The notes under the pieces were generated by a model. The model was not told the origin of the DNA. It saw nothing but the letters and a program-made list of their open reading frames with translations, and did not search any database. Below, piece after piece: positions 1 through 64,000 of a stretch of DNA of 64,000 bases (position 1 is the stretch's first letter; each line of letters begins with the position of its first letter). The position numbers were made by a program, and so were the translations under genes. This DNA comes from Pseudomonadales bacterium (GTDB lineage: Bacteria > Pseudomonadota > Gammaproteobacteria > Pseudomonadales > Pseudohongiellaceae): positions 26,343 through 90,342 of the forward strand of contig DASWWP010000053.1 of the NCBI GenBank assembly GCA_036405915.1. The letters run 5' to 3'.

Positions 1-342
1 ATGCACGTCACGGCACGCGCCGTCGATCACGGTGCCGGCCAGGCCTTTCTTGTGCGCGAGATACGTCAGGATGTCACCCCATACGGTGGCATCTTCACGG
101 CCGCCATTGTCGATCACGGCAACGGTGCCCGGACCGAGCTTGTCGATGAAGTCACCCACGGTGCCCGGCTTCTCGGCATCGAGCGGACCGTAAAGGATCG
201 TGTAGGCGCGTCCGGCGAGGCGAAAATTCTGGTCGCGCGGCTTGATGCCGAGGCATTGGCCGGCGATGCGCAGCTTGTCGAGGGCGTCGCTGATCGTGGC
301 GGTGTCGAGTCTGGCGGCGCGTTCTACGTTTCTATCGTTCAT
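1..342 (-). CDS. RraA-family protein, C-terminal end cut by window edge
   Basis: Not in the ORF track (no stop in window). Reverse strand from ATG (complement of 340-342) reads MNDRNVERAARLDTATISDALDKLRIAGQCLG...VAVIDNGGREDATVWGDILTYLAHKKGLAGTVIDGACRDVH. SDALD and G-x-VIDG-x-x-RD are RraA/HMG-aldolase family hallmarks. The + ORF 1..447 is its antisense shadow. Confidence 0.8.
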   Translation of the reverse strand, partial: MNDRNVERAARLDTATISDALDKLRIAGQCLGIKPRDQNFRLAGRAYTILYGPLDAEKPGTVGDFIDKLGPGTVAVIDNGGREDATVWGDILTYLAHKKGLAGTVIDGACRDVH

Positions 343-419
343 GTTTTCCTCGTAGTTATGAAGACGTTCGGCCTTCGCCGGAATGACGGCGACCGGGACA
401 GCTCCTTGTCTACGGTGCC

Positions 420-1094
420 TCAATCCTTCTTCAACATATTCTCGTAATTGGTTCCCATGACTTCGGACACGGGCTTGCCGGCCAACACATCCTGCGTCAT
501 CAGCCGTTCCTTTTCGGCGATCGTCTCGGCCGTCTTCAGGATTTCGTCGATCCGCGCCTGCGGGATGAAAACGACACCGCTGCCGTCCGCGATCACGTAG
601 TCACCCGGCTGCACCGTGCCGTCGCCGACCATGACTGGCACGCCGAAGGCCTGTTCCCAAACGCGGCCGCGAGCGGTGCGGGGTGTCGTGTAGCGGGAAA
701 ATACCGGGAAGCCGATGTCTTCGTATTCGTCGATGTCGCGCGCAGGGCCTTCCATGATGACGCCACGGACACCCTTCTTGTGCGCCGCGTTCGCGAGCAC
801 CCCGCCCCAGCCGGCGCAGTCGATGCCGGTGCGCTGTTCGACGACGATGACGGTGAGATCGTCGGCTGCCTCGATGGCCGCCGTGCCCAGATGGCGCTTC
901 GATCCGCCCTCCGGCGCCTGCGCATGCAATTTGACCGTTTGCACGATGCCGGCGATGCGCCGACGCGTCGAGCGGCGGGCGATGCCGGAGTGCGCACCAG
1001 GCAGACCGGCAGCGTCGAGGGCATCCGATACGGCGCATGCATCGAGTTTTTCGAGCCGCGCGACGTACTGCGCGCGATCTGCTGGCTTTGTCAC
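420..1094 (-). CDS. RraA-family protein (second, complete paralogue)
   Basis: ORF 420..1160. Motifs AVSDALDAAGLPG and GGVLANAAHKKGVRGVIMEGPARD. Start placed at GTG (complement of 1092-1094) preceded by GGGGG. The track start at 1160 is a TTG and is the alternative. Confidence 0.8.
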   Translation of the reverse strand: MTKPADRAQYVARLEKLDACAVSDALDAAGLPGAHSGIARRSTRRRIAGIVQTVKLHAQAPEGGSKRHLGTAAIEAADDLTVIVVEQRTGIDCAGWGGVLANAAHKKGVRGVIMEGPARDIDEYEDIGFPVFSRYTTPRTARGRVWEQAFGVPVMVGDGTVQPGDYVIADGSGVVFIPQARIDEILKTAETIAEKERLMTQDVLAGKPVSEVMGTNYENMLKKD

Positions 1095-1249
1095 TTTACC
1101 CCCGAAAATCAATGCCTTGTTGAAGGCCCGCGATGATAACCGAATCGCCCGGGGGGACAAAGGCAGAGCTTTGGGGGTTTGACCGGTTGCACGGTCGCGC
1201 TTGCTGTTTTAATTTTTTCCCCGGTAAAACGCCACCGGGAGTATGGGCC

Positions 1250-2512
1250 ATGTATCTCAAACTACTGGAACAAAACATCAGGGCAGGCATCCTGCACCTG
1301 CACTTGCCGAATGGTCGTAATTACACCTTCGGCCGCGAAGGCCTCGAAGCCCATTGGCACGTGAAGGATGACGATGCGATGCAACGCATCGCTGCCGACT
1401 GGGAATACGAACTGGGCGAAACCTATCTTCAAGGCCGCTGGGATGCTGGCGCCACCGGCCTGCGCAACCTGATCTCGGTGCTGCGCGCAAACTTCACGGT
1501 ATACCAGCCGAACCGCTGGCTGGCTCCCTTCGCAAAACTGATGAAGGAGTGGAATCGCATCACGAAGAGCTACGATAACGTCGCGCACCACTACGACGTA
1601 CCGGAAGCCGTGTTCCGCAAATTCCTCGACAAGGAAATGTTCTACTCCTGCGGCTACTTCCCGAAAGCGAACCTGACGATCGAAGAGGCGCAGCAGGCGA
1701 AAGCGCGCCACATCGCGGCGAAGCTGCTGATCAAGCCAGGCGACAGCATCCTCGACATCGGTTGCGGCTGGGGCAGCATGGCCTTCCACCTGGCGCAGAA
1801 TTTCGACTGCGAGGTCACCGGCATCACGCTGTCACGCGAGCAGCTCGCCGCCGCGAAGCGTGAGCAGGAACGCCGCGGCGTGAAGAACGTGCGCTTCGAG
1901 CTGGCTGACTATCGCGAACATCGCGGCGCCTATGACCGCATCGTCAGCATCGGCATGTTCGAACACGTCGGCAAGCCGTATCACGATACCTACTTCCAGC
2001 GCGTGCGCGAACTGCTGAAGTCGGACGGCGTCGCGCTGGTCCACACGATTGGCCGCAGCGGCCCACCGGGCGTGACGAATCCATGGATCATGAAACACAT
2101 TTTCCCGGGCGGCGGTACGCCGTCGCTGTCGGAACTTGCCACGGCGATCGAAAACAGCAGGCTGAAAACCACGGACGCCGAAGTGTGGCGCCTGCACTAT
2201 GCATCGACGCTGCAGGCCTGGTACGAACGTTTCCTCGCGAATCGCGCCGAGATCGTCGAGATCATGGGCGAGGAGTTTTACCGAATGTGGGAATTCTACT
2301 TCGTGTCATGCGAGTCGGCCTTCCGCTACTCCGACCTCGTCGTGTACCAGTTGCAACTCGCGAAGCAGCACGGCGTCGTGCCGATCACGCGTGACTATCT
2401 CTACAACCAGGACACGCGCACTGACGAACTGCTGTATCGCATATTCGCACCAGTCATGGGCCGCGGTGCGCCGATCAAGGCAGCGCGCTCACCAATCCTC
2501 GCGGTTGGGTAA
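1250..2512 (+). CDS. Cyclopropane-fatty-acyl-phospholipid synthase family SAM-dependent methyltransferase
   Basis: ORF 1133..2512. HYDVPEAVFRKFLDKEMFYSCGYF, SAM-binding ILDIGCGWGSMAFHLAQ, MFEHVG, TLQAWYERF. Start moved to ATG 1250 (MYLKLLEQ, GGGA upstream) because the first 39 codons look non-coding. Confidence 0.85.
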   Translation: MYLKLLEQNIRAGILHLHLPNGRNYTFGREGLEAHWHVKDDDAMQRIAADWEYELGETYLQGRWDAGATGLRNLISVLRANFTVYQPNRWLAPFAKLMKEWNRITKSYDNVAHHYDVPEAVFRKFLDKEMFYSCGYFPKANLTIEEAQQAKARHIAAKLLIKPGDSILDIGCGWGSMAFHLAQNFDCEVTGITLSREQLAAAKREQERRGVKNVRFELADYREHRGAYDRIVSIGMFEHVGKPYHDTYFQRVRELLKSDGVALVHTIGRSGPPGVTNPWIMKHIFPGGGTPSLSELATAIENSRLKTTDAEVWRLHYASTLQAWYERFLANRAEIVEIMGEEFYRMWEFYFVSCESAFRYSDLVVYQLQLAKQHGVVPITRDYLYNQDTRTDELLYRIFAPVMGRGAPIKAARSPILAVG

Positions 2513-3199
2513 CAGCGCGCGGAGCTCTGCGTCGGTCAGGTTGCGCCAGGTGCCTGGTCGCAGGTGACCCAGCTTGATGTTCGAGATGCGTATGCGCCGC
2601 AACTGGCGCACGTTTTGTCCGAATGCTGCCGCCATCAAGCGGATCTGACGATTGAGCCCCTGCGTCAGGATGATGCGGAAGCCGAACTTGTTGTGCTTGT
2701 AGGCCTTGCATGGCAGGGTCTTCTGCCCGTGGATCACGACGCCACGCATCATGCCGCGCAGGAATTCGTCGTTCACCGCATGGCCCACTTCCACGAGATA
2801 TTCCTTCTCGTGCTTGTTCTCCGCGCGCAGGATCTCGTTGACGATGTCGCCATTGCTCGTCAGCAGGATCAATCCCTCGGAATCCTTGTCCAGGCGCCCG
2901 ATCGGAAACACGCGCCGCGGATGATCCACCGCGTCCACGATGTTGCCCTTCACGTTCGCCTCGGTCGTGCACGTGATGCCGACCGGCTTGTTATAGGCGA
3001 TATACACGTGCTTCTTCCCGGCCTTGCGGACCTGCGGCTGCACTTCGACGCCGTCGACCTCGACACGCGCGCCTTCCGGCACTTCGGCGCCGATGCTGGC
3101 AACATCGCCATTCAGCGTGACCTTGCCGTCGGCAATCAGCCGGTCGGCTTCGCGACGCGAGCAGAACCCCTGCTCACTGAGGAATTTGTTCAGGCGCAT
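2489..3199 (-). CDS. rluF: 23S rRNA pseudouridine synthase, RluF-like (RsuA family)
   Basis: S4 domain MRLNKFLSEQGFCSRREADRLIADGKVTLNG, catalytic FPIGRLDKDSEGLILLTSNGD, KEYLVEV, GLNRQIR. Converges on and overlaps the cfa-like gene end by 24 bp. Confidence 0.88.
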   Translation of the reverse strand: MRLNKFLSEQGFCSRREADRLIADGKVTLNGDVASIGAEVPEGARVEVDGVEVQPQVRKAGKKHVYIAYNKPVGITCTTEANVKGNIVDAVDHPRRVFPIGRLDKDSEGLILLTSNGDIVNEILRAENKHEKEYLVEVGHAVNDEFLRGMMRGVVIHGQKTLPCKAYKHNKFGFRIILTQGLNRQIRLMAAAFGQNVRQLRRIRISNIKLGHLRPGTWRNLTDAELRALLPNREDW

Positions 3200-3212
3200 T
3201 GGAGGAGTGGCT

Positions 3213-4868
3213 TCACTTCTTGCCGGCAGTGTTATCGGTATTCGGCCTGACCCGCAGGCGGCCGAACGCGGGGCGTTCTTCTTCAGTTTCCGCGCGCGCG
3301 GGCTGCGCCGTCACGCGCAAGGCATCGCTGGCGCTCGGCAGCATTTCGCCGAGGACGCGGCCGATCGAGCCGCTGGGTTGCGCAATGCCGAGCTGCGCGG
3401 CAAGCGTCGGCGCGATGTCGTGCACGGCAGCTTCGGCATGGTAATGACCTGGCTGCACGAGGTTCGGCGCGCCCCAGAAAATCACAGGTACGTGCGTGTC
3501 GTAAGAATATGGCGAGCCATGGTTCGTGCCGCCAAAGCCGCCGGCGAGCCAGTTCGGCTCGTGGATTGCGAGCACGTCGCCGGAGTGCAAGGTGTTGAAG
3601 CCGTTGCGCACGCGGCGATCTATGGCGTCACCGTTCACGAGGCCGGCCGCCAGTTCGCTGCGCGTATACACGCGCGCAACGCGCGGCTGCGTGCGCAACG
3701 TGTCCGCAGCCACGCGCTCCATGTCGGCATACGCGATCGACTTGCCGGGCACGGGCTCGCGGCGCAGGTAATAGCTGAAGTCCGCGACGCCTTCGACATA
3801 GTCGCCCGCACCGAATGCAGCGTCGAGGGCCGTCTCGACCGCCTCGCGCTCGGCGCGCGCATCGTAGCGTCCACCAGGCAGGCGCTTCGCGACGTTTTCT
3901 TCCGGCACCGGCGCCACGCCGTGGTCGGCCGTGAAGACGACGAGTACATTGCCGGCGCCGGCCTGTGCTTCGGCCGCCTCGATCAACTCTCCGACGCGCT
4001 CGTCGATCGCGAGCGCCATTTCACGGATCAGCGGCGTATCCGGGCCACTGCTGTGGCCGACATAGTCCATCGCCGAAAAACTCACGGAGAGCAGATCGGT
4101 TTGCGCATCGGTGCCGAGCTGCTCTGCTTCGAGCACCGTCAATGCGAAGTCGAGCACAAGCTGGTCAGCGAACGGCGACGCATCGATCTCGCCGTACAGG
4201 TCGATGCCAGCGGCAGGCATCGTCACGTCGCCGAAGCGCTCGCCCGCGAAACGGTCGGCATGTTTCGCCGCGTTGAAATCGGAAGCCCATGCGGGCAGTG
4301 CGTCGAAATACCAGGTGCTCGACACGAAGTTGCCGCTCGACCCGTCGAACCAGAATGCACCATCGGCCATGCGACCGGCAGGCAGGATTGCACTGCGGTC
4401 CTTCAGCGACACGCCGTATACCTTCCCGCCCTTGCCGGAAATCTTCAGTTCGTCGCCGATCGTCGACACGAGCAGGCGCTTCGGCGATGCGCCGGCACCG
4501 CCGCCGAGCGGCGAGACGTCGGCATCGGTGATGCTCTGCACGTTGCGGCCTTCGCTGCGCTCGTACCAGGTGTTGCCGGCGATGCCACTGACGGACGGCG
4601 TGGCGCCGCTGAGTATCGTCGAATGACCGACGGCGGTGACGGTCGGCGCTGCGTCGTAATTTGCGTTCGTGAATACGGCGCCCTCGTCGACCAGTCGTTT
4701 CAGCCCGCTGTCGAATTCGGCCTCGTAGCGGCCAAGGTAGTCGTAGCGCATCTGGTCGACGACGATCGCCAGCACGAGCGTCGGGCGCGCGGCGGGCGTT
4801 TCCTGCGCCGAGGCATGCGCGGAAGCAGCGAGCACCACTGCAGCGGCAAGCAGGTTTCGGGATGGCAT
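3213..4868 (-). CDS. Secreted alkaline phosphatase / nucleotide pyrophosphatase-phosphodiesterase (NPP) family enzyme
   Basis: ORF 3213..4949, start moved to ATG at 4868 (GAGGA upstream). Signal peptide MPSRNLLAAAVVLAASAHASA. VVDQMRYDY, TVTAVGHSTILSGATP, MDYVGHSSGPD, FTADHG metal/nucleophile motifs. Confidence 0.85.
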   Translation of the reverse strand: MPSRNLLAAAVVLAASAHASAQETPAARPTLVLAIVVDQMRYDYLGRYEAEFDSGLKRLVDEGAVFTNANYDAAPTVTAVGHSTILSGATPSVSGIAGNTWYERSEGRNVQSITDADVSPLGGGAGASPKRLLVSTIGDELKISGKGGKVYGVSLKDRSAILPAGRMADGAFWFDGSSGNFVSSTWYFDALPAWASDFNAAKHADRFAGERFGDVTMPAAGIDLYGEIDASPFADQLVLDFALTVLEAEQLGTDAQTDLLSVSFSAMDYVGHSSGPDTPLIREMALAIDERVGELIEAAEAQAGAGNVLVVFTADHGVAPVPEENVAKRLPGGRYDARAEREAVETALDAAFGAGDYVEGVADFSYYLRREPVPGKSIAYADMERVAADTLRTQPRVARVYTRSELAAGLVNGDAIDRRVRNGFNTLHSGDVLAIHEPNWLAGGFGGTNHGSPYSYDTHVPVIFWGAPNLVQPGHYHAEAAVHDIAPTLAAQLGIAQPSGSIGRVLGEMLPSASDALRVTAQPARAETEEERPAFGRLRVRPNTDNTAGKK

Positions 4869-5179
4869 GTCGGAATCCTCGGGGAACGGCGGTGCAACTG
4901 TACCGTAAGCACGGAAGCATCGGAACTGCCGTGTAGCCACGGCACACATTCACGCGACTCATGTGGAAAATTTTTCCGATCTTTACACGGCTTTCGCTGA
5001 CCAACAGGCAAAAAACAGCCTGCCGGAAGCCTATGTTGCCGACATCGTCGCTGGCATGGTTCTGGCAACGCTTCTGCAAACGGCGGTTCTCGCACGCTCC
5101 CGCACATGTCGCGAACGATCGCGACTGCATCCCAACATCACATCATTCGCACGTCATCGATCCACAGACGAGGTAAACC

Positions 5180-6361
5180 ATGAGAGCGCTCTGCTGGCAC
5201 GGCAAGGAAAAGGTAAGCATCGATTCGGTGCCCGATCCGAAAATCGAACACCCTGGCGACGTGATACTGCGCATCACGGCAACCGCAATCTGCGGTTCGG
5301 ACCTGCACCTGTACAACGCGCTCGTGCCTACGCTCGACGATGGCGACATCCTCGGCCACGAATTCATGGGCGAAGTCGTCGAGAAAGGCTCCGCCGTCAC
5401 GCGCCTGCAGGTCGGCGACCGCGTCGTCAATCCCTTCACGATCTCGTGTGGCCAATGCTTCTTCTGCAAGCGCGAGCAGTACTCCTGCTGCGACACGACG
5501 AACAACGACCCGAAACGCGCGCTCGCCGAAAAGATGATGGGCCATGCGACCGCTGGAATGTACGGCTACGGCCACATGACGGGCGGCTATCCCGGCGGCC
5601 AGGCGGAATACGTGCGCGTCCCGCATGCCGACATCGGCCCCATCAAGGTTCCGGCGGGCCTTCCCGACGACAAGGTGCTGTTCCTGTCCGACATCTTCCC
5701 GACCGGCTGGATGGCGGCGGAGAACGCGAACATCCAGCCAGGCGACACTGTCGCAGTATGGGGCGCGGGTCCTGTCGGCCTGTTCACGATGCGCAGCGCG
5801 TGGATGCAAGGGGCCGGCCGCGTGATCGCGATAGACGCCGTGCCTGAGCGCGTGGAACTCGCGCGCAGCTTCGGCCGCGCGGACGTCATCGCGAGTTTCG
5901 ACCCGACGGAAGTCTACGACACGCTGCAACAGATGACGGGCGGCCGCGGACCGGATAGCTGCATCGATGCCGTCGGCGCAGAAGCGCACGGCCATGGCGT
6001 CATCGACAACGTGATCGACCACACGAAGGATCTCGCCCACCTGCCGATGCCGCGCCCGCACGTGCTGCAGCAGATCGCGAAGTGCTGCCGCAAGGGCGGC
6101 TCGCTGTCGATACCGGGCGTCTACCTCGGCTTCGTCAACATGTTTCCGATCGGCACCGTGATGAACAAGGGACTGACGCTGAAAACGGGCCAGACGCACA
6201 TGCAGCGCTACCTGATGCCGCTGCTCGACCACGTCGTGCGCGGCGACATCGATCTCTCCGAGATCATCACGCACCGCCTTCCACTCAGCGACGCGCCCGA
6301 GGCTTACAAGATGTTCCAGGAGAAACGAGACGGCTGCGTGAAGGTGTTCATGACGCCATGA
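5180..6361 (+). CDS. Zinc-dependent alcohol/formaldehyde dehydrogenase family (MDR) enzyme
   Basis: [19 protein letters not shown], structural-zinc CGQCFFC..C, Rossmann GAGPVGL. 393 aa. Confidence 0.88.
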
Positions 6362-6422
6362 GACGGGTGGCTCACGGCTAAACAGCGTCAGCGCTCATCA
6401 GTTGTTAATTAGGACGAATGGC

Positions 6423-6448
6423 CGGCTCGGGGCCTGAGCCCCGAGCCG
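6423..6448. terminator. 11-bp GC-rich hairpin between convergent adh-like and fumarase genes (possible bidirectional terminator)
   Basis: CGGCTCGGGGC-CTGA-GCCCCGAGCCG, perfect stem. No clear U-run on either strand. Confidence 0.45.
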
Positions 6449-6460
6449 AGCGCGGCGAGG

Positions 6461-7984
6461 TCAGCTCACCTCGACCACGCGCTCCTCGATACGCTTTTTC
6501 CATTCCTGCGGGCCCGTGTTGTGCACGGACGTTCCATTCACGTCGACTGCCACCGTCACTGGCATGTCCTGGACCTCGAACTCATGGATCGCCTCCATGC
6601 CGAGATCGGCGAATGCGACGACACGCGCCTTCCTGATCGCCTTCGACACGAGATATGCCGCGCCGCCGACCGCCATGAGGTACACAGCCCTGTGCTTTCG
6701 TATGGCGTCGATCGCGACCGGCCCGCGCTCCGACTTGCCGATCATGCCGATAAGGCCCGATTTCTCGAGCAGTTTGTCCGTGAACTTGTCCATGCGCGTC
6801 GCCGTCGTGGGACCGGCGGGGCCCACCACTTCGTCGCGTACCGGATCGACCGGGCCGACGTAGTAAATGAACCTGCCTTTCAGGTCGACGCCTTCAGGCA
6901 GGCCCTTGCCGCTGTCATACAGTTCGATCATGCGTTTGTGCGCGGCGTCGCGGCCGGTGAGCATCTTGCCGCTCAGCAACAGCGTTTCACCGGGCTGCCA
7001 CGCGGCGATTTCCTCGCGCGTGACGGTGTCGAGATTCACGCGGCGTGCGCCGGGGCCGACGTCCCACGTGATCTTCGGATAGTCCTCCACGCGCGGCGGA
7101 TGCAGTTCGGCAGGGCCGGAGCCATCGAGCACGAAGTGCGCATGCCTTGTCGCCGCGCAGTTCGGAATCATCGCCACCGGCAACGAGGCTGCGTGCGTCG
7201 GGTAGTCCTTGATCTTCACGTCGAGGACGGTCGTCAAACCGCCGAGCCCCTGCGCGCCGATGCCGAGCGCGTTGACCTTATCCATGATCTCGAGGCGCAG
7301 TTCCTCGACGCGATTGCGTGGGCCGCGCGCTCTCAGTTCGTCGATGTCGACAGGATCCATCAGCGATTCCTTTGCCATGACGGCGGCTTTCTCCGCCGTG
7401 CCGCCGATGCCGATGCCGAGCATCCCGGGCGGGCACCAGCCGGCGCCCATCGTCGGCACGGTCTTCACGACCCAGTCGACGATGCTGTCGCTCGGATTCA
7501 GCATCACGAGCTTGCTCTTGTTTTCGGACCCGCCACCTTTCGCGGCCACCTGGAATTCGACCTTGTCGCCGGGAACGAGCCGCGTGTGGATCACGGCTGG
7601 CGTGTTGTCCTTCGTATTCTTGCGTGCGCCGGCGGGGTCGCTGAGGATCGACGCGCGCAGCACGTTGTCGGGATGCAAGTACGCGCGGCGCACGCCTTCG
7701 TTGATCATGTCCTCGAGCGTCATCGTGCCTTCCCACCGCACGTTCATGCCGACTTCGACAAACACGGTGACGATGCCGGTGTCCTGGCAGATCGGGCGCT
7801 TGCCTTCGGCGCACATGCGCGAGTTGATGAGGATCTGGGCCATCGCGTCCTTCGCGGCCTTGCTCTGCTCGCGTTCGTAGGCGCGATGCACGGCGTGGAT
7901 GAAGTCGAGCGGGTGGTAATACGAAATGAACTGCAGAGCATCGGCCACGCTGGCGATGACATCGTCCTGGCGGATAAGGGTCAT
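6461..7984 (-). CDS. fumA: Class I (Fe-S) fumarate hydratase
   Basis: 507 aa fused alpha/beta type. ICQDTGIVTVFVEVG, GGGSENKSKL, AGWCPPG and a C-terminal beta-domain GPTTATRMD. Confidence 0.92.
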   Translation of the reverse strand: MTLIRQDDVIASVADALQFISYYHPLDFIHAVHRAYEREQSKAAKDAMAQILINSRMCAEGKRPICQDTGIVTVFVEVGMNVRWEGTMTLEDMINEGVRRAYLHPDNVLRASILSDPAGARKNTKDNTPAVIHTRLVPGDKVEFQVAAKGGGSENKSKLVMLNPSDSIVDWVVKTVPTMGAGWCPPGMLGIGIGGTAEKAAVMAKESLMDPVDIDELRARGPRNRVEELRLEIMDKVNALGIGAQGLGGLTTVLDVKIKDYPTHAASLPVAMIPNCAATRHAHFVLDGSGPAELHPPRVEDYPKITWDVGPGARRVNLDTVTREEIAAWQPGETLLLSGKMLTGRDAAHKRMIELYDSGKGLPEGVDLKGRFIYYVGPVDPVRDEVVGPAGPTTATRMDKFTDKLLEKSGLIGMIGKSERGPVAIDAIRKHRAVYLMAVGGAAYLVSKAIRKARVVAFADLGMEAIHEFEVQDMPVTVAVDVNGTSVHNTGPQEWKKRIEERVVEVS

Positions 7985-8081
7985 GGAATTGCCTGATTAA
8001 AGCCTGGTTAATGAAAGCTGGGATAGAATCAGCGCGAAATTCTAGCACGGCACACTGCCGCTACAGCCCCGGAAGCCCACG

Positions 8082-8756
8082 ATGACCATGCGATACCGCA
8101 GCCGTTTCACCGCGTTCTTCTCGACCTTCGCCCCCGCTTTAGTCGCCGCGCTCGTGTTTACGAGCCATGTGTCCGCGGCGCACGCCGCACAGGCCGACGA
8201 CACGTTCACGATACTGTTCCTCGGCGATTCGCTGACCGAAGGCCTTGGTCTCGACGAGGCCGAAAATTTCCCGAGTCTGGTCGCACGGCGCCTCGAAGCC
8301 GACGGACGCGCGGACGTCGAAATCGTCAATGCCGGCGTCAGCGGTTCTACTTCCGCCAGCGGCCTCGGTCGCCTGCAATGGTTCGCACGTTCGCAGCCGG
8401 ACCTGCTCGTGCTCGCGCTCGGCGCGAACGATGGCCTGCGCGGCCTCGACGTGAACGACATGAAGAAGAACCTCGCGGCGACGATCGAGTTCGCGCAGGC
8501 AAACGGCATCGATGTCGCGCTGGCCGGCATGCTGGTACCGCCGAACATGGGTCCGGACTATACGAGCGCCTTTGCCCAGGTGTTCCCGGACCTCGCCGCG
8601 CAATACGACCTGCCGCTGCTCCCGTTCCTGCTCGAAGGCGTCGCTGCCGTGCCGGAGTTGAACCAGGCCGACGGCATTCATCCCAACGTCGAAGGCACGA
8701 AGATCGTCGCGGAAACGGTTTACGAGTTCCTGCTGCCACTGCTGCCGTCGTCCTGA
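8082..8756 (+). CDS. tesA: SGNH/GDSL arylesterase / acyl-CoA thioesterase I-like (TesA-like), secreted
   Basis: Signal peptide, block I FLGDSLTEG, block II GVSGSTS, block III GANDGLRG, block V DGIHPN. Collinear with my recollection of E. coli TesA. Confidence 0.85.
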   Translation: MTMRYRSRFTAFFSTFAPALVAALVFTSHVSAAHAAQADDTFTILFLGDSLTEGLGLDEAENFPSLVARRLEADGRADVEIVNAGVSGSTSASGLGRLQWFARSQPDLLVLALGANDGLRGLDVNDMKKNLAATIEFAQANGIDVALAGMLVPPNMGPDYTSAFAQVFPDLAAQYDLPLLPFLLEGVAAVPELNQADGIHPNVEGTKIVAETVYEFLLPLLPSS

Positions 8757-10024
8757 GAGTCGAGCGCACGGCGGAAACAGGAATTTCGTCCCTGCGCGAA
8801 AGGCCAGCTCCAGCCGTCGGGATCGTCGTCGCCGAAATCCATCGTATCCACGTCAGTGTCGCCAGGCATCGGCTTGCCGTTTAACACGAGCCACAGGCTG
8901 CCAAGGAGCGCGGCGATCAACGAGCCCGCGAGGATTGCCATCTTCGACGCCGCCACGAGCGCCGGCACGCCCGGGAACGCGAGGTTCGCGATGAAGATCG
9001 ACATCGTGAACCCGATCCCGCCCAGCAGGCCCGCACCGGCCACATGACGCCAGCCGAGGTCGAGCGGCAGCCGGCATAGCCCGGCCGATACGGCAAGCAG
9101 GCTCATCAGCACGATGCCGAGCGGCTTGCCGATGACGAGCCCGGCAATGATGCCAAGGCTGTTCGCCGACGCGAGCTCCTGCATCCAGTCCGACTCGACG
9201 ACGATTGCCGTGTTCGCCAGCGCGAATAAAGGCAGGATCAGGTACGCCACCGGCCTGTGCAATGCATGCTCGAGCCGGTGGGACGGCGACTTCACGTCAT
9301 CCTGGTAGGCCGAAAACGGAATCGCGAAAGCCAGCAGCACGCCGGCGATCGTTGCATGCACGCCCGACTTCAGCATCAGGTACCACATCAGCACGCCGCC
9401 GATCAGGTACGGCAACAGCAACATGACGCGCATGCGGTTCATGACGACCATCGCTGCGAATACCGCCAGCGCCGCGAGCAGGTAGTACGGCGCGAGATCG
9501 CTCGTGTAGAACAGCGCGATGACGATGATCGCGCAGAGGTCGTCGATCACGGCGAGCGCCGCGAGGAAGATCTTCAGCGAAGCTGGCACGCTGTTGCCGA
9601 GCAATGCGAGCACGCCGAGCGCGAACGCGATGTCCGTCGCCATCGGGATCCCGATGCCGGGCTGCGTCACGCTGCCCTGGTTCAGCGCGTAGTGAATGCC
9701 CGCCGGAATGGCGACGCCGCCAAGCGCAGCGGCGATCGGCAACAGCGCATTGCGGATGTCGCTCAACTCACCGTTGTACAGTTCGCGCTCGAGTTCCAGC
9801 CCTATCAGCAGGAAGAAGATGGCCATCAGGCCGTCGTTGATCCAGTGTTCGGCGCTGAGTCCCGCCAACTCCACATGCCACGCATCGATCCAGACATTGC
9901 CGGCCGCGGAATTGGCCAGCGCAAGCGACAGCGCCGTCATCGCGATCAGCACGACACCTTCGGCCTTCTTCGAGCGGAAGAATGCGAGGAAGGTTAACGA
10001 AAGCCTGCGCTGGATGACTGCCAT
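8720..10024 (-). CDS. nhaA: Na+/H+ antiporter NhaA
   Basis: ORF 8720..10213, start moved to ATG at 10024 (MAVIQRRLS). AVIDDLCAIIVIALFYT (the NhaA Asp pair), multi-TM. Acidic ~45-aa C-terminal tail overlaps the tesA-like 3' end. Confidence 0.9.
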   Translation of the reverse strand: MAVIQRRLSLTFLAFFRSKKAEGVVLIAMTALSLALANSAAGNVWIDAWHVELAGLSAEHWINDGLMAIFFLLIGLELERELYNGELSDIRNALLPIAAALGGVAIPAGIHYALNQGSVTQPGIGIPMATDIAFALGVLALLGNSVPASLKIFLAALAVIDDLCAIIVIALFYTSDLAPYYLLAALAVFAAMVVMNRMRVMLLLPYLIGGVLMWYLMLKSGVHATIAGVLLAFAIPFSAYQDDVKSPSHRLEHALHRPVAYLILPLFALANTAIVVESDWMQELASANSLGIIAGLVIGKPLGIVLMSLLAVSAGLCRLPLDLGWRHVAGAGLLGGIGFTMSIFIANLAFPGVPALVAASKMAILAGSLIAALLGSLWLVLNGKPMPGDTDVDTMDFGDDDPDGWSWPFAQGRNSCFRRALDSQDDGSSGSRNS

Positions 10025-10366
10025 GTTGACTCGTTGCTGCCGCTCTATTTCGTGGATGTTGCGAGAACGTTGCGTGACAACCGGCAAGCATAAATGCTCA
10101 GGCACGCAAAGCGCGCAAGGCAATGCACCCAATCGGTGATTGGATTTCGCTTGCCGTACCGCTCCACTCGTCATCGCCCCACTGGCGGGTGGCGGGGCGA
10201 AGGAACGTTGCACAACTGATCACCTGCGTCCCGCTGGAACAGGGTTTCACCTGAATATCGGCAAGGCCTATCGCGGTCATAGTGACAATCGATAAGCGGC
10301 CCGCGCAAACCGCTTTCTATACTCCCGCTCGCAATTTCCATAACGACAACAATGGAGGCAGACGTC

Positions 10367-10843
10367 ATGTCGAAAACTATGACCCTGCTCGCCACGCTGT
10401 TCGGCGGCTCACTCATGCTGCTGACTTCGCTGGCGCGCGCGGACGATGAACCCAACGCAAGTCCCGCAATCGACATCATTCCCCAGCAAACCTTGCTGAA
10501 CTATCTCGGCGGAAAGGAGAACTTCACGCTGATCGACGCCCGTTCCGCCGACGAATACGCCGCGGGCCACATCTGGGGCGCCGTACACGTCGCGCACGAT
10601 GCCGACCTTGCCGAGAGCGAACTACCGGACGATCCGGCCGCACCGATCGTCGTGTACTGCAAGTCCGGCATGCGCGCACAGCAACTACATGGACGCCTGA
10701 TCGAGGCTGGATACACCAACGTGCGCGTGCTCGGCCCGGCACAGATGCTGTGGGCCGATTCGCTGCCCGTCTTCAACTGCGGCGCGAGCGCGCCTGATGC
10801 CCCCGAACTCGCCACCGTAAATTCCGGAGGAACGCGTCAATGA
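10367..10843 (+). CDS. Periplasmic single-domain rhodanese (sulfurtransferase)
   Basis: GGAGG 8 nt upstream of ATG 10367. Signal peptide MSKTMTLLATLFGGSLMLLTSLARA. Active-site loop IVVYCKSGMRAQQ. Confidence 0.8.
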   Translation: MSKTMTLLATLFGGSLMLLTSLARADDEPNASPAIDIIPQQTLLNYLGGKENFTLIDARSADEYAAGHIWGAVHVAHDADLAESELPDDPAAPIVVYCKSGMRAQQLHGRLIEAGYTNVRVLGPAQMLWADSLPVFNCGASAPDAPELATVNSGGTRQ

Positions 10844-11958
10844 AACGCACTCTCACGCTGCTCGCCGTCGCGCTGTGCAGCACTGCGCTGTTCGCGCAAC
10901 CACCGCTCGGCCTGCCCGAGCTGAAAATTCCCGAAAACAATCCGCAGACGCCGGAGAAGATCGCGCTCGGCGAGAAGCTGTTCAAGGACACGCGCTTCAG
11001 CAGTACCGGCACCATCAGCTGCGCCAGCTGCCACGCGCCGGACAAGGCGTTCACCGATGAAACCGGCCCGCTGCTCGTGTCGCTCGGCATCAACGGCCTG
11101 ACTGGCACGCGCAACGCGCCGACCGTCGTCAATGCTGCCTACAACCGCACGCAGTTCTGGGATGGCCGCTCCCCCGACCTCGAAGACCAGGCCCAGCATC
11201 CGTTCCTGAATCCCGTCGAAATGGGCCTGGCGAACCACGACCCGATCATCGAAGTCGTGCGCAACGATCGCGACTACTCACGCGCCTTCGAGCAGGTGTT
11301 CGGCGTCAGTGGCGACGAAATCACGATGGAGCACGTCAAGATGGCGATCGCCTCGTTCGAACGCACGGCGATCGCCGGCAACAGTCCCTTTGACCGCTGG
11401 TACTTCGCCGGCGAGGACGACGCCATCAGTGAAGAAGCGAAGCGCGGCTTCGACGTGTTCCTGAAGCAGGGCCGCTGCGTATCCTGCCATGCGATGGAGC
11501 AGGATCATGCGCTGTTCACCGATCACAAGTTCCACAACATCGGTATCGGCATCAGCAACATCACGGACCGCGTGCCCGACCTCGCCGGCGCCTTCCTCGA
11601 AGCGAAAGCCGAAGGCGCCGACGTCGACGTCACTGTGCTGACCGACGCCGACACCTCGCACCTGGGTCGCTTCGCGGTAAGCGAGGAGTTCGGCGACATC
11701 GGCCAGTTCAAGACACCGACGCTGCGCAACGTCGCTGTCACGCCGCCCTACATGCACGACGGCAGCCTTGCGACACTGCGCGACGTGGTCGTGCACTACA
11801 ACAACGGCGGCGTCACGAATCCCGACGACCCGGTGACGCCGTACCTCAGCGGTGGCATACGGCCGCTGAACCTCACGGAGCAGCAGATCGACGACCTGGT
11901 CGCGTTCATGGAGTCGCTGACCAGCCCTGAATTTGCGACAGCAGGAGCCCTGCCATGA
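10840..11958 (+). CDS. Di-haem cytochrome c peroxidase (CCP/MauG family)
   Basis: Signal peptide. Two CxxCH (CASCH, CVSCH). FKTPTLRNV, PYMHDGS. ATGA start/stop overlap with the rhodanese gene. Confidence 0.9.
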   Translation: MKRTLTLLAVALCSTALFAQPPLGLPELKIPENNPQTPEKIALGEKLFKDTRFSSTGTISCASCHAPDKAFTDETGPLLVSLGINGLTGTRNAPTVVNAAYNRTQFWDGRSPDLEDQAQHPFLNPVEMGLANHDPIIEVVRNDRDYSRAFEQVFGVSGDEITMEHVKMAIASFERTAIAGNSPFDRWYFAGEDDAISEEAKRGFDVFLKQGRCVSCHAMEQDHALFTDHKFHNIGIGISNITDRVPDLAGAFLEAKAEGADVDVTVLTDADTSHLGRFAVSEEFGDIGQFKTPTLRNVAVTPPYMHDGSLATLRDVVVHYNNGGVTNPDDPVTPYLSGGIRPLNLTEQQIDDLVAFMESLTSPEFATAGALP

Positions 11959-13031
11959 ACAACATGAAAATGAATCGCCGCAACTTCATCAAGAAAACGA
12001 CGGCGGCGACGATCGCCGGCATCGTCCCGATGTCGCTGATCAAGATTGCCGGCGCGCAGGACAACCAGGACTTCACGTTCGCGTACATCTCCGATTCCCA
12101 TATCCAGCACATACGGGGCAACGAGTTCGTGCGGAACTGGGACCGAGGCCTGATCAACGCGGTAGCGGAAGCGAACCTGATGAACCCGCAGCCCGACTTC
12201 GTCGTGTTTGGCGGCGACCTCGCGCAGATGGGCACGAAGGCGGAACTCGACCACGGCATGGAATTCCTGTCGCAACTGAAAGCGCCGCTGCGTGGCGTGA
12301 TGGGCGAACACGACTTCTACCTCGACATGGGCGAATACTGGAGCGACGTGTTCAAGAGCGAGCACTACTACAGCTTCGACCACAAGGGCGTGCACTTCAT
12401 CGTGCTGAACTCCATCCTCACGTACGACGAGTGGAACAACAAGTGGGAAAGCGACGAACGCCGCATGGCCGAGATGGCGGGCCTCGACAATCCTAACGGC
12501 TCGCCGTTCATGATCGGCGACCGCCAGATGACCTGGCTCGCGGAGGATCTCGGCCGGCAGTCGAAGTCGACGCCGATCATCGTGCTGTCGCACTCGCCGC
12601 TGCAGCACATCTACAAGGGCTGGAACTTCTGGACGGAAGAAGCACCGCAGATCCAGGCACTGCTCGCGCCGTTCGAGAAGGTGAACGTAATCTACGGCCA
12701 CGTGCACCAGATCCAGTACAACCAGATCGGCAATATCGCGTTCAACAGCGTGATGGCGACTGCCTGGCCCTGGCCGTATCCCGATACCTACGCGAAATCG
12801 GGAAGCCATGTGCCGGTGATGACGGTGCCGATGAACAGGGCCGATCCCTTCAGCGAACGCGATGCAACCGGCTGGCAGCTCGTCAACGTGCACACGGGCC
12901 GCATCGACCTCGAGTACACGCTGTACGACAACACGAATCGCACGGTGGGCTGGAACGGCGCAACGGGACGTCCCGAAGACAAGCGCTTCCAGAACGAACG
13001 TGACCGCATTCCGCCGCAAAACCACTATTGA
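11955..13031 (+). CDS. Tat-exported metallophosphoesterase (calcineurin-like)
   Basis: Twin-arginine motif NRRNFIKKT. Motif series DSH / GGDL / GEHD / LNS / SHSP / GHVH. ATGA overlap with the peroxidase gene. Confidence 0.85.
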   Translation: MNNMKMNRRNFIKKTTAATIAGIVPMSLIKIAGAQDNQDFTFAYISDSHIQHIRGNEFVRNWDRGLINAVAEANLMNPQPDFVVFGGDLAQMGTKAELDHGMEFLSQLKAPLRGVMGEHDFYLDMGEYWSDVFKSEHYYSFDHKGVHFIVLNSILTYDEWNNKWESDERRMAEMAGLDNPNGSPFMIGDRQMTWLAEDLGRQSKSTPIIVLSHSPLQHIYKGWNFWTEEAPQIQALLAPFEKVNVIYGHVHQIQYNQIGNIAFNSVMATAWPWPYPDTYAKSGSHVPVMTVPMNRADPFSERDATGWQLVNVHTGRIDLEYTLYDNTNRTVGWNGATGRPEDKRFQNERDRIPPQNHY

Positions 13032-13041
13032 GGAGACGAAC

Positions 13042-13503
13042 ATGAGACAGGCGAAAGCACAAGCAAAGGCGGCAACGCTGCACCGCCCCTCCAATACGCT
13101 GTTGAAGGCCCTGCTGGTCGTGCTGATGCTCGGGGCGATCGTGCTCGTCGGGAGTGCGGCACGCGCCGACGAATTCCTGCCGGAAGACCTCGAACGCTGG
13201 CAGCAGCAGTTCGACGATGTCGCCACGCAGGGCCGCGCGCACTTCACCGACCCGGCACTCGGCAGCAACGGCGTCGTATGCGCGCAATGCCATCCGAACG
13301 CCGCGAACACGCATCCTGAGACCTATCCGAAATTCCAGAAGCAACTGGGCAAGGTCAGCATGCTGTGGGAAATGATCAACTGGTGCATCCGCAACCCGCT
13401 GCAGGGCGAAGAACTCGCTGCCGACGATCCGGCGATGATCGCGCTGCAGGCCTACATCGCGAAGGAGCGGGAAGGCGTCGAGCTGAGCCCGGGCAAGCAT
13501 TGA
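13042..13503 (+). CDS. Membrane-anchored or secreted mono-haem c-type cytochrome (SoxA/TsdA-like C-terminal motif)
   Basis: Part of ORF 12862..13503. GAGGAG then ATG 13042. Hydrophobic LLKALLVVLMLGAIVLVGSAARA. Single CAQCH. MINWCIRNPLQGEEL..DDPAMIALQAYI. Confidence 0.75.
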   Translation: MRQAKAQAKAATLHRPSNTLLKALLVVLMLGAIVLVGSAARADEFLPEDLERWQQQFDDVATQGRAHFTDPALGSNGVVCAQCHPNAANTHPETYPKFQKQLGKVSMLWEMINWCIRNPLQGEELAADDPAMIALQAYIAKEREGVELSPGKH

Positions 13504-13557
13504 GAACCCAAACCAGCGCCGTCATAGCGGCGGCGCGTAGCGCATGACCCTTCCTCT

Positions 13558-13596
13558 GCGCGGGCAGTACTGTGCCCGGTCTGTCCGCGCTTTTTT
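13558..13596 (+). terminator. Rho-independent terminator-like hairpin plus T6 after the cytochrome c gene
   Basis: GCGCGG...CCGCGC outer stem (with inner CGGGCA/TGCCCG alternative) immediately followed by TTTTTT. Confidence 0.55.
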
Positions 13597-13727
13597 AGCC
13601 ATTCCCTCGCCCGTCTTTTATCTCGTTATTTCCGGTCGAGTCGTCAGCTGCGCCGCGGTCGCAGAAGTCCAATTGAAACGGACACCCCTGCCCTGTATCT
13701 TCGCGGCAGCCTCTGGGAACCGCATTG

Positions 13728-14396
13728 ATGATTCTCGAAATTAGCAAGCTCTGTAAGACCTTCCAGTCGACCGCCCACCACGCCCCCGTCGAAGTCCTCA
13801 AGGACCTGAACCTCCGGATGGAGGCCGGCGAAACGCTGGCCATACTCGGGCAGTCCGGCAGCGGCAAGTCGACGCTGCTGACCCTGCTGGCGGGCCTCGA
13901 CAGCCCCACGTCCGGCTCCATCGTGCTTAACGGGCAGGACATGCAGAAGCTCAGCGAGGAACAGCTGTCGAAGTTCCGCGCGCAGAACATCGGCATCATC
14001 TTCCAGCAGTTTCACCTGATGTCGCACCTGACGGCGCTCGAAAACGTGTCGCTGCCGCTCGACCTGTTCAAGGACAGGGATGCCGAACGCAAGGCAAACG
14101 AAGCGCTCGAACAGGTGGGCCTCGGCAAACGCAAGGACCATTTCCCATTCCAGATGAGCGGCGGCGAGTGCCAGCGCGTGGCGATCGCGCGCGCAATGGT
14201 CGTGCGCCCTGCGATCCTGCTGGCCGACGAACCCACCGGTAACCTCGACAACGCAACCGGCGCGTACGTCTCCGACATGATTTTCGACCTCGTGAAGGAA
14301 CACAGGATGACCTTGCTGTTCGTCACGCACAACGAACAGCTCGCGAAGCGCTGCGGACGCGAACAGCGGCTGCAGAATGGACGATTCCTCGAATGA
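13728..14396 (+). CDS. ABC transporter ATP-binding protein (YbbA/LolD-like)
   Basis: Walker A GQSGSGKST, signature MSGGECQR, Walker B ILLADEPTGNLD. Confidence 0.9.
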   Translation: MILEISKLCKTFQSTAHHAPVEVLKDLNLRMEAGETLAILGQSGSGKSTLLTLLAGLDSPTSGSIVLNGQDMQKLSEEQLSKFRAQNIGIIFQQFHLMSHLTALENVSLPLDLFKDRDAERKANEALEQVGLGKRKDHFPFQMSGGECQRVAIARAMVVRPAILLADEPTGNLDNATGAYVSDMIFDLVKEHRMTLLFVTHNEQLAKRCGREQRLQNGRFLE

Positions 14397-14428
14397 CAAC
14401 GAGACGTTTTCACGTCTGGTAAAACGAC

Positions 14429-16978
14429 ATGCTCTGGCTCCGCCTCGCCTGGAAGGAAATCACGAACAACGGCAAGTTCAGCCTGTTCTTCGTGCTCAAC
14501 CTCAGCATCGGCCTGATCGGCTTCATCGCGCTCGACTCGTTCAAGCAGTCGATCGACCTGCACCTGCAGAACAATTCCAAGTCGATCCTGACGGCCGACG
14601 TGCAGATCTCGTCGAGCTTTCCGCTGACGGAGGTCGAAACGAATTTTGCGGAAGAGATCCTCGCAAGCGACTTCGAAGCCACCGACCAGACGGCCTTCAT
14701 GTCGATGGTCGCCGCGAACGGCAACACGCGACAGGCGATACTCGTCGGCATTGAAAACGGCTATCCGCAATACGGCGACATCATCCTGCAGGAGCGCGGG
14801 TCCGTCGTCGCCGGCAACGCACGCGAGGAACTGTTCAGCGGCGACAACGTGTGGGTCGCGCGCGACCTGATGGTGATCCTCAACCTCGAGATCGGCGATA
14901 GCCTGCGCATCGGCTCGAAGGACTTCACGGTGCAGGATGTCATCCTCGAAGACCCGACGAGCACGATCTCGGCGATGGTCACGTTCCCGCCGATCTACAT
15001 GGGCCTGCCGCAGCTCGAGTCGACGGGGCTCATCCAGCTCGGCAGCCGCATCACGTATTCACGCTTCTACAAATTGCCGGCAGGCTACGACGTCACTACG
15101 CTCGAAGACGTGTTCCGCGCACGCGAACTCGAGACCTTTCGCGACACGCGCCGCCTGTCGATGACGACGCACGAGGAAGAAAGCGAAGACCTCGCGCGCA
15201 TTTTGGGCCTCATGAACGATTACCTAGGCCTCATTGCGCTGATCGCGCTGTTCCTTGCCGGCGTCGGCGCTGCTTACCTGTTCCGCAGCTTCTTCACGAG
15301 CCGCTTCCGCGACATGGCCATCCTGATGTGCCTCGGCGGCACGCCGAAGCAGGCCTACCAGATGACGCTCGTGCAGATCGTATTGCTCGGCACGATCAGC
15401 GCGCTGATTGCCAGTTCGATTGCCTGGTTCCTCGTGCCGCTGCTGCCGATGCTGTTCGAAAACTTCCTGCCGCGCGGCTTCCGCAACGACATGGACCTGA
15501 ACTCGCTAGTGCTGGCGCTGTTCATGGGCACGATCGGCAGCATCATCTGTTGCCTGCCAATCCTGTCGAAGATCTACGACCTGAAACCGCTCGGCCTGTT
15601 CCACGAAACCGTGAACCCGACGATCGCGACGAAGCACTGGGGCCGCCACGCCGCCAGCTACGCGCCGATCCTGCTCGTGTTCTGGGGCCTCGCGATCTGG
15701 CAGTCGCAATCGCTGTTCTTCGGCACGGTATTCATCGCCGGCTTCCTCGCCGCGATTTCCATCATGGGCGCGATCGCCTGGTTCGTGCTGCGCCTGTGCG
15801 GACTGAATGCGAACTCGAAAGTCGTCACGCGCAAGCTCGCGCTGCGCAATCTCGACCGCAATCGCCTCGGCGCGCTGTCGTGCTTCCTCGCGATCGGCCT
15901 CGGCTCGCTGCTGATCAACCTGATCCCGCAGATACAGAAAGGTTTGCAGGAGGAAATATCGCAGCCGGTCGGCGTGTCGATGCCGGACTTCTTCATGTTC
16001 GACGTGCAGCCGGAGCAGCTCGAGGGCCTCGAAGCCCTGCTCGCCGAACGCGGCTACGGCCTCACGTTCCTGTCGCCGATGATCCGCGCGCGGCTCGAAG
16101 CGGTGAACGACCTCGTGATCGACGAAACGGAAGAAACACCCGACGAACAGCTGCTACAGCGCCGCCAGTACAACCTGACTTACCAGCTCGCATTGAAGGA
16201 CTCGGAGGAGCTCGTCGACGGCACGGTATGGACCGAAGCCTGGGACCCCGCATCGGGTGAAACGCCCGGCATTTCGCTCGAAGCGGGCTTTGCCGACCGC
16301 ATGGGCTTCGGGATCGGCGACCGGCTGCTGTTCGACGTGCAGAGCGTTCCGGTCGAGGGCGTCGTAGTGAACACGCGCACGGTGGACTGGAACAGCTTCC
16401 AGCCGAACTTCTTCATTTCGTTCCAGCCTGGCGTGCTCGACCCGGCGCCGAAGACCTTCGTCGCGGCGATCAGCAATGTCGCGGAGGAAGACCGCATTGC
16501 CGTGCAAAACGCGATCGTGCTTGCCTTCCCGAACATCTCGATCATCAACGTGACGCAGATCATCGCGCGCGTTCTCGACATCACCGAGCAGATTTCATGG
16601 GCGATCAAGGTGATGGCCTGGCTGTCGATCCTCGCGGGCCTCGTCGTACTGTTCTCGATCGCGCGCTACGAGGTGAAGTCGCGCTTCTGGGAGATCAACC
16701 TGCTGAAGATCCTCGGCGCGAATTTCCGCGACGTGAAGTCGATGGTCGAGATCGAATTCGGCATCCTCGGCTTTGCAGCGGCATTGACGGGCGTCGTGCT
16801 GAGCCTCGCGATGTCGTGGAGCATTTCGTGGTTCGTGTTCGACAACCTGTGGAGTTTCTCGGCGGGCATTACGGGTTTCAGCTTGCTGGCGATCACGGGC
16901 ATGAGCGTCTTGACGGCCCTGATGGCGACGATGTCGGTGTTGCGGCAGAAGCCTCTGGAGTTGTTGAGGGCTGCCTGA
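14429..16978 (+). CDS. FtsX-family ABC transporter permease (YbbP-like, duplicated FtsX domain)
   Basis: 849 aa. Two 4-TM FtsX-type blocks separated by large soluble regions. Follows the ATPase gene. Confidence 0.85.
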   Translation: MLWLRLAWKEITNNGKFSLFFVLNLSIGLIGFIALDSFKQSIDLHLQNNSKSILTADVQISSSFPLTEVETNFAEEILASDFEATDQTAFMSMVAANGNTRQAILVGIENGYPQYGDIILQERGSVVAGNAREELFSGDNVWVARDLMVILNLEIGDSLRIGSKDFTVQDVILEDPTSTISAMVTFPPIYMGLPQLESTGLIQLGSRITYSRFYKLPAGYDVTTLEDVFRARELETFRDTRRLSMTTHEEESEDLARILGLMNDYLGLIALIALFLAGVGAAYLFRSFFTSRFRDMAILMCLGGTPKQAYQMTLVQIVLLGTISALIASSIAWFLVPLLPMLFENFLPRGFRNDMDLNSLVLALFMGTIGSIICCLPILSKIYDLKPLGLFHETVNPTIATKHWGRHAASYAPILLVFWGLAIWQSQSLFFGTVFIAGFLAAISIMGAIAWFVLRLCGLNANSKVVTRKLALRNLDRNRLGALSCFLAIGLGSLLINLIPQIQKGLQEEISQPVGVSMPDFFMFDVQPEQLEGLEALLAERGYGLTFLSPMIRARLEAVNDLVIDETEETPDEQLLQRRQYNLTYQLALKDSEELVDGTVWTEAWDPASGETPGISLEAGFADRMGFGIGDRLLFDVQSVPVEGVVVNTRTVDWNSFQPNFFISFQPGVLDPAPKTFVAAISNVAEEDRIAVQNAIVLAFPNISIINVTQIIARVLDITEQISWAIKVMAWLSILAGLVVLFSIARYEVKSRFWEINLLKILGANFRDVKSMVEIEFGILGFAAALTGVVLSLAMSWSISWFVFDNLWSFSAGITGFSLLAITGMSVLTALMATMSVLRQKPLELLRAA

Positions 16979-17275
16979 AAGCCTCTCGTATTGTCGATGT
17001 GCGTCTATCTATAAGCCCGGGCATCGGAGAATGGTCCCGAACCGGTCATACTTCGCCGGGAGAAAGCGCACATCCATGTACTGCCGCTCGGGCCATCCCT
17101 GGCCCTCAGCGTCCCTGCAAGGCATTACCAGTCCGGAACTTTCAAGCATCGGAGAAATATTCCGGTGGATGTAGATGCATACTGACATTGAGAGCACATA
17201 ACGCTCTCCCCTACCCCCTTGCACGACATCAAAACCAGCGCGACGATCCGCCGCGGGAACAACAAGGAGTTATGG

Positions 17276-18424
17276 ATGCGCCTGAAGGGCAGGTTGAATC
17301 GCTGGGAGAAGCACGGCCTGATCAGCGCGGAGCAGCACAGCGCGATCCTGGACTACGAACGCCGCCATGGCTTCGGCTGGCAGGCGGGGCTGGCCTTCCT
17401 CGGCGTGTTCGCGATCGTGATGGGTGTTCTCGCGGTCGTCGCCGCGAACTGGCAGCTCGTGCCGGCCTGGGTAAAGCTCGGGGCGCACCTGCTGCTTAAC
17501 CTCGCGCTCGCTGCCGGCGTCCTGCGCGCGTGGCGCAACCCCGTGATTTCGCAACTGTGCCTGCTGGCGTGGTACGGGCTGACGCTGACCTTCATCGGCC
17601 TGATGGGCCAGGTCTTTCATCTTGCGGGTTCTACTGCCGGTGCACTCGTACTTTGGACGCTGCTGGCGTCACCCGCCGTACTGGCGTTTGCCAGGAGATC
17701 CATCGTGCTGTATCCGTGGACACTAGGCACGCTGATGACGCTGGTCGCCTCGTACGATGCTTTCGTGAGGCCGGTACTCGGCACCGACCTGTTGCTGCCC
17801 TGGCTCATGCTCGGCGCGATGTTGCCGGCGGTGCTGGCGATGATTGCCGCGCGCCTTCGCGACGTGCGATGGCATGCACTGAATAAACAGCTGTTGTGGC
17901 TCGCCGGTCTCCTGCCGGTCGTGACGGCCGCGATAGCCTGCCAGTTCTGGTACTCCGATTCGCTGCGCGCCGCGGCATTCACGGCATATGACGTGACCGC
18001 CACCGTTGCCGTCGCCGCGCTGGCTGTCGCACTCGCACTCAACAGCCGCCTCGCCGTGCCCGACTGGCTCGAAACGGCGGCGAACTTCCGGCTGCTGCTG
18101 CTCGTAAGCTGCGCGCTGATCACGCTGCCCTTCCTGTTCCCGCGCATCGAAGCCGACTGGCTCGCCGCCCTTGGCTTCGTCGCGCTATGGATGCTGCTCG
18201 GCTGGATTGGGCATCACACGCAGAGTCCTCGCCTCGTGTCACTCGCGATCTTCGCGATCGCGCTGCGACTCTTCATCGTTTACCTTGAAGTGTTCGGCAA
18301 CCTGCTGCTGACAGGCTTCGGGCTGATTTTCAGCGGGGTCGTGTTGCTGGCGCTACTGCATGTCGCGCGCCGCCTTAGCCGTAGCGCAACGCGTGCCGTG
18401 GCATCGGCCGAGGGAGGGCGGTGA
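17276..18424 (+). CDS. Polytopic membrane protein, DUF2157-type
   Basis: ORF 17219..18424. AAGGAG upstream of ATG 17276. N-terminal LNRWEKHGLISAEQHSAILDYERR followed by about ten hydrophobic segments. Family name from recollection only. Confidence 0.65.
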   Translation: MRLKGRLNRWEKHGLISAEQHSAILDYERRHGFGWQAGLAFLGVFAIVMGVLAVVAANWQLVPAWVKLGAHLLLNLALAAGVLRAWRNPVISQLCLLAWYGLTLTFIGLMGQVFHLAGSTAGALVLWTLLASPAVLAFARRSIVLYPWTLGTLMTLVASYDAFVRPVLGTDLLLPWLMLGAMLPAVLAMIAARLRDVRWHALNKQLLWLAGLLPVVTAAIACQFWYSDSLRAAAFTAYDVTATVAVAALAVALALNSRLAVPDWLETAANFRLLLLVSCALITLPFLFPRIEADWLAALGFVALWMLLGWIGHHTQSPRLVSLAIFAIALRLFIVYLEVFGNLLLTGFGLIFSGVVLLALLHVARRLSRSATRAVASAEGGR

Positions 18425-18957
18425 TGAACGCGCCGATGAAATACATAGTGCTGTTCGCCCCGATCCTCGCACTTGCCGGCCTCAGCCTGCTGCACGAATA
18501 CCGCCGCAGCACCGGCACCGTGTGGACCGTGCCGATCGCCGGCTACGATCCACGTGACATGCTGCGCGGCCACTACCTGCAATACCAGTACGAGTGGAAC
18601 CTCGACGATGCGGCCGCCGCCTGCAGCGGCCCGGACTGCGCGCTTTGCACCGATGCACCGGAGCGCTTCGATCCGCCGGTTCGGCTCGTGCCGCGTTCGG
18701 ACGCTGCGGAGGCATGCGCGAGTTTCATCGCGGTCGCGTTCGACCCAAGCAACGGCATCATGATCGCCGGTGCGCGCGACCGCCTCACGCGCTACTACGT
18801 CCCGGAATCCGAAGCGCTGCGCCTGCAAACGCTGCTGATACAAAGCGCGGACGCTCCCGAGTTCTCCATCGGCCTGCGCGTGACGGATTCCGGCACCGCC
18901 TATATCGAGGCGCTGTATGTCGATGGCACGCCGCTCGAGGAATGGCTGCGACGTTAG
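18424..18957 (+). CDS. GDYXXLXY-domain protein
   Basis: N-terminal TM, PIAGYDPRDMLRGHYLQYQYEW matches the GDYxxLxY-type motif. Start overlaps the preceding stop (GTGATGA). Confidence 0.7.
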   Translation: MNAPMKYIVLFAPILALAGLSLLHEYRRSTGTVWTVPIAGYDPRDMLRGHYLQYQYEWNLDDAAAACSGPDCALCTDAPERFDPPVRLVPRSDAAEACASFIAVAFDPSNGIMIAGARDRLTRYYVPESEALRLQTLLIQSADAPEFSIGLRVTDSGTAYIEALYVDGTPLEEWLRR

Positions 18958-19051
18958 GGCGGGACTACACCTCACCTGCACCCATGCCTGAGAGGGCCCG
19001 GACCCAGCTCGTATCTTCGTACGGGTGCGTTCGACAGGTACAATCGCCGCG

Positions 19052-20107
19052 ATGACCCAAGACAAATACACGATGTTCCGCAACCGCCTGCAGAAGGTGT
19101 TTGCGCACCGCCGCAAGGTAGCGAAGAAGCAGGGCGTCAGCTGTTACCGGCTGTACGACCTCGACCTCCCCGAATTCCCGCTCGCGATCGATCTCTACGA
19201 GGATCGCGTGCACGTGTCCGAATACCGGCGCAATCACACACTGAGCGAAGCCGAGCACGCGGGCTGGCTCGACGAAAGCACGACCGTGATCGCCGACGTG
19301 CTGCAACTGCCGCGCGAACACATCCACGTGAAGGAACGCGCCGTGATTGCCGATCGCAAGGAGCAGTACGGGCACTTCGCCAGTACCGGCGCGCGGCATG
19401 TCGTGCACGAAAACGGCTTGAAGTTCTACGTGAACCTCAGCGATTACCTCGATACCGGCCTGTTCCTCGACCATCGCCCGATGCGCGCCTTCGTGCGCGA
19501 GATCAGCCGCGGCAAGGATGTGCTTAACCTCTTCGCCTACACCGGCTCGTTCTCCGTGTATGCCGCCCATGGCGGCGCGCGCTCGGTGCACACGGTGGAC
19601 CTGTCGAATACCTACCTCGACTGGGCGCGCGACAACTTCACGCTGAACGGACTCGACACGAGGGCTCCCGCGTGGCGCTTCACGGCAGCCGACGTGATGG
19701 CCTTGCTGCCCACGCTGCCATCGGCCAGCTACGACCTGATCGTCTGCGACCCGCCGACCTTCAGCAACAGCAAACGCATGCGCGGCGTGTTCGACGTGCA
19801 GCGCGACCATCCGGCGCTGATCAACCAGTGCCTGCGACTGCTGCGGCCGACACGCCCGCGGCCAGGCGAGCCCGCGAGCGCGGAGCGCCTCGGGCCCGGC
19901 GAGCTTGCGAGCCAGGAAAGCCGGCTGCTGTTCAGCACGAACCAACGCCGCTTCAGGCTGTACGACGAACACATCGAGACGGACCGCATCCGCGACCTGA
20001 CGAAGCAGAGTACCGGCTTCGACTTCGACGGCAAGTTGAACCGCCTCTGCTACGAGTTTCGCTCATGCGAAACAGCGCACATTTCCGTGTCTCCGTGGCG
20101 GCGCTAA
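19052..20107 (+). CDS. Stand-alone RlmK-like (RlmL C-terminal half) class I SAM-dependent rRNA methyltransferase
   Basis: YRLYDLDLPEFPLAIDLYEDRVHVSEY, NLSDYLDTGLFLDHRPMR, LNLFAYTGSFSV, CDPPTFSNSKRM, DVQRDH. Collinear with my recollection of the E. coli RlmL C-terminal half. Confidence 0.85.
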   Translation: MTQDKYTMFRNRLQKVFAHRRKVAKKQGVSCYRLYDLDLPEFPLAIDLYEDRVHVSEYRRNHTLSEAEHAGWLDESTTVIADVLQLPREHIHVKERAVIADRKEQYGHFASTGARHVVHENGLKFYVNLSDYLDTGLFLDHRPMRAFVREISRGKDVLNLFAYTGSFSVYAAHGGARSVHTVDLSNTYLDWARDNFTLNGLDTRAPAWRFTAADVMALLPTLPSASYDLIVCDPPTFSNSKRMRGVFDVQRDHPALINQCLRLLRPTRPRPGEPASAERLGPGELASQESRLLFSTNQRRFRLYDEHIETDRIRDLTKQSTGFDFDGKLNRLCYEFRSCETAHISVSPWRR

Positions 20108-20271
20108 CTTTCGGATTTAGCGAGTTTTTCCGCATTCGTTAACGCGGGCATATTTCCACTGTTTGAATGTGGGGGTTTGCCCGATACCTTGCATCTCCCC
20201 CCCTCCGTAACCTCACGCCCACATCAGAACCGGGACATTCCGTCGCGGGCGTATATTCGGGGATGCTTCAA

Positions 20272-20985
20272 ATGGGTGGGATCGTCGGCTATGTGGGTAA
20301 CCGCGAGGCGCGGCAAATTCTCGTCGATTGCCTCGGCCGCCTCGAGAATAGCGACTACGATTCCGCCGGCATGGGCACCGTCGCCGCCGGCAAGCTGAAA
20401 ACGTTGCGCAGCCTCGGCAACACCCTCGCAAGCCAGGCCGGCAACCCGCCGCACCTCGCCAACCTGAAAGCCACGCTGAAGCGCTCACCGCTGAGCGGCA
20501 AGGTAGGCGTTGCGCATGCCTATCGCTCGGCCCGTGGCCAGGTCTACAACGCACATTCGCAGACCGACGGCGCCTTCATCGCCATCGTGCACGACGGCGG
20601 CAGCGACAACGAACGCGCCGTCGCACGCCTGCTCGAGCGCGATGGCAGCGTCGAAGCCATGCTGCCGGACACCGTGAAGGAACTGAGCGGCGATTTCGCG
20701 CTCGTCGGCGTCAGCAAGCATGAACCTGATCGCATCGTCGCGGCACGCCGCGGCGGCAAACCGCTCGTGATCGGCCACCATTACGACGGCTACTTCGTCA
20801 GCTCCGACCTGCCCGCGATCAGCCATTACGCGCGCGCCTGGCAGGTGCTCGAAGACGGCGAAATGGCCGTGATTTCGTACGGCGGCGTGAAGATCTGCAA
20901 GTTCGATGGCACGCAAGTCGAGCGTCCGCTGACGCAATGCCAGGACGAAGCACCGGCCATGATGGCCAGGAGCGCCGTCGGGTGA
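20272..20985 (+). CDS. Stand-alone GlmS-type class II glutamine amidotransferase domain with degenerate catalytic residues (predicted pseudoenzyme)
   Basis: ORF 20167..20985. MGGIVGYVGNREARQILVDCLGRLENSDYDSAGMG parallels GlmS MCGIVGAIA...RLEYRGYDSAG, but Cys1 is Gly. No SIS domains follow. Start chosen at ATG 20272 (GGGGA 8 nt upstream); ATG 20263 is possible. Confidence 0.7.
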   Translation: MGGIVGYVGNREARQILVDCLGRLENSDYDSAGMGTVAAGKLKTLRSLGNTLASQAGNPPHLANLKATLKRSPLSGKVGVAHAYRSARGQVYNAHSQTDGAFIAIVHDGGSDNERAVARLLERDGSVEAMLPDTVKELSGDFALVGVSKHEPDRIVAARRGGKPLVIGHHYDGYFVSSDLPAISHYARAWQVLEDGEMAVISYGGVKICKFDGTQVERPLTQCQDEAPAMMARSAVG

Positions 20986-21237
20986 ACCACATCGCCGCCA
21001 CTGGCAGCGTCGCACGGCAACGACCGCACCTGTGTGTGCCGCCCGTCCTGTTCCGCGAGCAGGAACCGTGCGGCTGGCACGTGCCGTGTACGCGTAACAA
21101 CTGCAAACGCTCCGTGTACGACCAGCTCGCGAACGAGGGTTACGGCGTAGGCATATCAATTAAAACCGAACCGGCCACCGGCCTGTTCATCCTGTCCGTC
21201 AACTCGCTGCGCAGAAGCGTAGCTGTGGAGGTTAATT

Positions 21238-22422
21238 GTGCAAACGTCGTTCCGGCCTGAGCCAAGGAAGTTCAGGGTTGGTAACAAAGTATTCCGGGTG
21301 GCACCGCTCGCGGCCGCCGTCGTCGGCGTGCTCGCGATAAGCGACACCGCCGAGGCTCGCGTCGTGTGGTCCATTGCGCCGTCGCTGACGGTTGCCGCGG
21401 TACATGACGACAACATTTTCCTGACGACGGAACCCGCCGTCGAAGACGACATCGTGCGCTATACCCCCGGCATCGCGATCGACTACACGGCCGACGCGCT
21501 GAACGTCGTCGCCCAGTACAGCCAGGACGCCGAGTATTACCGCGACAACGACCAGCTGGATTCGTCGTCGATTCGCCGCAACGGCGTGTTCCTGATGACC
21601 TACCAGGCAAGCGAACGCATGACCTGGGGCCTCAATGCCTCCTACTTCAAGACCCCGACGCCCGGCGAACTGAACCTCGGCGATGGCCTCATTCAACTCG
21701 GCCGCACGCCGACGACGCGCCAGAGCGCCGGTGCGACGCTCGACTACGCCTTCACGCCGACGCTCGACGGCGCCTTCGCATACACGGCGATCCGCGACGA
21801 AACGCAGCTCGGCATCGGCGGCGACACGCACGAAGCTCGCAGCGAATTCCAGAAGGACCTGTCCGCGCGCGACTCCTTGCTGTTTGGATACACGTACCGC
21901 CAGTTCCGTTTCAACAATGCCAGCGAGCAGGACTCGCACACCGGCATGCTCGGCTGGGAGCATCTGTTCTCGCCGCGTACGACTTTCCGCATCATGGCGG
22001 GCCCGCGCTTTTTCGGCGACGACGTCGAACCGAACATCGAAAGCTCGCTGAGCCACGAGTTCGCCACGGGCGAATTCACGCTCGTCTACAACCGCGGCGA
22101 AGTGCTGCTGGCCGGCTCGTCGACGCGCGTCGAAAGCGAACTGGCGAGCTTCGTGTACACGCAGCGCATCGGCAACCGCTTCACGTTCAGCATCGCGCCT
22201 GCCTTCGGCGAAACCAGCAGTCCGCTGGGTTCCAAAGTGCAGGTGCGCCAGATCGGCGCCGACGCGCGCTACTCCTTCAACGATTACATCTCGGTCAGTG
22301 CCAACTGGCTGGGCAGTCGCCAGGAAGAAAACATAGTCGGCGGATTTGAACGCAAGATACCGCGCGACATAGCAACCGTAGCCCTCAACTTTACATATCC
22401 GCTACGCGGGGAGAGAGAGTGA
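21238..22422 (+). CDS. Predicted outer-membrane beta-barrel protein of the EPS locus
   Basis: GTG start. Signal peptide ending AEA. Alternating-hydrophobic strand pattern rich in Y/F/N/G/D. Positioned directly upstream of the Wza-like gene, as the barrel gene is in XrtA-type EPS loci (recollection). Confidence 0.65.
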   Translation: MQTSFRPEPRKFRVGNKVFRVAPLAAAVVGVLAISDTAEARVVWSIAPSLTVAAVHDDNIFLTTEPAVEDDIVRYTPGIAIDYTADALNVVAQYSQDAEYYRDNDQLDSSSIRRNGVFLMTYQASERMTWGLNASYFKTPTPGELNLGDGLIQLGRTPTTRQSAGATLDYAFTPTLDGAFAYTAIRDETQLGIGGDTHEARSEFQKDLSARDSLLFGYTYRQFRFNNASEQDSHTGMLGWEHLFSPRTTFRIMAGPRFFGDDVEPNIESSLSHEFATGEFTLVYNRGEVLLAGSSTRVESELASFVYTQRIGNRFTFSIAPAFGETSSPLGSKVQVRQIGADARYSFNDYISVSANWLGSRQEENIVGGFERKIPRDIATVALNFTYPLRGERE

Positions 22423-22427
22423 TCGAC

Positions 22428-23042
22428 ATGCAAACGAAAACGAACCGCGCCACTTCGCGCCTGATGATGATCGTCGCATTCGTACTGACGTTCATCGCCG
22501 GCTGCAGCTCGACGAGCGACGCCCCGGGCCAGGTAATCCAGCCCCAGCGCCTGATGGAATACATCATCGGCCCATCCGACGTGCTGTCGATCAGCGTCCT
22601 GAACCAGGACAACCTCGACCGCACCGTCACCGTGCGCCCGGACGGCATGATTTCGTTTCCGCTGATCGAGGAGGTGAATGCCGCAGGCCTCACGCCCGCG
22701 CAACTCGAGGAACTGATGGCCGCTTCGCTGTCGGAATACGTGGAAATCCTGCCCGGGGAATTGAGCGTAACCGTCGACGAAGTGCACAGCTATACGGTGT
22801 CCGTGCTCGGCGAGGTGCGTAATCCCGGCCGCTTCGAGTTCACGAACAGCGCCACGGTTCTCGACGCGCTCGCACTCGCCGGCGGCCTCACCGAGTTCGC
22901 ATCGGCCGACGACATCATGATCCTGCGCAACCAGCCCGACGGCATCCGCCGCATCCGCTTCAACTACAAGGAGCTGATGAAGGACCCCGACGGCAGCGTG
23001 GAACTCGGCGTGTATCCGGGCGATACCGTCCTCGTCCCGTAA
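22428..23042 (+). CDS. Polysaccharide export lipoprotein (Wza-like, Poly_export + SLBB)
   Basis: Lipobox LTFIAGC. ISFPLIEEVNAAGLTPAQLEE, VSVLGEVRNPGRFEF, VLDALALAGGL, GDTVLVP. Confidence 0.85.
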   Translation: MQTKTNRATSRLMMIVAFVLTFIAGCSSTSDAPGQVIQPQRLMEYIIGPSDVLSISVLNQDNLDRTVTVRPDGMISFPLIEEVNAAGLTPAQLEELMAASLSEYVEILPGELSVTVDEVHSYTVSVLGEVRNPGRFEFTNSATVLDALALAGGLTEFASADDIMILRNQPDGIRRIRFNYKELMKDPDGSVELGVYPGDTVLVP

Positions 23043-23089
23043 CCCAATCAAGCCAGCAACCAAGCCAGGAGCACAACAGGAAGAAGCCC

Positions 23090-24667
23090 ATGATTCCCGA
23101 TCACTACAACCGCATTCCGCTGAACGAACAGCTCGCCGGCATCTGGCAGCGCCGCAAATGGCTGTTCCTGATCGCCTTCTTCCTGGTGTTCCCGGCCGGC
23201 GTCGCGCTCGTGCTGTCGCTCCCGCCGCTGTATCGCGCGCAGACGACGCTGCTCGTCGGCCAGGGTGACATCGCGAACGGTGTCGTCCCCAACGGGGTTA
23301 CTGAAAGCGTCGCAGCGCGCCTCGACGTGATCCGCAAGGAAATCACGAGCCGTTCGAGCCTGCAGGAGCTGATCGAGCGCTTCGATCTCTACCCGCAATA
23401 CCGCGGCCAGCCGGTGGGCTTCGTCGTCGACCGCCTGCGCAAGGATATCGGCATCCGCCAGGAAGCCGTGGCCACGCAGGCCTGGAACGAAGAACCGACG
23501 ATCACGCTGACGCTCAGCTACCAGAGCCCGAACCCCGCCCTTGCGGCCGAGGTCGCGAACGAACTCGCCGCGATGTATGGCCAGCAGAACGAGGAACTGT
23601 TGCAGACTCGCAGCGCGCGCACAGCCGAATTCCTCGGCCGCCAGCTCGATGAAGTGAATGCGCGCCTCGCGCAGCAGGAAAAACTGATTCGGGACTTCCG
23701 CAACGAAAACCTGCGCGAGCTGCCGGAACAGCAGAGCTTCAGCCTGCAGATGCTCGAGCAGCTGAATACCGAACTGCGCATGAACAACGAAGCACAGCTC
23801 GCGCTGATGAATCGCCGCGACGCGATCCTGACCGGCAGCGGCGCGATGGGCTTCCTGTCCAACTCCTCGCTTGCCGAAGCGGCGAACGCCACCGGACTCT
23901 CGGAACTTGAACTCCGCCGCATCGAACTGACCCAGATGCTGGGCCGTTACACCGATCGCCATCCGCAGGTACAGCGCCTGCAGCGCGAGATCGAAAGGCT
24001 CGAAGCACTGCCCGCGCCGCCGCCGCGCGGCCGCAATGCGAGCGCTGAAGACGCCGCCGCACCGGCACGTAACCGCCCCGAACTCGACGGCATCGCACGC
24101 GACCTGAGCGACCTGCAGCAGGAAGGCGACGAGATCCGCGAACGCATCCGTGAAGTACAGACGCGCATCGAGTCCTCGCCAGGCCTCACGCAGGAACTGC
24201 TGTCGTTGAACAACGACTACAACGCCATCCGCCAGCAGCAGCAGTCGCTGCAGGGCCTCTACGAAGAAGCCAGACTGAACGCCTCGATGGAACAGGAACA
24301 GGACCGCCGCTTCCAGGTGCTCGAACCGGCGATTGCGCCGATCGCTCCGGCAGCACCGAACCATTTCCGGCTGATCGTCATGGGCTTCGTCCTGTCGCTC
24401 GGCTTCGCGGGGGGGCTCGTCTTCCTGCGCGAACAGTTCGACACCTCGTTCCACACGCTGCAGGAGGTCCGCGCATACACGAAGTTGCCGGTGCTCGGCA
24501 GCATCGCGCGCATCGAAACCACGCGCGAGAAGTTCCGCCACGCGTTCCGTAACCTCGCGATCGGTGCCGGCATGGTCGCCTGCATCCTCGTGCTGATGGT
24601 CGTCGCCCGCAATGTCGGCGAGGGCGGCCAGGAACTCGTATGGATACTCGCAGGCCGTGCGATCTGA
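23090..24667 (+). CDS. Polysaccharide chain-length determinant (Wzz/GumC-like)
   Basis: N-terminal TM after RRKWLFLIAFFLVF, long coiled-coil periplasmic region, P-rich segment before the C-terminal TM (PAIAPIAPAAPNHFRLIVMGFVL). Confidence 0.8.
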   Translation: MIPDHYNRIPLNEQLAGIWQRRKWLFLIAFFLVFPAGVALVLSLPPLYRAQTTLLVGQGDIANGVVPNGVTESVAARLDVIRKEITSRSSLQELIERFDLYPQYRGQPVGFVVDRLRKDIGIRQEAVATQAWNEEPTITLTLSYQSPNPALAAEVANELAAMYGQQNEELLQTRSARTAEFLGRQLDEVNARLAQQEKLIRDFRNENLRELPEQQSFSLQMLEQLNTELRMNNEAQLALMNRRDAILTGSGAMGFLSNSSLAEAANATGLSELELRRIELTQMLGRYTDRHPQVQRLQREIERLEALPAPPPRGRNASAEDAAAPARNRPELDGIARDLSDLQQEGDEIRERIREVQTRIESSPGLTQELLSLNNDYNAIRQQQQSLQGLYEEARLNASMEQEQDRRFQVLEPAIAPIAPAAPNHFRLIVMGFVLSLGFAGGLVFLREQFDTSFHTLQEVRAYTKLPVLGSIARIETTREKFRHAFRNLAIGAGMVACILVLMVVARNVGEGGQELVWILAGRAI

Positions 24668-24707
24668 CAGGCCCGCGGCTGAATTCATCATTACAGGTAC
24701 AAGTCAC

Positions 24708-25514
24708 ATGACGATATCTCTCGCACATCCGCACCAGGCAGGCAAAGCCAGACCCATCAGCGCCGATCCGACGCAGCCGGTCAGCAGCGGGCTGCCCGCC
24801 CATCACCGTGGCGAGCAGGTCGTCGCGCTGGAAACGAAGAAGATCTATACGCAGCTGATCAGCCTGCTGAAGCCGGATATGCCCGAAGCCGAGCACTACC
24901 GCCGGCTGCGCTACTCCGTCGAGCGCCTGAAGAAGAAAGGCGAAGGCCTCGTCATCGGCCTCACGAGCCCGGTATCCGGAGACGGCAAGACGCTGACGTC
25001 GATCAACCTCGCCGGCGCGCTCGCGCAGAATCCGCAGAACCGCGTGCTGCTCGTCGAACTCGACCTGCGCCAGCCGGTGAACACGCTGCGCAACTACCTC
25101 GGCGCACCGAAGAAGCTGACGGGGCCCGGCGTCGTCGACATGGTCGTCGATCCGTCCCTCGCCTGGGAAAAAGCCACCTATTACCTGCAGGATTACAACC
25201 TGTACATCCTGCCCGCCGGCGCGCCGACGCGCTCGCCGTACGAACTGCTGACGTCCGACCGCATGGACGAAATCCTGCGTGAAGCACGCCAGCGCTACGA
25301 CTACGTCATCGTCGACACGGCGCCGATCGTGCTGATGCCCGATAGCCAGCTGGTCGCGGATTCGGTGGACGGCTTCCTCGTCGTGCTGGCCGCAGACGTG
25401 ACGCCGAAGAAGTTGCTCGAGGAGGCGCTCGCGCTGATGGATCCGAGCAAGGTGCTCGGCCTCGTGTTCAATGGTTACCGCCCTGTAGGCGAACGATACG
25501 GCGGTTATTACTGA
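24708..25514 (+). CDS. BY-kinase-type P-loop ATPase (Wzc cytoplasmic domain / EpsG-like tyrosine autokinase)
   Basis: Walker A SPVSGDGKT, A' VLLVELDLRQP, Walker B YDYVIVDTAP, Tyr-containing tail RYGGYY. Start moved to ATG 24708. Confidence 0.85.
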   Translation: MTISLAHPHQAGKARPISADPTQPVSSGLPAHHRGEQVVALETKKIYTQLISLLKPDMPEAEHYRRLRYSVERLKKKGEGLVIGLTSPVSGDGKTLTSINLAGALAQNPQNRVLLVELDLRQPVNTLRNYLGAPKKLTGPGVVDMVVDPSLAWEKATYYLQDYNLYILPAGAPTRSPYELLTSDRMDEILREARQRYDYVIVDTAPIVLMPDSQLVADSVDGFLVVLAADVTPKKLLEEALALMDPSKVLGLVFNGYRPVGERYGGYY

Positions 25515-25604
25515 TGCGCGGAATCGGGCGGCAGTGAAGGCTTCGCAAGGAGTGGATCGGAAGGACGAGTTCGGCAGTAAAAGTGCAGTGGTGAGCGTGC
25601 AGTC

Positions 25605-26768
25605 ATGAATCAGGAATACAAAGGCAGTCCAACGTTGATACTGGGCACGGGCGCATTCGCCGCGGAGCTCGCAGAGGTGATCCTGGCCCAGCCCGAGGCC
25701 GGATACGCGCTGATCGGCGTCGTGTCGGCACAAACGACCGGCGCGAGCGGCTGGTTTCATGGCGTGCCGGTACTCGGTTCCGCCGACGAGCTGAACAGCA
25801 TCGTGTCACGCACCGGCGCCGAGCGCATCATCGTTGCGCTGCCGCCGAGCAGCGGCCTGTTGCCCGACCACCAGCTGATCGAGGCGCGCATCAGCAACGA
25901 GGTCATCGTCCTCGACGGCGACGACGTCTATGAGCTGTTGACCGGGAAGCTTCGCATCGAGGCGCTCGAGCCGCGACGCATGATCTTCAATCGCGAGCTG
26001 ACGCCATCGCGTTTCGCGATGGCCGCTGCCCGCTTCGCGAGTTTCATCACGGCTGTACCGGCGCTGCTCGTGCTCGCGCCCGTGCTGCTGCTCATCGCGC
26101 TCGCGATCAAGCTTGATTCGAAGGGCTCCGTGCTGTTCGTGCAGGAGCGCGTCGGCCTCGGCGGCAAGCCATTCAAACTCCTGAAATTCCGCTCGATGCG
26201 ACCGGAGGAAAATCGCAAGTCGGAATGGGCGGGCGACAACAGCCACCGCATCACGAAGGTTGGACGCATCCTGCGCAAGTATCGACTCGACGAGCTGCCG
26301 CAGCTGATCAACGTGCTGCGTGGCGACATGAACCTCGTGGGTCCGCGCCCGCATCCCGCCAGCAATTTCAGGATGTTCGTGCTCGTATCGCGCAACACGC
26401 CGGAGTGTGGTTTCCAGATTCCGTATTACTCGCTGCGCACGATGGTGCGTCCGGGCATCACGGGCTGGGCCCAGGTGCGCTACCGCTATGCGAACAACCT
26501 GACGGAGGAAATCGAGAAGCTGCGCTTCGACCTTTACTACGTGAAGCACTACTCGATCCTGCTCGACCTGCGGATCCTCTATGAAACCCTCGCCGTCGTG
26601 TTCTTCGGTCGCGAGTTCGCGACGGATCCGGCACCGGAAGAAGCAGCGCCCGCGAAGCGCGGCGCGAAGCCACGCCTTGCGGCGGTCGCCGCGGTTCCGG
26701 CTGAGGCTGCTCCCGCGGCTTTCGAAGAGCCTGCGGTCAAGCGTGCGGTGCCTGGGGCGAAGGGCTAA
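25605..26768 (+). CDS. Initiating polyprenyl-phosphate sugar-phosphate transferase (bacterial sugar transferase family)
   Basis: KGSVLFVQERVGLGGKPFKLLKFRSM, RLDELPQLINVLRGDMNLVGPRP. N-terminal Rossmann-like LILGTGAFAAE. Ala/Pro-rich tail. Confidence 0.9.
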   Translation: MNQEYKGSPTLILGTGAFAAELAEVILAQPEAGYALIGVVSAQTTGASGWFHGVPVLGSADELNSIVSRTGAERIIVALPPSSGLLPDHQLIEARISNEVIVLDGDDVYELLTGKLRIEALEPRRMIFNRELTPSRFAMAAARFASFITAVPALLVLAPVLLLIALAIKLDSKGSVLFVQERVGLGGKPFKLLKFRSMRPEENRKSEWAGDNSHRITKVGRILRKYRLDELPQLINVLRGDMNLVGPRPHPASNFRMFVLVSRNTPECGFQIPYYSLRTMVRPGITGWAQVRYRYANNLTEEIEKLRFDLYYVKHYSILLDLRILYETLAVVFFGREFATDPAPEEAAPAKRGAKPRLAAVAAVPAEAAPAAFEEPAVKRAVPGAKG

Positions 26769-26929
26769 GGGCTAAGCACATCCAGCGTTTCTCGTGCGGG
26801 CCCTCTGCGTGTCTGGACGCCCACTCGGGTCCGCGGCTCGCGTTGCATCGGCGATAGGGCCCGCTCCTCCCCTTAAGCGACCTCGAAGATTCCGTGCGGG
26901 CGCTGCACCCGCTTCACCGATAGTCGACA

Positions 26930-27036
26930 GGGCCGGGACCGGTAGCACTTCGCATGGCCGTTGAGGACCAGGATGGCCCGAGCGACGGCACATGGACGAG
27001 CGCTCTCTCCAGGCTAAGTACTACCGGGCTCGGACC
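26930..27036. repeat. Imperfect 21-nt inverted repeat (17/21 complementary) enclosing 65 nt, inside a 492-bp non-coding gap
   Basis: GGGCCGGGACCGGTAGCACTT (26930-26950) versus AAGTACTACCGGGCTCGGACC (27016-27036). Further internal stems (GGCCGTT..GATGGCC, GAGCG..CGCTC). Confidence 0.5.
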
Positions 27037-27260
27037 ATGCGTCCCTACCAGAGTGGTCCCCCGGATACGACACCAAAGTTCTGAAAACCTGTCTTGCACG
27101 ACACATTCGCCGTACGCACTACGGCACTCCGCAAGCACAGCAGTATTTACAGCCCCGTAAAAACGGAAAAACCACACTCCGATTCCAGCTTTTGCCGGAA
27201 TGACTTCACCTCTTCACGACACTACTTTGGCACCACTTCAATTACAGGGGCAGAGCCGCA

Positions 27261-28307
27261 ATGAGAGAAGCATTTCACCAGTACGCCGTTGGCGGTCCGG
27301 CCTATATGCCGGAAGTGCTCCCGGCTGCGCGAAATCCGCGTATTGTCGTGCTGGGTGGCGGCAATGGCCTGTCGACGATGCTGCGCGGTTTGCGGCCGCT
27401 GTACTTTCCGTCGAGCATCAAGACGCCGACGATGGCCGAGCGCGAAGCGCTGACTGCGATCGTCACGGTGGCCGACGATGGCGGCAGCACCGGCCAGCTG
27501 CGCAAGGCCTACCCGATGCTCGCCCCGGGCGACATCCGTTCGTGCCTGCTCGCACTGGCGCGCAACCAGAACACGCTGCAGTCACTGTTCGACTTCCGCT
27601 TCAACGGCGACGTCGGCAGCCACAGCCTCGGCAACCTGATCCTGACCGCGCTCGCGCAGACGGAAGGCGATTTCACGCGCGCAATCGAACGTGCCAGCGA
27701 GCTGCTCGACGTCTGCGGACGCGTGTTGCCGGCGACGAGCGACAACGTCGCGCTGCAGGCGCTGTTCAGCGATGGTACCCAGCTGCGCGGCGAATCAGCG
27801 ATCACGGCAGCGCGCAAGAAGATCGAACGTGTCGAACTCGTGCCGAAGCGTGCCGCGGCGCTGCCGCAGGCGGCTTCCGCACTCGTGAACGCAGACACCA
27901 TCGTGCTCGGCCCCGGCAGCCTGTACACGAGCATCATCCCGACGCTGCTCGTGCCCGGCATCGCCGACGCGATCGCCTCGTCGAGAGCCCGCGTGATCCT
28001 CGTCATGAACCTGATGACCGAACCCGGCGAAACCGACACGTACACGCCGCTCGACTTCCTGCGCGCTCTGCGCCGGCATGCGCCGGGCGTCGTAGTCGAT
28101 TACGTGCTGCAGAACAGCGCGCCGATTCCAAGCCAGCAGCGCGCGCGTTACGACATCAGCGGCGCCACGCAAATCGTCCCGAGCTCGCAGAAATTGCCAG
28201 GCTTCGCCTGCCGCCCGGTGTTCCGTAACCTGTTCACCCACGAGCCGGGCGCGAAGATTCGTCACGATTCCGACAAGCTCGCGCGCGCTATCCTCGAACT
28301 CAGCTGA
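27261..28307 (+). CDS. YvcK / CofD-like (UPF0052, 2-phospho-L-lactate transferase superfamily) protein
   Basis: IVVLGGGNGLSTMLRGL, VTVADDGGSTGQLR, GDIRSCLLALA, GPGSLYTSIIPTLLVPG. Confidence 0.85.
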   Translation: MREAFHQYAVGGPAYMPEVLPAARNPRIVVLGGGNGLSTMLRGLRPLYFPSSIKTPTMAEREALTAIVTVADDGGSTGQLRKAYPMLAPGDIRSCLLALARNQNTLQSLFDFRFNGDVGSHSLGNLILTALAQTEGDFTRAIERASELLDVCGRVLPATSDNVALQALFSDGTQLRGESAITAARKKIERVELVPKRAAALPQAASALVNADTIVLGPGSLYTSIIPTLLVPGIADAIASSRARVILVMNLMTEPGETDTYTPLDFLRALRRHAPGVVVDYVLQNSAPIPSQQRARYDISGATQIVPSSQKLPGFACRPVFRNLFTHEPGAKIRHDSDKLARAILELS

Positions 28308-29647
28308 TGAGCGTTCCCCAGATGCAACGCGCGGCGAACGAGCAGTGGTGGCGCGTCGCACCGCCGCCGGAACGTGGCGTAGTCAGCCTGCCGATCGACA
28401 CGATGCCGGAGAGCAAGTGGCCCTTCCGCATGCTGCTGGCCTTCACGTTCGTGATGCTGCTGGCGCCGCAGCAGGCCTTCCCGATACTGGCGCCGTTTCG
28501 CATCGCGATGCTGGTCGTCTTTCTCTCGGTGATGACCTACATGTATGCGCGCCTCGTGCGCGGCGAACCCTTCCTCGAGATGAAACCCGGCATACTGCCC
28601 GCGCTGCTGATCGGCGCGTGGTCCGTGATGACGGTGCCGATGTCGTACTGGCCCGGCGGCACGGTGTCGTTCCTGCTCGGCGAATACTTCAAGACGCTTG
28701 CCGTGTTCCTGCTCGTCTCGCACGTCATCGACAGCATCGGCAAGCTGCGCACGCTGCTGCTCGGACTCGTGCTGATGGGCCTGCCGCTCGCCATCACGGT
28801 ACTCATCGACTTTGCGGCCGGCAGCTTCAACCAGGCCGGCGACCGCGTGCTGCTCGTGTACAACGCGCCGCTGACCGCGAACCCGAACGACCTCGCGCTG
28901 ATGCTCAACATCCTGCTGCCGTTCGCGATCTCGCTGTTCCTCGCATCGAAAGGCAAAACGACGCTGCGCATCGCGCTCGGCGCAGCGATCTGCATCTTCG
29001 TGACGACGATCGTGCTGACCTTCTCGCGCGCCGGCTTCCTGGCGCTGTGCGTGATCTTCATGATCTACATGTGGCGCCTGCGCAGCCGTCCGGAACGCCT
29101 GTGGATCCCATTCGCGCTGCTGCTGATGGTATTCGCCCTCCCCTTCGTACCCGACACGTATTTCGATCGCCTGTCGACGATCACGAACATCGAGGCCGAC
29201 GAATCGCTGTCTGCGCAGAACCGCTACAGCGACATGCTCGTGGCGATCAAGCTGCTCGTGCAGAACCCGCTGATCGGCGCGGGCGCCGGCATGAACCTGT
29301 ACGCGATGAACGAAGCACGCGGGGAAGCCTCGCTCGAGATCCACAACGTATACCTGCAGTACGGCGTCGACCTCGGCCTGCCAGGCCTGCTGCTGTTCCT
29401 CGCCGTCTATTTCATCTGCCTGCGCTCGACCAGCGTCGTGATGCAGAAAGCTCGTTACATGCCCGCTCCGAACACGCTGTTCTACCTGGCCGAAGGCATC
29501 CGCGTGAGCCTCTGGGCCTTTGCCGTCGAAGCGATGTTCCACCCGGCGGCATACAACTTCTATTTCTACTACATCGCCGGCCTGGCAGTGGCGTTGCGCA
29601 CTGTCTGCGACCGGGAGGCGGGGATACATGAACAGAGCAGTGCTTGA
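28307..29647 (+). CDS. O-antigen ligase/polymerase (Wzy_C) family membrane protein
   Basis: About ten TM segments, TFSRAGFLAL motif region, periplasmic loop with SAQNRY. Start ATG overlaps the yvcK-like stop (TGATG). Confidence 0.75.
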   Translation: MSVPQMQRAANEQWWRVAPPPERGVVSLPIDTMPESKWPFRMLLAFTFVMLLAPQQAFPILAPFRIAMLVVFLSVMTYMYARLVRGEPFLEMKPGILPALLIGAWSVMTVPMSYWPGGTVSFLLGEYFKTLAVFLLVSHVIDSIGKLRTLLLGLVLMGLPLAITVLIDFAAGSFNQAGDRVLLVYNAPLTANPNDLALMLNILLPFAISLFLASKGKTTLRIALGAAICIFVTTIVLTFSRAGFLALCVIFMIYMWRLRSRPERLWIPFALLLMVFALPFVPDTYFDRLSTITNIEADESLSAQNRYSDMLVAIKLLVQNPLIGAGAGMNLYAMNEARGEASLEIHNVYLQYGVDLGLPGLLLFLAVYFICLRSTSVVMQKARYMPAPNTLFYLAEGIRVSLWAFAVEAMFHPAAYNFYFYYIAGLAVALRTVCDREAGIHEQSSA

Positions 29648-30899
29648 ACAGGCCCAGATCAATGAACTCGCGCCGCTGACGGCTGCGGGATCCGTTTCGC
29701 CCGCGGAAACCCGCGCGCAGACGGCGCCGATCCGCCTGGTGAAAGTCATGACGACCTTCGCGGCCGGCGGCACCGAAGGCCAGGTCGCCAACATCGCGCG
29801 CCGCATCGACCGCACGCGTTTCGACCTGCAGTTCGCCTGCCTCCGCAAATGGGGTTTCTACCTCGATGAAATCGAGCAGAACCGCATTCCGGTGATGGAA
29901 TATCCGCTGCGCAGCTTCTTCTCGCCGCGCGCCATGGTCCAGCAGGCGCGGTTTGCGAAATACCTGCGCGAACAGCACACGCAGATCGTGCACAGCTACA
30001 ACTTCTATTCGAACGTGTTCGCCGTGCCGGCCGCGAAACTCGCAGGCGTGCCGCTCGTCATCGCGTCGATCCGCGACCAGGGCGTGTACCTGTCGGCTGC
30101 CCAGCGGCACGCGCAACGCCTCGCCTGCCGCTTTGCCGACCTCGTGCTCGTCAATGCACACTCGATCCGCGAATGGCTGATCGAAGACGGCTATCCGGCC
30201 GACAAGGTGCGCATCATCCGCAATGGTATCGACCTGTCGCGCTATTCCGGCAAGGCCGGCGAAACGGGCGTGCGCCAGGAACTCGGACTGCCACCCGACG
30301 CACCGCTCGTGCTGATGCTGTCGCGCCTGAATCCGCAGAAAGGTGTCGACGACTTCATCAAGGCCGCGGCGATGGTCAGGCTGCAGCGCCCCGACGTGCG
30401 CTTCCTGCTGATCGGCGAAAAACTCACGTACCAGGGCGACGGCTTCGGCCCCGATGCGCCGTATCACAACTACCTGCACGAGCTGTGCGTGAACCTCGGC
30501 GTCGACGACCGCATCGTGTTCACCGGCCACCGCTCCGACGTGCCCGCCCTCCTTGCCGAAGGCGCGATCTCGGTGCTGCCGTCGCACAGCGAAGGGCTGT
30601 CGAACACGCTGCTCGAATCGATGACGGCCGGACTGCCGATCGTCGCGACGCGCGTCGGAGGCAACCCGGAACTCGTCGAGGACGGCCTGAACGGCATTCT
30701 CGTGCCGCCGCAGGCGCCAGCAACGCTCGCGAACGCGATCCTGCGCATACTCGCCGATCCGGCTCTCGCGGAGCGTTTCAGCACGGCCGCACGCGCGAAG
30801 GCCACGCAACACTTTGCCATGGACAAAATGATTCGTGACACGGAAGCCCTTTATGTCGACCAGCTGCGCGCACGCGGCGCGCTACAAGAGAATCAATAG
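29628..30899 (+). CDS. GT-B glycosyltransferase (GT4-like)
   Basis: Part of ORF 29520..30899. GGGAGGCGGGG before ATG 29628. FTGHRSDVPALLAEGAISVLPSHSEGLSNTLLESMTAGLPIVATRVGGNPELV (E-x7-E region). Confidence 0.85.
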   Translation: MNRAVLEQAQINELAPLTAAGSVSPAETRAQTAPIRLVKVMTTFAAGGTEGQVANIARRIDRTRFDLQFACLRKWGFYLDEIEQNRIPVMEYPLRSFFSPRAMVQQARFAKYLREQHTQIVHSYNFYSNVFAVPAAKLAGVPLVIASIRDQGVYLSAAQRHAQRLACRFADLVLVNAHSIREWLIEDGYPADKVRIIRNGIDLSRYSGKAGETGVRQELGLPPDAPLVLMLSRLNPQKGVDDFIKAAAMVRLQRPDVRFLLIGEKLTYQGDGFGPDAPYHNYLHELCVNLGVDDRIVFTGHRSDVPALLAEGAISVLPSHSEGLSNTLLESMTAGLPIVATRVGGNPELVEDGLNGILVPPQAPATLANAILRILADPALAERFSTAARAKATQHFAMDKMIRDTEALYVDQLRARGALQENQ

Positions 30900-30972
30900 C
30901 ACGCCGGAGGCGTGCTGAACGGGGATCCGCGGCCGCGCCGCGCTGAGCAGGACCCGCGCGCCGGAGGCGCGC
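30900..30972 (+). promoter_or_regulatory. Two related GGA-loop hairpins in the 95-bp leader of the acyltransferase gene
   Basis: CACGCC-GGA-GGCGTG (30900-30914) and GCGCGCC-GGA-GGCGCGC (30956-30972), each followed by CTGA. SD AGGAG at 30977-30981. Confidence 0.4.
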
Positions 30973-30994
30973 TGACAGGAGTAGTACCGGCACC

Positions 30995-32257
30995 ATGACA
31001 GTTTCAGTGAACATCGCCACTCGCATGGAGGGCGCCGCGCCGCTGTTGCGCGCGCGTGCCCTGGATACCGCAGTCATCGACACGGATGCCGCCTTTCACG
31101 CCCTGCGCGCGGAATGGACCGACCTGCTGCAGGCCAGTGCAGCCGACAACTTTTTCCTGACCTGGGAGTGGCTGTACACGTGGTGGAAGCACCTGCGTGG
31201 CAACCGCCGCCTGCACATCGTCACCGTGCGCCAGGAGGGCCGCCTCGTGGCGCTTGCGCCGCTCGCACTGCGCCCGCGCCAGTGGAAGCGGTTCGTGCCT
31301 TTCGAAATGCTCGAATTCCTCGGCTGCGGCAACGTCGGCTCCGACTACCTGTCTGTGATCGTGCGCCACGGCTTCGAAGAAACCGCAATGCCTGCGCTCG
31401 TCGCATGCCTGCGCGAAGGCGGCCACGTGCTCGAACTGTCGCATGTCGATCGCACGAGCGCGCAGATGAATGCCGCCGCCTCTGAACTGAGCGCCCAGGG
31501 CTGGCGCCAGCAATGCGCGACGATCGAGCGCTGCCCGTACATCACGCTCAAGGGCCACACCTGGGACAGCTACCTCGGCGCCCTCGGCCGCACGCACCGC
31601 ACGAATTTCCGCCGCAAGGTGAAGAAGCTGAACCAGCTGTACACCCTGCGCATCGACGAAGCGCGCACCGATGCCGAACGCCGTGCGGCGCTCGACGTGC
31701 TCGTGAACCTGCACCTGAAACGGCGGCGCGAAGTCGGCGGCTCCGATGCACTGCATACTCCGGAACTCATCGCCTTCCACGAGGAAGCGACGGCAATCGC
31801 GCTGCAGCGCGGATGGCTGAAACTCTACGTGATGTGGCTCGACGACGCGCCAGCAGCGGCGATGTACGGCTTCCAGTATGGGAAGACCTTCAACTTCTAC
31901 CAGAGCGGCTTCGATTCCGCGTATGCGACCTACAGCGTCGGCCTCGTGATGACCGGCCTTGCCGTGCAGACGGCGATCGAGCGCGGCATCGAGGATTTCG
32001 ACTTCCTGCACGGCGAAGAGCCGTACAAATACCTGTGGGCCAGCGCCGAACGCGAGCTGCTGCGCTTCCACTTTTTCCCGCCGCATGCGCGCGGCACGCT
32101 CCTCGACCGGACGATGCGTATGCGCCGCGGCACCCTGCAATTGCTCTCCCGCTGGCGGCCGGCGCGTTACGGCGCGCGTCCATCGACGGCCACGCGCCCG
32201 AATGCGCCTGAGTGGAGCACGAATCGAAGCGAGGCTGAAAACGACGATGCTACGTAA
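30995..32257 (+). CDS. CelD/BcsL-like GNAT (FemAB-related) acyltransferase
   Basis: WTDLLQASAADNFFLTWEWLYTWWKH, LYVMWLDDAPAAAMYGFQY, DFLHGEEPYKYLWA. Confidence 0.75.
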   Translation: MTVSVNIATRMEGAAPLLRARALDTAVIDTDAAFHALRAEWTDLLQASAADNFFLTWEWLYTWWKHLRGNRRLHIVTVRQEGRLVALAPLALRPRQWKRFVPFEMLEFLGCGNVGSDYLSVIVRHGFEETAMPALVACLREGGHVLELSHVDRTSAQMNAAASELSAQGWRQQCATIERCPYITLKGHTWDSYLGALGRTHRTNFRRKVKKLNQLYTLRIDEARTDAERRAALDVLVNLHLKRRREVGGSDALHTPELIAFHEEATAIALQRGWLKLYVMWLDDAPAAAMYGFQYGKTFNFYQSGFDSAYATYSVGLVMTGLAVQTAIERGIEDFDFLHGEEPYKYLWASAERELLRFHFFPPHARGTLLDRTMRMRRGTLQLLSRWRPARYGARPSTATRPNAPEWSTNRSEAENDDAT

Positions 32258-33341
32258 ACTGGCCAAGGCCGGCGCCGCCGCCGGCATTCACAAACTGGGC
32301 GTTGACCGCCTCGTCGGCACCGGCCGGCGGATGCAGAACATGCCGCTCGTACTGAGTTACCACCGTGTCGTCGAAAACTACACGCGCAGCACGGCGCACT
32401 CGATTTCTCCGATGCTCGTCAGCACCGAGAAATTCGAAGCGCAGATCGACTGGATCGGGCGCCACTACGACTTCGTCGGACTCGACGAACTCGGCCAGGT
32501 GCTCGAAAGCGGGGAAACCCGGCGCCGGCCTGTCGCGAGTGTGACCTTCGACGACGGTTATGGCGATTCGTACTACCACGCCTACCCGATCCTCAAGCGC
32601 AAGGGCATTCCGATGGCAGTGTTCGTCGTGACGGACCTCGTCAGCACGCCGGGCCTGCAGGTGCACGACGAACTGCACCTGTTGCTGGCGACCGCCTTCA
32701 AGCAGTGGAAGCAACCGGCACAGCAACTCGCCGCGCTCGCCGACCAGGCCGGCATAGAACCCGTCATCAAGGCGCGCATCAGCGCACCGGAGCTCGCCGC
32801 GTTCGCACGCACGCGCCTCTGCCTCGAGCTGCTGCAGCATTCGCAGATTGCGCGGCTGATCGAGCTTCTGCGTGGCAGCGTGCGCGTCACGGCCGACACG
32901 CTTGCCGAGTTCCACTCGCTGACCTGGGAAATGCTGCAGCACATGGTGGCCAACGGCATGACGATCGGCTCGCACACGAAGTCGCACAAGCTGCTCGTGA
33001 ACGAATCGTGGGACACGATCGTGGAGGAGGCACGCGGCTCGCGTTCCGAACTCGAACGCCGCCTCGGCCGCCGCATCGACCACTTCGCGTATCCCGATGG
33101 CCGCTTCAACGCCGATGCGCTGAACGCCGTCGCCCTCGCCGGCTTCCGTTACGCGTACACGACCTGCATGCATCGCGACCGCGAGAAACCGCTGTTGACG
33201 ATTCCGCGGCGCGTGCTGTGGGAAAAGTCCTGCGTCGACGCCTTCGACAAGTTCTCGCCGTCGGTACTCAGCTGCCAGATCAACGGCATCTTCGATCCCG
33301 CCGCCCGATGCCAGCAGACCCACTGGGCAGCCTCGGCCTGA
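32247..33341 (+). CDS. Polysaccharide deacetylase (NodB homology domain)
   Basis: Part of ORF 31959..33341. ATG 32247 overlaps the upstream gene end. VLSYHRV, VTFDDGYGDSY, IGSHTKSH. Confidence 0.8.
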   Translation: MLRKLAKAGAAAGIHKLGVDRLVGTGRRMQNMPLVLSYHRVVENYTRSTAHSISPMLVSTEKFEAQIDWIGRHYDFVGLDELGQVLESGETRRRPVASVTFDDGYGDSYYHAYPILKRKGIPMAVFVVTDLVSTPGLQVHDELHLLLATAFKQWKQPAQQLAALADQAGIEPVIKARISAPELAAFARTRLCLELLQHSQIARLIELLRGSVRVTADTLAEFHSLTWEMLQHMVANGMTIGSHTKSHKLLVNESWDTIVEEARGSRSELERRLGRRIDHFAYPDGRFNADALNAVALAGFRYAYTTCMHRDREKPLLTIPRRVLWEKSCVDAFDKFSPSVLSCQINGIFDPAARCQQTHWAASA

Positions 33342-33369
33342 ATCCCGGCCCCGACAGGAATCACACGCG

Positions 33370-34863
33370 ATGAGACCCACTGAAGCGATCTTCGGCCCTG
33401 CGCTGGTGCTGATGTCCGGCCGCGCGCTCGGCTTCGTGGCGGGCTTCATCGTACCGCTCGTGCTCGCTCGCGCATTTGGCCAGGCCGAATTCGGCACGTA
33501 CAAGCAGCTGTTCCTGCTGTACGGCACGCTGTTCGCGATCGCGCAGGTCGGCATGGCCGAAAGCCTGTATTACTTCCTGCCGTCGGAGCGCGAGCGCAAG
33601 GGCAACTACATCGTCAACGTGTTGATCGTGCTCGGCCTCGCGGGCATAACCGCCTTGCTTCTGCTGAGCTGGCAGCAGGACCGCATTGCCGCGATGCTGA
33701 ACAATCCCGCGCTGGCGCCTTACCTGCCGATGACAGGCCTGTTCCTGCTGCTGATGCTCGCCTCGCTCGTGCTCGAAATCGTCATGACGGCACAGAAGCA
33801 GCACGTTGGCGCTTCGGTGGCTTACGCGCTGACGGATCTCGGCCGCGCGTTGCTGATGGTCGTGCCGGTGCTGTTGTTCGGCGACCTGTTCTGGCTTCTG
33901 CTCGGCGCCGTGCTTTTCGCCATCGTGCGCTTCGCGATGACGCTCGGCTACCTGCGCCGCGCATTCGGCGAGGCGCTGCGGCCCGATCGCGCGCTGCTGC
34001 GCAAGCAACTCGCCTACGCCCTGCCCTTCGGCCTCGCCGGCCTCATTGAAGTCGTGCAGCTGAACCTGCACATGTACGTCGTGTCGTGGTACTTCGACGC
34101 GGCGACGTTCGCGATCTACGCCGTCGGCTGCCTGCAGTTGCCCATCATGGACTTCCTGATGACGTCGACGTCGAACGTCATGATGGTGCAGATGCGCGAA
34201 AAGCTGGGCGCTGGAAACGTCGCGGCCGTCCGCGCGATCTGGCTCGATGCCGTGCGCAAGCTCGCGCTGATCCTGTTCCCGATCGTCGGCGTGCTCGTCG
34301 TGCTCGCGCACGAACTGATCGTCGTCATGTTCACCGAAGCGTATGCGGACAGCGTGCCGGTGTTCGTCGTGTTCACGCTCGGCATGCTGCTGCTCGTACT
34401 GCTGAGCGATTCCGTCCTGCGCGTGTATGCGCAGAACCAGTACCTGATCGTGCAGAACCTGCTGCGACTGCTGCTGATCGTCGTGCTGATCAACTCTTTC
34501 CTCGAAAACTTCGGCCTCGTCGGCGCCGTGCTCGTCACGCTGCTGGCGAATGCCTGCGCGAAGGTATTCGCGCTCGCGCGCGTGAAGACGCTGCTCGACG
34601 TGCCCATCGCGCAGCTGTTGCCGTGGCGCAGCCTCGTGCTGGTGCTGGTGCTGACCGCAGTCGCCGGCCTCGTCGCCGAAGCGCTGCGGCGCACGCTGCC
34701 GCTTCCGCCGATCGCGCTGCTCGTCGTATGCGGCAGCGCCTTCATGTTGACTTATTACGTCGCGCTGCTTTGCTGCGGTCCGCTGCACGACGACGAAAAA
34801 CAGGAACTGCTGCGCCTGCCGCAGTTGCCGGTCGCCCGGTTGCGCCGGGCTTTAAAAGCATGA
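33370..34863 (+). CDS. Wzx-like / MOP-superfamily polysaccharide flippase
   Basis: 497 aa, about 12-14 TM segments, typical N-terminal SGRALGFVAGFIVPLVLAR. Confidence 0.75.
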   Translation: MRPTEAIFGPALVLMSGRALGFVAGFIVPLVLARAFGQAEFGTYKQLFLLYGTLFAIAQVGMAESLYYFLPSERERKGNYIVNVLIVLGLAGITALLLLSWQQDRIAAMLNNPALAPYLPMTGLFLLLMLASLVLEIVMTAQKQHVGASVAYALTDLGRALLMVVPVLLFGDLFWLLLGAVLFAIVRFAMTLGYLRRAFGEALRPDRALLRKQLAYALPFGLAGLIEVVQLNLHMYVVSWYFDAATFAIYAVGCLQLPIMDFLMTSTSNVMMVQMREKLGAGNVAAVRAIWLDAVRKLALILFPIVGVLVVLAHELIVVMFTEAYADSVPVFVVFTLGMLLLVLLSDSVLRVYAQNQYLIVQNLLRLLLIVVLINSFLENFGLVGAVLVTLLANACAKVFALARVKTLLDVPIAQLLPWRSLVLVLVLTAVAGLVAEALRRTLPLPPIALLVVCGSAFMLTYYVALLCCGPLHDDEKQELLRLPQLPVARLRRALKA

Positions 34864-34995
34864 CGCGGGCTTTTTCGAGCTCAGCAGCGGGAATCCCCCT
34901 ACAGGCAGCGGGAGACGGGCTCTCTACACTGCAGCCAGCGAACACTTCCGATTCCCCTTCGCGGGAATGACGGTACAGCGAGGAGAAACAGACGC

Positions 34996-36924
34996 ATGTG
35001 CGGAATAGCCGGAATCTTCGGCATCAACGGGCTGCCAGTGCGGCAGCAAGAACTCGAGCTGATGTGCAATGCCATGATCGCACGCGGCCCGGACGACGCA
35101 GGTTATTTCGTCGACGGCGCGATCGGCCTCGGCATGCGCCGCCTCAGCATCATCGACCTCGCCGGCGGCCACCAGCCAGTCGCCAACGAAGACGGCACGA
35201 TCCAGGTCGTGCTGAACGGCGAGATCTACAACTTCCGCGAACTGCGTAGCCAGCTCCAGTCGCGTGGCCACGTGTTCAAGACCACGAGCGACACGGAAGT
35301 GATCGTCCACGCCTACGAAGAGTATGGCACCGCGTGCGTCGAGCACCTGCGCGGCATGTTTGGCTTCGCGCTGTGGGATTCGGTTAAACGCCAGCTGCTC
35401 GTGGTGCGCGATCGCGCCGGCATCAAACCGCTTTATTACGGCGAATTCGGCGGACGCCTGCTCTTCGCGTCCGAATTGAAGTCGATCCTGGCGCTTGGCC
35501 AGGTGGACCGCGAGCTCAACTGGAGTTCGGTATCACACCTGTTCGCCTTCCTGACGACGCCGCGCGACGAAAGCATCGTGAAAGGCGTGCACAAGCTCGA
35601 GCCGGGACACCTCCTCATCGCTCGCCCGGGCCAGGCGCCCATCGTCCAGCGTTACTGGGACATGGACTTCCAGCCCGATTACGAAACCACCGAGGCACAG
35701 TTCGTCGACAAGCTGCGCGGACTGCTCGAGGAATCGGTAAAGCTGTGCATGATCAGCGACGTACCGCTCGGGGCCTTCCTCAGCGGCGGCATCGACTCCA
35801 GTTCGGTCGTCGCGACGATGTCGCGGCTGTCGGACCGCCCGGTGAAAACCTTTTCGATCGGCTTCCGCGAGCCCGCCTATGACGAATCGGCGCATGCGCG
35901 CCAGGTAGCCGAGGCCTTCGGCACCGAACATCACGAACTGATCCTCGACCCCGACATCTCCGGCTTCCTCGAAGACCTCGCATGGCATCTCGACGAACCG
36001 CTGGGCGATTCCTCCGCGATTCCGACGTACATGGTGTCGAAGCTCGCGGCGCAGCACGTGAAGGTCGTGCTGTCGGGCGACGGTGGCGACGAGCTGTTCG
36101 CCGGATACGAACGCTACGTCGTGGAACGCAACCAGCGTGATCGCCGCGTACCGGGTGTCGTGCGCAGCCTCGGCGGCTTCGTCAGCAGCCTGATGCCAGA
36201 CGGCATGAAGGGCCGGCGCTTCCTGCGCCACCTCGCACTGACCGGCAACGATCGCTACGTCAACTCGATGACGATGTTCGGCCGCGACGACCAGCGTTTC
36301 CTGTTCTGCGAAGGCATCGCGTCGCACATGCTCAAGCAGGATCACTGGCAGGATCTCGCGCAGTACATGTCGAAGGAAGACCACTGGCTGTCGCGCATGC
36401 AGTACCTCGACTTCAAGCACTATCTGCCGCTCGACATCCTGACGAAGGTCGACCGCATGAGCATGGCGCACTCGATCGAAGCACGCGTGCCGCTGCTCGA
36501 CCACAAGCTGTGCGAATTTGCGGCGACGATCCCGCCCGAGATGAAGATGCAGGGCAACAGCACGAAACACATCTTCAAGAAGGCGCTGCGAGGCATCCTG
36601 CCCGACAACGTGCTCGACCGGCGCAAACAGGGCTTCGCCGTGCCGCTCGGCCAGTGGTTCCGTAACGAGCCGCGCGGCTTCCTGCACGACCTGCTGCTGT
36701 CCGACCGCAGCCGCGCGCGGGGAATTTTCAACAGCGACTACATCGAACGCATGCTTGCGATCCACCAGCGCGGACGCGCGATGGATCTCGAACTGTGGAC
36801 GCTGATCAGTTTCGAACTGTGGTGCCGCCGCTTCCTCGACAGCCCGGTGACCTTTGCCGCGCGCAAACCGGCGCGCGCACCCGAAGCAGGCTTCAGCGAC
36901 GTCCCCGCCACACAATATTCCTGA
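34996..36924 (+). CDS. Asparagine synthase (glutamine-hydrolysing) family amidotransferase, copy 1
   Basis: MCGIAGIFG Ntn nucleophile, RGPDD, NGEIYN, PP-loop FLSGGIDSS. Confidence 0.9.
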   Translation: MCGIAGIFGINGLPVRQQELELMCNAMIARGPDDAGYFVDGAIGLGMRRLSIIDLAGGHQPVANEDGTIQVVLNGEIYNFRELRSQLQSRGHVFKTTSDTEVIVHAYEEYGTACVEHLRGMFGFALWDSVKRQLLVVRDRAGIKPLYYGEFGGRLLFASELKSILALGQVDRELNWSSVSHLFAFLTTPRDESIVKGVHKLEPGHLLIARPGQAPIVQRYWDMDFQPDYETTEAQFVDKLRGLLEESVKLCMISDVPLGAFLSGGIDSSSVVATMSRLSDRPVKTFSIGFREPAYDESAHARQVAEAFGTEHHELILDPDISGFLEDLAWHLDEPLGDSSAIPTYMVSKLAAQHVKVVLSGDGGDELFAGYERYVVERNQRDRRVPGVVRSLGGFVSSLMPDGMKGRRFLRHLALTGNDRYVNSMTMFGRDDQRFLFCEGIASHMLKQDHWQDLAQYMSKEDHWLSRMQYLDFKHYLPLDILTKVDRMSMAHSIEARVPLLDHKLCEFAATIPPEMKMQGNSTKHIFKKALRGILPDNVLDRRKQGFAVPLGQWFRNEPRGFLHDLLLSDRSRARGIFNSDYIERMLAIHQRGRAMDLELWTLISFELWCRRFLDSPVTFAARKPARAPEAGFSDVPATQYS

Positions 36925-36933
36925 GGCTTTCCC

Positions 36934-37326
36934 ATGCCCGCGCACGCGCAACGCATCGCATTCATGCCGCTGCTGTTGCTCGCCGCGCAGGCTGGGGCGC
37001 AGACCTTGCCACTGCCGACGGAACGCGCGGTAGCGGCTGCGCAGGAACAGCAGGTGTCGTTGAATGGCCCGGCCGCGAACTGGCCGAAAGCACCGAGCGA
37101 CGGCACGCAAACCTCCTTCACGATCCGCCACGATGCGTCCGACGGCACGGTCGTCGGGATGAACCTGCAACAAAGCCGCTATCCATCGCTGCTGCTCCGC
37201 GTCGAAGTGGTCCCTCCCGGCTACGGGCCTGCCGTCGAAACCGACAATCAACACAGCCCAGCCGCGCCGGTCATCGACCAGAATTTGCGGACGGTGCACA
37301 AGGTGTCTCTGCGATACCGGTTTTGA
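36934..37326 (+). CDS. Small secreted hypothetical protein with OMP-like C-terminal signature
   Basis: GAGG 7 nt upstream. Signal peptide-like MPLLLLAAQAGAQT. Ends VHKVSLRYRF (alternating hydrophobic, terminal Phe). No family recognised. Confidence 0.5.
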   Translation: MPAHAQRIAFMPLLLLAAQAGAQTLPLPTERAVAAAQEQQVSLNGPAANWPKAPSDGTQTSFTIRHDASDGTVVGMNLQQSRYPSLLLRVEVVPPGYGPAVETDNQHSPAAPVIDQNLRTVHKVSLRYRF

Positions 37327-37425
37327 CGTCTTCTGCTAATGCGCGGGTTCTATGGTGACTGAATGGGCCGGGTCCGGACCTTGCGCATAAACCCTCAGCG
37401 TGAGTCCCTGACGATCATGGACCTC

Positions 37426-37440
37426 GTGTAATCGTTACAC
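37426..37440. promoter_or_regulatory. Perfect 6-3-6 palindrome GTGTAA-TCG-TTACAC in a 388-bp internal gap of the EPS locus
   Basis: Read directly. Lies about 275 bp upstream of the next glycosyltransferase start. Confidence 0.25.
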
Positions 37441-37714
37441 AACTCAGGCGATTTCCGCGATAACGAAGCCCGCAGTACCGCGTGTCACATGGCAGGGGAA
37501 ACTAGCGAATGGCTTAGGGGAATCTCCCGATGGTTGCCCTTACGCATGCGCTCGTATTCTGCGTGCGAAGTTTACAGACCCAACCAGCCAGCATGCAGAA
37601 AAGGCCACACTTTCCCCGCCGCTCGACTGGAGGAAGGGACAGAGTTTTGCGCCGCTCGCATGCCACGGCGCGTAACAGTTGCCCCTCAGGCACAAGAAGC
37701 AACAGGGAAAGGCC

Positions 37715-38833
37715 ATGAATACGACCGCTTATCCGGCCGCGGCAAGCAAACAGACCGGCAATAAGCCCACGATCGCCGTGGTCGCACCGAGCCTCGACAT
37801 CCTGGGAGGCCAGGGTGTCCAGGCCAAATCCCTGATGGACGCGTTGCGCGACGAAGGCTTCAACATCCTCTTCGTGCCGATCAACCCGCGCTTCCCGAAA
37901 TGGCTGCAATGGGCGCGCAAGATTCCCGGCTTCCGCACGCTGATCAACCAGGCGCTGTACATTCCGAGCCTGCGCCGCCTGCGGCATGCCGATGTCGTGC
38001 ATGTGTTCTCCGCGTCGTACTGGTCGTTCCTGATTGCGCCGGTGCCTGCGATTCTCGCATCGCGCCTGTTCCACAAACCGGTACTGCTGAATTACCACAG
38101 CGGCGAAGCCGGCGACCATCTCGCGCACTGGGGCTGGCGCGTACATCCGTGGCTGAACCTCGTGCAGGAAATCGTCGTGCCGTCGGAGTACCTCGAGAAA
38201 GTTTTCGCACATCACGGTTACGACGCTCGCGTGATTCGCAACATGATCGACACGCGCAGCTTCCGCTACCGCGAACGCGTGCCGCTGAAGCCACGCCTGC
38301 TGTCGAATCGCAACCTCGAGACGCACTACCGCGTCGACAACACGCTGAAAGCCTTTGCGCTCGTGCAACAGGAATATCCCGACGCGACGCTCACCGTGGC
38401 CGGCTACGGCAGCCAGGCAGCGGCGCTGAAAGAACAGGCGAAGGACATGACAGGCGTCACGTTCATCGGCCGGGTCGAACCGCAGGACATGCCGGCGCTG
38501 TACGACTCCGCCGACATCTTCGTGAACTCGTCCGACGTCGACAACCAGCCGATCTCGATCCTCGAAGCATTTTCCGCGGGCCTCGCCGTCGTCTCGACGC
38601 CGACCGGCGACATTCCTTCCATGCTGCTTAACGGCGCGCGCGGCCACCTCGTGCCGCACGACGATCCGCAGGCGATGGCCACGGCCATCCTCTGTGCGCT
38701 CGAGAACGCCGCAGGCGTCACGACGATGACGCGCGGCGCGCGCCTCGAAGCCGAACGCTATACCGGCCCGATGGTCTGCCGCGAATGGATCGATCTTTAT
38801 AACAACCACGCCTACGTCACCAGCGCTGCCTGA
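37715..38833 (+). CDS. GT-B glycosyltransferase (GT4-like)
   Basis: Part of ORF 37679..38833. IAVVAPSLDILGGQGV, FVNSSDVDNQPISILEAFSAGLAVVSTPTGDIPSML. Confidence 0.85.
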   Translation: MNTTAYPAAASKQTGNKPTIAVVAPSLDILGGQGVQAKSLMDALRDEGFNILFVPINPRFPKWLQWARKIPGFRTLINQALYIPSLRRLRHADVVHVFSASYWSFLIAPVPAILASRLFHKPVLLNYHSGEAGDHLAHWGWRVHPWLNLVQEIVVPSEYLEKVFAHHGYDARVIRNMIDTRSFRYRERVPLKPRLLSNRNLETHYRVDNTLKAFALVQQEYPDATLTVAGYGSQAAALKEQAKDMTGVTFIGRVEPQDMPALYDSADIFVNSSDVDNQPISILEAFSAGLAVVSTPTGDIPSMLLNGARGHLVPHDDPQAMATAILCALENAAGVTTMTRGARLEAERYTGPMVCREWIDLYNNHAYVTSAA

Positions 38834-38846
38834 AGAGAGAGAAACC

Positions 38847-41063
38847 GTGAAACTGCAAAGACTGCTTGCGATGTCCCCCGCCGAACTCCTTTCCCGCAGC
38901 ACGCAGGAAGCCTTCAAGACCCTCGACCGACTGACGCTGAACACGGCGGGCGCCGAAGCCCCGTGCCTGTTCCGCAAACTGAAGGACGACGAAACGCACA
39001 CCGGCATCATCCGCCAGTTCCGCAGCGGCCACGGCGACAGCGCAGAGCGCCAGGTGGCGCGCCAGTTCCAGACGACAGCGCCCGCGCGCTTCTTTGCCGG
39101 CGCCGGTGAAAACGGCGTAGCGGAACTCGTCAATGACGTGTGCCCGTCCGAGCAGGCCGGTATCCTGAAGAGCGCCGATGCGATCTGCCGCGGCGACTTT
39201 CCGATCCTCGGCTACGGCACGATCTCGTTCGGCAAGCCGATCGACTGGCACCTCGATCCGATTTCCGGCAAGCGCGCGCCGATGGTGCACTGGAGCAAGA
39301 TCAACCACCTCGACCCGAACGCCGTCGGCGACCACAAGGTCGTCTGGGAACTGAGCCGCCACCAGTGGATGCTCGATCTCGGCCAGGCTTACCGCTTCTC
39401 CGGCAACGAGCGCTATGCGAAGACTTTCGCACAGGGCATCGGCGACTGGATGCGCAGCAACCCGCCCGGCCTCGGCATCAACTGGAGCAGCTCGCTCGAA
39501 GCCTCGATGCGGTTGATCGCGTGGTGCTGGTCGCTGTTCCTGTTCCGCGGCTCGAAGTGGCTGACGCCGAGCCTGCAGGTGGAAATGATCGCGTGGATCG
39601 AAACGCACGCGAGCTACATCGAACGCTACCTGTCGCGTTATTTCTCGCCGAACACGCATCTCACCGGCGAAGCGCTCGGCCTGTATTACGTCGGCACGCT
39701 GCTGCCAGGCCTCAAGGATGCCCAGCACTGGGCGGAACTAGGCCGTGAAATCCTGCTGCAGCAACTGCACCACCAGGTGCACGCCGACGGCGTGTATTTC
39801 GAACAGGCCACGCGCTACCAGTACTACACGATCGAGATCTACATGCATTTCGCCGTGCTCGCGCGCCGCAACGGTGACGAACTGCCGGAAGAAGTGAACA
39901 CCGCGCTGCGCAAGATGCTCGACTTCGTGCTCGCACTGCGCAAGCCGAACGGCCAGATCCCGCAGATCGGCGACACCGACGGCGGCTGGCTGTTGCCGCT
40001 CGTGCGCCGCGCGCCCGACGATTTCTCCGGCCTGTTCTCCACCGCCGCCGTGCTGTTCCATCGCGCCGACTATGCCTGGGCCGCCGGCGGCCTCGCGTCC
40101 GAAACGCTGTGGATGCTCGGCACGCAGGCCCACAAGGATTTCGCCGCGCTGCGTCCGGCGCCTCCGCACAGCACTTCCATGCACGTGTTCCGCGACGGCG
40201 GTTATGCCGTGATGCGCAACGGCTGGCAGTCGAAAGCGCACCACATGATCTTCGACGTCGGCCCGCTCGGCTGCGGTCTAAGCGGCGCGCACGGCCATGC
40301 CGACCTGCTGTCGATCCAGGCCAGCGTATTCGGCGAGCCATACATCATCGATGCCGGCACCGGCAGCTACCGCGCCGACGACGAATGGCGCAACTACTTC
40401 CGCGGCACGCGCGCGCACTCGACCATCATGGTCGACGGCATCGGGCAGGCCGAGCCGGCGGGTCCGTTCGCGTGGCGCCAGCCGCGTCCGGCCGCCCGCC
40501 TCGTCCACCACGCGAGCTCTGCCGACATCGACCTCGTCGAAGCCGTGCACGATGCCTACGGCACGCTGCGCGATCCGGTCACGCATCGCAGGCGCATCCT
40601 GTTCGTGAAGGGAGGCGCCGGTTACTGGGTCATCGTCGACGACCTGAGCGGCACCGCGCCGCACAAGCTCGAACTCCGCTACCAGCTCGCCGCGCTCGAC
40701 GTTCGCCGCGAGCAGGAATGGACCCGCATCCGCGGCCGCAACGGCAGCGCGCTGCTCCTGCGCGCCTTCGCGCCGGTGGAGCTCGACACCGAGCTCTGCG
40801 AAGGCCAGCTCGATCCGATCGGCGGCTGGATGTCGCCGAACTACGGCCAGCGCCTGCCCACGCCCTGCCTGACGTATCGCACCGAGCACCAGCTGCCGCT
40901 GCGGATCGTCACGCTGCTGTATCCGCTGCAACACGCCGATAACGCCGCGCCGGACGTCAGCGCACAGATCCGCAGCAGCACCGGCGAGCTCGAACTGACG
41001 ACGGTGACGGGCCGCGAACACTGGATTCGCATCGATGACGACAAGATCGTCATTCGCCAGTAA
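38847..41063 (+). CDS. Heparinase II/III-like protein (alginate-lyase-like N domain + Hepar_II_III domain)
   Basis: 738 aa, GTG start. WHLDP, NHLDPNAVGDHKVVWELSRHQW, GAHGHADLLSIQASVFGEPYIIDAGTGSY. Confidence 0.85.
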   Translation: MKLQRLLAMSPAELLSRSTQEAFKTLDRLTLNTAGAEAPCLFRKLKDDETHTGIIRQFRSGHGDSAERQVARQFQTTAPARFFAGAGENGVAELVNDVCPSEQAGILKSADAICRGDFPILGYGTISFGKPIDWHLDPISGKRAPMVHWSKINHLDPNAVGDHKVVWELSRHQWMLDLGQAYRFSGNERYAKTFAQGIGDWMRSNPPGLGINWSSSLEASMRLIAWCWSLFLFRGSKWLTPSLQVEMIAWIETHASYIERYLSRYFSPNTHLTGEALGLYYVGTLLPGLKDAQHWAELGREILLQQLHHQVHADGVYFEQATRYQYYTIEIYMHFAVLARRNGDELPEEVNTALRKMLDFVLALRKPNGQIPQIGDTDGGWLLPLVRRAPDDFSGLFSTAAVLFHRADYAWAAGGLASETLWMLGTQAHKDFAALRPAPPHSTSMHVFRDGGYAVMRNGWQSKAHHMIFDVGPLGCGLSGAHGHADLLSIQASVFGEPYIIDAGTGSYRADDEWRNYFRGTRAHSTIMVDGIGQAEPAGPFAWRQPRPAARLVHHASSADIDLVEAVHDAYGTLRDPVTHRRRILFVKGGAGYWVIVDDLSGTAPHKLELRYQLAALDVRREQEWTRIRGRNGSALLLRAFAPVELDTELCEGQLDPIGGWMSPNYGQRLPTPCLTYRTEHQLPLRIVTLLYPLQHADNAAPDVSAQIRSSTGELELTTVTGREHWIRIDDDKIVIRQ

Positions 41064-41079
41064 CCGAAAGTAGACATGA

Positions 41080-41135
41080 CCCTGTTGTCATCGCCGCCGT
41101 GGACATTCCTGGTTCGGCGACGACAACAGGGGTTT
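41080..41135 (+). terminator. Long hairpin (15/16 bp) after the heparinase-like gene, followed by GTTTG
   Basis: CCCTGTTGTCATCGCC (41080-41095) pairs with GGCGACGACAACAGGG (41116-41131). The U-run is weak. Confidence 0.5.
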
Positions 41136-41274
41136 GCCCCCCGCTTTCCTGCACACCGAGGGTCTGTCCCCGCACAAGTTCGGTCTTTTTCCCAATACCG
41201 CGGCGGAACTCATCCACGCATCCTTCGCGCAGGTTCATCTCTTTAGCCGATAAGCATTTCCGAGGACCACGCCC

Positions 41275-43239
41275 ATGTGCGGCATCGCCGGCATCCTGAA
41301 ATTCAATTCGCAAGACAACATCGACGAATCTCGCCTGCTGGCCATGCGCGACAGCGTATGGCACCGCGGGCCCGACGAAGGCGGCCTGATCATCGACGGC
41401 CGCGCCGGGCTCGCGCATCGCCGCCTGTCGATCATCGACCTCGCGAGCGGCCAGCAGCCGATGAGCAATGCGCAGCGCACGGTGTGGATCTCGTACAACG
41501 GCGAGGTCTACAACTTCCGCGAACTGCGCACGAGGCTCGAAGCCCTCGGCGCGCGCTTCTCGACGCGTTCCGACACCGAGGTCGTGCTGCGTGCATACGA
41601 GTATTACGGCGAAGACTGCGTCGAGCACCTGCAGGGCATGTTCGCATTCGCCATCTGGGACGCGCCGAAGCAGCGCCTGTTCCTCGCGCGCGACCGCCTC
41701 GGCATCAAGCCGCTGTACTACATGATCTCCGACACGCAGCTGCTGTTCGGCTCCGAGATCAAGGCGATTCTGGCCGAAGGCAGCGTCAAACCCGAATTCA
41801 ACCGCGCCGTGCTGCCCGAGTTCCTTGCGAGCCGCTACGTCACCGGTTCCGAGACCTTCTTCAAGGGCGTCAACAAGCTGCTGCCGGGCCACACGCTGTC
41901 GTGGACGGCGAGCACCGGTTTCCGCAAACGCCGCTACTGGAACCTGTCGGCCGCGCCGCAGGGCCCCGAGCTGTCGCGTGCCGACTACGTCGACATGGTG
42001 CGTTCGAGCCTGAAGGACGCCGTCCAGAGCCACATGATCGCCGACGTGCCGTGCGGCCTGTTCCTGTCGGGCGGCCTCGACTCGAGCATCCTGGCGTCGC
42101 TGATGACGCAGGTGTCGAGCGAACCGGTGCACAGTTTCTCCGTGGCATTCAGCGAGGCACATGCGAACGAACTGGAATATGCGCGCATGGCGGCGCAGCA
42201 CGCCGGCACGCAGCATCACGAGGTGATGGTGTCGCCGGAAGAATTCTTCTCGGCGCTGCCGCACCTTGTGTGGCATGAGGACGAGCCGGTGGCATGGACA
42301 TCGAGCGTGCCGCTGCACGCGGTGTCTTGCCTCGCCCGCAAGCACGTGAAAGTGGTGCTTACCGGCGAAGGCTCAGACGAACTGTTCCTCGGCTACGACT
42401 ACCGCTATCGCGTCACGCACTGGAACAAGCGCCTCGGCGCGATGTACGAAAAACTGCCGCGCGCGATGCGCTCCGGCGTCAGCGGCGCGATCGGCGCGCT
42501 GCCAGGCAGCGCCCGCCGCTATGCCGAGCGCACCTTCCTCGCGCTCGACACCGATCCGCGCCACATGTTCTTCGAGAACTTCTCGGTGTTCCGCCATGAC
42601 CTGCGCAACGCGATGCTGCGACCGGAGCATGGCTTCACGGACAACCCGTACGTCAATGCGCTGAAGCATTACCACGCAGCGGGCGACAACACGCTGCAAT
42701 GCATGAGCCACGCCGACCTGCAGACCTTCCTCGTGGAGCTGCTGATGAAACAGGACCAGATGAGCATGGCTGCGTCGATCGAAAGCCGCGTGCCATTCCT
42801 CGACCACCGCCTCGTCGAACAGGTCGCGACGATCCCGTCGCACGAGAAGCTGCGCTTCTGGCAGACGAAGGCCCTGTTACGCGATGCAGTGAAAGACCTG
42901 GTACCGCGCGCGATCCTCGAACGCAAGAAGATGGGATTCCCGGTGCCGACAAGCGACTGGCTGCGCGGCAAGTACTGGCCCGTCGTCGAGGAATTCGTGC
43001 TCGGGGGCCGTGCGCTCGAGCGCGGCCATTTCAATGCCGATGTCGTGCAGCGCCTCGCGCAGGATCATCGCAGCGGCCGCGCTGACAATGGCGAACGGCT
43101 GTGGCTGCTGATCAACCTCGAAATGTGGCAGCGCATCTTCCTCGACGGTGAAAAGCCAGCTGATCTGTATCCGCGCCAGAAGCCCGTGCTGAGCGAATTC
43201 GCAAGCGAATTCCCGCAGCCCGCGCTCGCCTTGCACTGA
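41275..43239 (+). CDS. Asparagine synthase (glutamine-hydrolysing) family amidotransferase, copy 2
   Basis: MCGIAGILK, RGPDE, NGEVYN, PP-loop FLSGGLDSS. Confidence 0.9.
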   Translation: MCGIAGILKFNSQDNIDESRLLAMRDSVWHRGPDEGGLIIDGRAGLAHRRLSIIDLASGQQPMSNAQRTVWISYNGEVYNFRELRTRLEALGARFSTRSDTEVVLRAYEYYGEDCVEHLQGMFAFAIWDAPKQRLFLARDRLGIKPLYYMISDTQLLFGSEIKAILAEGSVKPEFNRAVLPEFLASRYVTGSETFFKGVNKLLPGHTLSWTASTGFRKRRYWNLSAAPQGPELSRADYVDMVRSSLKDAVQSHMIADVPCGLFLSGGLDSSILASLMTQVSSEPVHSFSVAFSEAHANELEYARMAAQHAGTQHHEVMVSPEEFFSALPHLVWHEDEPVAWTSSVPLHAVSCLARKHVKVVLTGEGSDELFLGYDYRYRVTHWNKRLGAMYEKLPRAMRSGVSGAIGALPGSARRYAERTFLALDTDPRHMFFENFSVFRHDLRNAMLRPEHGFTDNPYVNALKHYHAAGDNTLQCMSHADLQTFLVELLMKQDQMSMAASIESRVPFLDHRLVEQVATIPSHEKLRFWQTKALLRDAVKDLVPRAILERKKMGFPVPTSDWLRGKYWPVVEEFVLGGRALERGHFNADVVQRLAQDHRSGRADNGERLWLLINLEMWQRIFLDGEKPADLYPRQKPVLSEFASEFPQPALALH

Positions 43240-43338
43240 ATTGCCGGGCTGATTCAGCGTTTGGCCTGATACAAACGACGGCGCATCACCGCTGTACTAC
43301 GCGCACTTAATTAGAACCTCGACAGGGGCTGAAAAAAG

Positions 43339-44631
43339 ATGCGTATTTTGTGGGTGAAGATCGGCGGGCTGTGGCCCGCCAACTCCGGTGGCCGGTTGCG
43401 CAGCTACCACATCCTGAACGAACTGGCGCGACAGCACGAAGTCACGATCGTGACGACGCGCCGCCCCGATGAAGACCCGCGCGTGCTCGATGCACAGCTC
43501 GCGCACTGCGAGCAGATCATCCAGGTCCCGGTGAACGCGCCGAAGCACGGCTCGCCGGGCTTCATCAAGGCACTCGCGCAGTCGTGGTTCTCGGACCTGC
43601 CGGTCGACCTGTACAAGTACCGCATTCCGGCGATGCGCCGCGAAGTCGGCAAGCTGCTGCGCCAGGGTAACTTCGACGTGTGCATCGCCGACTTCCTGAC
43701 CGGCCTGCCGAACGTGCCCGAAGGCATCGTGGGCCCCGATGGCGCCCCGGTCCCGGTCGTACTGTTCACGCACAATGTCGAACACATGATCTGGCAGCGC
43801 CTGTGCACGAACGAACGCAATCCGTTGAAACGCCTGCTGCTCGCGATCGAGTGGCGCAAGATGCGCCGCTACGAGCGCCTCGCCTGCCAGCGCGCCGACC
43901 TGACGCTGACGGTGTCCGACGCCGACAAGCAGCTGTTCGAGCAAATGGCCCCAGGGCTGACTGCGCACGCGATTCCGACCGGAGTGGACATCGACTACTT
44001 CAGGCCTGCCACTGACGCTTCCGAGCGCGACCAGCACGTCGTATTCAGCGGTTCGATGGACTGGTTCCCGAATGAAGACGGCATGCTGTGGTTCATGGAA
44101 AGCATGCTGCCGCTGATCCGCGCGCAGCAGAAAGGCATCAGCGTGACGATCGTCGGGCGCAACCCGTCGGCAAAACTCAAACGCATGGCCGAGGAACATG
44201 GCGTCCATGTCACGGGAACGGTCGACGACGTGCGCCCGAGCGTGCATGAAGCGGCCGTCTATATCGTGCCGCTGCGCGTCGGCGGCGGTACGCGCCTGAA
44301 AATTTTCGAAGCACTGGCGATGGGCAAGGCCATCGTCTCCACCACCGTCGGCGCGGAAGGATTACCGCTCGAAGACGGCACGCACCTGGTACTGGCGGAC
44401 ACGCCAGAAGCCTTTGCCAGCCAGGTTCTGCAACTCATCAATGACCCGATGCTCCGCGCGCGGCTTGGCCGCGCCGGCCGTGAGCTCGTACAGGCACGGT
44501 ATTCGTGGCAGCGGGTAGCGGGAGATTTCGAGGCGTTGTGCCGGGCAGCAATGTCGCGCAGGCAGTTCGACACCGCAGGCAACACGTCCAACCAACACCA
44601 ACAGATAGTTACCGGAGGAAGTGAGATATGA
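43339..44631 (+). CDS. GT-B glycosyltransferase (GT4-like)
   Basis: MRILWVKIGGLWPANSGGRLRSYHIL, VVFSGSMDWFPNEDG, VPLRVGGGTRLKIFEALAMGKAIVSTTVGAEGL. Confidence 0.85.
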   Translation: MRILWVKIGGLWPANSGGRLRSYHILNELARQHEVTIVTTRRPDEDPRVLDAQLAHCEQIIQVPVNAPKHGSPGFIKALAQSWFSDLPVDLYKYRIPAMRREVGKLLRQGNFDVCIADFLTGLPNVPEGIVGPDGAPVPVVLFTHNVEHMIWQRLCTNERNPLKRLLLAIEWRKMRRYERLACQRADLTLTVSDADKQLFEQMAPGLTAHAIPTGVDIDYFRPATDASERDQHVVFSGSMDWFPNEDGMLWFMESMLPLIRAQQKGISVTIVGRNPSAKLKRMAEEHGVHVTGTVDDVRPSVHEAAVYIVPLRVGGGTRLKIFEALAMGKAIVSTTVGAEGLPLEDGTHLVLADTPEAFASQVLQLINDPMLRARLGRAGRELVQARYSWQRVAGDFEALCRAAMSRRQFDTAGNTSNQHQQIVTGGSEI

Positions 44632-45935
44632 AAAAAATCAGCGTGTTCGGTCTCGGTTACGTCGGCTGCGTCAGCGCAGCATGTCTCGCCGCAGCGGGAC
44701 TCGAAGTGACCGGCGTCGAGCTCAATAGCGACAAGGTCAACATGATCAACAAGGGCCAGTCGCCGATCGTCGAGCCGGGGCTTGCCGAGCTGCTCGAGAA
44801 AGTAGTCAGCGAAGGCCGCCTGCATGCGACGACGTCGTGTGCCGAAGCCGTGCGCGACTCGTATCTCGCATTCGTCTGCGTCGGTACGCCCGGCGACGGC
44901 AATGGCCAGCTGAGCCTCGATGCACTGCAGCGCGTGTGCTACGAAATCGGCCAGGCACTGCGCGGCGCAGGCCGCATCTACACCGTGGTCGTGCGCAGCA
45001 CGATCCTGCCCGGCACCATCCGCAATGTAGTGACGAGCGCACTGATCGCCGGCGCCGGTGAAGAATTCCGTCCGTTCCTGCGCGTTGCCGTGAACCCGGA
45101 GTTCATCCGCGAAGGCACGGCACTGAAAGACTTCCGCAATCCGCCGTTCACGCTGGTAGGCGCCGAAGACGCGCCGACCGTGCAGCTGCTGCGCTCGATC
45201 TACTCCTCGGTGGATGCGCCGTTCGTCGAAACGACGATCGAAACCGCAGAAACCGTCAAGTATGTCTGCAACACCTTCCACGCTCTGAAAGTCGCCTTCG
45301 CGAACGAAATCGGCGACACCTGCGCCGCGATGGGCGTCGACGGCGTCGAAGTCATGCGCATCGCGTGCATGGACCGCAAGCTGAACATCTCGGAAGCCTA
45401 CCTGCGTCCTGGCTTCGCCTTCGGCGGTTCGTGCCTGCCGAAAGACGTGAAGGCACTCGTGTACGCCGCGCACCATCGCGACGTGCAGGTGCCGCTGCTC
45501 GACGCGATCCTGCCGTCGAACAACGCACAGATCCGCCATGGCATCCAGAACGTGCTGAATACCGGCAAGAAGCGCATCGGCGTGGTCGGCCTGTCGTTCA
45601 AGGAGAACACCGACGACCTGCGCGAAAGCCCACTCGTCACGCTCGTCGAGGCGCTGATCGGCAAGGGCTGCGACCTGAAGATCCTCGACAAGAACGTGTC
45701 GATCGCGCGCCTGATGGGTGCGAACCGCCAGTACATCGAGGAAGAGATCCCGCACATTGCCAACCTGATGTGCGACTCGCCGCAGCAGCTCGTCGAGCAT
45801 GCCCAGGTGATCGTGATCGGCTGCGACAGTCCCGAAGCGCGCAAGGTGCTCGAAAACCTGCGTTCCGACCAGAAGGTCATCGACCTCACGCGCATCACGT
45901 ACAAGGATGCACCGCGCTCGAAGGCTGCTGCATGA
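44628..45935 (+). CDS. Nucleotide-sugar 6-dehydrogenase, AlgD-like (probable GDP-mannose 6-dehydrogenase)
   Basis: MKKISVFGLGYVGCVSAACLA, INKGQSPIVEPGL, FVCVGTP, catalytic GGSCLPKD. Length and N-terminus parallel my recollection of AlgD. ATGA overlap with the upstream GT. Confidence 0.85.
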   Translation: MKKISVFGLGYVGCVSAACLAAAGLEVTGVELNSDKVNMINKGQSPIVEPGLAELLEKVVSEGRLHATTSCAEAVRDSYLAFVCVGTPGDGNGQLSLDALQRVCYEIGQALRGAGRIYTVVVRSTILPGTIRNVVTSALIAGAGEEFRPFLRVAVNPEFIREGTALKDFRNPPFTLVGAEDAPTVQLLRSIYSSVDAPFVETTIETAETVKYVCNTFHALKVAFANEIGDTCAAMGVDGVEVMRIACMDRKLNISEAYLRPGFAFGGSCLPKDVKALVYAAHHRDVQVPLLDAILPSNNAQIRHGIQNVLNTGKKRIGVVGLSFKENTDDLRESPLVTLVEALIGKGCDLKILDKNVSIARLMGANRQYIEEEIPHIANLMCDSPQQLVEHAQVIVIGCDSPEARKVLENLRSDQKVIDLTRITYKDAPRSKAAA

Positions 45936-47518
45936 AAATAGTCCGCACGGTTCTGGCCCTGTACCTGGCGATGGCGGGCGCACTTGCGTCCGCCGACGCG
46001 CCGGAACCTGCGGCGCTGCCCGAACAAAGCGTCGATACGGCGATGCCGGCGAATACCGCGACTCCAATCGCGGTACGCGCCGGCGACAGCTTCCAGGCTG
46101 CACTCGACAGTGCGCAGCCTGGCGACGTGATCGAACTGGAAGCAGGCGCTGAATTCCGCGGCCCCTTTACCCTGCCGAACAAGCAGGGCGAAGGCTGGAT
46201 CGTCGTTCGCAGCGCGCAACATGCGAACCTGCCCGAAGCCGGCACGCGCATCGAGCCGGCGCATGCCGCCTCGATGCCAGTGCTCACGGCCGAAGGCGAA
46301 CCCGTGCTGGCGACCGCGCCGGGCGCGCACCATTTCCGTTTCATCGGCATCGAAATACGCCCGGTGGACGGCAGCTTCATCTACAACCTCGTCGAACTCG
46401 GTGACGGCACCGACACTGCCGACGAGATGGCACACCACATCGTATTCGATCGCTGCTACCTGCACGGCGACCCGCAGAAAGGCGCACGCCGCGGCATTGC
46501 GATGAACAGCGCGCACACCGCCGTGATCGATTCATGGCTCTCCGACTTCAAGGAACCGGGCGCGGACTCGCAGGCCATCGCCGGCTGGGGCGGTCCCGGT
46601 CCGTTCCTGATCCGCAACAACCACCTCGAGGGCGCCGGCGAAAACATCATGTTTGGCGGCGGCGGTCGTCCCGGCATCGAAGGCCTCGTGCCGAGCGACA
46701 TCGAGATTCGCGGCAACTACATGACGAAGCCGCTCGCGTGGAAGGCCGACCATCCGGATTTCGACGGCACGCAGTGGAGCATCAAGAACCTGTTCGAGCT
46801 GAAGAACGCGCGCCGCGTGCTCGTCGAAGGCAATGTATTCGAAAACAACTGGGCGCAGGCGCAGAACGGCATGGCCATCCTGTTCACCGTGCGCAACGAG
46901 GACGGCATCGTGCCGTGGGCCACGATCGAAGACGTGACCTTCACGAACAACGTCATCGCGAACGTGCCGGGTGGCGTGAACATCCTGGCCCGTGACGACG
47001 GCGGCGGCGAAGGCACCGGCCGCGCCGCGCGCATCGTGATCAGCAACAACCTGTTCCGCGACATGCGCGGCGGCGGCCACCTGTTCCAGATCCTCGGTGG
47101 GCCCACGGACCTGACGATCGAACGCAACACGGCGCTGAACCCCGCGAACATCATCATGACCGAAGGCGATCCGACCGAAGACCTGCGCTTTGCCGGCAAC
47201 ATCGTCCGGCACAACGAGTACGGCATCATCGGCAGCGGCACCGGTCCCGGCCTGCAGACGATCGACCGCTACATGCCAGGTGCCGAGATCACCGGCAACG
47301 TGATCGTCGGCGGCAACATGCGCTCGTATCCCGAAGGCAATGACTTCCCCGTTTCCATGGACGACGTCGGCTTTGCCGACAGCGAAGCCGGCGACTTCCG
47401 CGTCAGCCCCTCCAGCCGGCGCGGCAACACGATCACGGCAGGCGCCGACATAGATGCGCTGTGTTCCGCATTCGCCGAGCCCGAGCGCGCGCGACAGTGC
47501 GGTCCGGCACAACAATGA
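45932..47518 (+). CDS. Secreted right-handed parallel beta-helix repeat protein (lyase or epimerase-like)
   Basis: Part of ORF 45365..47518. ATG 45932 overlaps the dehydrogenase stop. Signal peptide MKIVRTVLALYLAMAGALASA. Repeated xxNNxxxG coils (IRNNHLEGAG, VEGNVFENN, FTNNVIANV, ISNNLFRDM, FAGNIVRHN, ITGNVIVGG). Confidence 0.75.
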   Translation: MKIVRTVLALYLAMAGALASADAPEPAALPEQSVDTAMPANTATPIAVRAGDSFQAALDSAQPGDVIELEAGAEFRGPFTLPNKQGEGWIVVRSAQHANLPEAGTRIEPAHAASMPVLTAEGEPVLATAPGAHHFRFIGIEIRPVDGSFIYNLVELGDGTDTADEMAHHIVFDRCYLHGDPQKGARRGIAMNSAHTAVIDSWLSDFKEPGADSQAIAGWGGPGPFLIRNNHLEGAGENIMFGGGGRPGIEGLVPSDIEIRGNYMTKPLAWKADHPDFDGTQWSIKNLFELKNARRVLVEGNVFENNWAQAQNGMAILFTVRNEDGIVPWATIEDVTFTNNVIANVPGGVNILARDDGGGEGTGRAARIVISNNLFRDMRGGGHLFQILGGPTDLTIERNTALNPANIIMTEGDPTEDLRFAGNIVRHNEYGIIGSGTGPGLQTIDRYMPGAEITGNVIVGGNMRSYPEGNDFPVSMDDVGFADSEAGDFRVSPSSRRGNTITAGADIDALCSAFAEPERARQCGPAQQ

Positions 47519-47578
47519 AAAAGTAAGGCGCTGACAGGGCGCGACACTGACAACAATAACGAGAAGAGGTAATCCCAT

Positions 47579-48808
47579 ATGGAAGCCGGCAATGTACTGA
47601 CTATTGCGAGTGATGGCTTTGGTGCGGCGGAAATCGTGTTCTGGAGCGCCGCGTTCCTGCTCGCGTACACCTACGTCGGCTATCCCCTTCTCGCCTGGTT
47701 GCGCAGCCGGCTGTTCCGCCGTGCGCCGCGCAAGAGCGACATCACGCCGCGCATAAGCATCCTGTGCGTTGCACACAACGAAGCCCGGCGCATCCGCGAC
47801 CGCATCGAAAACCTGCTGGCACTCGACTATCCGCGCGAGCTCGTCGAAATCGTCATCGCGTCCGACGCGTCGACCGACGGCACCGTGGACATCGCGCAGG
47901 AATATGCCGCATCCGGCGTGCGCGTCGTGCAGTTCCACGAGCACCGCGGCAAGCCTGCCGTGCTGAACGAACTGATTCCACAGCTGCGCGGCGAAATCGT
48001 CGTGCTGATGGATGCACGCCAGCGCATCGACCTGCAGGCACTGCGCGAACTCGCCGCGAACTTTGCCGACCCGCGCGTAGGCGCCGTCAGCGGCGAACTG
48101 CTGCTCGACCCGGAATCCGGCGATGCACGCACGGGCAAGGGCGTCGGCTTCTACTGGCGCTACGAAAAATTCATCCGCTTCCACGAGAGCCGCGCCGATT
48201 CGACCGTCGGCGCTACTGGTGCGCTGTATGCGCTGCGGCATCGCCTCTTCCAGCCGATTCCGTCCGATACGCTGCTCGACGACGTGCTGATCCCGATGCA
48301 GATCGCGCGCCAGGGCTACCGCGTGCTGTTCGAGCCAGCCGCGCGTGCGTACGACGTCGTCGCGGCGTCGCCGCAGGCCGAGATGACGCGCAAGGTGCGC
48401 ACGATTGCCGGCAACTTCCAGCTGATGTGGCGCGAGCGCTGGCTGCTGAATCCACGCCGTAACCGCCTGTGGTTCCAGACGCTGTCGCACAAGTACTTCC
48501 GGCTGCTCGGCCCCGTCTGCCTTGCACTCGTACTCGCCAGCAACCTGCTGCTGCTCGAATATCCGTTCTATGACGTCGTCCTCGCGCTGCAGGTGCTGTT
48601 CTACGCCGCGGCCGTTGCGGGCCACATGAGGAAGAATGCCTCCGGATCGTCGATGCTGATGAACGTCGCCTATGCCTTCTGCATGCTGAACTGGGCGACG
48701 GTGCTCGGCTGCTACCGCTTTGCCTGCGGACGCCAGCAGGTCACCTGGCAGAAAGCGCAGCACGCCGCTCCGGCGCCTGCCGCGCAACCTTCCGCCGGAG
48801 ACCAGTAA
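47579..48808 (+). CDS. Membrane-embedded family-2 glycosyltransferase
   Basis: N-terminal TM, ISILCVAHNEA, ASDASTDGT, VLMDARQ. Three or four C-terminal TM segments. Confidence 0.85.
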   Translation: MEAGNVLTIASDGFGAAEIVFWSAAFLLAYTYVGYPLLAWLRSRLFRRAPRKSDITPRISILCVAHNEARRIRDRIENLLALDYPRELVEIVIASDASTDGTVDIAQEYAASGVRVVQFHEHRGKPAVLNELIPQLRGEIVVLMDARQRIDLQALRELAANFADPRVGAVSGELLLDPESGDARTGKGVGFYWRYEKFIRFHESRADSTVGATGALYALRHRLFQPIPSDTLLDDVLIPMQIARQGYRVLFEPAARAYDVVAASPQAEMTRKVRTIAGNFQLMWRERWLLNPRRNRLWFQTLSHKYFRLLGPVCLALVLASNLLLLEYPFYDVVLALQVLFYAAAVAGHMRKNASGSSMLMNVAYAFCMLNWATVLGCYRFACGRQQVTWQKAQHAAPAPAAQPSAGDQ

Positions 48809-48810
48809 CC

Positions 48811-49245
48811 ATGACAACCGACGAAGCGACGATCGCGACGCGTACCGCGCAAACACTACACGCCGACGCGGCGGTCGCAACGCAGCACGCCACGCGCCCG
48901 TGGGGCGGCTGGAAAGTGCTGAACGGGGGCGACGGCTTCACAGTCAGGATGATCGAGGTAATGCCGGGCCACCGCACGAGCCTGCACTACCACTATAACC
49001 GCTCGGAACACTGGGTCGTCGTCGCCGGCAAGGCGCGCATCATCATCGGCCAGCAGCGCTACGACATGCACCTGATGCAGTCGGTGCTGATTCCCGCGCG
49101 CACGATCCACCGGATCGAGAATCCATACACGGATACGCTGCAGATCGTCGAAATACAGCGAGGCGACCGCCTCGATGAGGACGACATCGTGCGGCTCGAA
49201 GACGATTACCAACGTTTACATCTTGCTGGAGGAATCAGACTATGA
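48811..49245 (+). CDS. Cupin domain protein, type II phosphomannose isomerase C-terminal domain-like
   Basis: RPWGGWKVL, MPGHRTSLHYHYNRSEHWVVVAG, HRIENP, IVEIQRGDRLDEDDIVRLEDDY. Confidence 0.8.
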   Translation: MTTDEATIATRTAQTLHADAAVATQHATRPWGGWKVLNGGDGFTVRMIEVMPGHRTSLHYHYNRSEHWVVVAGKARIIIGQQRYDMHLMQSVLIPARTIHRIENPYTDTLQIVEIQRGDRLDEDDIVRLEDDYQRLHLAGGIRL

Positions 49246-50174
49246 AATATCTCGTAACAGGCGGCGGCGGTTTCATCGGTTCGCACATCACCGCGGCGCT
49301 CGCTGCGTCGGGCAAGGACGAAGTCGTCGTATTCGACAACTTCTCGACCGGCAACCGCGCGAACATCAAGGACGTCAACTGCACTATCGTCGAAGGCGAC
49401 CTGCGCAACCAGGCTGCACTCGACGAAGCCATGAAAGGCGTGGACACCGTATTCCACCACGCCGCGCTGTGTTCGGTGGCGAAGTCGATGGAAGATCCCT
49501 CTACTACGCACGACGTGAACGTCACCGGCACGCTGAACCTGCTCGAAGCCTGCCGCAAGGCGGGTGTGCGCCGCGTCGTGTTCGCTTCGTCGTCGTCCGT
49601 GTACGGCGATTCCGAAACGTTGCCGAAGACGGAAAAGGATCCCGTGGCACCGCTGTCGCCATACGCCGTGTCGAAACTGATCGGCGAGCATTACTGCCAG
49701 CTGTATTTCAAGACCTTCGGCCTCGAGACCGTCGCACTGCGCTACTTCAACGTATTCGGCCCGCGCCAGTACCCGAACTCGGAGTATGCGGCGGTGATCC
49801 CGCGCTTCGTCAGCGCGATGCTGCAGGGTCGCACGCCGGAAGTGTACGGCGACGGCTCGCAGACGAGGGACTTCACGTACGTCGGCGACATCGTGCAGGC
49901 GAACCTCGCCGCGGCGAGTTCGAAAGACGCGCCGGGGCAGATCATGAACATCGCCTGCGGCGGCCGCTTCAGCCTGCTGGACCTCCTCGACAACCTGAAG
50001 AAAATGACGAACATCGATGTGAAACCCATCCTGCATCCATGGCGCGCCGGAGACGTGCGCCATTCGCAGGCATCGATCGAACGTGCTAAAGAGGTGCTGA
50101 ACTTCGCACCGCGTGTAGCCTTCAGTGAAGGCCTGCGCGAAACGGTTGCGTGGTATCAGCAAGCATACCGATGA
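49242..50174 (+). CDS. NAD-dependent nucleotide-sugar epimerase (extended SDR, WbpP/TviC-like)
   Basis: VTGGGGFIGSH, SSSSVYG, catalytic SPYAVSK. ATGA overlap upstream. Confidence 0.88.
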   Translation: MKYLVTGGGGFIGSHITAALAASGKDEVVVFDNFSTGNRANIKDVNCTIVEGDLRNQAALDEAMKGVDTVFHHAALCSVAKSMEDPSTTHDVNVTGTLNLLEACRKAGVRRVVFASSSSVYGDSETLPKTEKDPVAPLSPYAVSKLIGEHYCQLYFKTFGLETVALRYFNVFGPRQYPNSEYAAVIPRFVSAMLQGRTPEVYGDGSQTRDFTYVGDIVQANLAAASSKDAPGQIMNIACGGRFSLLDLLDNLKKMTNIDVKPILHPWRAGDVRHSQASIERAKEVLNFAPRVAFSEGLRETVAWYQQAYR

Positions 50175-51535
50175 ACGCGGTCGCCGCGCTGCGGCGGCGC
50201 ATCGACGCGAAGCGGGACCCGCACGGCCTGCTGAACACGCCGCTGGCGGCGTATACGCTTGGCACTGCACAACTCGTTGCGAGCCACCTTCCCTTCCCTG
50301 TGGCTCGCAAACTGTCTCTGCTCAGCGCCGCGTCGCGGCGCTTTACGCGTGGCTTCATGCTCGAACGCTGCCGCCGTGCGTTGCAGCCGTGGCTCACACC
50401 GGAGAAGGTCGATGCCTGGCGCGCGCACCAGATCGGCTGGCAGCGCTACTACGGCAGCTTCGGCGCGATCAACAGCAACCGCGCGCTGACCACGAGCCTG
50501 CTGCTGAAGGAGCCCGGGCCGAACGGCGAGAAAGGCGTGCTGTACTGTTCGTTCGAGTTCAACTGGATGAAGTTGCTCGCGAACCACGACATCCGCCGCT
50601 TCCTCGCCGACTACCTGCTCGTCGGGGCATCGTCGTACTCGCCCGGCGACCACCGCGTCATGGCCAGCCTGTGCGGCCTGGCGCCAGACCCGCTGTTCAT
50701 CGGCATATCGAATCGCACCGACATCGCGCAGTACGACCTGTTCGCTCCGTGGATACGGCCGGTGCCGATCATGGCCTGCGACTGGCTCGACGAAGACAAC
50801 TTTCACCCCGTCCCGCAGCGGGAGCGCAGCATCGACATCCTGATGGTCGCGCACTTCGCGCACCTGAAGCGGCACTGGATCCTGTTCGAGGCGCTGAGCA
50901 AGATGCGCCCCGACCTGCGCGTGACGTTGATCGGCCGACCCGGCGACGGCCGCACGGCGCAATCGCTGCGCGACGACGCGAAGGCCTTTGGCGTGCCCCA
51001 GGAGCTGACGATCGTGTCGAACGCGGAGTTCGACGAGGTGACGAATCATCTGTGCAATGCGAAGGTCTCGCTCGTTCTGACGCGCCGCGAAGGCTCCTGC
51101 GTATCGGTCACCGAATCGATGTTCGCCGACACACCGGTGATCCTGATGGAGCGTTCGCACATCGGTTCCGGCGCCTACATCAACCGCCATACGGGGCGTT
51201 TCGCGACGCGCGCGACGCTGCCACAGACGCTTACCGAACTGATCGAACATCCGGGCCTGTGCAGCCCGCGCGCGTGGGCCATCGACAACATCTCGGCACG
51301 CATCGCGTCACGCAAGCTGAATACGATCCTGAAACAGCATTGCATGGAGACGGGCCAGCCGTGGACGCGCGACATCGCTCCGCTCTGCTGGCGCTACGTT
51401 CCGCGCTATCTCGACTCGATCGATGCGCTGCGCCTGCGCGGCGGGGTCGATCGCCTGCGAGAACAGCACGGCATCGTGCTCGAGGAATTCGTCTCCGAGC
51501 AGCATGCCCTGCAGCGGCACCGGCGGGCTTCCTAG
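50171..51535 (+). CDS. Glycosyltransferase-like protein (GT-B C-terminal half recognisable, N-terminal half unassigned)
   Basis: Part of ORF 50150..51535. ATGA overlap. ILMVAHFAHLKRHWILFEAL, VSLVLTRREGSCVSVTESMFADTPVIL resembles the GT1/GT4 E-x7-E region. Confidence 0.55.
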   Translation: MNAVAALRRRIDAKRDPHGLLNTPLAAYTLGTAQLVASHLPFPVARKLSLLSAASRRFTRGFMLERCRRALQPWLTPEKVDAWRAHQIGWQRYYGSFGAINSNRALTTSLLLKEPGPNGEKGVLYCSFEFNWMKLLANHDIRRFLADYLLVGASSYSPGDHRVMASLCGLAPDPLFIGISNRTDIAQYDLFAPWIRPVPIMACDWLDEDNFHPVPQRERSIDILMVAHFAHLKRHWILFEALSKMRPDLRVTLIGRPGDGRTAQSLRDDAKAFGVPQELTIVSNAEFDEVTNHLCNAKVSLVLTRREGSCVSVTESMFADTPVILMERSHIGSGAYINRHTGRFATRATLPQTLTELIEHPGLCSPRAWAIDNISARIASRKLNTILKQHCMETGQPWTRDIAPLCWRYVPRYLDSIDALRLRGGVDRLREQHGIVLEEFVSEQHALQRHRRAS

Positions 51536-51667
51536 CCTCGCGCGCAGGCAACACCTGAACCTCGAGCGTGATCGCTCGACCAAAAATGCGTGGATCACCT
51601 CAGTGATCAGCAGAGCTCGACGCGAAATACTCGCGCCCCACCACAGGTTCACAAGGGGACACTCCAC

Positions 51668-52561
51668 ATGAAAGCTCTGTTTGCCGCTGGCCTTCTGTTC
51701 GCATCCGCTACCGCGCTCGCACAGCCCGTCGCATGGCCGTATGCCGAGGAAGAAGGCATCCACTGGATCGAAGGGAAGACCGTCAACATCACCTATTCGC
51801 ATACCGACGCACCGGCGACCGTGACGCAGGCGATGGCGAACCAGGTGCTGGCCGACGTCGAGGCGCGTTTGAACGGCCTCGGCATCTCGGGACTGAACGT
51901 AACGATCGGGCGCCGTGACATCACGACGGCCTGTTCGTACCGCGAACGCAACTCGGTCCATATCTGCTGGGAACCGCGTGACGGCCGCCGCGCCGACTCG
52001 ATCAACACCGGTTACACCGACGGCAGCGAATTCTGGCGCGAAGGCCTCATCATCCTCGGCAACCAGGCCGACTGGACGGACCAGACGCGTCCGCTGTACC
52101 AGCAGGTGCAGCACTATCTGCTGCACATCCTCGGCTTCGCCCATCCGGAACGCGAACCCGATCGCGCCATTTCCGTCATCAACAACAACTCGCTGGACCT
52201 GACCCAGCTCGACATCGACGGCCTGCGCACGATGTACGGCGGCGGCCGCTGCGCGTTGCGGTATGAATCCAACGGCACCGTGCGCGTCCCGTTCGTGATG
52301 TACCAGGGCAGCGCCTACACCGCGCGTCTGCAGCACGACGGCGGCCGTGGCCTGACGATCGTGCCGGGCAGCCTCGGCCGCTACGGCAACGCCAGCTTCA
52401 ACGTCAGCAAGCCGATTCCGACTACGCCGTGCCACGGCCTTTCGATCGACGGAAGCGGCGAATTCCATGTTCCCGAAGTATGGATCGGCGGGCAGTTGCG
52501 CTGGGCCACGCTGCGGATGGCGAACGGCGGATTCACCGTCACGAATTCGGGCGTGAAATAA
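51668..52561 (+). CDS. Secreted matrixin-like (metzincin-like) protein with HYxxHxxGxxH motif, copy 1
   Basis: Part of ORF 51590..52561. Signal peptide MKALFAAGLLFASATALAQP. IHWIEGKTVNITYS, QHYLLHILGFAHP, LDIDGLRTMYG. Unassigned ~110-aa C-terminal domain. Confidence 0.6.
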   Translation: MKALFAAGLLFASATALAQPVAWPYAEEEGIHWIEGKTVNITYSHTDAPATVTQAMANQVLADVEARLNGLGISGLNVTIGRRDITTACSYRERNSVHICWEPRDGRRADSINTGYTDGSEFWREGLIILGNQADWTDQTRPLYQQVQHYLLHILGFAHPEREPDRAISVINNNSLDLTQLDIDGLRTMYGGGRCALRYESNGTVRVPFVMYQGSAYTARLQHDGGRGLTIVPGSLGRYGNASFNVSKPIPTTPCHGLSIDGSGEFHVPEVWIGGQLRWATLRMANGGFTVTNSGVK

Positions 52562-52619
52562 CGCGCCGCGCCGTACCGGAATCCATACTCACAACAAACT
52601 ACATATGCGGGGATCCATC

Positions 52620-53474
52620 ATGAAATTGTCAGCCTCCTGTTTATTCGCAGCAGCAACGCTCGTGTCCGGCATCGCGTTCGCGCAGCCGGCGCCCTACTCG
52701 GCCCAGGAACGCATCCACTGGATCGATGGCCAAACGGTGACGATCACGTACTCGCCCGCCGGCGCGCCGGCGCAGGTATCGAGCGCAGCGGCAGCCAAGG
52801 TGCTTGCCGACATCGAGGCGAAATTCGACAGCCTCGGCATCGCCGGCCTCGACGTCGCGATCGGCAACCGCGAAGTCGCGAATGGCTGTGCCGGCGTGGG
52901 CCGCAATACCGTGCACATCTGCTGGGAGCCGCGCACCGGCACGACGGCAGACGCACGCAACACCGGCAATACCGACGGTTCGGTGTTCTGGCGCGAAGGC
53001 ACGATCATCCTGTCTTCGTCGACGACGTGGACCGAAGCATCTGTATACGCGACGCTTATGCACTACATGCTGCACGTGCTCGGCTTCGGCCATCCGGTGG
53101 GGGACTCCGTGCAGAACGGCGCGGCAGACCTGACGGCGCTCGACATCAGCGGCCTGCAGACGATGTATGGCGCCGGCTCCTGCGCGCTGACCTATGACGC
53201 GACCCTGCGCCAGGTGGAAATTCCGTTCGTGAAATATCGCGGCGGCACGTATACCGCGCGGCTGCAGCACAATGGCGGCAACGACTTCACGATCGTGCCT
53301 GGCAGCATTGGCATGCTGAATTCGGCGAACATGCCGACTTCGCGCTGCCATGGCCTCGCGATCGACGCCAACAACGACCTGTACATCCCGCAGGTGAACG
53401 TCGGTAACAGCCTGTTCTGGGCCAACCTGCGATTCGAGAATGGCCGCCTGACGCTGACCGGCCGCGGCCAGTAA
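52620..53474 (+). CDS. Secreted matrixin-like (metzincin-like) protein with HYxxHxxGxxH motif, copy 2
   Basis: Part of ORF 52605..53474. Signal peptide MKLSASCLFAAATLVSGIAFAQP. IHWIDGQTVTITYS, MHYMLHVLGFGHP, LDISGLQTMYG. Collinear with copy 1. Confidence 0.6.
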   Translation: MKLSASCLFAAATLVSGIAFAQPAPYSAQERIHWIDGQTVTITYSPAGAPAQVSSAAAAKVLADIEAKFDSLGIAGLDVAIGNREVANGCAGVGRNTVHICWEPRTGTTADARNTGNTDGSVFWREGTIILSSSTTWTEASVYATLMHYMLHVLGFGHPVGDSVQNGAADLTALDISGLQTMYGAGSCALTYDATLRQVEIPFVKYRGGTYTARLQHNGGNDFTIVPGSIGMLNSANMPTSRCHGLAIDANNDLYIPQVNVGNSLFWANLRFENGRLTLTGRGQ

Positions 53475-53550
53475 CCACGCCACACGAAATCGGGGCCAGT
53501 CCTGCATCGATCGACGTTCGATCGGTGCGGGGCTGGCCCCGAACTCATTT

Positions 53551-53979
53551 TCAGGCCCTTTTGATTGCCGCCCAGAACGTCGCGCGCACGAGCGTGTGCC
53601 CGGGCCGGCTTTCGATCCGGAATTCATCGGCCATGCGGTTGATGCCGGGCAGGCCGAGGCCTGGATCGCCCGAGCTCGAGTAGCCGGCGAGCATCGCCTC
53701 GTTCAGGTCGGCGATGCCGGGGCCCTCGTCCCATGCCACGATGCTGAGTCCCGCGCGCGAGCCATTCGAACAGAAGCCGAGCCGGATCTCGCCGGTTTTC
53801 GCGTACGTGAGGATGTTGCGTGCGAGTTCGGAGATGGCGGTCGTGACCATCAGCACGCGCGGGGCGGGAAATTCGAGTTGCAGCGCAAGCGCCCTGCCTT
53901 CGGCGCGCGCCTGTGCGATCACGTCGACGCTGCCGGGTTCCTCGAGGCGGAAACGGGTGAGCGTCTGCAAATCCGTCAT
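53551..53979 (-). CDS. Orphan RsbT-type serine kinase (HATPase_c_2) paralogue
   Basis: TAISELARNILTYAKTGEI, DEGPGIADL, GYSSSGDPGLGLPGINRMADEF. About half the positions match the operon-encoded RsbT at 58872..59351 by eye. Confidence 0.8.
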   Translation of the reverse strand: MTDLQTLTRFRLEEPGSVDVIAQARAEGRALALQLEFPAPRVLMVTTAISELARNILTYAKTGEIRLGFCSNGSRAGLSIVAWDEGPGIADLNEAMLAGYSSSGDPGLGLPGINRMADEFRIESRPGHTLVRATFWAAIKRA

Positions 53980-53992
53980 AGTTGAAACGCAT

Positions 53993-54026
53993 GCGGGGAC
54001 AGACCGGTATCCCGATCTGTCCCCGC
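53993..54026 (-). terminator. 11-bp perfect hairpin between the 992-aa gene and the orphan rsbT-like gene (terminator, attenuator or RNA-stability element)
   Basis: GCGGGGACAGA (53993-54003) / TCTGTCCCCGC (54016-54026). Only 13 nt separate it from the downstream ATG and no strong U-run follows. Confidence 0.4.
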
Positions 54027-54052
54027 CCCTTGGTCTTGCGGTTGTAGTGCTG

Positions 54053-57031
54053 TTACTGCGCGCGAATCACGGCGTCCTTGACGGTGCCGCCCACCGAGTA
54101 CAACAGTGCGGCGGCGCGCAGCGTCGTCGTGGCCCGCGCAGGGCTCGAGTAGAACGCTACACCATTCTTCACGTAGCTGACGACACCATTTTCCACGGTG
54201 ATACGTAACGTATCGCCTTCGTTGAACGTGGTGTCGGCCATGTACTTGCCGCTGTCACGCGCTTCGGCGATGTTGCCCTGCAGGCGCAGGCTGTAGGCAA
54301 GCGTGGCGCCGTCGGAGCTCAGGCCGATGTAACGTACCTTGTCTTCGACCGTCGCGCTGATCTGCATGGAGCCGTTGCCGTTCTCGATGCTCTGCGTTGC
54401 AACTGCCATCGCATCGGCGCAACCGTCGCAGCCGGCGCTCTTGCGCACGCGGCCTTCTTCGGCCGTCACGTTGATGAGGTTGCTCCAGGTCACCGCGCTG
54501 ACCGGCGTCGCGATCTGCGCGCCGGCGATGCCGCTGCCCGTCGAGTACAACGCCACGTCGCCGCGCAGTACGGCAGCCGGTGCCGCGGTGCTGGTGTAGA
54601 ACACCGTGCCGTTCTTCGCGTAATTCACCTTGCCGCCGTCCACAGTGATACGGAACACATCGCCAGCGACGAAGGTCGTATCCCACTTGTACACGCCGTT
54701 TTCACGCACTTCCACAGCGGTGCCCTGCAGGCGCAGTGCATAGTCGATGTCCAGTGCGGTCGGGCCGGTATTACGCGCGCCGAGGCCGATGAAGCGCAGG
54801 CTGTCTTCGACCGTGGCGGTGAACTCCAGGTAGCCGCGGCCTTCGATTTTCTGCATCGATACCGCGCCCGCGTCGGAACAACCGTCGCAACCGCTCATCT
54901 TGCGCACCCAGCCGTTCGCGTCGCCGAAGGTATTGACGGTTTCCGTCCACGCGATCGGGGCAGGCGTACCGGACAGCGGCGTGCCGGCCGTGATGGTGTA
55001 GTCGGGCGAAGTCGCGACGTTGCCGGCGGCATCGCGCGAGCGCACGCGGTAGTGGTAGACCTTACCCGGCGAGAGGCCGGCCAGTTCGACAGCGTGGTGC
55101 ATGTCGAACGTGGCGCTGATCGTCGTTACCCGCTCGTACGCGGTCGTCAGTCCGTACTCGACGCGCTGCTGTGCGGGTTCGTTCGTCGACCAGTTCACTT
55201 TCACGCTGCTCGAGCCCGTGTTCGTCGCGCGGATGTTCGTCAGCAGCGGCGCGGCCAGGTCCTCACCACCGACGTTCGGCAGCAGGCCCGGCGTCGTGAA
55301 GGTCTGGTTGGCCGAGTAGCTTGCATTGCCGTCCGCATCGGCCGACTGCACGCGGTAGTGGTACGTCGTGCTCGGCTTGAGACCCATCAGGATGTGGGCG
55401 TGCGTCGTGCCGGTCTTGGCGCCGAGCGAGGCCGTCAGGCCGTACGCGGTCGTCGTGCCGTATTCGATGCTGCCGTCGGTGACTTCGCTCGTCTGCCATG
55501 CAATCGCAGCGGCGTTGCTGGTGATCAGGCCGGCGCTGACGTTGCTGATCTGCGGCGGCGTTGCGTCGCCCGTTTTCGACGGCCACGTCGGCGCGGGAGC
55601 CGGAACAGGCAGTGTCGGAGTGGCTTCCGATCCTGGCGCGGGAGCCGGTGCCGGGGCGGGAGCCGTGATCGGCGCGCCGTTCGTCAGCAATTGCGACGGC
55701 ACTTTCACGAGGAAGGCGTCGAGGCGCGAGCCGCCCATGTTGCTGGTCCAGATGAAGTACTGGCCGGTGACGTCGAGGTTGCCCTTAGGCATGTTGTCGT
55801 AGTCGTCGGTCTTGCGGCTGTCGAGGTTCGTCATGACGGGCGCGACGACCAGCGTGCGGCCCGAGCCATCGAGCATGAAGCAGACGATTTCGTTCGATTC
55901 GCCAGCGTTGCGGCGGTTCGCGCTGCTGCCGCAGGAATACTGCGATGCCGGGCTCGCGTTCAATGCGTTCGTGTGCGTGACGTGGTTCGGCGCGCCGACG
56001 TTCCAGTCGGTGTTCGAATACGCGACTACACCGCTCAGCGTGCTCTTGTTGAAGTCCCAGACTTTCCAGGTGTTCGCTTTCGGCGCCCAGTTGTCGTTCG
56101 CCACCATGTAGCCGAAACCGAGGTCGGAATGGCCGCCGGCGCCGTCACTGTCGCGCAGCAGGCGTTCGCTGCCGGTCGCGAGGTCGATGATGCGGTTGTC
56201 TTCACCTTCGGCGCCGTCGACGTTTTCCTTGATCACGAGCCACTTGCCGCTCCTGTCGATCTGGCACTCGTCGTAGTCGCCCTTCTTCGGGAAGTACTGC
56301 AATTTGCCGGTGTCGGTTTCATAAGCCATGCAGCCCAGCGACGCGTAGGTCGTCGAGTCCTTGATCGTGGCCGAATGCACGCGGTCGTCGTTGCTCGAAT
56401 GGATCTGGAAAACGATGCGGTTCGCGCCGAGCTTGGCGGATACGTCGACGATGGTCTCGTACTGCTTCGTCATCACGTCATAGCGCAGGATCTTCGAGCC
56501 GGAGTGCAGGTAGATCTTGGTCGGTAGTGTCGCGCTGAAGTAATAGCCTTCGCCGCTGGCACCGGAATACGCCGTGTTCGAATCGAAAACGGGGCCGAGG
56601 TTCGTCAGTTGCTCGGTGACCTTGTTGTACTGCAGCAGCGTCAAACCGGCGCCGCCCTTGGTCTTGTTCAGCCCGATCATGATCAGCATCGTGTCCTTGC
56701 CGACATGGTTGTTGATGTTGCGCCAGTACGAATAGCCAATCGCGCTGACGCAGTCGGCGCCGCCGCAATCGGCGGCATTCGTCAGGCGCACGCCCTGCGT
56801 GTTGTAGGGCGCCGGGAACGTGAACTTGCCCTTGCTTGGAAGGAAGGAATTTATCTGCGACGGCGACAGCAGCGGCTCGACGACGTTGCTCAGCGTGGCT
56901 GGCAATTCGACGAATCCGCCGAGCACCTGGGACTGCGCTGCGACGGGAGCAAGGCTGAAGAGAAGCGAGAAAACTGATGGAACGAGCGTATGGGCGCGGA
57001 GGAGGCGCGCCGCCGGTGGAAACGAAAACAT
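54053..57031 (-). CDS. Large secreted multidomain protein: propeller-like N domain, Pro/Ala linker, two Fn3 domains, two LamG/concanavalin-like repeats
   Basis: 992 aa. Signal peptide (..APVAAQ|SQ). aa ~35-450 unassigned, beta-rich. APITAPAPAPAPAPG linker. Two Fn3 units (IEYGTTTAYG..TTYHYRVQSADADGN and VEYGLTTAYE..KVYHYRVRSRDAAGN). Two ~150-aa C-terminal repeats. Confidence 0.8.
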   Translation of the reverse strand: MFSFPPAARLLRAHTLVPSVFSLLFSLAPVAAQSQVLGGFVELPATLSNVVEPLLSPSQINSFLPSKGKFTFPAPYNTQGVRLTNAADCGGADCVSAIGYSYWRNINNHVGKDTMLIMIGLNKTKGGAGLTLLQYNKVTEQLTNLGPVFDSNTAYSGASGEGYYFSATLPTKIYLHSGSKILRYDVMTKQYETIVDVSAKLGANRIVFQIHSSNDDRVHSATIKDSTTYASLGCMAYETDTGKLQYFPKKGDYDECQIDRSGKWLVIKENVDGAEGEDNRIIDLATGSERLLRDSDGAGGHSDLGFGYMVANDNWAPKANTWKVWDFNKSTLSGVVAYSNTDWNVGAPNHVTHTNALNASPASQYSCGSSANRRNAGESNEIVCFMLDGSGRTLVVAPVMTNLDSRKTDDYDNMPKGNLDVTGQYFIWTSNMGGSRLDAFLVKVPSQLLTNGAPITAPAPAPAPAPGSEATPTLPVPAPAPTWPSKTGDATPPQISNVSAGLITSNAAAIAWQTSEVTDGSIEYGTTTAYGLTASLGAKTGTTHAHILMGLKPSTTYHYRVQSADADGNASYSANQTFTTPGLLPNVGGEDLAAPLLTNIRATNTGSSSVKVNWSTNEPAQQRVEYGLTTAYERVTTISATFDMHHAVELAGLSPGKVYHYRVRSRDAAGNVATSPDYTITAGTPLSGTPAPIAWTETVNTFGDANGWVRKMSGCDGCSDAGAVSMQKIEGRGYLEFTATVEDSLRFIGLGARNTGPTALDIDYALRLQGTAVEVRENGVYKWDTTFVAGDVFRITVDGGKVNYAKNGTVFYTSTAAPAAVLRGDVALYSTGSGIAGAQIATPVSAVTWSNLINVTAEEGRVRKSAGCDGCADAMAVATQSIENGNGSMQISATVEDKVRYIGLSSDGATLAYSLRLQGNIAEARDSGKYMADTTFNEGDTLRITVENGVVSYVKNGVAFYSSPARATTTLRAAALLYSVGGTVKDAVIRAQ
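54056..54955 (-). repeat. Internal tandem duplication encoding two ~150-aa domains, each with a GCDGC motif
   Basis: GWVRKMSGCDGCSDAGAVSMQKIE..ATVEDSLRFIGL..YALRLQG..FRITVDGGKVNYAKNGTVFY versus GRVRKSAGCDGCADAMAVATQSIE..ATVEDKVRYIGL..YSLRLQG..LRITVENGVVSYVKNGVAFY. Confidence 0.8.
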
Positions 57032-57181
57032 TGAAGAACCTCGGGGGCTTTTATAATCGGTGGTGTCGGGTGTTTTATTGCTCGCGAGGTATGCCCACCC
57101 CTGCTAGCGGGGCTTTTTATACTGGACACTTGAAACATATTTATGACGTGGATGTAACACAGTGGTAAAACACCGTCTGAT

Positions 57182-57202
57182 TGTGGCCACTTTGTGACCA
57201 CA
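57182..57202. promoter_or_regulatory. Near-perfect 9-3-9 inverted repeat TGTGGCCAC-TTT-GTGACCACA in the divergent control region
   Basis: Read directly. One mismatch. Sits between the divergent 992-aa gene and rsbR. Confidence 0.3.
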
Positions 57203-57522
57203 CTCACGTTACAAGACTGAGGTACAAAAGAGTGGGGAACCTTTGCCCGATCTGCTTGACGCGACGTGGCGTTTGGCGCCAGCAAAGGCCCTCCGGCAGG
57301 GGTTCTTGCAGGCCTTTCCCCGATGCCTTTTCGGGTATTCGCCTGATATAGCACAGGAAGGGACCCTAGTAGTTTGCCGCCCACACTGCGGTCGGTCCGG
57401 ATGGAAAATAACCCTAATGGCGCTACGGTATTGCCGTAGCAGGGTCCCGGCGGAACCGCAGGCGGGTTCAGGCAGCTTTCTGAAACCGGCAACAAGCAAA
57501 TTCAAAACAGGGTGATTGCGAT

Positions 57523-58497
57523 ATGAGAGACGACAAAGAAGGAAAACGCGGCCTGGCCCCCGTAAAGACGGCGCGGCGCGTAGGGCAGCGGCCACAGTAT
57601 CTGGCCAGTGAGGAGCTGTTGAGCCCGCCTGTCGATGAATCCTACATTGAAGTTCTGCGCGAACTCGTCGCTCACCTGCGCCAGAAGCGTACCGAACTGC
57701 GCGAGGAATGGGCCCGCCGCATCATGCAGGCGCGACTGTTGAAGGCGATGACCGAGGACGAGATCCTCGCCGAGTGTTCGGCCGTATACGACAACTACCT
57801 CGGTACGCTCGAAACCGGTTCGCTCGAAGCCCTCGAAGCCTACGCTCGCGACCTTTCCGAACGCATCATTCCGCGTGGCGTCGAAACGCATGAGGTACTC
57901 GGCATCGTACTGCTGCTGAGGGACGTACTCGCCCGCTCGCTGTTCGCGAAGTACGGCCACAACGAAAGCATCCTGTTCCGCGTACTCGACGCGTACGAAC
58001 CGGCTGCAAACAGGATCGCAAACACGGTGGCCGTCGGCTTCGTGCAGGAGCGCGAACGCGTCATCCGCCAGCAGCAGGAAGCCATTCGCGAACTGTCGAC
58101 TCCAGTATTGCCGGTACGCGAACGCCTGCTGATTCTTCCCATCATCGGCATCATCGATCCGCAGCGCGCGCGCCAGCTTACTGAACAGGTACTGCGCGGC
58201 ATCCGCGTGAACCGCGCACGCGTCGTCGTAATGGACCTCACCGGCGTACCGTCGGTCGACGCGGCCGTTGCAAACCATCTTGTCCAGACCGTGGAAGCCT
58301 CGCGCCTCGTCGGCGCGAACGTGATCGTGACGGGCCTGTCGCCCGAACTGTCGCAGACCCTCGTCACGATCGGCGTGGACCTCGGCAAGATGTTCACGGT
58401 GGGCGACCTCCAGGGCGGTATCGAAGAAGCCGAAAAACTCCTCGGCTACAAGGTCGTACCGATGAATCCCAAAAACGACTTCTCGTCGGTAGGCTAA
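57523..58497 (+). CDS. rsbR: RsbR-type stressosome sensor (N-terminal helical sensor domain + C-terminal STAS)
   Basis: ELSTPVLPVRERLLILPIIGIIDPQRARQLTEQVL, VVVMDLTGVPSVDAAVANHL, GANVIVTGLSPELSQTLV. Confidence 0.85.
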   Translation: MRDDKEGKRGLAPVKTARRVGQRPQYLASEELLSPPVDESYIEVLRELVAHLRQKRTELREEWARRIMQARLLKAMTEDEILAECSAVYDNYLGTLETGSLEALEAYARDLSERIIPRGVETHEVLGIVLLLRDVLARSLFAKYGHNESILFRVLDAYEPAANRIANTVAVGFVQERERVIRQQQEAIRELSTPVLPVRERLLILPIIGIIDPQRARQLTEQVLRGIRVNRARVVVMDLTGVPSVDAAVANHLVQTVEASRLVGANVIVTGLSPELSQTLVTIGVDLGKMFTVGDLQGGIEEAEKLLGYKVVPMNPKNDFSSVG

Positions 58498-58501
58498 GGC
58501 T

Positions 58502-58879
58502 GTGGAAATCCCAATTCTCAAACAGCGGGATTATCTGATCGCATCGGTGCAGTCCGTACTGACCGACGAGGATCTGGTGAATCTGCGCGACAAGCTTGTC
58601 CAGCAGGTGGGCCGCTACCGTTCCGACGGCGTGATCCTCGACGTAACCGGCATGGATGTAATCGATTCCTTCTCCGTGCGCACGCTTCGCGACCTTGCGC
58701 ACATGATTCGCCTGCGCGGCGCGACGACCGTGATCGTCGGCATCCAGCCCGAGGTTGCCTTTTCGATGATCCAGCTCGGCCTGCGCCTGAAAGACGTGCC
58801 GACCGCCCTGGATCTCGAGGAAGGCCTCGCGTATCTCGACCGCAAGAAAGGGAAAAGGACGCTGCCGCCGCATGAGTGA
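58502..58879 (+). CDS. rsbS: RsbS-type STAS-domain stressosome scaffold / antagonist
   Basis: GTG start. IPILKQRDYLIASVQSVLTDEDL, VILDVTGMDVIDSFSVRTL (conserved Ser), VIVGIQPEVAFSMIQLG. Confidence 0.85.
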   Translation: MEIPILKQRDYLIASVQSVLTDEDLVNLRDKLVQQVGRYRSDGVILDVTGMDVIDSFSVRTLRDLAHMIRLRGATTVIVGIQPEVAFSMIQLGLRLKDVPTALDLEEGLAYLDRKKGKRTLPPHE

Positions 58880-59351
58880 GAAACCACCCAGCCTGCCTTT
58901 CGGGTCAGGAGGCGCCGGTACGATTCCCGGCGGCAAGAACAGCCCCCGCGACGTGCGCGTAGAAGCACGGGTCACGATCAAGGCTGTCGAAGACATCGTG
59001 GAAGCACGGCAAAAAGGCCGCGCACTGGCGCAGGAGCTCGGGTTCTCGATGACCCAGTCCACGCTCGTCGCGACCGCCATTTCCGAGCTCGCACGCAACA
59101 TCGTGCTGTATGCGAAGACCGGCGAAATCATCCTCTCGCGCGTCAGCACGGATCATCACGTAGGCCTCATCATCATCGCCGCGGACAAAGGTCCCGGCAT
59201 AGCCAATATCCAGCATGCGCTGATGAGCGGTTATTCCTCGTCCGGCGGGCTTGGCCTCGGCCTTCCCGGCGTTCGGCAGATGGTCGACGAGTTCGACATC
59301 AAGAGCCGCCCGGGCGAAGGGACGCAGGTTACCGCGCTGATGTGGTTGTAA
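58872..59351 (+). CDS. rsbT: RsbT-type serine/threonine kinase
   Basis: Overlaps the rsbS end by 8 nt. TAISELARNIVLYAKTGEI, DKGPGIANI, GYSSSGGLGLGLPGVRQMVDEF. Confidence 0.88.
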   Translation: MSEKPPSLPFGSGGAGTIPGGKNSPRDVRVEARVTIKAVEDIVEARQKGRALAQELGFSMTQSTLVATAISELARNIVLYAKTGEIILSRVSTDHHVGLIIIAADKGPGIANIQHALMSGYSSSGGLGLGLPGVRQMVDEFDIKSRPGEGTQVTALMWL

Positions 59352-59379
59352 GGCGCGTGCGCGCGAAGGACGGCAGGGA

Positions 59380-59988
59380 ATGAAGAAGACCGGCATCGTG
59401 GAGTGGTCGGTGCGAGAACGCACGCTTCCCGGAGAGACCTATTCCGGCGACCGCTGCCTCGTGAAGGAAGTTTGGGAAGGCGTACTGATCGCCGTCATCG
59501 ACGGCATCGGGCACGGCGAAGAAGCTGCGAAGGCGGCCGACTGCGCGGTGGCCACGATCGAAGAGAACGCCGACCGCTCGTTTTCGCTGCTGCTGCAGAA
59601 ATGCCATGCGAACCTGCAGAAGACGCGCGGTGTCGTCATGAGCCTCGCGTACGTCGATGACCAGAGAACGATGACGTGGATGGGCGTCGGCAACGTGGAA
59701 GGCCGGCTTATCCGGCGCCGCATACAGTACTCGGACAAGACCGAGGCACTGCTGCTGCGCACCGGCGTCATCGGCGGCGATGCGGAGTTCACGCCGAGCT
59801 TCTACCCGCGAGGGCTCGCGCTCGTGCGTGGCGACCTGCTGATCATGGCGACCGATGGCATCAGGAGCGACTTCGACGTCGATGTCGACATCGCCTCGGG
59901 TCCCCGGCGGATCGCGGACGATATCATCGAAAACAAGTGCAAACCGAATGATGACGCACTGGTCTTCGTCGGCCGGTATACCGGATAG
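59380..59988 (+). CDS. rsbX: RsbX-like PP2C/SpoIIE-family phosphatase
   Basis: 202 aa. SGDRCLV, IAVIDGIGHGEEAA, LIMATDGI, DDALVFVGRY. Confidence 0.8.
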   Translation: MKKTGIVEWSVRERTLPGETYSGDRCLVKEVWEGVLIAVIDGIGHGEEAAKAADCAVATIEENADRSFSLLLQKCHANLQKTRGVVMSLAYVDDQRTMTWMGVGNVEGRLIRRRIQYSDKTEALLLRTGVIGGDAEFTPSFYPRGLALVRGDLLIMATDGIRSDFDVDVDIASGPRRIADDIIENKCKPNDDALVFVGRYTG

Positions 59989-59996
59989 AACCTGGG

Positions 59997-60932
59997 ATGG
60001 GGATCCAACTGAACGTGGCCGAGAACCTGAACGACTTTTCCAGCCAGTATCAGAAGATGCTGAAGAGATACCTGCTGGAGGGCGGCGAAGAATATTTGCA
60101 CGGCGCGTACGAGCTCGGGCGCAAGGCGCTGGGCGGCGGGCTGGGCCTGCTCGACATCACGTATGCACACCAGGCCGCATTGCCCGTGCTGCTGCAGAAT
60201 ACCGAAGACGACCGGTTCCTGCTGCTCGTGCGCGCAGCCAACCGCTTTCTCGACGAGACGCTGTCACCATTCGAAGTCTCGCGCCTGAGCAGCATGGATG
60301 CGAACTCCGCGCTGCGGCGCCTGTACGATGTGCTGGAAGAAGAAGCCAAGCGCATCGCGCACGTGCTTCATGACGATGCCTCGCAGCTGCTCGCGGTGGC
60401 CTACCTGGAACTCGCGGACATCGTGCGCACGTCGCCGGGCCCGGTGGCCGAACGCGTCGGCGTCGTCATCACGCACCTCGACGAGATACGCGAACAGATT
60501 CGCCGGCTGTCGCACGAACTGCGGCCGCTGATTCTCGACCAGCTTGGCCTCGTGCCGGCCCTGAACTTCCTCGCGAACGGCTTCACGAAGCGCTCGAGCC
60601 TCCAGATCGTGATCACAGGCGATACCGGCGGCCGCCTGCCGCAGGCCATCGAGACGGTGCTGTATCGCTGCGTGCAGGAGGCCCTGAACAACGTGAACCG
60701 CCATGCAAAGGCGACACGCGTGGACATCAAGGTGTGGGTCGAGGACGAATGCATCCACTGCGTCGTGCGCGACAACGGAGTTGGTTTTGAGGTACCCGAG
60801 GACCGGAAACGCATGTTCCGCGGCCTCGGTCTGGTAGGCATACATGAGCGCGTGGGTGCGCTCCATGGTGAATGCAAACTTTCATCCGCTCCTGGAGAGG
60901 GAACGGAACTGCAGGTGGTGATCCCGCTATGA
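59997..60932 (+). CDS. Soluble histidine kinase: RsbU_N-like N-terminal domain + HisKA_3 + HATPase_c
   Basis: N-terminus FSSQYQKMLKRYLLEGGEEYLHGAYELGRKAL...DITYAHQAALPVLL parallels my recollection of the RsbU N-terminal (RsbT-binding) domain. H-box RIAHVLHDDASQLL. N-box QEALNNVNRHA. G-box DNGVGF, GLGLVGIHERV. No TM segment. Confidence 0.8.
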   Translation: MGIQLNVAENLNDFSSQYQKMLKRYLLEGGEEYLHGAYELGRKALGGGLGLLDITYAHQAALPVLLQNTEDDRFLLLVRAANRFLDETLSPFEVSRLSSMDANSALRRLYDVLEEEAKRIAHVLHDDASQLLAVAYLELADIVRTSPGPVAERVGVVITHLDEIREQIRRLSHELRPLILDQLGLVPALNFLANGFTKRSSLQIVITGDTGGRLPQAIETVLYRCVQEALNNVNRHAKATRVDIKVWVEDECIHCVVRDNGVGFEVPEDRKRMFRGLGLVGIHERVGALHGECKLSSAPGEGTELQVVIPL

Positions 60933-61573
60933 ACGTAGACATGAAGAAACACATCGTACTTGCCGACGACCATTCCATGTTCCGCCAGGGCCTGGCCGCG
61001 CTTCTCGAACGGGAAGGCTTCCACGTCGTGGGCCAGGCCACCAACGGCCACGAAGCGATCCAGCTCGTGCAGCAGCACAAACCGCTGCTCGCGATCCTCG
61101 ACTTCGGCATGCCGCTGCTGAACGGCATCGACGCCGCGCGCGAGATCCACAAGCGCGCACCGGATACGCAGGTATTGCTCCTCACGATGTTCGAGGACGA
61201 TGCCTATGTGCTCGAGGCTCTGCGTGCCGGCATCCGTGGCTACGTGCTGAAGGCGCAGGCCGCGCGCGACCTGATCAATGCGATCAGCGAAATCCTGCGA
61301 GGTTCGATCTACCTCAGCCCCGGCATCTCCGAGGCGGTGGTGAAGGCCTACATGTCGAAGGACGAACAGCCCGCGGAAGTGCTGACCGATCGCGAACGCC
61401 AGGTGCTGCAGCTGATCGCCGAAGGGCATACGACGAAGAAGACGGCGTCGCTGCTCGACCTCAGCGTCAAGACCGCCGAGTCGCATCGCACGCGCATCAT
61501 GCAGAAGCTCGACATTCACGACACGGCGGGCCTCGTGCGCTACGCAATCCGCCGCGGCCTGATCAAGCCCTGA
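60929..61573 (+). CDS. NarL/FixJ (LuxR-type HTH) response regulator 1
   Basis: ATGA overlap with the kinase gene. LADDHSMFRQGL, ILDFGMP, LLLTMF, YVLK, LTDRERQVLQLIAEGHTTKKTA. Confidence 0.9.
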   Translation: MNVDMKKHIVLADDHSMFRQGLAALLEREGFHVVGQATNGHEAIQLVQQHKPLLAILDFGMPLLNGIDAAREIHKRAPDTQVLLLTMFEDDAYVLEALRAGIRGYVLKAQAARDLINAISEILRGSIYLSPGISEAVVKAYMSKDEQPAEVLTDRERQVLQLIAEGHTTKKTASLLDLSVKTAESHRTRIMQKLDIHDTAGLVRYAIRRGLIKP

Positions 61574-61610
61574 GGCGCAACACCATCCACCCGGGGCGGT
61601 CTTTGCCGAC

Positions 61611-62255
61611 ATGATACGGATTCTGCTGGCGGACGATCACGCGTTGTACCGCGAAGGACTGCGCCTGCTCCTCGAGCGGGCCGGCTCGTTCACGATCGTC
61701 GGCGAAGCAGCCGACGGCGGCGAAGCCGTGCGCCTCGCCTTCGAACTGCTGCCTGACGTGATCCTGCTGGACATCAGCATGCCGGTTTACAACGGCATCG
61801 AAGCGACGGCGCGGATCCGCAAGGCCTGGCCGCACGCCAAGATCGTGCTGCTATCTATGCATGAAGACGAAACGACGATCCTCGAAGCCCTGAAGGCCGG
61901 CGTGAACGGCTACGTGTTCAAGACGCAGACGGAGCGCGACCTCGTGCACACGATCGAAGTCGTCGCGGACGGCGCATTCTTCCTTGGCCCGAACATTCCG
62001 CACAGCGTGATCGACGCGCTGACGCACAATGCGTCGCATGTATCCGATGCGCTGACGGAGCGCGAACAGCAGATCGTCGCGCTGATCGCTGACGGGAAAA
62101 CCTCGCGTGAGATCGCGGAGATCCTTCACCTGAGCCCGAAAACCATCGAGTCGCACCGCGCGCGAATCATGCAGAAATTGAAGCTCCAGCAGACGACCCA
62201 GCTCGTCTGTTACGCCGTGCGCGCGCAGATGCAGCGTCTCGCACCTCTTCGTTAA
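61611..62255 (+). CDS. NarL/FixJ (LuxR-type HTH) response regulator 2
   Basis: LADDHALYREGL, LLDISMP, VLLSMH, YVFK, LTEREQQIVALIADGKTSREIA. Confidence 0.9.
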   Translation: MIRILLADDHALYREGLRLLLERAGSFTIVGEAADGGEAVRLAFELLPDVILLDISMPVYNGIEATARIRKAWPHAKIVLLSMHEDETTILEALKAGVNGYVFKTQTERDLVHTIEVVADGAFFLGPNIPHSVIDALTHNASHVSDALTEREQQIVALIADGKTSREIAEILHLSPKTIESHRARIMQKLKLQQTTQLVCYAVRAQMQRLAPLR

Positions 62256-62408
62256 CGAAGCGTTGCCTCGCTAGGGTCTTTTCCCCCGCCGCTCTCAGGC
62301 ACATTTCCGGGCTGAAAGCAGGCATTTCCCGCTGTGATGAGCTGCGTTACACGAGTACCTTTTCACCCGTTTCAGGGAATTCCTCAACAACAACTCAGGA
62401 GTGCTTTC

Positions 62409-63041
62409 ATGCGCATCATCCTTGCTGACGACCACACAATGTTCCGCCGCAGCCTCGCCCAACTCCTCGAGAGGGAAGGCTTTGAAATCATGGCGGAGGC
62501 TTCTGACGGGATGGAAACTGTCGCACTGGCCGCAAAACTCGACCCCGACGCCGTCGTATGCGACATGAACATGCCGCACCTCAACGGTGTCGAAGTAACC
62601 CGCGAACTGCAACGCCAGGGGCTGCGCGCGAAAACCGTGATCCTGACGATGTTCGAAGACGATGTCAGCGTACGTGAAGCACTGCGTGCCGGCGCCACCG
62701 GCTACGTCCTGAAGACCCAGGCCCCGACGGACCTCGTCCAGGCCCTGCGCGAACTCGCCGATGGCCATCGTTACCTGAGCCCCGGCATCACGAATTCCGT
62801 CGTCGACGCGTGCCTGCGCCGTAACGACGACGAGGACCAGGCCGACGCCCTGACCTCGCGCGAGCGCCAGATCCTGCAGCTCGTTGCCGAAGGCAACGCC
62901 ACGAAGGAAATCGCCCGCCTGCTCAATCTCACGATCAAGACCGTCGAATCGCATCGCAGCCGCCTGATGCGCAAGCTCGACACCGGCAACATCGCAGGCC
63001 TCGTACGCCACGCGGTGCGCCAGGGCATCATCCGTCCGTAA
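62409..63041 (+). CDS. NarL/FixJ (LuxR-type HTH) response regulator 3
   Basis: Part of ORF 62334..63041. AGGAG before ATG 62409. LADDHTMFRRSL, VCDMNMP, VILTMF, YVLK, LTSRERQILQLVAEGNATKEIA. Confidence 0.9.
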   Translation: MRIILADDHTMFRRSLAQLLEREGFEIMAEASDGMETVALAAKLDPDAVVCDMNMPHLNGVEVTRELQRQGLRAKTVILTMFEDDVSVREALRAGATGYVLKTQAPTDLVQALRELADGHRYLSPGITNSVVDACLRRNDDEDQADALTSRERQILQLVAEGNATKEIARLLNLTIKTVESHRSRLMRKLDTGNIAGLVRHAVRQGIIRP

Positions 63042-63172
63042 GCGATCGTGAAGCGCCGCATCGCCCGATGCGCGCAATCGCGAAGCTGAAATGCGCCGCG
63101 TGAGCGGCGCAGCACAAAGTGTTTGTTGCTCCACGTTTGTCTGTCTGCTCCATGCTTCTACTACGCTGGTTC

Positions 63173-63205
63173 CCCTGCTGTGCAGTTCGCGGCAGGGCTT
63201 TTCTT
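63173..63205 (+). terminator. Rho-independent terminator-like hairpin downstream of response regulator 3
   Basis: 10-bp stem CCCTGCTGTG / CGCGGCAGGG (two G-U pairs), 5-nt loop, then CTTTTCTT. Confidence 0.55.
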
Positions 63206-63330
63206 CGTCCGACTTCCATGTTCCACCCACTTCAGCGCGCCATGCTGCTGCGCGATGATTTCCGCACCTCGTGAGTTCCGACTCGCAAGGAGCCCCTGAA
63301 ATCCTGGAACCCCTCCAGGTACCCTTTGAT

Positions 63331-63366
63331 GGAGCGGAGAAGTGGCCTTCACCGCTCCTTTTTTTT
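63331..63366 (+). terminator. Canonical rho-independent terminator with no annotated gene in front of it
   Basis: GGAGCGG-A-GAAG...CTTC-A-CCGCTCC followed by T8. Confidence 0.75.
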
Positions 63367-63565
63367 CTGCGCCGATTTTGAACGCACCCCTTCCGCCTGC
63401 AGGCTCCATCCGTGCAGGCAGGCAACTGGCAGAGTGGCGCTGGCAGCGATACCAGTCGCCCGCGATGCAGCGGTGCCGGTGTAGCGGAAGGTATAGCGGA
63501 CGGGTTTCGTCCGGATTCAGATCGACGGGAAGAATGGAGACGCGAGATGCGTCTTCGGGCCGACA

Positions 63566-63591
63566 GGAAAGGCGCGACAGCCGAAGCTGTC
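63566..63591 (-). terminator. UUCG-tetraloop hairpin overlapping the stop of the OmpR-type gene
   Basis: Minus strand reads TGACAGC-TTCG-GCTGTC-GCGCCTTTCC. The U-run is weak. Confidence 0.4.
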
Positions 63592-64000
63592 AGCGCTTGA
63601 TCCAGTCCAGCGCAATGTCGATGCGGTAGCCGATGTTGCGGACCGTGATGATGTGCCCACCGGTTGGATCGATCTTGCTGCGCAGGCGGCCGATGTGGAC
63701 ATCGACGGTGCGCGTGTTGATGTCGAGTTCCTTGTCATGCCCCCAGACGCGCTGCAGCAGCGTGTCGCGCGTGAGCACCCTGCCCTTCGCTTCGAGCAGC
63801 TCCTGTAGCAGTCTCGCTTCCTTGATCGTCAGGTTCACCGGGGCGCCGTTCACCGTCACCGCCCAGCGATCCAGGTCCATCTCGATGCCGCCTGCGCGCA
63901 GGATGCGCGGCGCCTTGCCGCCCTGGCGTCGCTGCAGGGACTTGATGCGCGCAAGCAGCTCTTCCATGTTGAAGGGGCTTATCAGGTAATCGTCGGCGCC
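63590..64000 (-). CDS. OmpR/PhoB-type response regulator, N-terminal receiver mostly outside the window
   Basis: Reading frame is open to the window edge (ADDYLISPFNMEELLARIKSLQRR). Winged-helix LTIKEARLLQELL, RDTLLQRVWG, RTVDVHIGRLRSKI, VRNIGYR. Confidence 0.88.
   Translation of the reverse strand, partial: GADDYLISPFNMEELLARIKSLQRRQGGKAPRILRAGGIEMDLDRWAVTVNGAPVNLTIKEARLLQELLEAKGRVLTRDTLLQRVWGHDKELDINTRTVDVHIGRLRSKIDPTGGHIITVRNIGYRIDIALDWIKR

Follow-up and report, generated by a model that had tools for sequence, protein, structure and literature searches.

The 64-kb window (the whole stretch of DNA that was analysed), from an uncultured Pseudomonadales genome, contains a tightly packed run of forward-strand genes (57523-63041) encoding RsbR, RsbS, RsbT, RsbX, a kinase with RsbU_N, HisKA_3 and HATPase domains and three NarL-type response regulators (RRs). 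These genes and the features around them are:

~21.2-51.5 kb of the window: exopolysaccharide (EPS) locus, just upstream of the operon
53551-53979, minus strand: rsbT2, second RsbT-like kinase (HATPase_c_2, 41.7 bits)
54053-57031, minus strand: secreted FN3/LamG-like protein, 992 aa (two FN3/Pur_ac_phosph_N repeats, Pfam)
57116-57208: cis-elements conserved between the divergent FN3/LamG and rsbR genes (alignment and motif scans, 8 loci)
57523-58497, plus strand: rsbR, stressosome co-antagonist (Pfam STAS, 52 bits; RsbRD_N, 23.5 bits, slightly below the Pfam cutoff of 24.3)
58502-58879, plus strand: rsbS, single-STAS antagonist (scaffold) (Pfam STAS)
58872-59351, plus strand: rsbT, GHKL serine/threonine switch kinase (Pfam HATPase_c, HATPase_c_2)
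59380-59988, plus strand: rsbX, PP2C feedback phosphatase (Pfam SpoIIE, 31.5 bits; PP2C_2)
59997-60932, plus strand: soluble histidine kinase (Pfam RsbU_N, HisKA_3, HATPase_c)
60929-61573, plus strand: RR1, NarL-type response regulator (Pfam REC and GerE)
61611-62255, plus strand: RR2, NarL-type response regulator (Pfam REC and GerE)
62409-63041, plus strand: RR3, NarL-type response regulator (Pfam REC and GerE)
63590-63967, minus strand: C-terminal part of an OmpR-family response regulator (Trans_reg_C, 84 bits), the gene exiting the window end

A first-pass annotation of this DNA had described four contiguous core genes followed by a histidine kinase in place of a sigma-B cascade, and all of its sequence-level statements were reproduced. 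The genes are separated by 4 nt (rsbR/rsbS), 28 nt (rsbT/rsbX) and 8 nt (rsbX/kinase), while rsbS shares its last 8 nt (58872-58879) with rsbT, as it had reported, subject to the RsbT start codon. This start is uncertain, the gene in the 91%-identical relative L004 having been called 16 codons shorter, and with the shorter start the overlap would vanish. A six-frame search of the window found no further STAS, PP2C or RsbU_N paralogue, and its scanned ORFs (all but one, at ~45.9-47.5 kb) include no sigma factor, RsbV or RsbW, unlike the Bacillus/Listeria system, in which all three are present.

On the basis of Pfam and PDB matches and conserved phospho-acceptor residues, all four stressosome proteins are identified as homologues of B. 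subtilis and L. monocytogenes RsbR, RsbS, RsbT and RsbX, and the STAS, HATPase_c_2, SpoIIE and HisKA_3 models fall on the core proteins and kinase as had been claimed. RsbR, whose residues 51-312 align with L. monocytogenes RsbR (E 8e-35), is predicted to consist of an N-terminal sensor domain of the non-haem-globin type and a C-terminal STAS domain. It retains T193 (ELSTPV), the counterpart of B. subtilis T171 and L. monocytogenes T175, whereas the second phospho-site of the Bacillus and Listeria proteins (B. subtilis T205, L. monocytogenes T209) is naturally replaced by Ala247, with Ala also found at this site in 29/34 relatives. RsbS matches its B. subtilis counterpart (6JHK, E 1.6e-24) and carries the conserved phospho-acceptor S56 in an IDSF motif. 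RsbT is ~50% identical to B. subtilis RsbT (an approximate value), with the N box (ELARN), G1 (DKGPGI) and G2 (GLGLGLPG) all intact. RsbX, a single-domain protein of 202 aa that lacks an N-terminal regulatory domain, contains the metal-binding motifs SGD, DGIGHG, TDG and NDD. Two differences in gene content and order set the locus apart: rsbX directly follows rsbT, unlike in Bacillus/Listeria, and there are one RsbR and two RsbT, as against several RsbR and one RsbT in Bacillus.

The kinase is built from an RsbU_N four-helix bundle (~residues 4-88), a linker helix, a HisKA_3 domain containing His125 (residues 118-178; 25.1 bits against a Pfam cutoff of 24) and an ATP-binding domain (HATPase_c, residues 219-311). 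No membrane segment was detected in it (highest 19-residue Kyte-Doolittle mean 1.28), in keeping with its earlier description as a TM-less HisKA_3/HATPase kinase. The core matches MctS, LiaS, UhpB and NarX in NCBIfam, and resembles DesK and VraS both in sequence (H-box with DxxxQ, N, G1, G2) and in fold, as Foldseek of the kinase model returned these two proteins; in a DesK alignment His125 falls on DesK His188, and the partners of the kinase are likewise REC and GerE proteins. The conservation of H125-D-x-x-x-Q130, N box, G1 and G2 makes the kinase look competent. DxxxQ is the phosphatase motif of HisKA_3 kinases, so that with D126-x-x-x-Q130 in the H-box the enzyme is probably bifunctional. 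While DesK/NarX/LiaS-type kinases are membrane sensors, this kinase is cytoplasmic and its sole input domain is a protein-docking bundle, no other sensor domain besides RsbU_N having been found by Pfam or AlphaFold. In the full-length AlphaFold model a single unbroken helix (residues 91-145) runs from the bundle into the H-box, with low pLDDT in the monomer at ~residues 100-130, as might be expected of a linker that needs a partner. This linker matches that of the AlphaFold2 dimer of a gammaproteobacterial 'NreB' (MBI3545564.1), in which a coiled coil connects bundle and kinase (Ho and Bradshaw, 2025, PMC12143880, Fig. 5E).

The resemblance of the kinase N-terminus to RsbU, first noted from the motif Y..ML.RYL....E..L..AYELGR.A.......DI...H (residues 18-58), holds at the profile level, and both sequence and model indicate a real RsbU_N domain. 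Pfam RsbU_N matches residues 17-94 (37.6 bits against a cutoff of 25.5, E 2.6e-9), and a profile built from 23 family N-domains matched only RsbU N-domain entries in the PDB (1W53, 2J6Y, 2J6Z, 2J70; best E 6e-5). The AlphaFold model of this domain (pLDDT 89.8) is a four-helix bundle for which the highest-probability Foldseek matches were RsbU N-domain structures (probability 0.99, TM 0.63-0.66 on target). For this small bundle the Foldseek E-values are poor (0.23), with comparable scores for the helical domains of neuroglobin and KaiA.

The effector shares with Bacillus/Listeria RsbU a docking domain bearing the RsbT-contact Glu, but for catalysis it has a HisKA_3 histidine kinase where RsbU has a PP2C phosphatase. 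In a comparison of the interface that omits bundle helix 4 (RsbU Ile74/Ile78), which makes up half of the known interface and is not alignable by sequence, the RsbT-binding residue Glu24 of RsbU (PMC12143880) aligns with kinase Glu31, invariant in 58 family members, and the positions of B. subtilis RsbT Arg19 and Arg23 are Arg in all RsbT compared. Counting against docking, the position of B. subtilis RsbT Asn24 is Ala in RsbT here, and RsbU Tyr28 is replaced by His35, a position that is mostly His across the family. Mutation of RsbU Tyr28 abolishes RsbT binding in Bacillus.

The three RRs noted earlier all pair REC with GerE. RR1 has Asp58 and the receiver residues DD, T and K, RR2 keeps Asp54, and RR3 (called as 210 aa) carries Asp52. 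RR1, which overlaps the kinase gene by 4 nt (ATGA, with its start set at 60929 per the gene calls), is likely the cognate partner of the kinase; few genes of the locus are as well conserved (97% identity in L005 vs 72% for the kinase). RR2 is missing in L004 and found in L005. A terminator-like hairpin lies 3' of RR3 (63173-63197).

These features suggest that released RsbT binds and activates the kinase, and most likely acts on it and its RRs rather than on a sigma factor. This wiring is strengthened by the related loci: among those with enough upstream DNA, whose kinases range down to 42% identity, rsbT lies directly upstream of the kinase in 37/37, of which 31 have full rsbRSTX, one a partial set (rsbS-T-X) and five rsbT alone. 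We give a probability of about 0.65 to the whole model, from stressosome through RsbT, RsbU_N kinase and RRs to FN3/LamG and EPS targets. In this model the STAS proteins RsbR and RsbS would build a stressosome that holds RsbT sequestered, and the N-terminal globin-like domain of RsbR would read the signal. RsbT would then phosphorylate RsbS Ser56 and RsbR Thr193 and be freed, with RsbX dephosphorylating both proteins to reset the complex. Free RsbT would dock on the dimeric RsbU_N bundle and adjoining linker helix, in place of an RsbU phosphatase, and since the linker runs straight into the His125 helix its binding may order or rotate the coiled coil, moving the kinase from a phosphatase state to autophosphorylation. 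The phosphoryl group would pass to the translationally coupled RR1, and probably to RR2 and RR3, which would alter transcription, the likeliest targets being the EPS locus nearby and the adjacent FN3/LamG gene together with rsbT2.

The sequence fixes no direction for the kinase switch, and the phosphatase motif of this probably bifunctional enzyme would also suit the opposite sign, with RsbT turning the kinase off or into phosphatase mode, so that the RRs would carry phosphate in the absence of stress and lose it when stress sets in. We consider this unlikely: when a coiled-coil linker becomes ordered it is usually the active dimer that is favoured, and in both RsbU_N systems that have been tested RsbT is described as acting on the effector, activating RsbU and reportedly controlling the diguanylate cyclase of Moorella (PMC12143880). 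In the latter, from Moorella thermoacetica (Quin 2012, per PMC12143880), MtR-MtS-MtT act with MtG (RsbU_N-GAF-GGDEF), likewise a non-phosphatase RsbU_N effector, providing a tested precedent for RsbU_N and RsbT controlling a different output enzyme. The output of that Gram-positive system is c-di-GMP synthesis, whereas here it is a predicted two-component phosphorelay to DNA-binding RRs.

RsbT2, noted before as a second RsbT, makes the activating partner of the kinase ambiguous. It is 55% identical to the operon copy, has intact N, G1 and G2 motifs and Arg at both RsbU-contact positions, and has no STAS partner; its gene follows that for FN3/LamG after 73 nt, with a conserved promoter region of the activator type upstream, and is found at the same place in L005. 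RsbT2 could therefore be the main kinase partner or, being co-transcribed with a candidate target gene, compete with RsbT for stressosome or kinase as a feedback loop. Either role appears quite unlikely: among the loci examined RsbT2 turned up in just two, and it evolves fast, its two copies being 48% identical vs 78-86% for RsbT between loci, whereas the operon rsbT accompanies the kinase in every one of the 37.

Signalling could instead be catalytic, by transient Ser/Thr phosphorylation of the kinase or an RR rather than by stable docking. The ATP-binding motifs are complete in RsbT and RsbT2, Heinz 2022 (PMC9237108) suggested, for systems without RsbU_N, that downstream sensor kinases are phosphorylated in an RsbT-dependent manner, and according to a 2016 Vibrio paper Moorella RsbT phosphorylates the cyclase of that species. 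However, a dedicated, well-conserved RsbU_N with its RsbT-contact Glu is hard to explain without docking, and RsbU activation does not require RsbT kinase activity, as the title of Kang et al. 1998 states, making this very unlikely. That the modules are merely neighbours, with the stressosome output elsewhere (e.g. RsbU/RsbV/RsbW-sigma or c-di-GMP) and the kinase sensing something else, is conceivable in a 64-kb view of the genome, as gene adjacency is not interaction, but highly improbable given that the rsbT-kinase pairing extends to loci without rsbR, rsbS and rsbX, that no second sensor domain is present in the kinase, and that the sole RsbU_N function reported in PMC12143880 is dimerisation and RsbT binding.

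The preferred wiring, from RsbT to an RsbU_N kinase, is not new, having been described from comparative genomics. RsbU_N kinases in proteobacterial stressosome operons go back to Pane-Farre 2005 (cited in Heinz 2022, PMC9237108), Heinz 2022 (Fig. 3) reports RsbU_N in downstream proteins of alpha-, beta- and gamma-proteobacteria, and an equivalent RsbT-kinase model has been proposed (PMC9237108, PMC12143880). The first-pass description of such modules as barely characterised is fair, although the literature sets out this architecture in more explicit terms than that description implied. By description, the published gammaproteobacterial cases are alike in having rsbRSTX and then the RsbU_N kinase; the survey in PMC9237108 concerns globin-coupled (haem) RsbR only, whereas RsbR here is of the Bacillus/Listeria-like RsbRD_N type. 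The present set is a solid example of this known, uncharacterised architecture, and the accounts of RsbU_N kinases in PMC9237108 and PMC12143880 do not describe conserved EPS, FN3/LamG or OmpR links, multiple NarL RRs, RsbT2 or rsbT-only variants. V. vulnificus and V. brasiliensis likewise have a Gram-negative rsbRSTX followed by two-component genes (D1/D2) and no sigma factor, but in Vibrio RsbR senses O2 through a haem globin and the downstream kinase lacks RsbU_N. The absence of a detected RsbT-D1 interaction in V. vulnificus (PMC9237108) counts against the proposed wiring; with a docking domain present, RsbT-kinase coupling is more directly testable here than in Vibrio.

The EPS genes, FN3/LamG gene and OmpR-type regulator are kept beside the operon in a subclade, down to 47% kinase identity. 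The EPS linkage noted previously stands, and from its position the EPS locus may be controlled by the RRs. The FN3/LamG gene, divergent from rsbR and encoding a protein with a hydrophobic N-terminus, recurs beside the operon and is a candidate for regulation by it; Laminin_G_3-bearing homologues adjoin the operon in L005, L008, L010, L018, L020, L022, L027, L029 and L032. The intergenic region between the two genes contains TATAAA (minus strand), a direct repeat TGTAAC-N6-GTAA[A/C] and a CRP-like site TGTGA-N6-TCAC[A/G], the latter in 6/8 loci, with TGTGAN6TCAC occurring once in the 64-kb window (0.31 expected). The OmpR-family regulator, for which the window contains no dedicated kinase, has full REC and Trans_reg_C counterparts adjoining the operon in L004, L008, L009 and L010, and tblastn matches to its C-terminal part adjoin the operon in 9 further loci.

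The eight genes of the operon (window 57523-63041, plus strand) are as follows, the genes having been taken from an ORF listing combined with a codon-position GC filter and the domains from Pfam.

Genes of the operon
57523-58497, plus strand: rsbR; STAS (52 bits) and RsbRD_N (23.5 bits, slightly below the 24.3 cutoff)
58502-58879, plus strand: rsbS; a single STAS domain
58872-59351, plus strand: rsbT; HATPase_c / HATPase_c_2
59380-59988, plus strand: rsbX; SpoIIE (PP2C, 31.5 bits), a single-domain protein of 202 aa
59997-60932, plus strand: histidine kinase; RsbU_N, HisKA_3 and HATPase_c
60929-61573, plus strand: response regulator RR1; REC and GerE
61611-62255, plus strand: response regulator RR2; REC and GerE
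62409-63041, plus strand: response regulator RR3; REC and GerE

The gene string of the first-pass annotation, a stressosome module leading into an RsbU_N kinase, is thereby reproduced. Two gene pairs overlap, rsbS/rsbT by 8 nt and kinase/RR1 by 4 nt; the remaining gaps as far as RR2 measure 4-37 nt, RR3 is preceded by 153 nt, and a GC-rich hairpin (10 bp, with a T run) lies 3' of RR3 (63173-63197).

Judged by sequence, the RsbR-RsbS-RsbT-RsbX module is complete. Its RsbR and RsbS would assemble into the ~1.8 MDa pseudo-icosahedral stressosome core that sequesters RsbT. Residues 51-312 of the window RsbR align with the L. monocytogenes RsbR of the cryo-EM structures (E 8e-35), and the haem-globin RsbR of Vibrio matches it in the STAS part only, so the sensor domain is assigned to the Bacillus/Listeria type. 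RsbR Thr193 (in ELSTPV) occupies the position of Listeria T175 and Bacillus T171 and is Thr in 34/34 relatives. The second phospho-site (B. subtilis T205, L. monocytogenes T209) is Ala247 in the window (~58261-58263), and of the 34 relatives 29 likewise have Ala there, 3 have Ser and 1 has Glu; the stressosome family of the window and its relatives thus appears to have a single RsbR phospho-threonine. The second site is not known to be universal among stressosomes, so Ala247 is a variant feature and not a ground for exclusion from them. RsbS matches B. subtilis RsbS (6JHK, E 1.6e-24), with Ser56 of its IDSF motif aligned to the IDSF Ser of the B. subtilis (S59) and Listeria (S56) proteins, and the metal-binding motifs of RsbX are present. 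The N, G1 and G2 ATP-binding motifs are intact both in RsbT and in RsbT2, a second RsbT-like protein encoded at 53551-53979 on the minus strand. Neither protein matched the PDB sequence set at E <= 1e-3, and the RsbT identity therefore rests on Pfam, on context and on a B. subtilis RsbT sequence, to which the operon protein is ~50% identical.

The module had been described as lacking a sigma-B cascade, and within the window this holds. Pfam/NCBIfam scans of the 64 kb, which covered almost every other sizeable ORF apart from one at ~45.9-47.5 kb, found no sigma factor, RsbU phosphatase, RsbV or RsbW among the ORFs scanned, and a six-frame search of the window with its own proteins gave no further STAS, PP2C or RsbU_N, the sole extra match being RsbT2.

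Four independent lines, from profile searches and structure models, indicate that the kinase N-terminus is a genuine RsbU_N domain, as its resemblance to the N-domain of RsbU had first suggested. The Pfam model (PF08673) covers kinase residues 17-94 at 37.6 bits against a curated cutoff of 25.5. A profile of 23 family N-domains (alignment A2), searched against the whole PDB, retrieved B. subtilis RsbU N-domain entries only (1W53, 2J70, 2J6Z and 2J6Y; E 6e-5 to 1e-3; next match E 0.65); with the whole kinase as query against PDB sequences these structures were not reached, the family profile alone having reached them. On the same alignment AlphaFold2 predicts a four-helix bundle (helices 2-28, 31-46, 51-66 and 71-111; pLDDT 89.8), whose top-probability Foldseek matches are the same RsbU entries (probability 0.99, TM 0.63-0.66 on target), at weak E-values (0.23) and with globin and KaiA helical domains scoring similarly. 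The full-length model (pLDDT 81) reproduces the bundle (4-28, 31-46, 51-66 and 71-88), from which one long helix (91-145) continues to carry the H-box. Model confidence is low at about residues 100-130, as would be expected of a linker that needs its dimer partner.

The rest of the protein appears to be a standard HisKA_3 kinase with the phospho-accepting His and the N, G1 and G2 boxes intact (HisKA_3 25.1 bits against a cutoff of 24; HATPase_c 48.6 bits). His125 aligns with DesK His188; all of 58 homologues share H125, D126, N232, D259, G261 and G263, and at least 90% keep Q130. We take D126-Q130 to be a DxxxQ motif as in NarX-type bifunctional kinases. Foldseek with the full-length model returned kinase cores only (DesK and VraS, E 1e-10) and no match to the N-domain. 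No hydrophobic segment was found in the kinase, in keeping with its earlier description as TM-less.

Homologues of the kinase number 1746 at E <= 1e-10; PF08673, PF07730 and PF02518 occur on nearly all of the best 120 of these, and some bear the NCBI name 'phosphatase RsbU N-terminal domain-containing protein'. The closest named relatives come from Pseudohongiellaceae and from unclassified Gammaproteobacteria MAGs. For comparison of gene order, the window proteins were mapped by tblastn onto 3 genome loci, 5 contigs from exact protein look-up and 80 metagenome loci. Among the 37 non-redundant loci with more than 2.7 kb of sequence 5' of the kinase, rsbR-rsbS-rsbT-rsbX lies directly upstream in 31, rsbT alone in 5 and rsbS-T-X in 1; rsbT accompanies the kinase in all 37, including those where other stressosome genes are missing from the locus, and this linkage is the strongest available evidence for a direct relationship between RsbT and the kinase, lending indirect support to their predicted physical binding. 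The rsbT-only loci (L013, L018, L020, L027 and L029; confirmed by ORF listing for L029 and L013) run from rsbT through the RsbU_N kinase to the regulators (e.g. L029:9408-10933), with no rsbR, rsbS or rsbX in the 4-21 kb of DNA fetched per locus, so that RsbT either functions there with no stressosome nearby or depends on a core whose genes are located elsewhere. Two apparent departures from this arrangement were rejected. A fusion of RsbT to the kinase in L013 was ruled out by translation, which gives stops between the genes. In L043, a single metagenome contig, RsbR appeared to lie beside the kinase as a new architecture; the rsbR gene breaks off immediately behind ELSTPV and continues into the rsbX 3' end (L043:275-1106), which reflects a natural deletion that removed the stressosome core or else an error of assembly.

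Passages in Ho & Bradshaw (2025; PMC12143880) place the RsbT/RsbU contact at RsbU E24, Y28, I74 and I78 and at RsbT R19, R23 and N24. In the alignment with 1W53, E24 falls on Glu31, which is invariant in the kinase family, Y28 falls on His35, where His is the majority residue and Tyr is not conserved, and I74 and I78 lie outside the alignable part. On the RsbT side, aligned with the B. subtilis sequence, the positions we take to be R19 and R23 are Arg in every RsbT and RsbT2 examined, and the presumed N24 position is Ala or variable. The numbering of the B. subtilis sequence agrees with the residues named in PMC12143880. With E24, R19 and R23 kept, Y28 and N24 changed and I74/I78 unalignable, the predicted interface appears partly conserved, which is supportive, not decisive.

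Sequence comparison and structure prediction show what the domains are, which catalytic residues are present, how the N-domain and kinase fold, how the operon is built and that its linkage is conserved; all protein-protein and protein-DNA steps, the sign of the effect and the targets we infer. Most likely is the docking mechanism that earlier publications proposed for this architecture. Stress would free RsbT from the RsbR/RsbS core, and the freed RsbT would dock on the kinase, at its linker and its dimeric RsbU_N bundle, where an ordered coiled coil would alter the kinase/phosphatase balance at His125. RR1, probably together with RR2 and RR3, would then pass the signal to DNA, and RsbX would reset the core. 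The same components could operate with the opposite sign, RsbT favouring the phosphatase state of the kinase; RsbT could act catalytically and not by docking; or RsbT2 could be the true or a competing partner of the kinase. Mere adjacency, with the true output of the stressosome lying elsewhere, is unlikely given the 37/37 linkage of rsbT to the kinase and a kinase that has no other input domain.

On the output side of the proposed docking mechanism, RR1, RR2 and RR3 each have the receiver DD, D, T/S and K residues all present in addition to a GerE domain. Loci with at least 3 kb downstream of the kinase carry one NarL-type regulator in 18 cases, two in 14 and three in 7. RR1 is among the most conserved genes, at 97% in the related locus L005 (kinase 72%) and 84% in L008 (kinase 60%). 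Some relatives have an extra single-STAS gene among the regulator genes downstream of the kinase (L010:9743-10150 and L016 around 3109), 40-44% identical to RsbS.

The first-pass annotation had linked the module to an exopolysaccharide (EPS) locus. Housekeeping genes fill window 1-21 kb, and the EPS locus occupies 21.2-51.5 kb with the following contents.

Components of the EPS locus (21.2-51.5 kb)
PEP-CTERM-like EPS export protein, 135 bits against the TIGR03027 cutoff of 180
PEP-CTERM-like EPS outer-membrane protein, 42 bits against the TIGR03016 cutoff of 91
Wzz-like protein, AAA_31-type ATPase (Wzc-like), priming sugar transferase and Wzy_C protein
Flippase, GT1/GT2/GT4 transferases and two asparagine-synthase paralogues
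Deacetylase, FemAB-like acyltransferase and heparinase II/III-like lyase
UDP-glucose dehydrogenase and epimerase

No exosortase was found among the ORFs scanned (23-51 kb by Pfam only), and the locus is probably a generic Wzx/Wzy-type one with PEP-CTERM-like elements. In the subclade nearest the window (kinase identity at least 47%) the operon adjoins a gene for a secreted FN3/LamG protein (~900-1040 aa, mostly divergent), sugar-nucleotide and glycosyltransferase genes matching window 44.6-51.5 kb by tblastn, and an OmpR-family regulator gene without a kinase of its own. The EPS linkage is absent in relatives more distant than this closest subclade, within which retention of the neighbourhood argues that the linkage is conserved and not accidental. 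In the window the OmpR-family gene (63590-63967, minus strand) extends past the window end and has no adjacent kinase; its counterparts are convergent downstream in some loci and lie on the same strand directly upstream of rsbR in others.

The FN3/LamG gene of the window (54053-57031, minus strand) is divergent from rsbR and encodes a secreted protein of 992 aa, in which a ~450-aa N-terminal region without a family match is followed by a Pro/Ala-rich linker, two FN3 repeats and two C-terminal repeats of ~150 aa that are Laminin_G_3 in homologues. The gene for RsbT2, an orphan and the second RsbT already noted in the first reading, lies 73 nt downstream on the same strand; the protein has a Pfam match and is 55% identical to operon RsbT. 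Its counterpart at the same position was found in L005 only, the two copies being 48% identical, and RsbT2 appears to evolve far faster than operon RsbT.

The divergent FN3/LamG-rsbR intergenic region, 491 bp in the window, was compared in eight loci (window, L004, L005, L008, L018, L020, L027 and L029), and its elements fall within 57116-57208. The layout, conserved in the eight loci, includes a minus-strand TATAAA situated ~85 nt 5' of the FN3/LamG start. A direct repeat of ~12 bp, TGTAAC-N6-GTAA[A/C] (57153-57170), is inferred to resemble the sites that OmpR/PhoB-type regulators bind in tandem. The third element, a palindrome of CRP type, TGTGA-N6-TCAC[A/G] (57193-57208), is present in 6/8 loci and perfect in three, two of them low-GC rsbT-only loci; with one occurrence in the 64 kb window against 0.31 expected, the weight of the site comes from its positional conservation and not from its count. 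The layout suggests control by an OmpR/PhoB-type regulator together with CRP/Vfr, and also that the FN3/LamG-rsbT2 transcript may depend on an activator and may plausibly be an output of the system. A search of 53.4-63.7 kb for sigma-70 consensus promoters found none, and an Rfam scan of 53.4-64 kb gave nothing above any family threshold. The conserved TGGAC...TGCAAC block does not fit a sigma-54 promoter, since its GG-GC spacing is wrong. Upstream of rsbR, a separate block at 57290-57400 is highly conserved between the window and L004 and partly in L005 (e.g. GACCCTAGTAGTTTGC) and may be a leader or 5' UTR element.

Taken jointly, the operon could form the centre of a more extensive regulatory unit that is conserved in uncultured Pseudomonadales and in gammaproteobacteria related to them. 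RsbT would serve as a diffusible protein that activates the kinase, whether or not a stressosome is present, given the five loci that retain rsbT and the kinase only; the kinase would signal to up to three NarL-type regulators; the orphan OmpR-type regulator and CRP would act at the divergent promoter; the targets would be the FN3/LamG and EPS genes; and RsbT2, co-transcribed with a target, would close a feedback loop. We give this composite roughly one chance in five. If it is true, matrix or biofilm production would be the first physiological output to be defined for a stressosome of a Gram-negative bacterium, and the kinase would be the first example of a histidine kinase that a GHKL partner protein activates.

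Passages in Heinz et al. (2022; PMC9237108) describe the four-gene rsbRSTX module without sigB as widespread and report, in some alpha-, beta- and gamma-proteobacteria, a post-rsbX protein whose RsbU_N-like N-terminus is presented as 'strongly suggest[ing]' stressosome-dependent signalling, and the portion of Ho & Bradshaw (2025; PMC12143880) dealing with one such RsbU_N kinase gives an AlphaFold2 dimer with a coiled-coil linker. Full-text literature searches found no experimental study of an RsbU_N histidine kinase. In V. vulnificus, the best-studied Gram-negative case, an RsbT-effector interaction could not be shown, according to a passage in the former paper (PMC9237108), whereas the window effector keeps the RsbU_N docking domain, fused to a standard kinase. 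The architecture is therefore already described and the window locus is a well-supported further example that leaves the current picture unchanged; the observation of the first-pass annotation is confirmed, and its wiring interpretation is supported, with RsbT binding itself a predicted step. The present analysis adds counts for the linkage of rsbT to the kinase, the loci with rsbT alone, the loss of the second RsbR phospho-site across the family, an output through several regulators, and the conserved EPS, FN3/LamG and OmpR neighbourhood with its promoter elements. An RsbU_N kinase with a His/Asp phosphorylation readout offers the cleanest test case for whether the linker-ordering mechanism proposed for RsbU operates in histidine kinases, and the same system is the cleanest place to ask what such stressosomes control, with the EPS genes, FN3/LamG protein, OmpR regulator and CRP-like site supplied as candidate targets and promoter elements. 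The locus would not surprise a specialist and is a good, concrete handle on what Gram-negative stressosomes control.

Several further features of the window were observed. Tandem genes at 51590-52561 and 52605-53474 (plus strand) encode paralogous secreted proteins, 50% identical and without a Pfam family. Each has a motif of metzincin type, HxxxHxxGxxH, with Tyr in place of the catalytic Glu (HYLLHILGFAH / HYMLHVLGFGH), and none of the related loci retained a tblastn match to either protein. Inside the EPS locus, flanked by the genes for the priming sugar transferase and Wzy-like polymerase, lies a CofD-family (2-phospho-L-lactate transferase-like) gene (27261-28307, plus strand; 309 bits), an unusual EPS companion. 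Between the UDP-glucose dehydrogenase and a GT2 gene, at ~45.9-47.5 kb (plus strand) within ORF 45365-47518, whose listed start is too far upstream, is a gene for a probable secreted protein that starts MKIVRTVLALYL and whose repeats, judged by eye, resemble a right-handed beta-helix (pectate-lyase-like). Finally, a cluster at 10352-13503 (plus strand), unrelated to the stressosome-kinase finding, encodes a rhodanese-like protein, an MbnH/MauG-family di-haem peroxidase (260 bits, below cutoff), a metallophosphoesterase-like protein and a SoxA-like cytochrome fragment.
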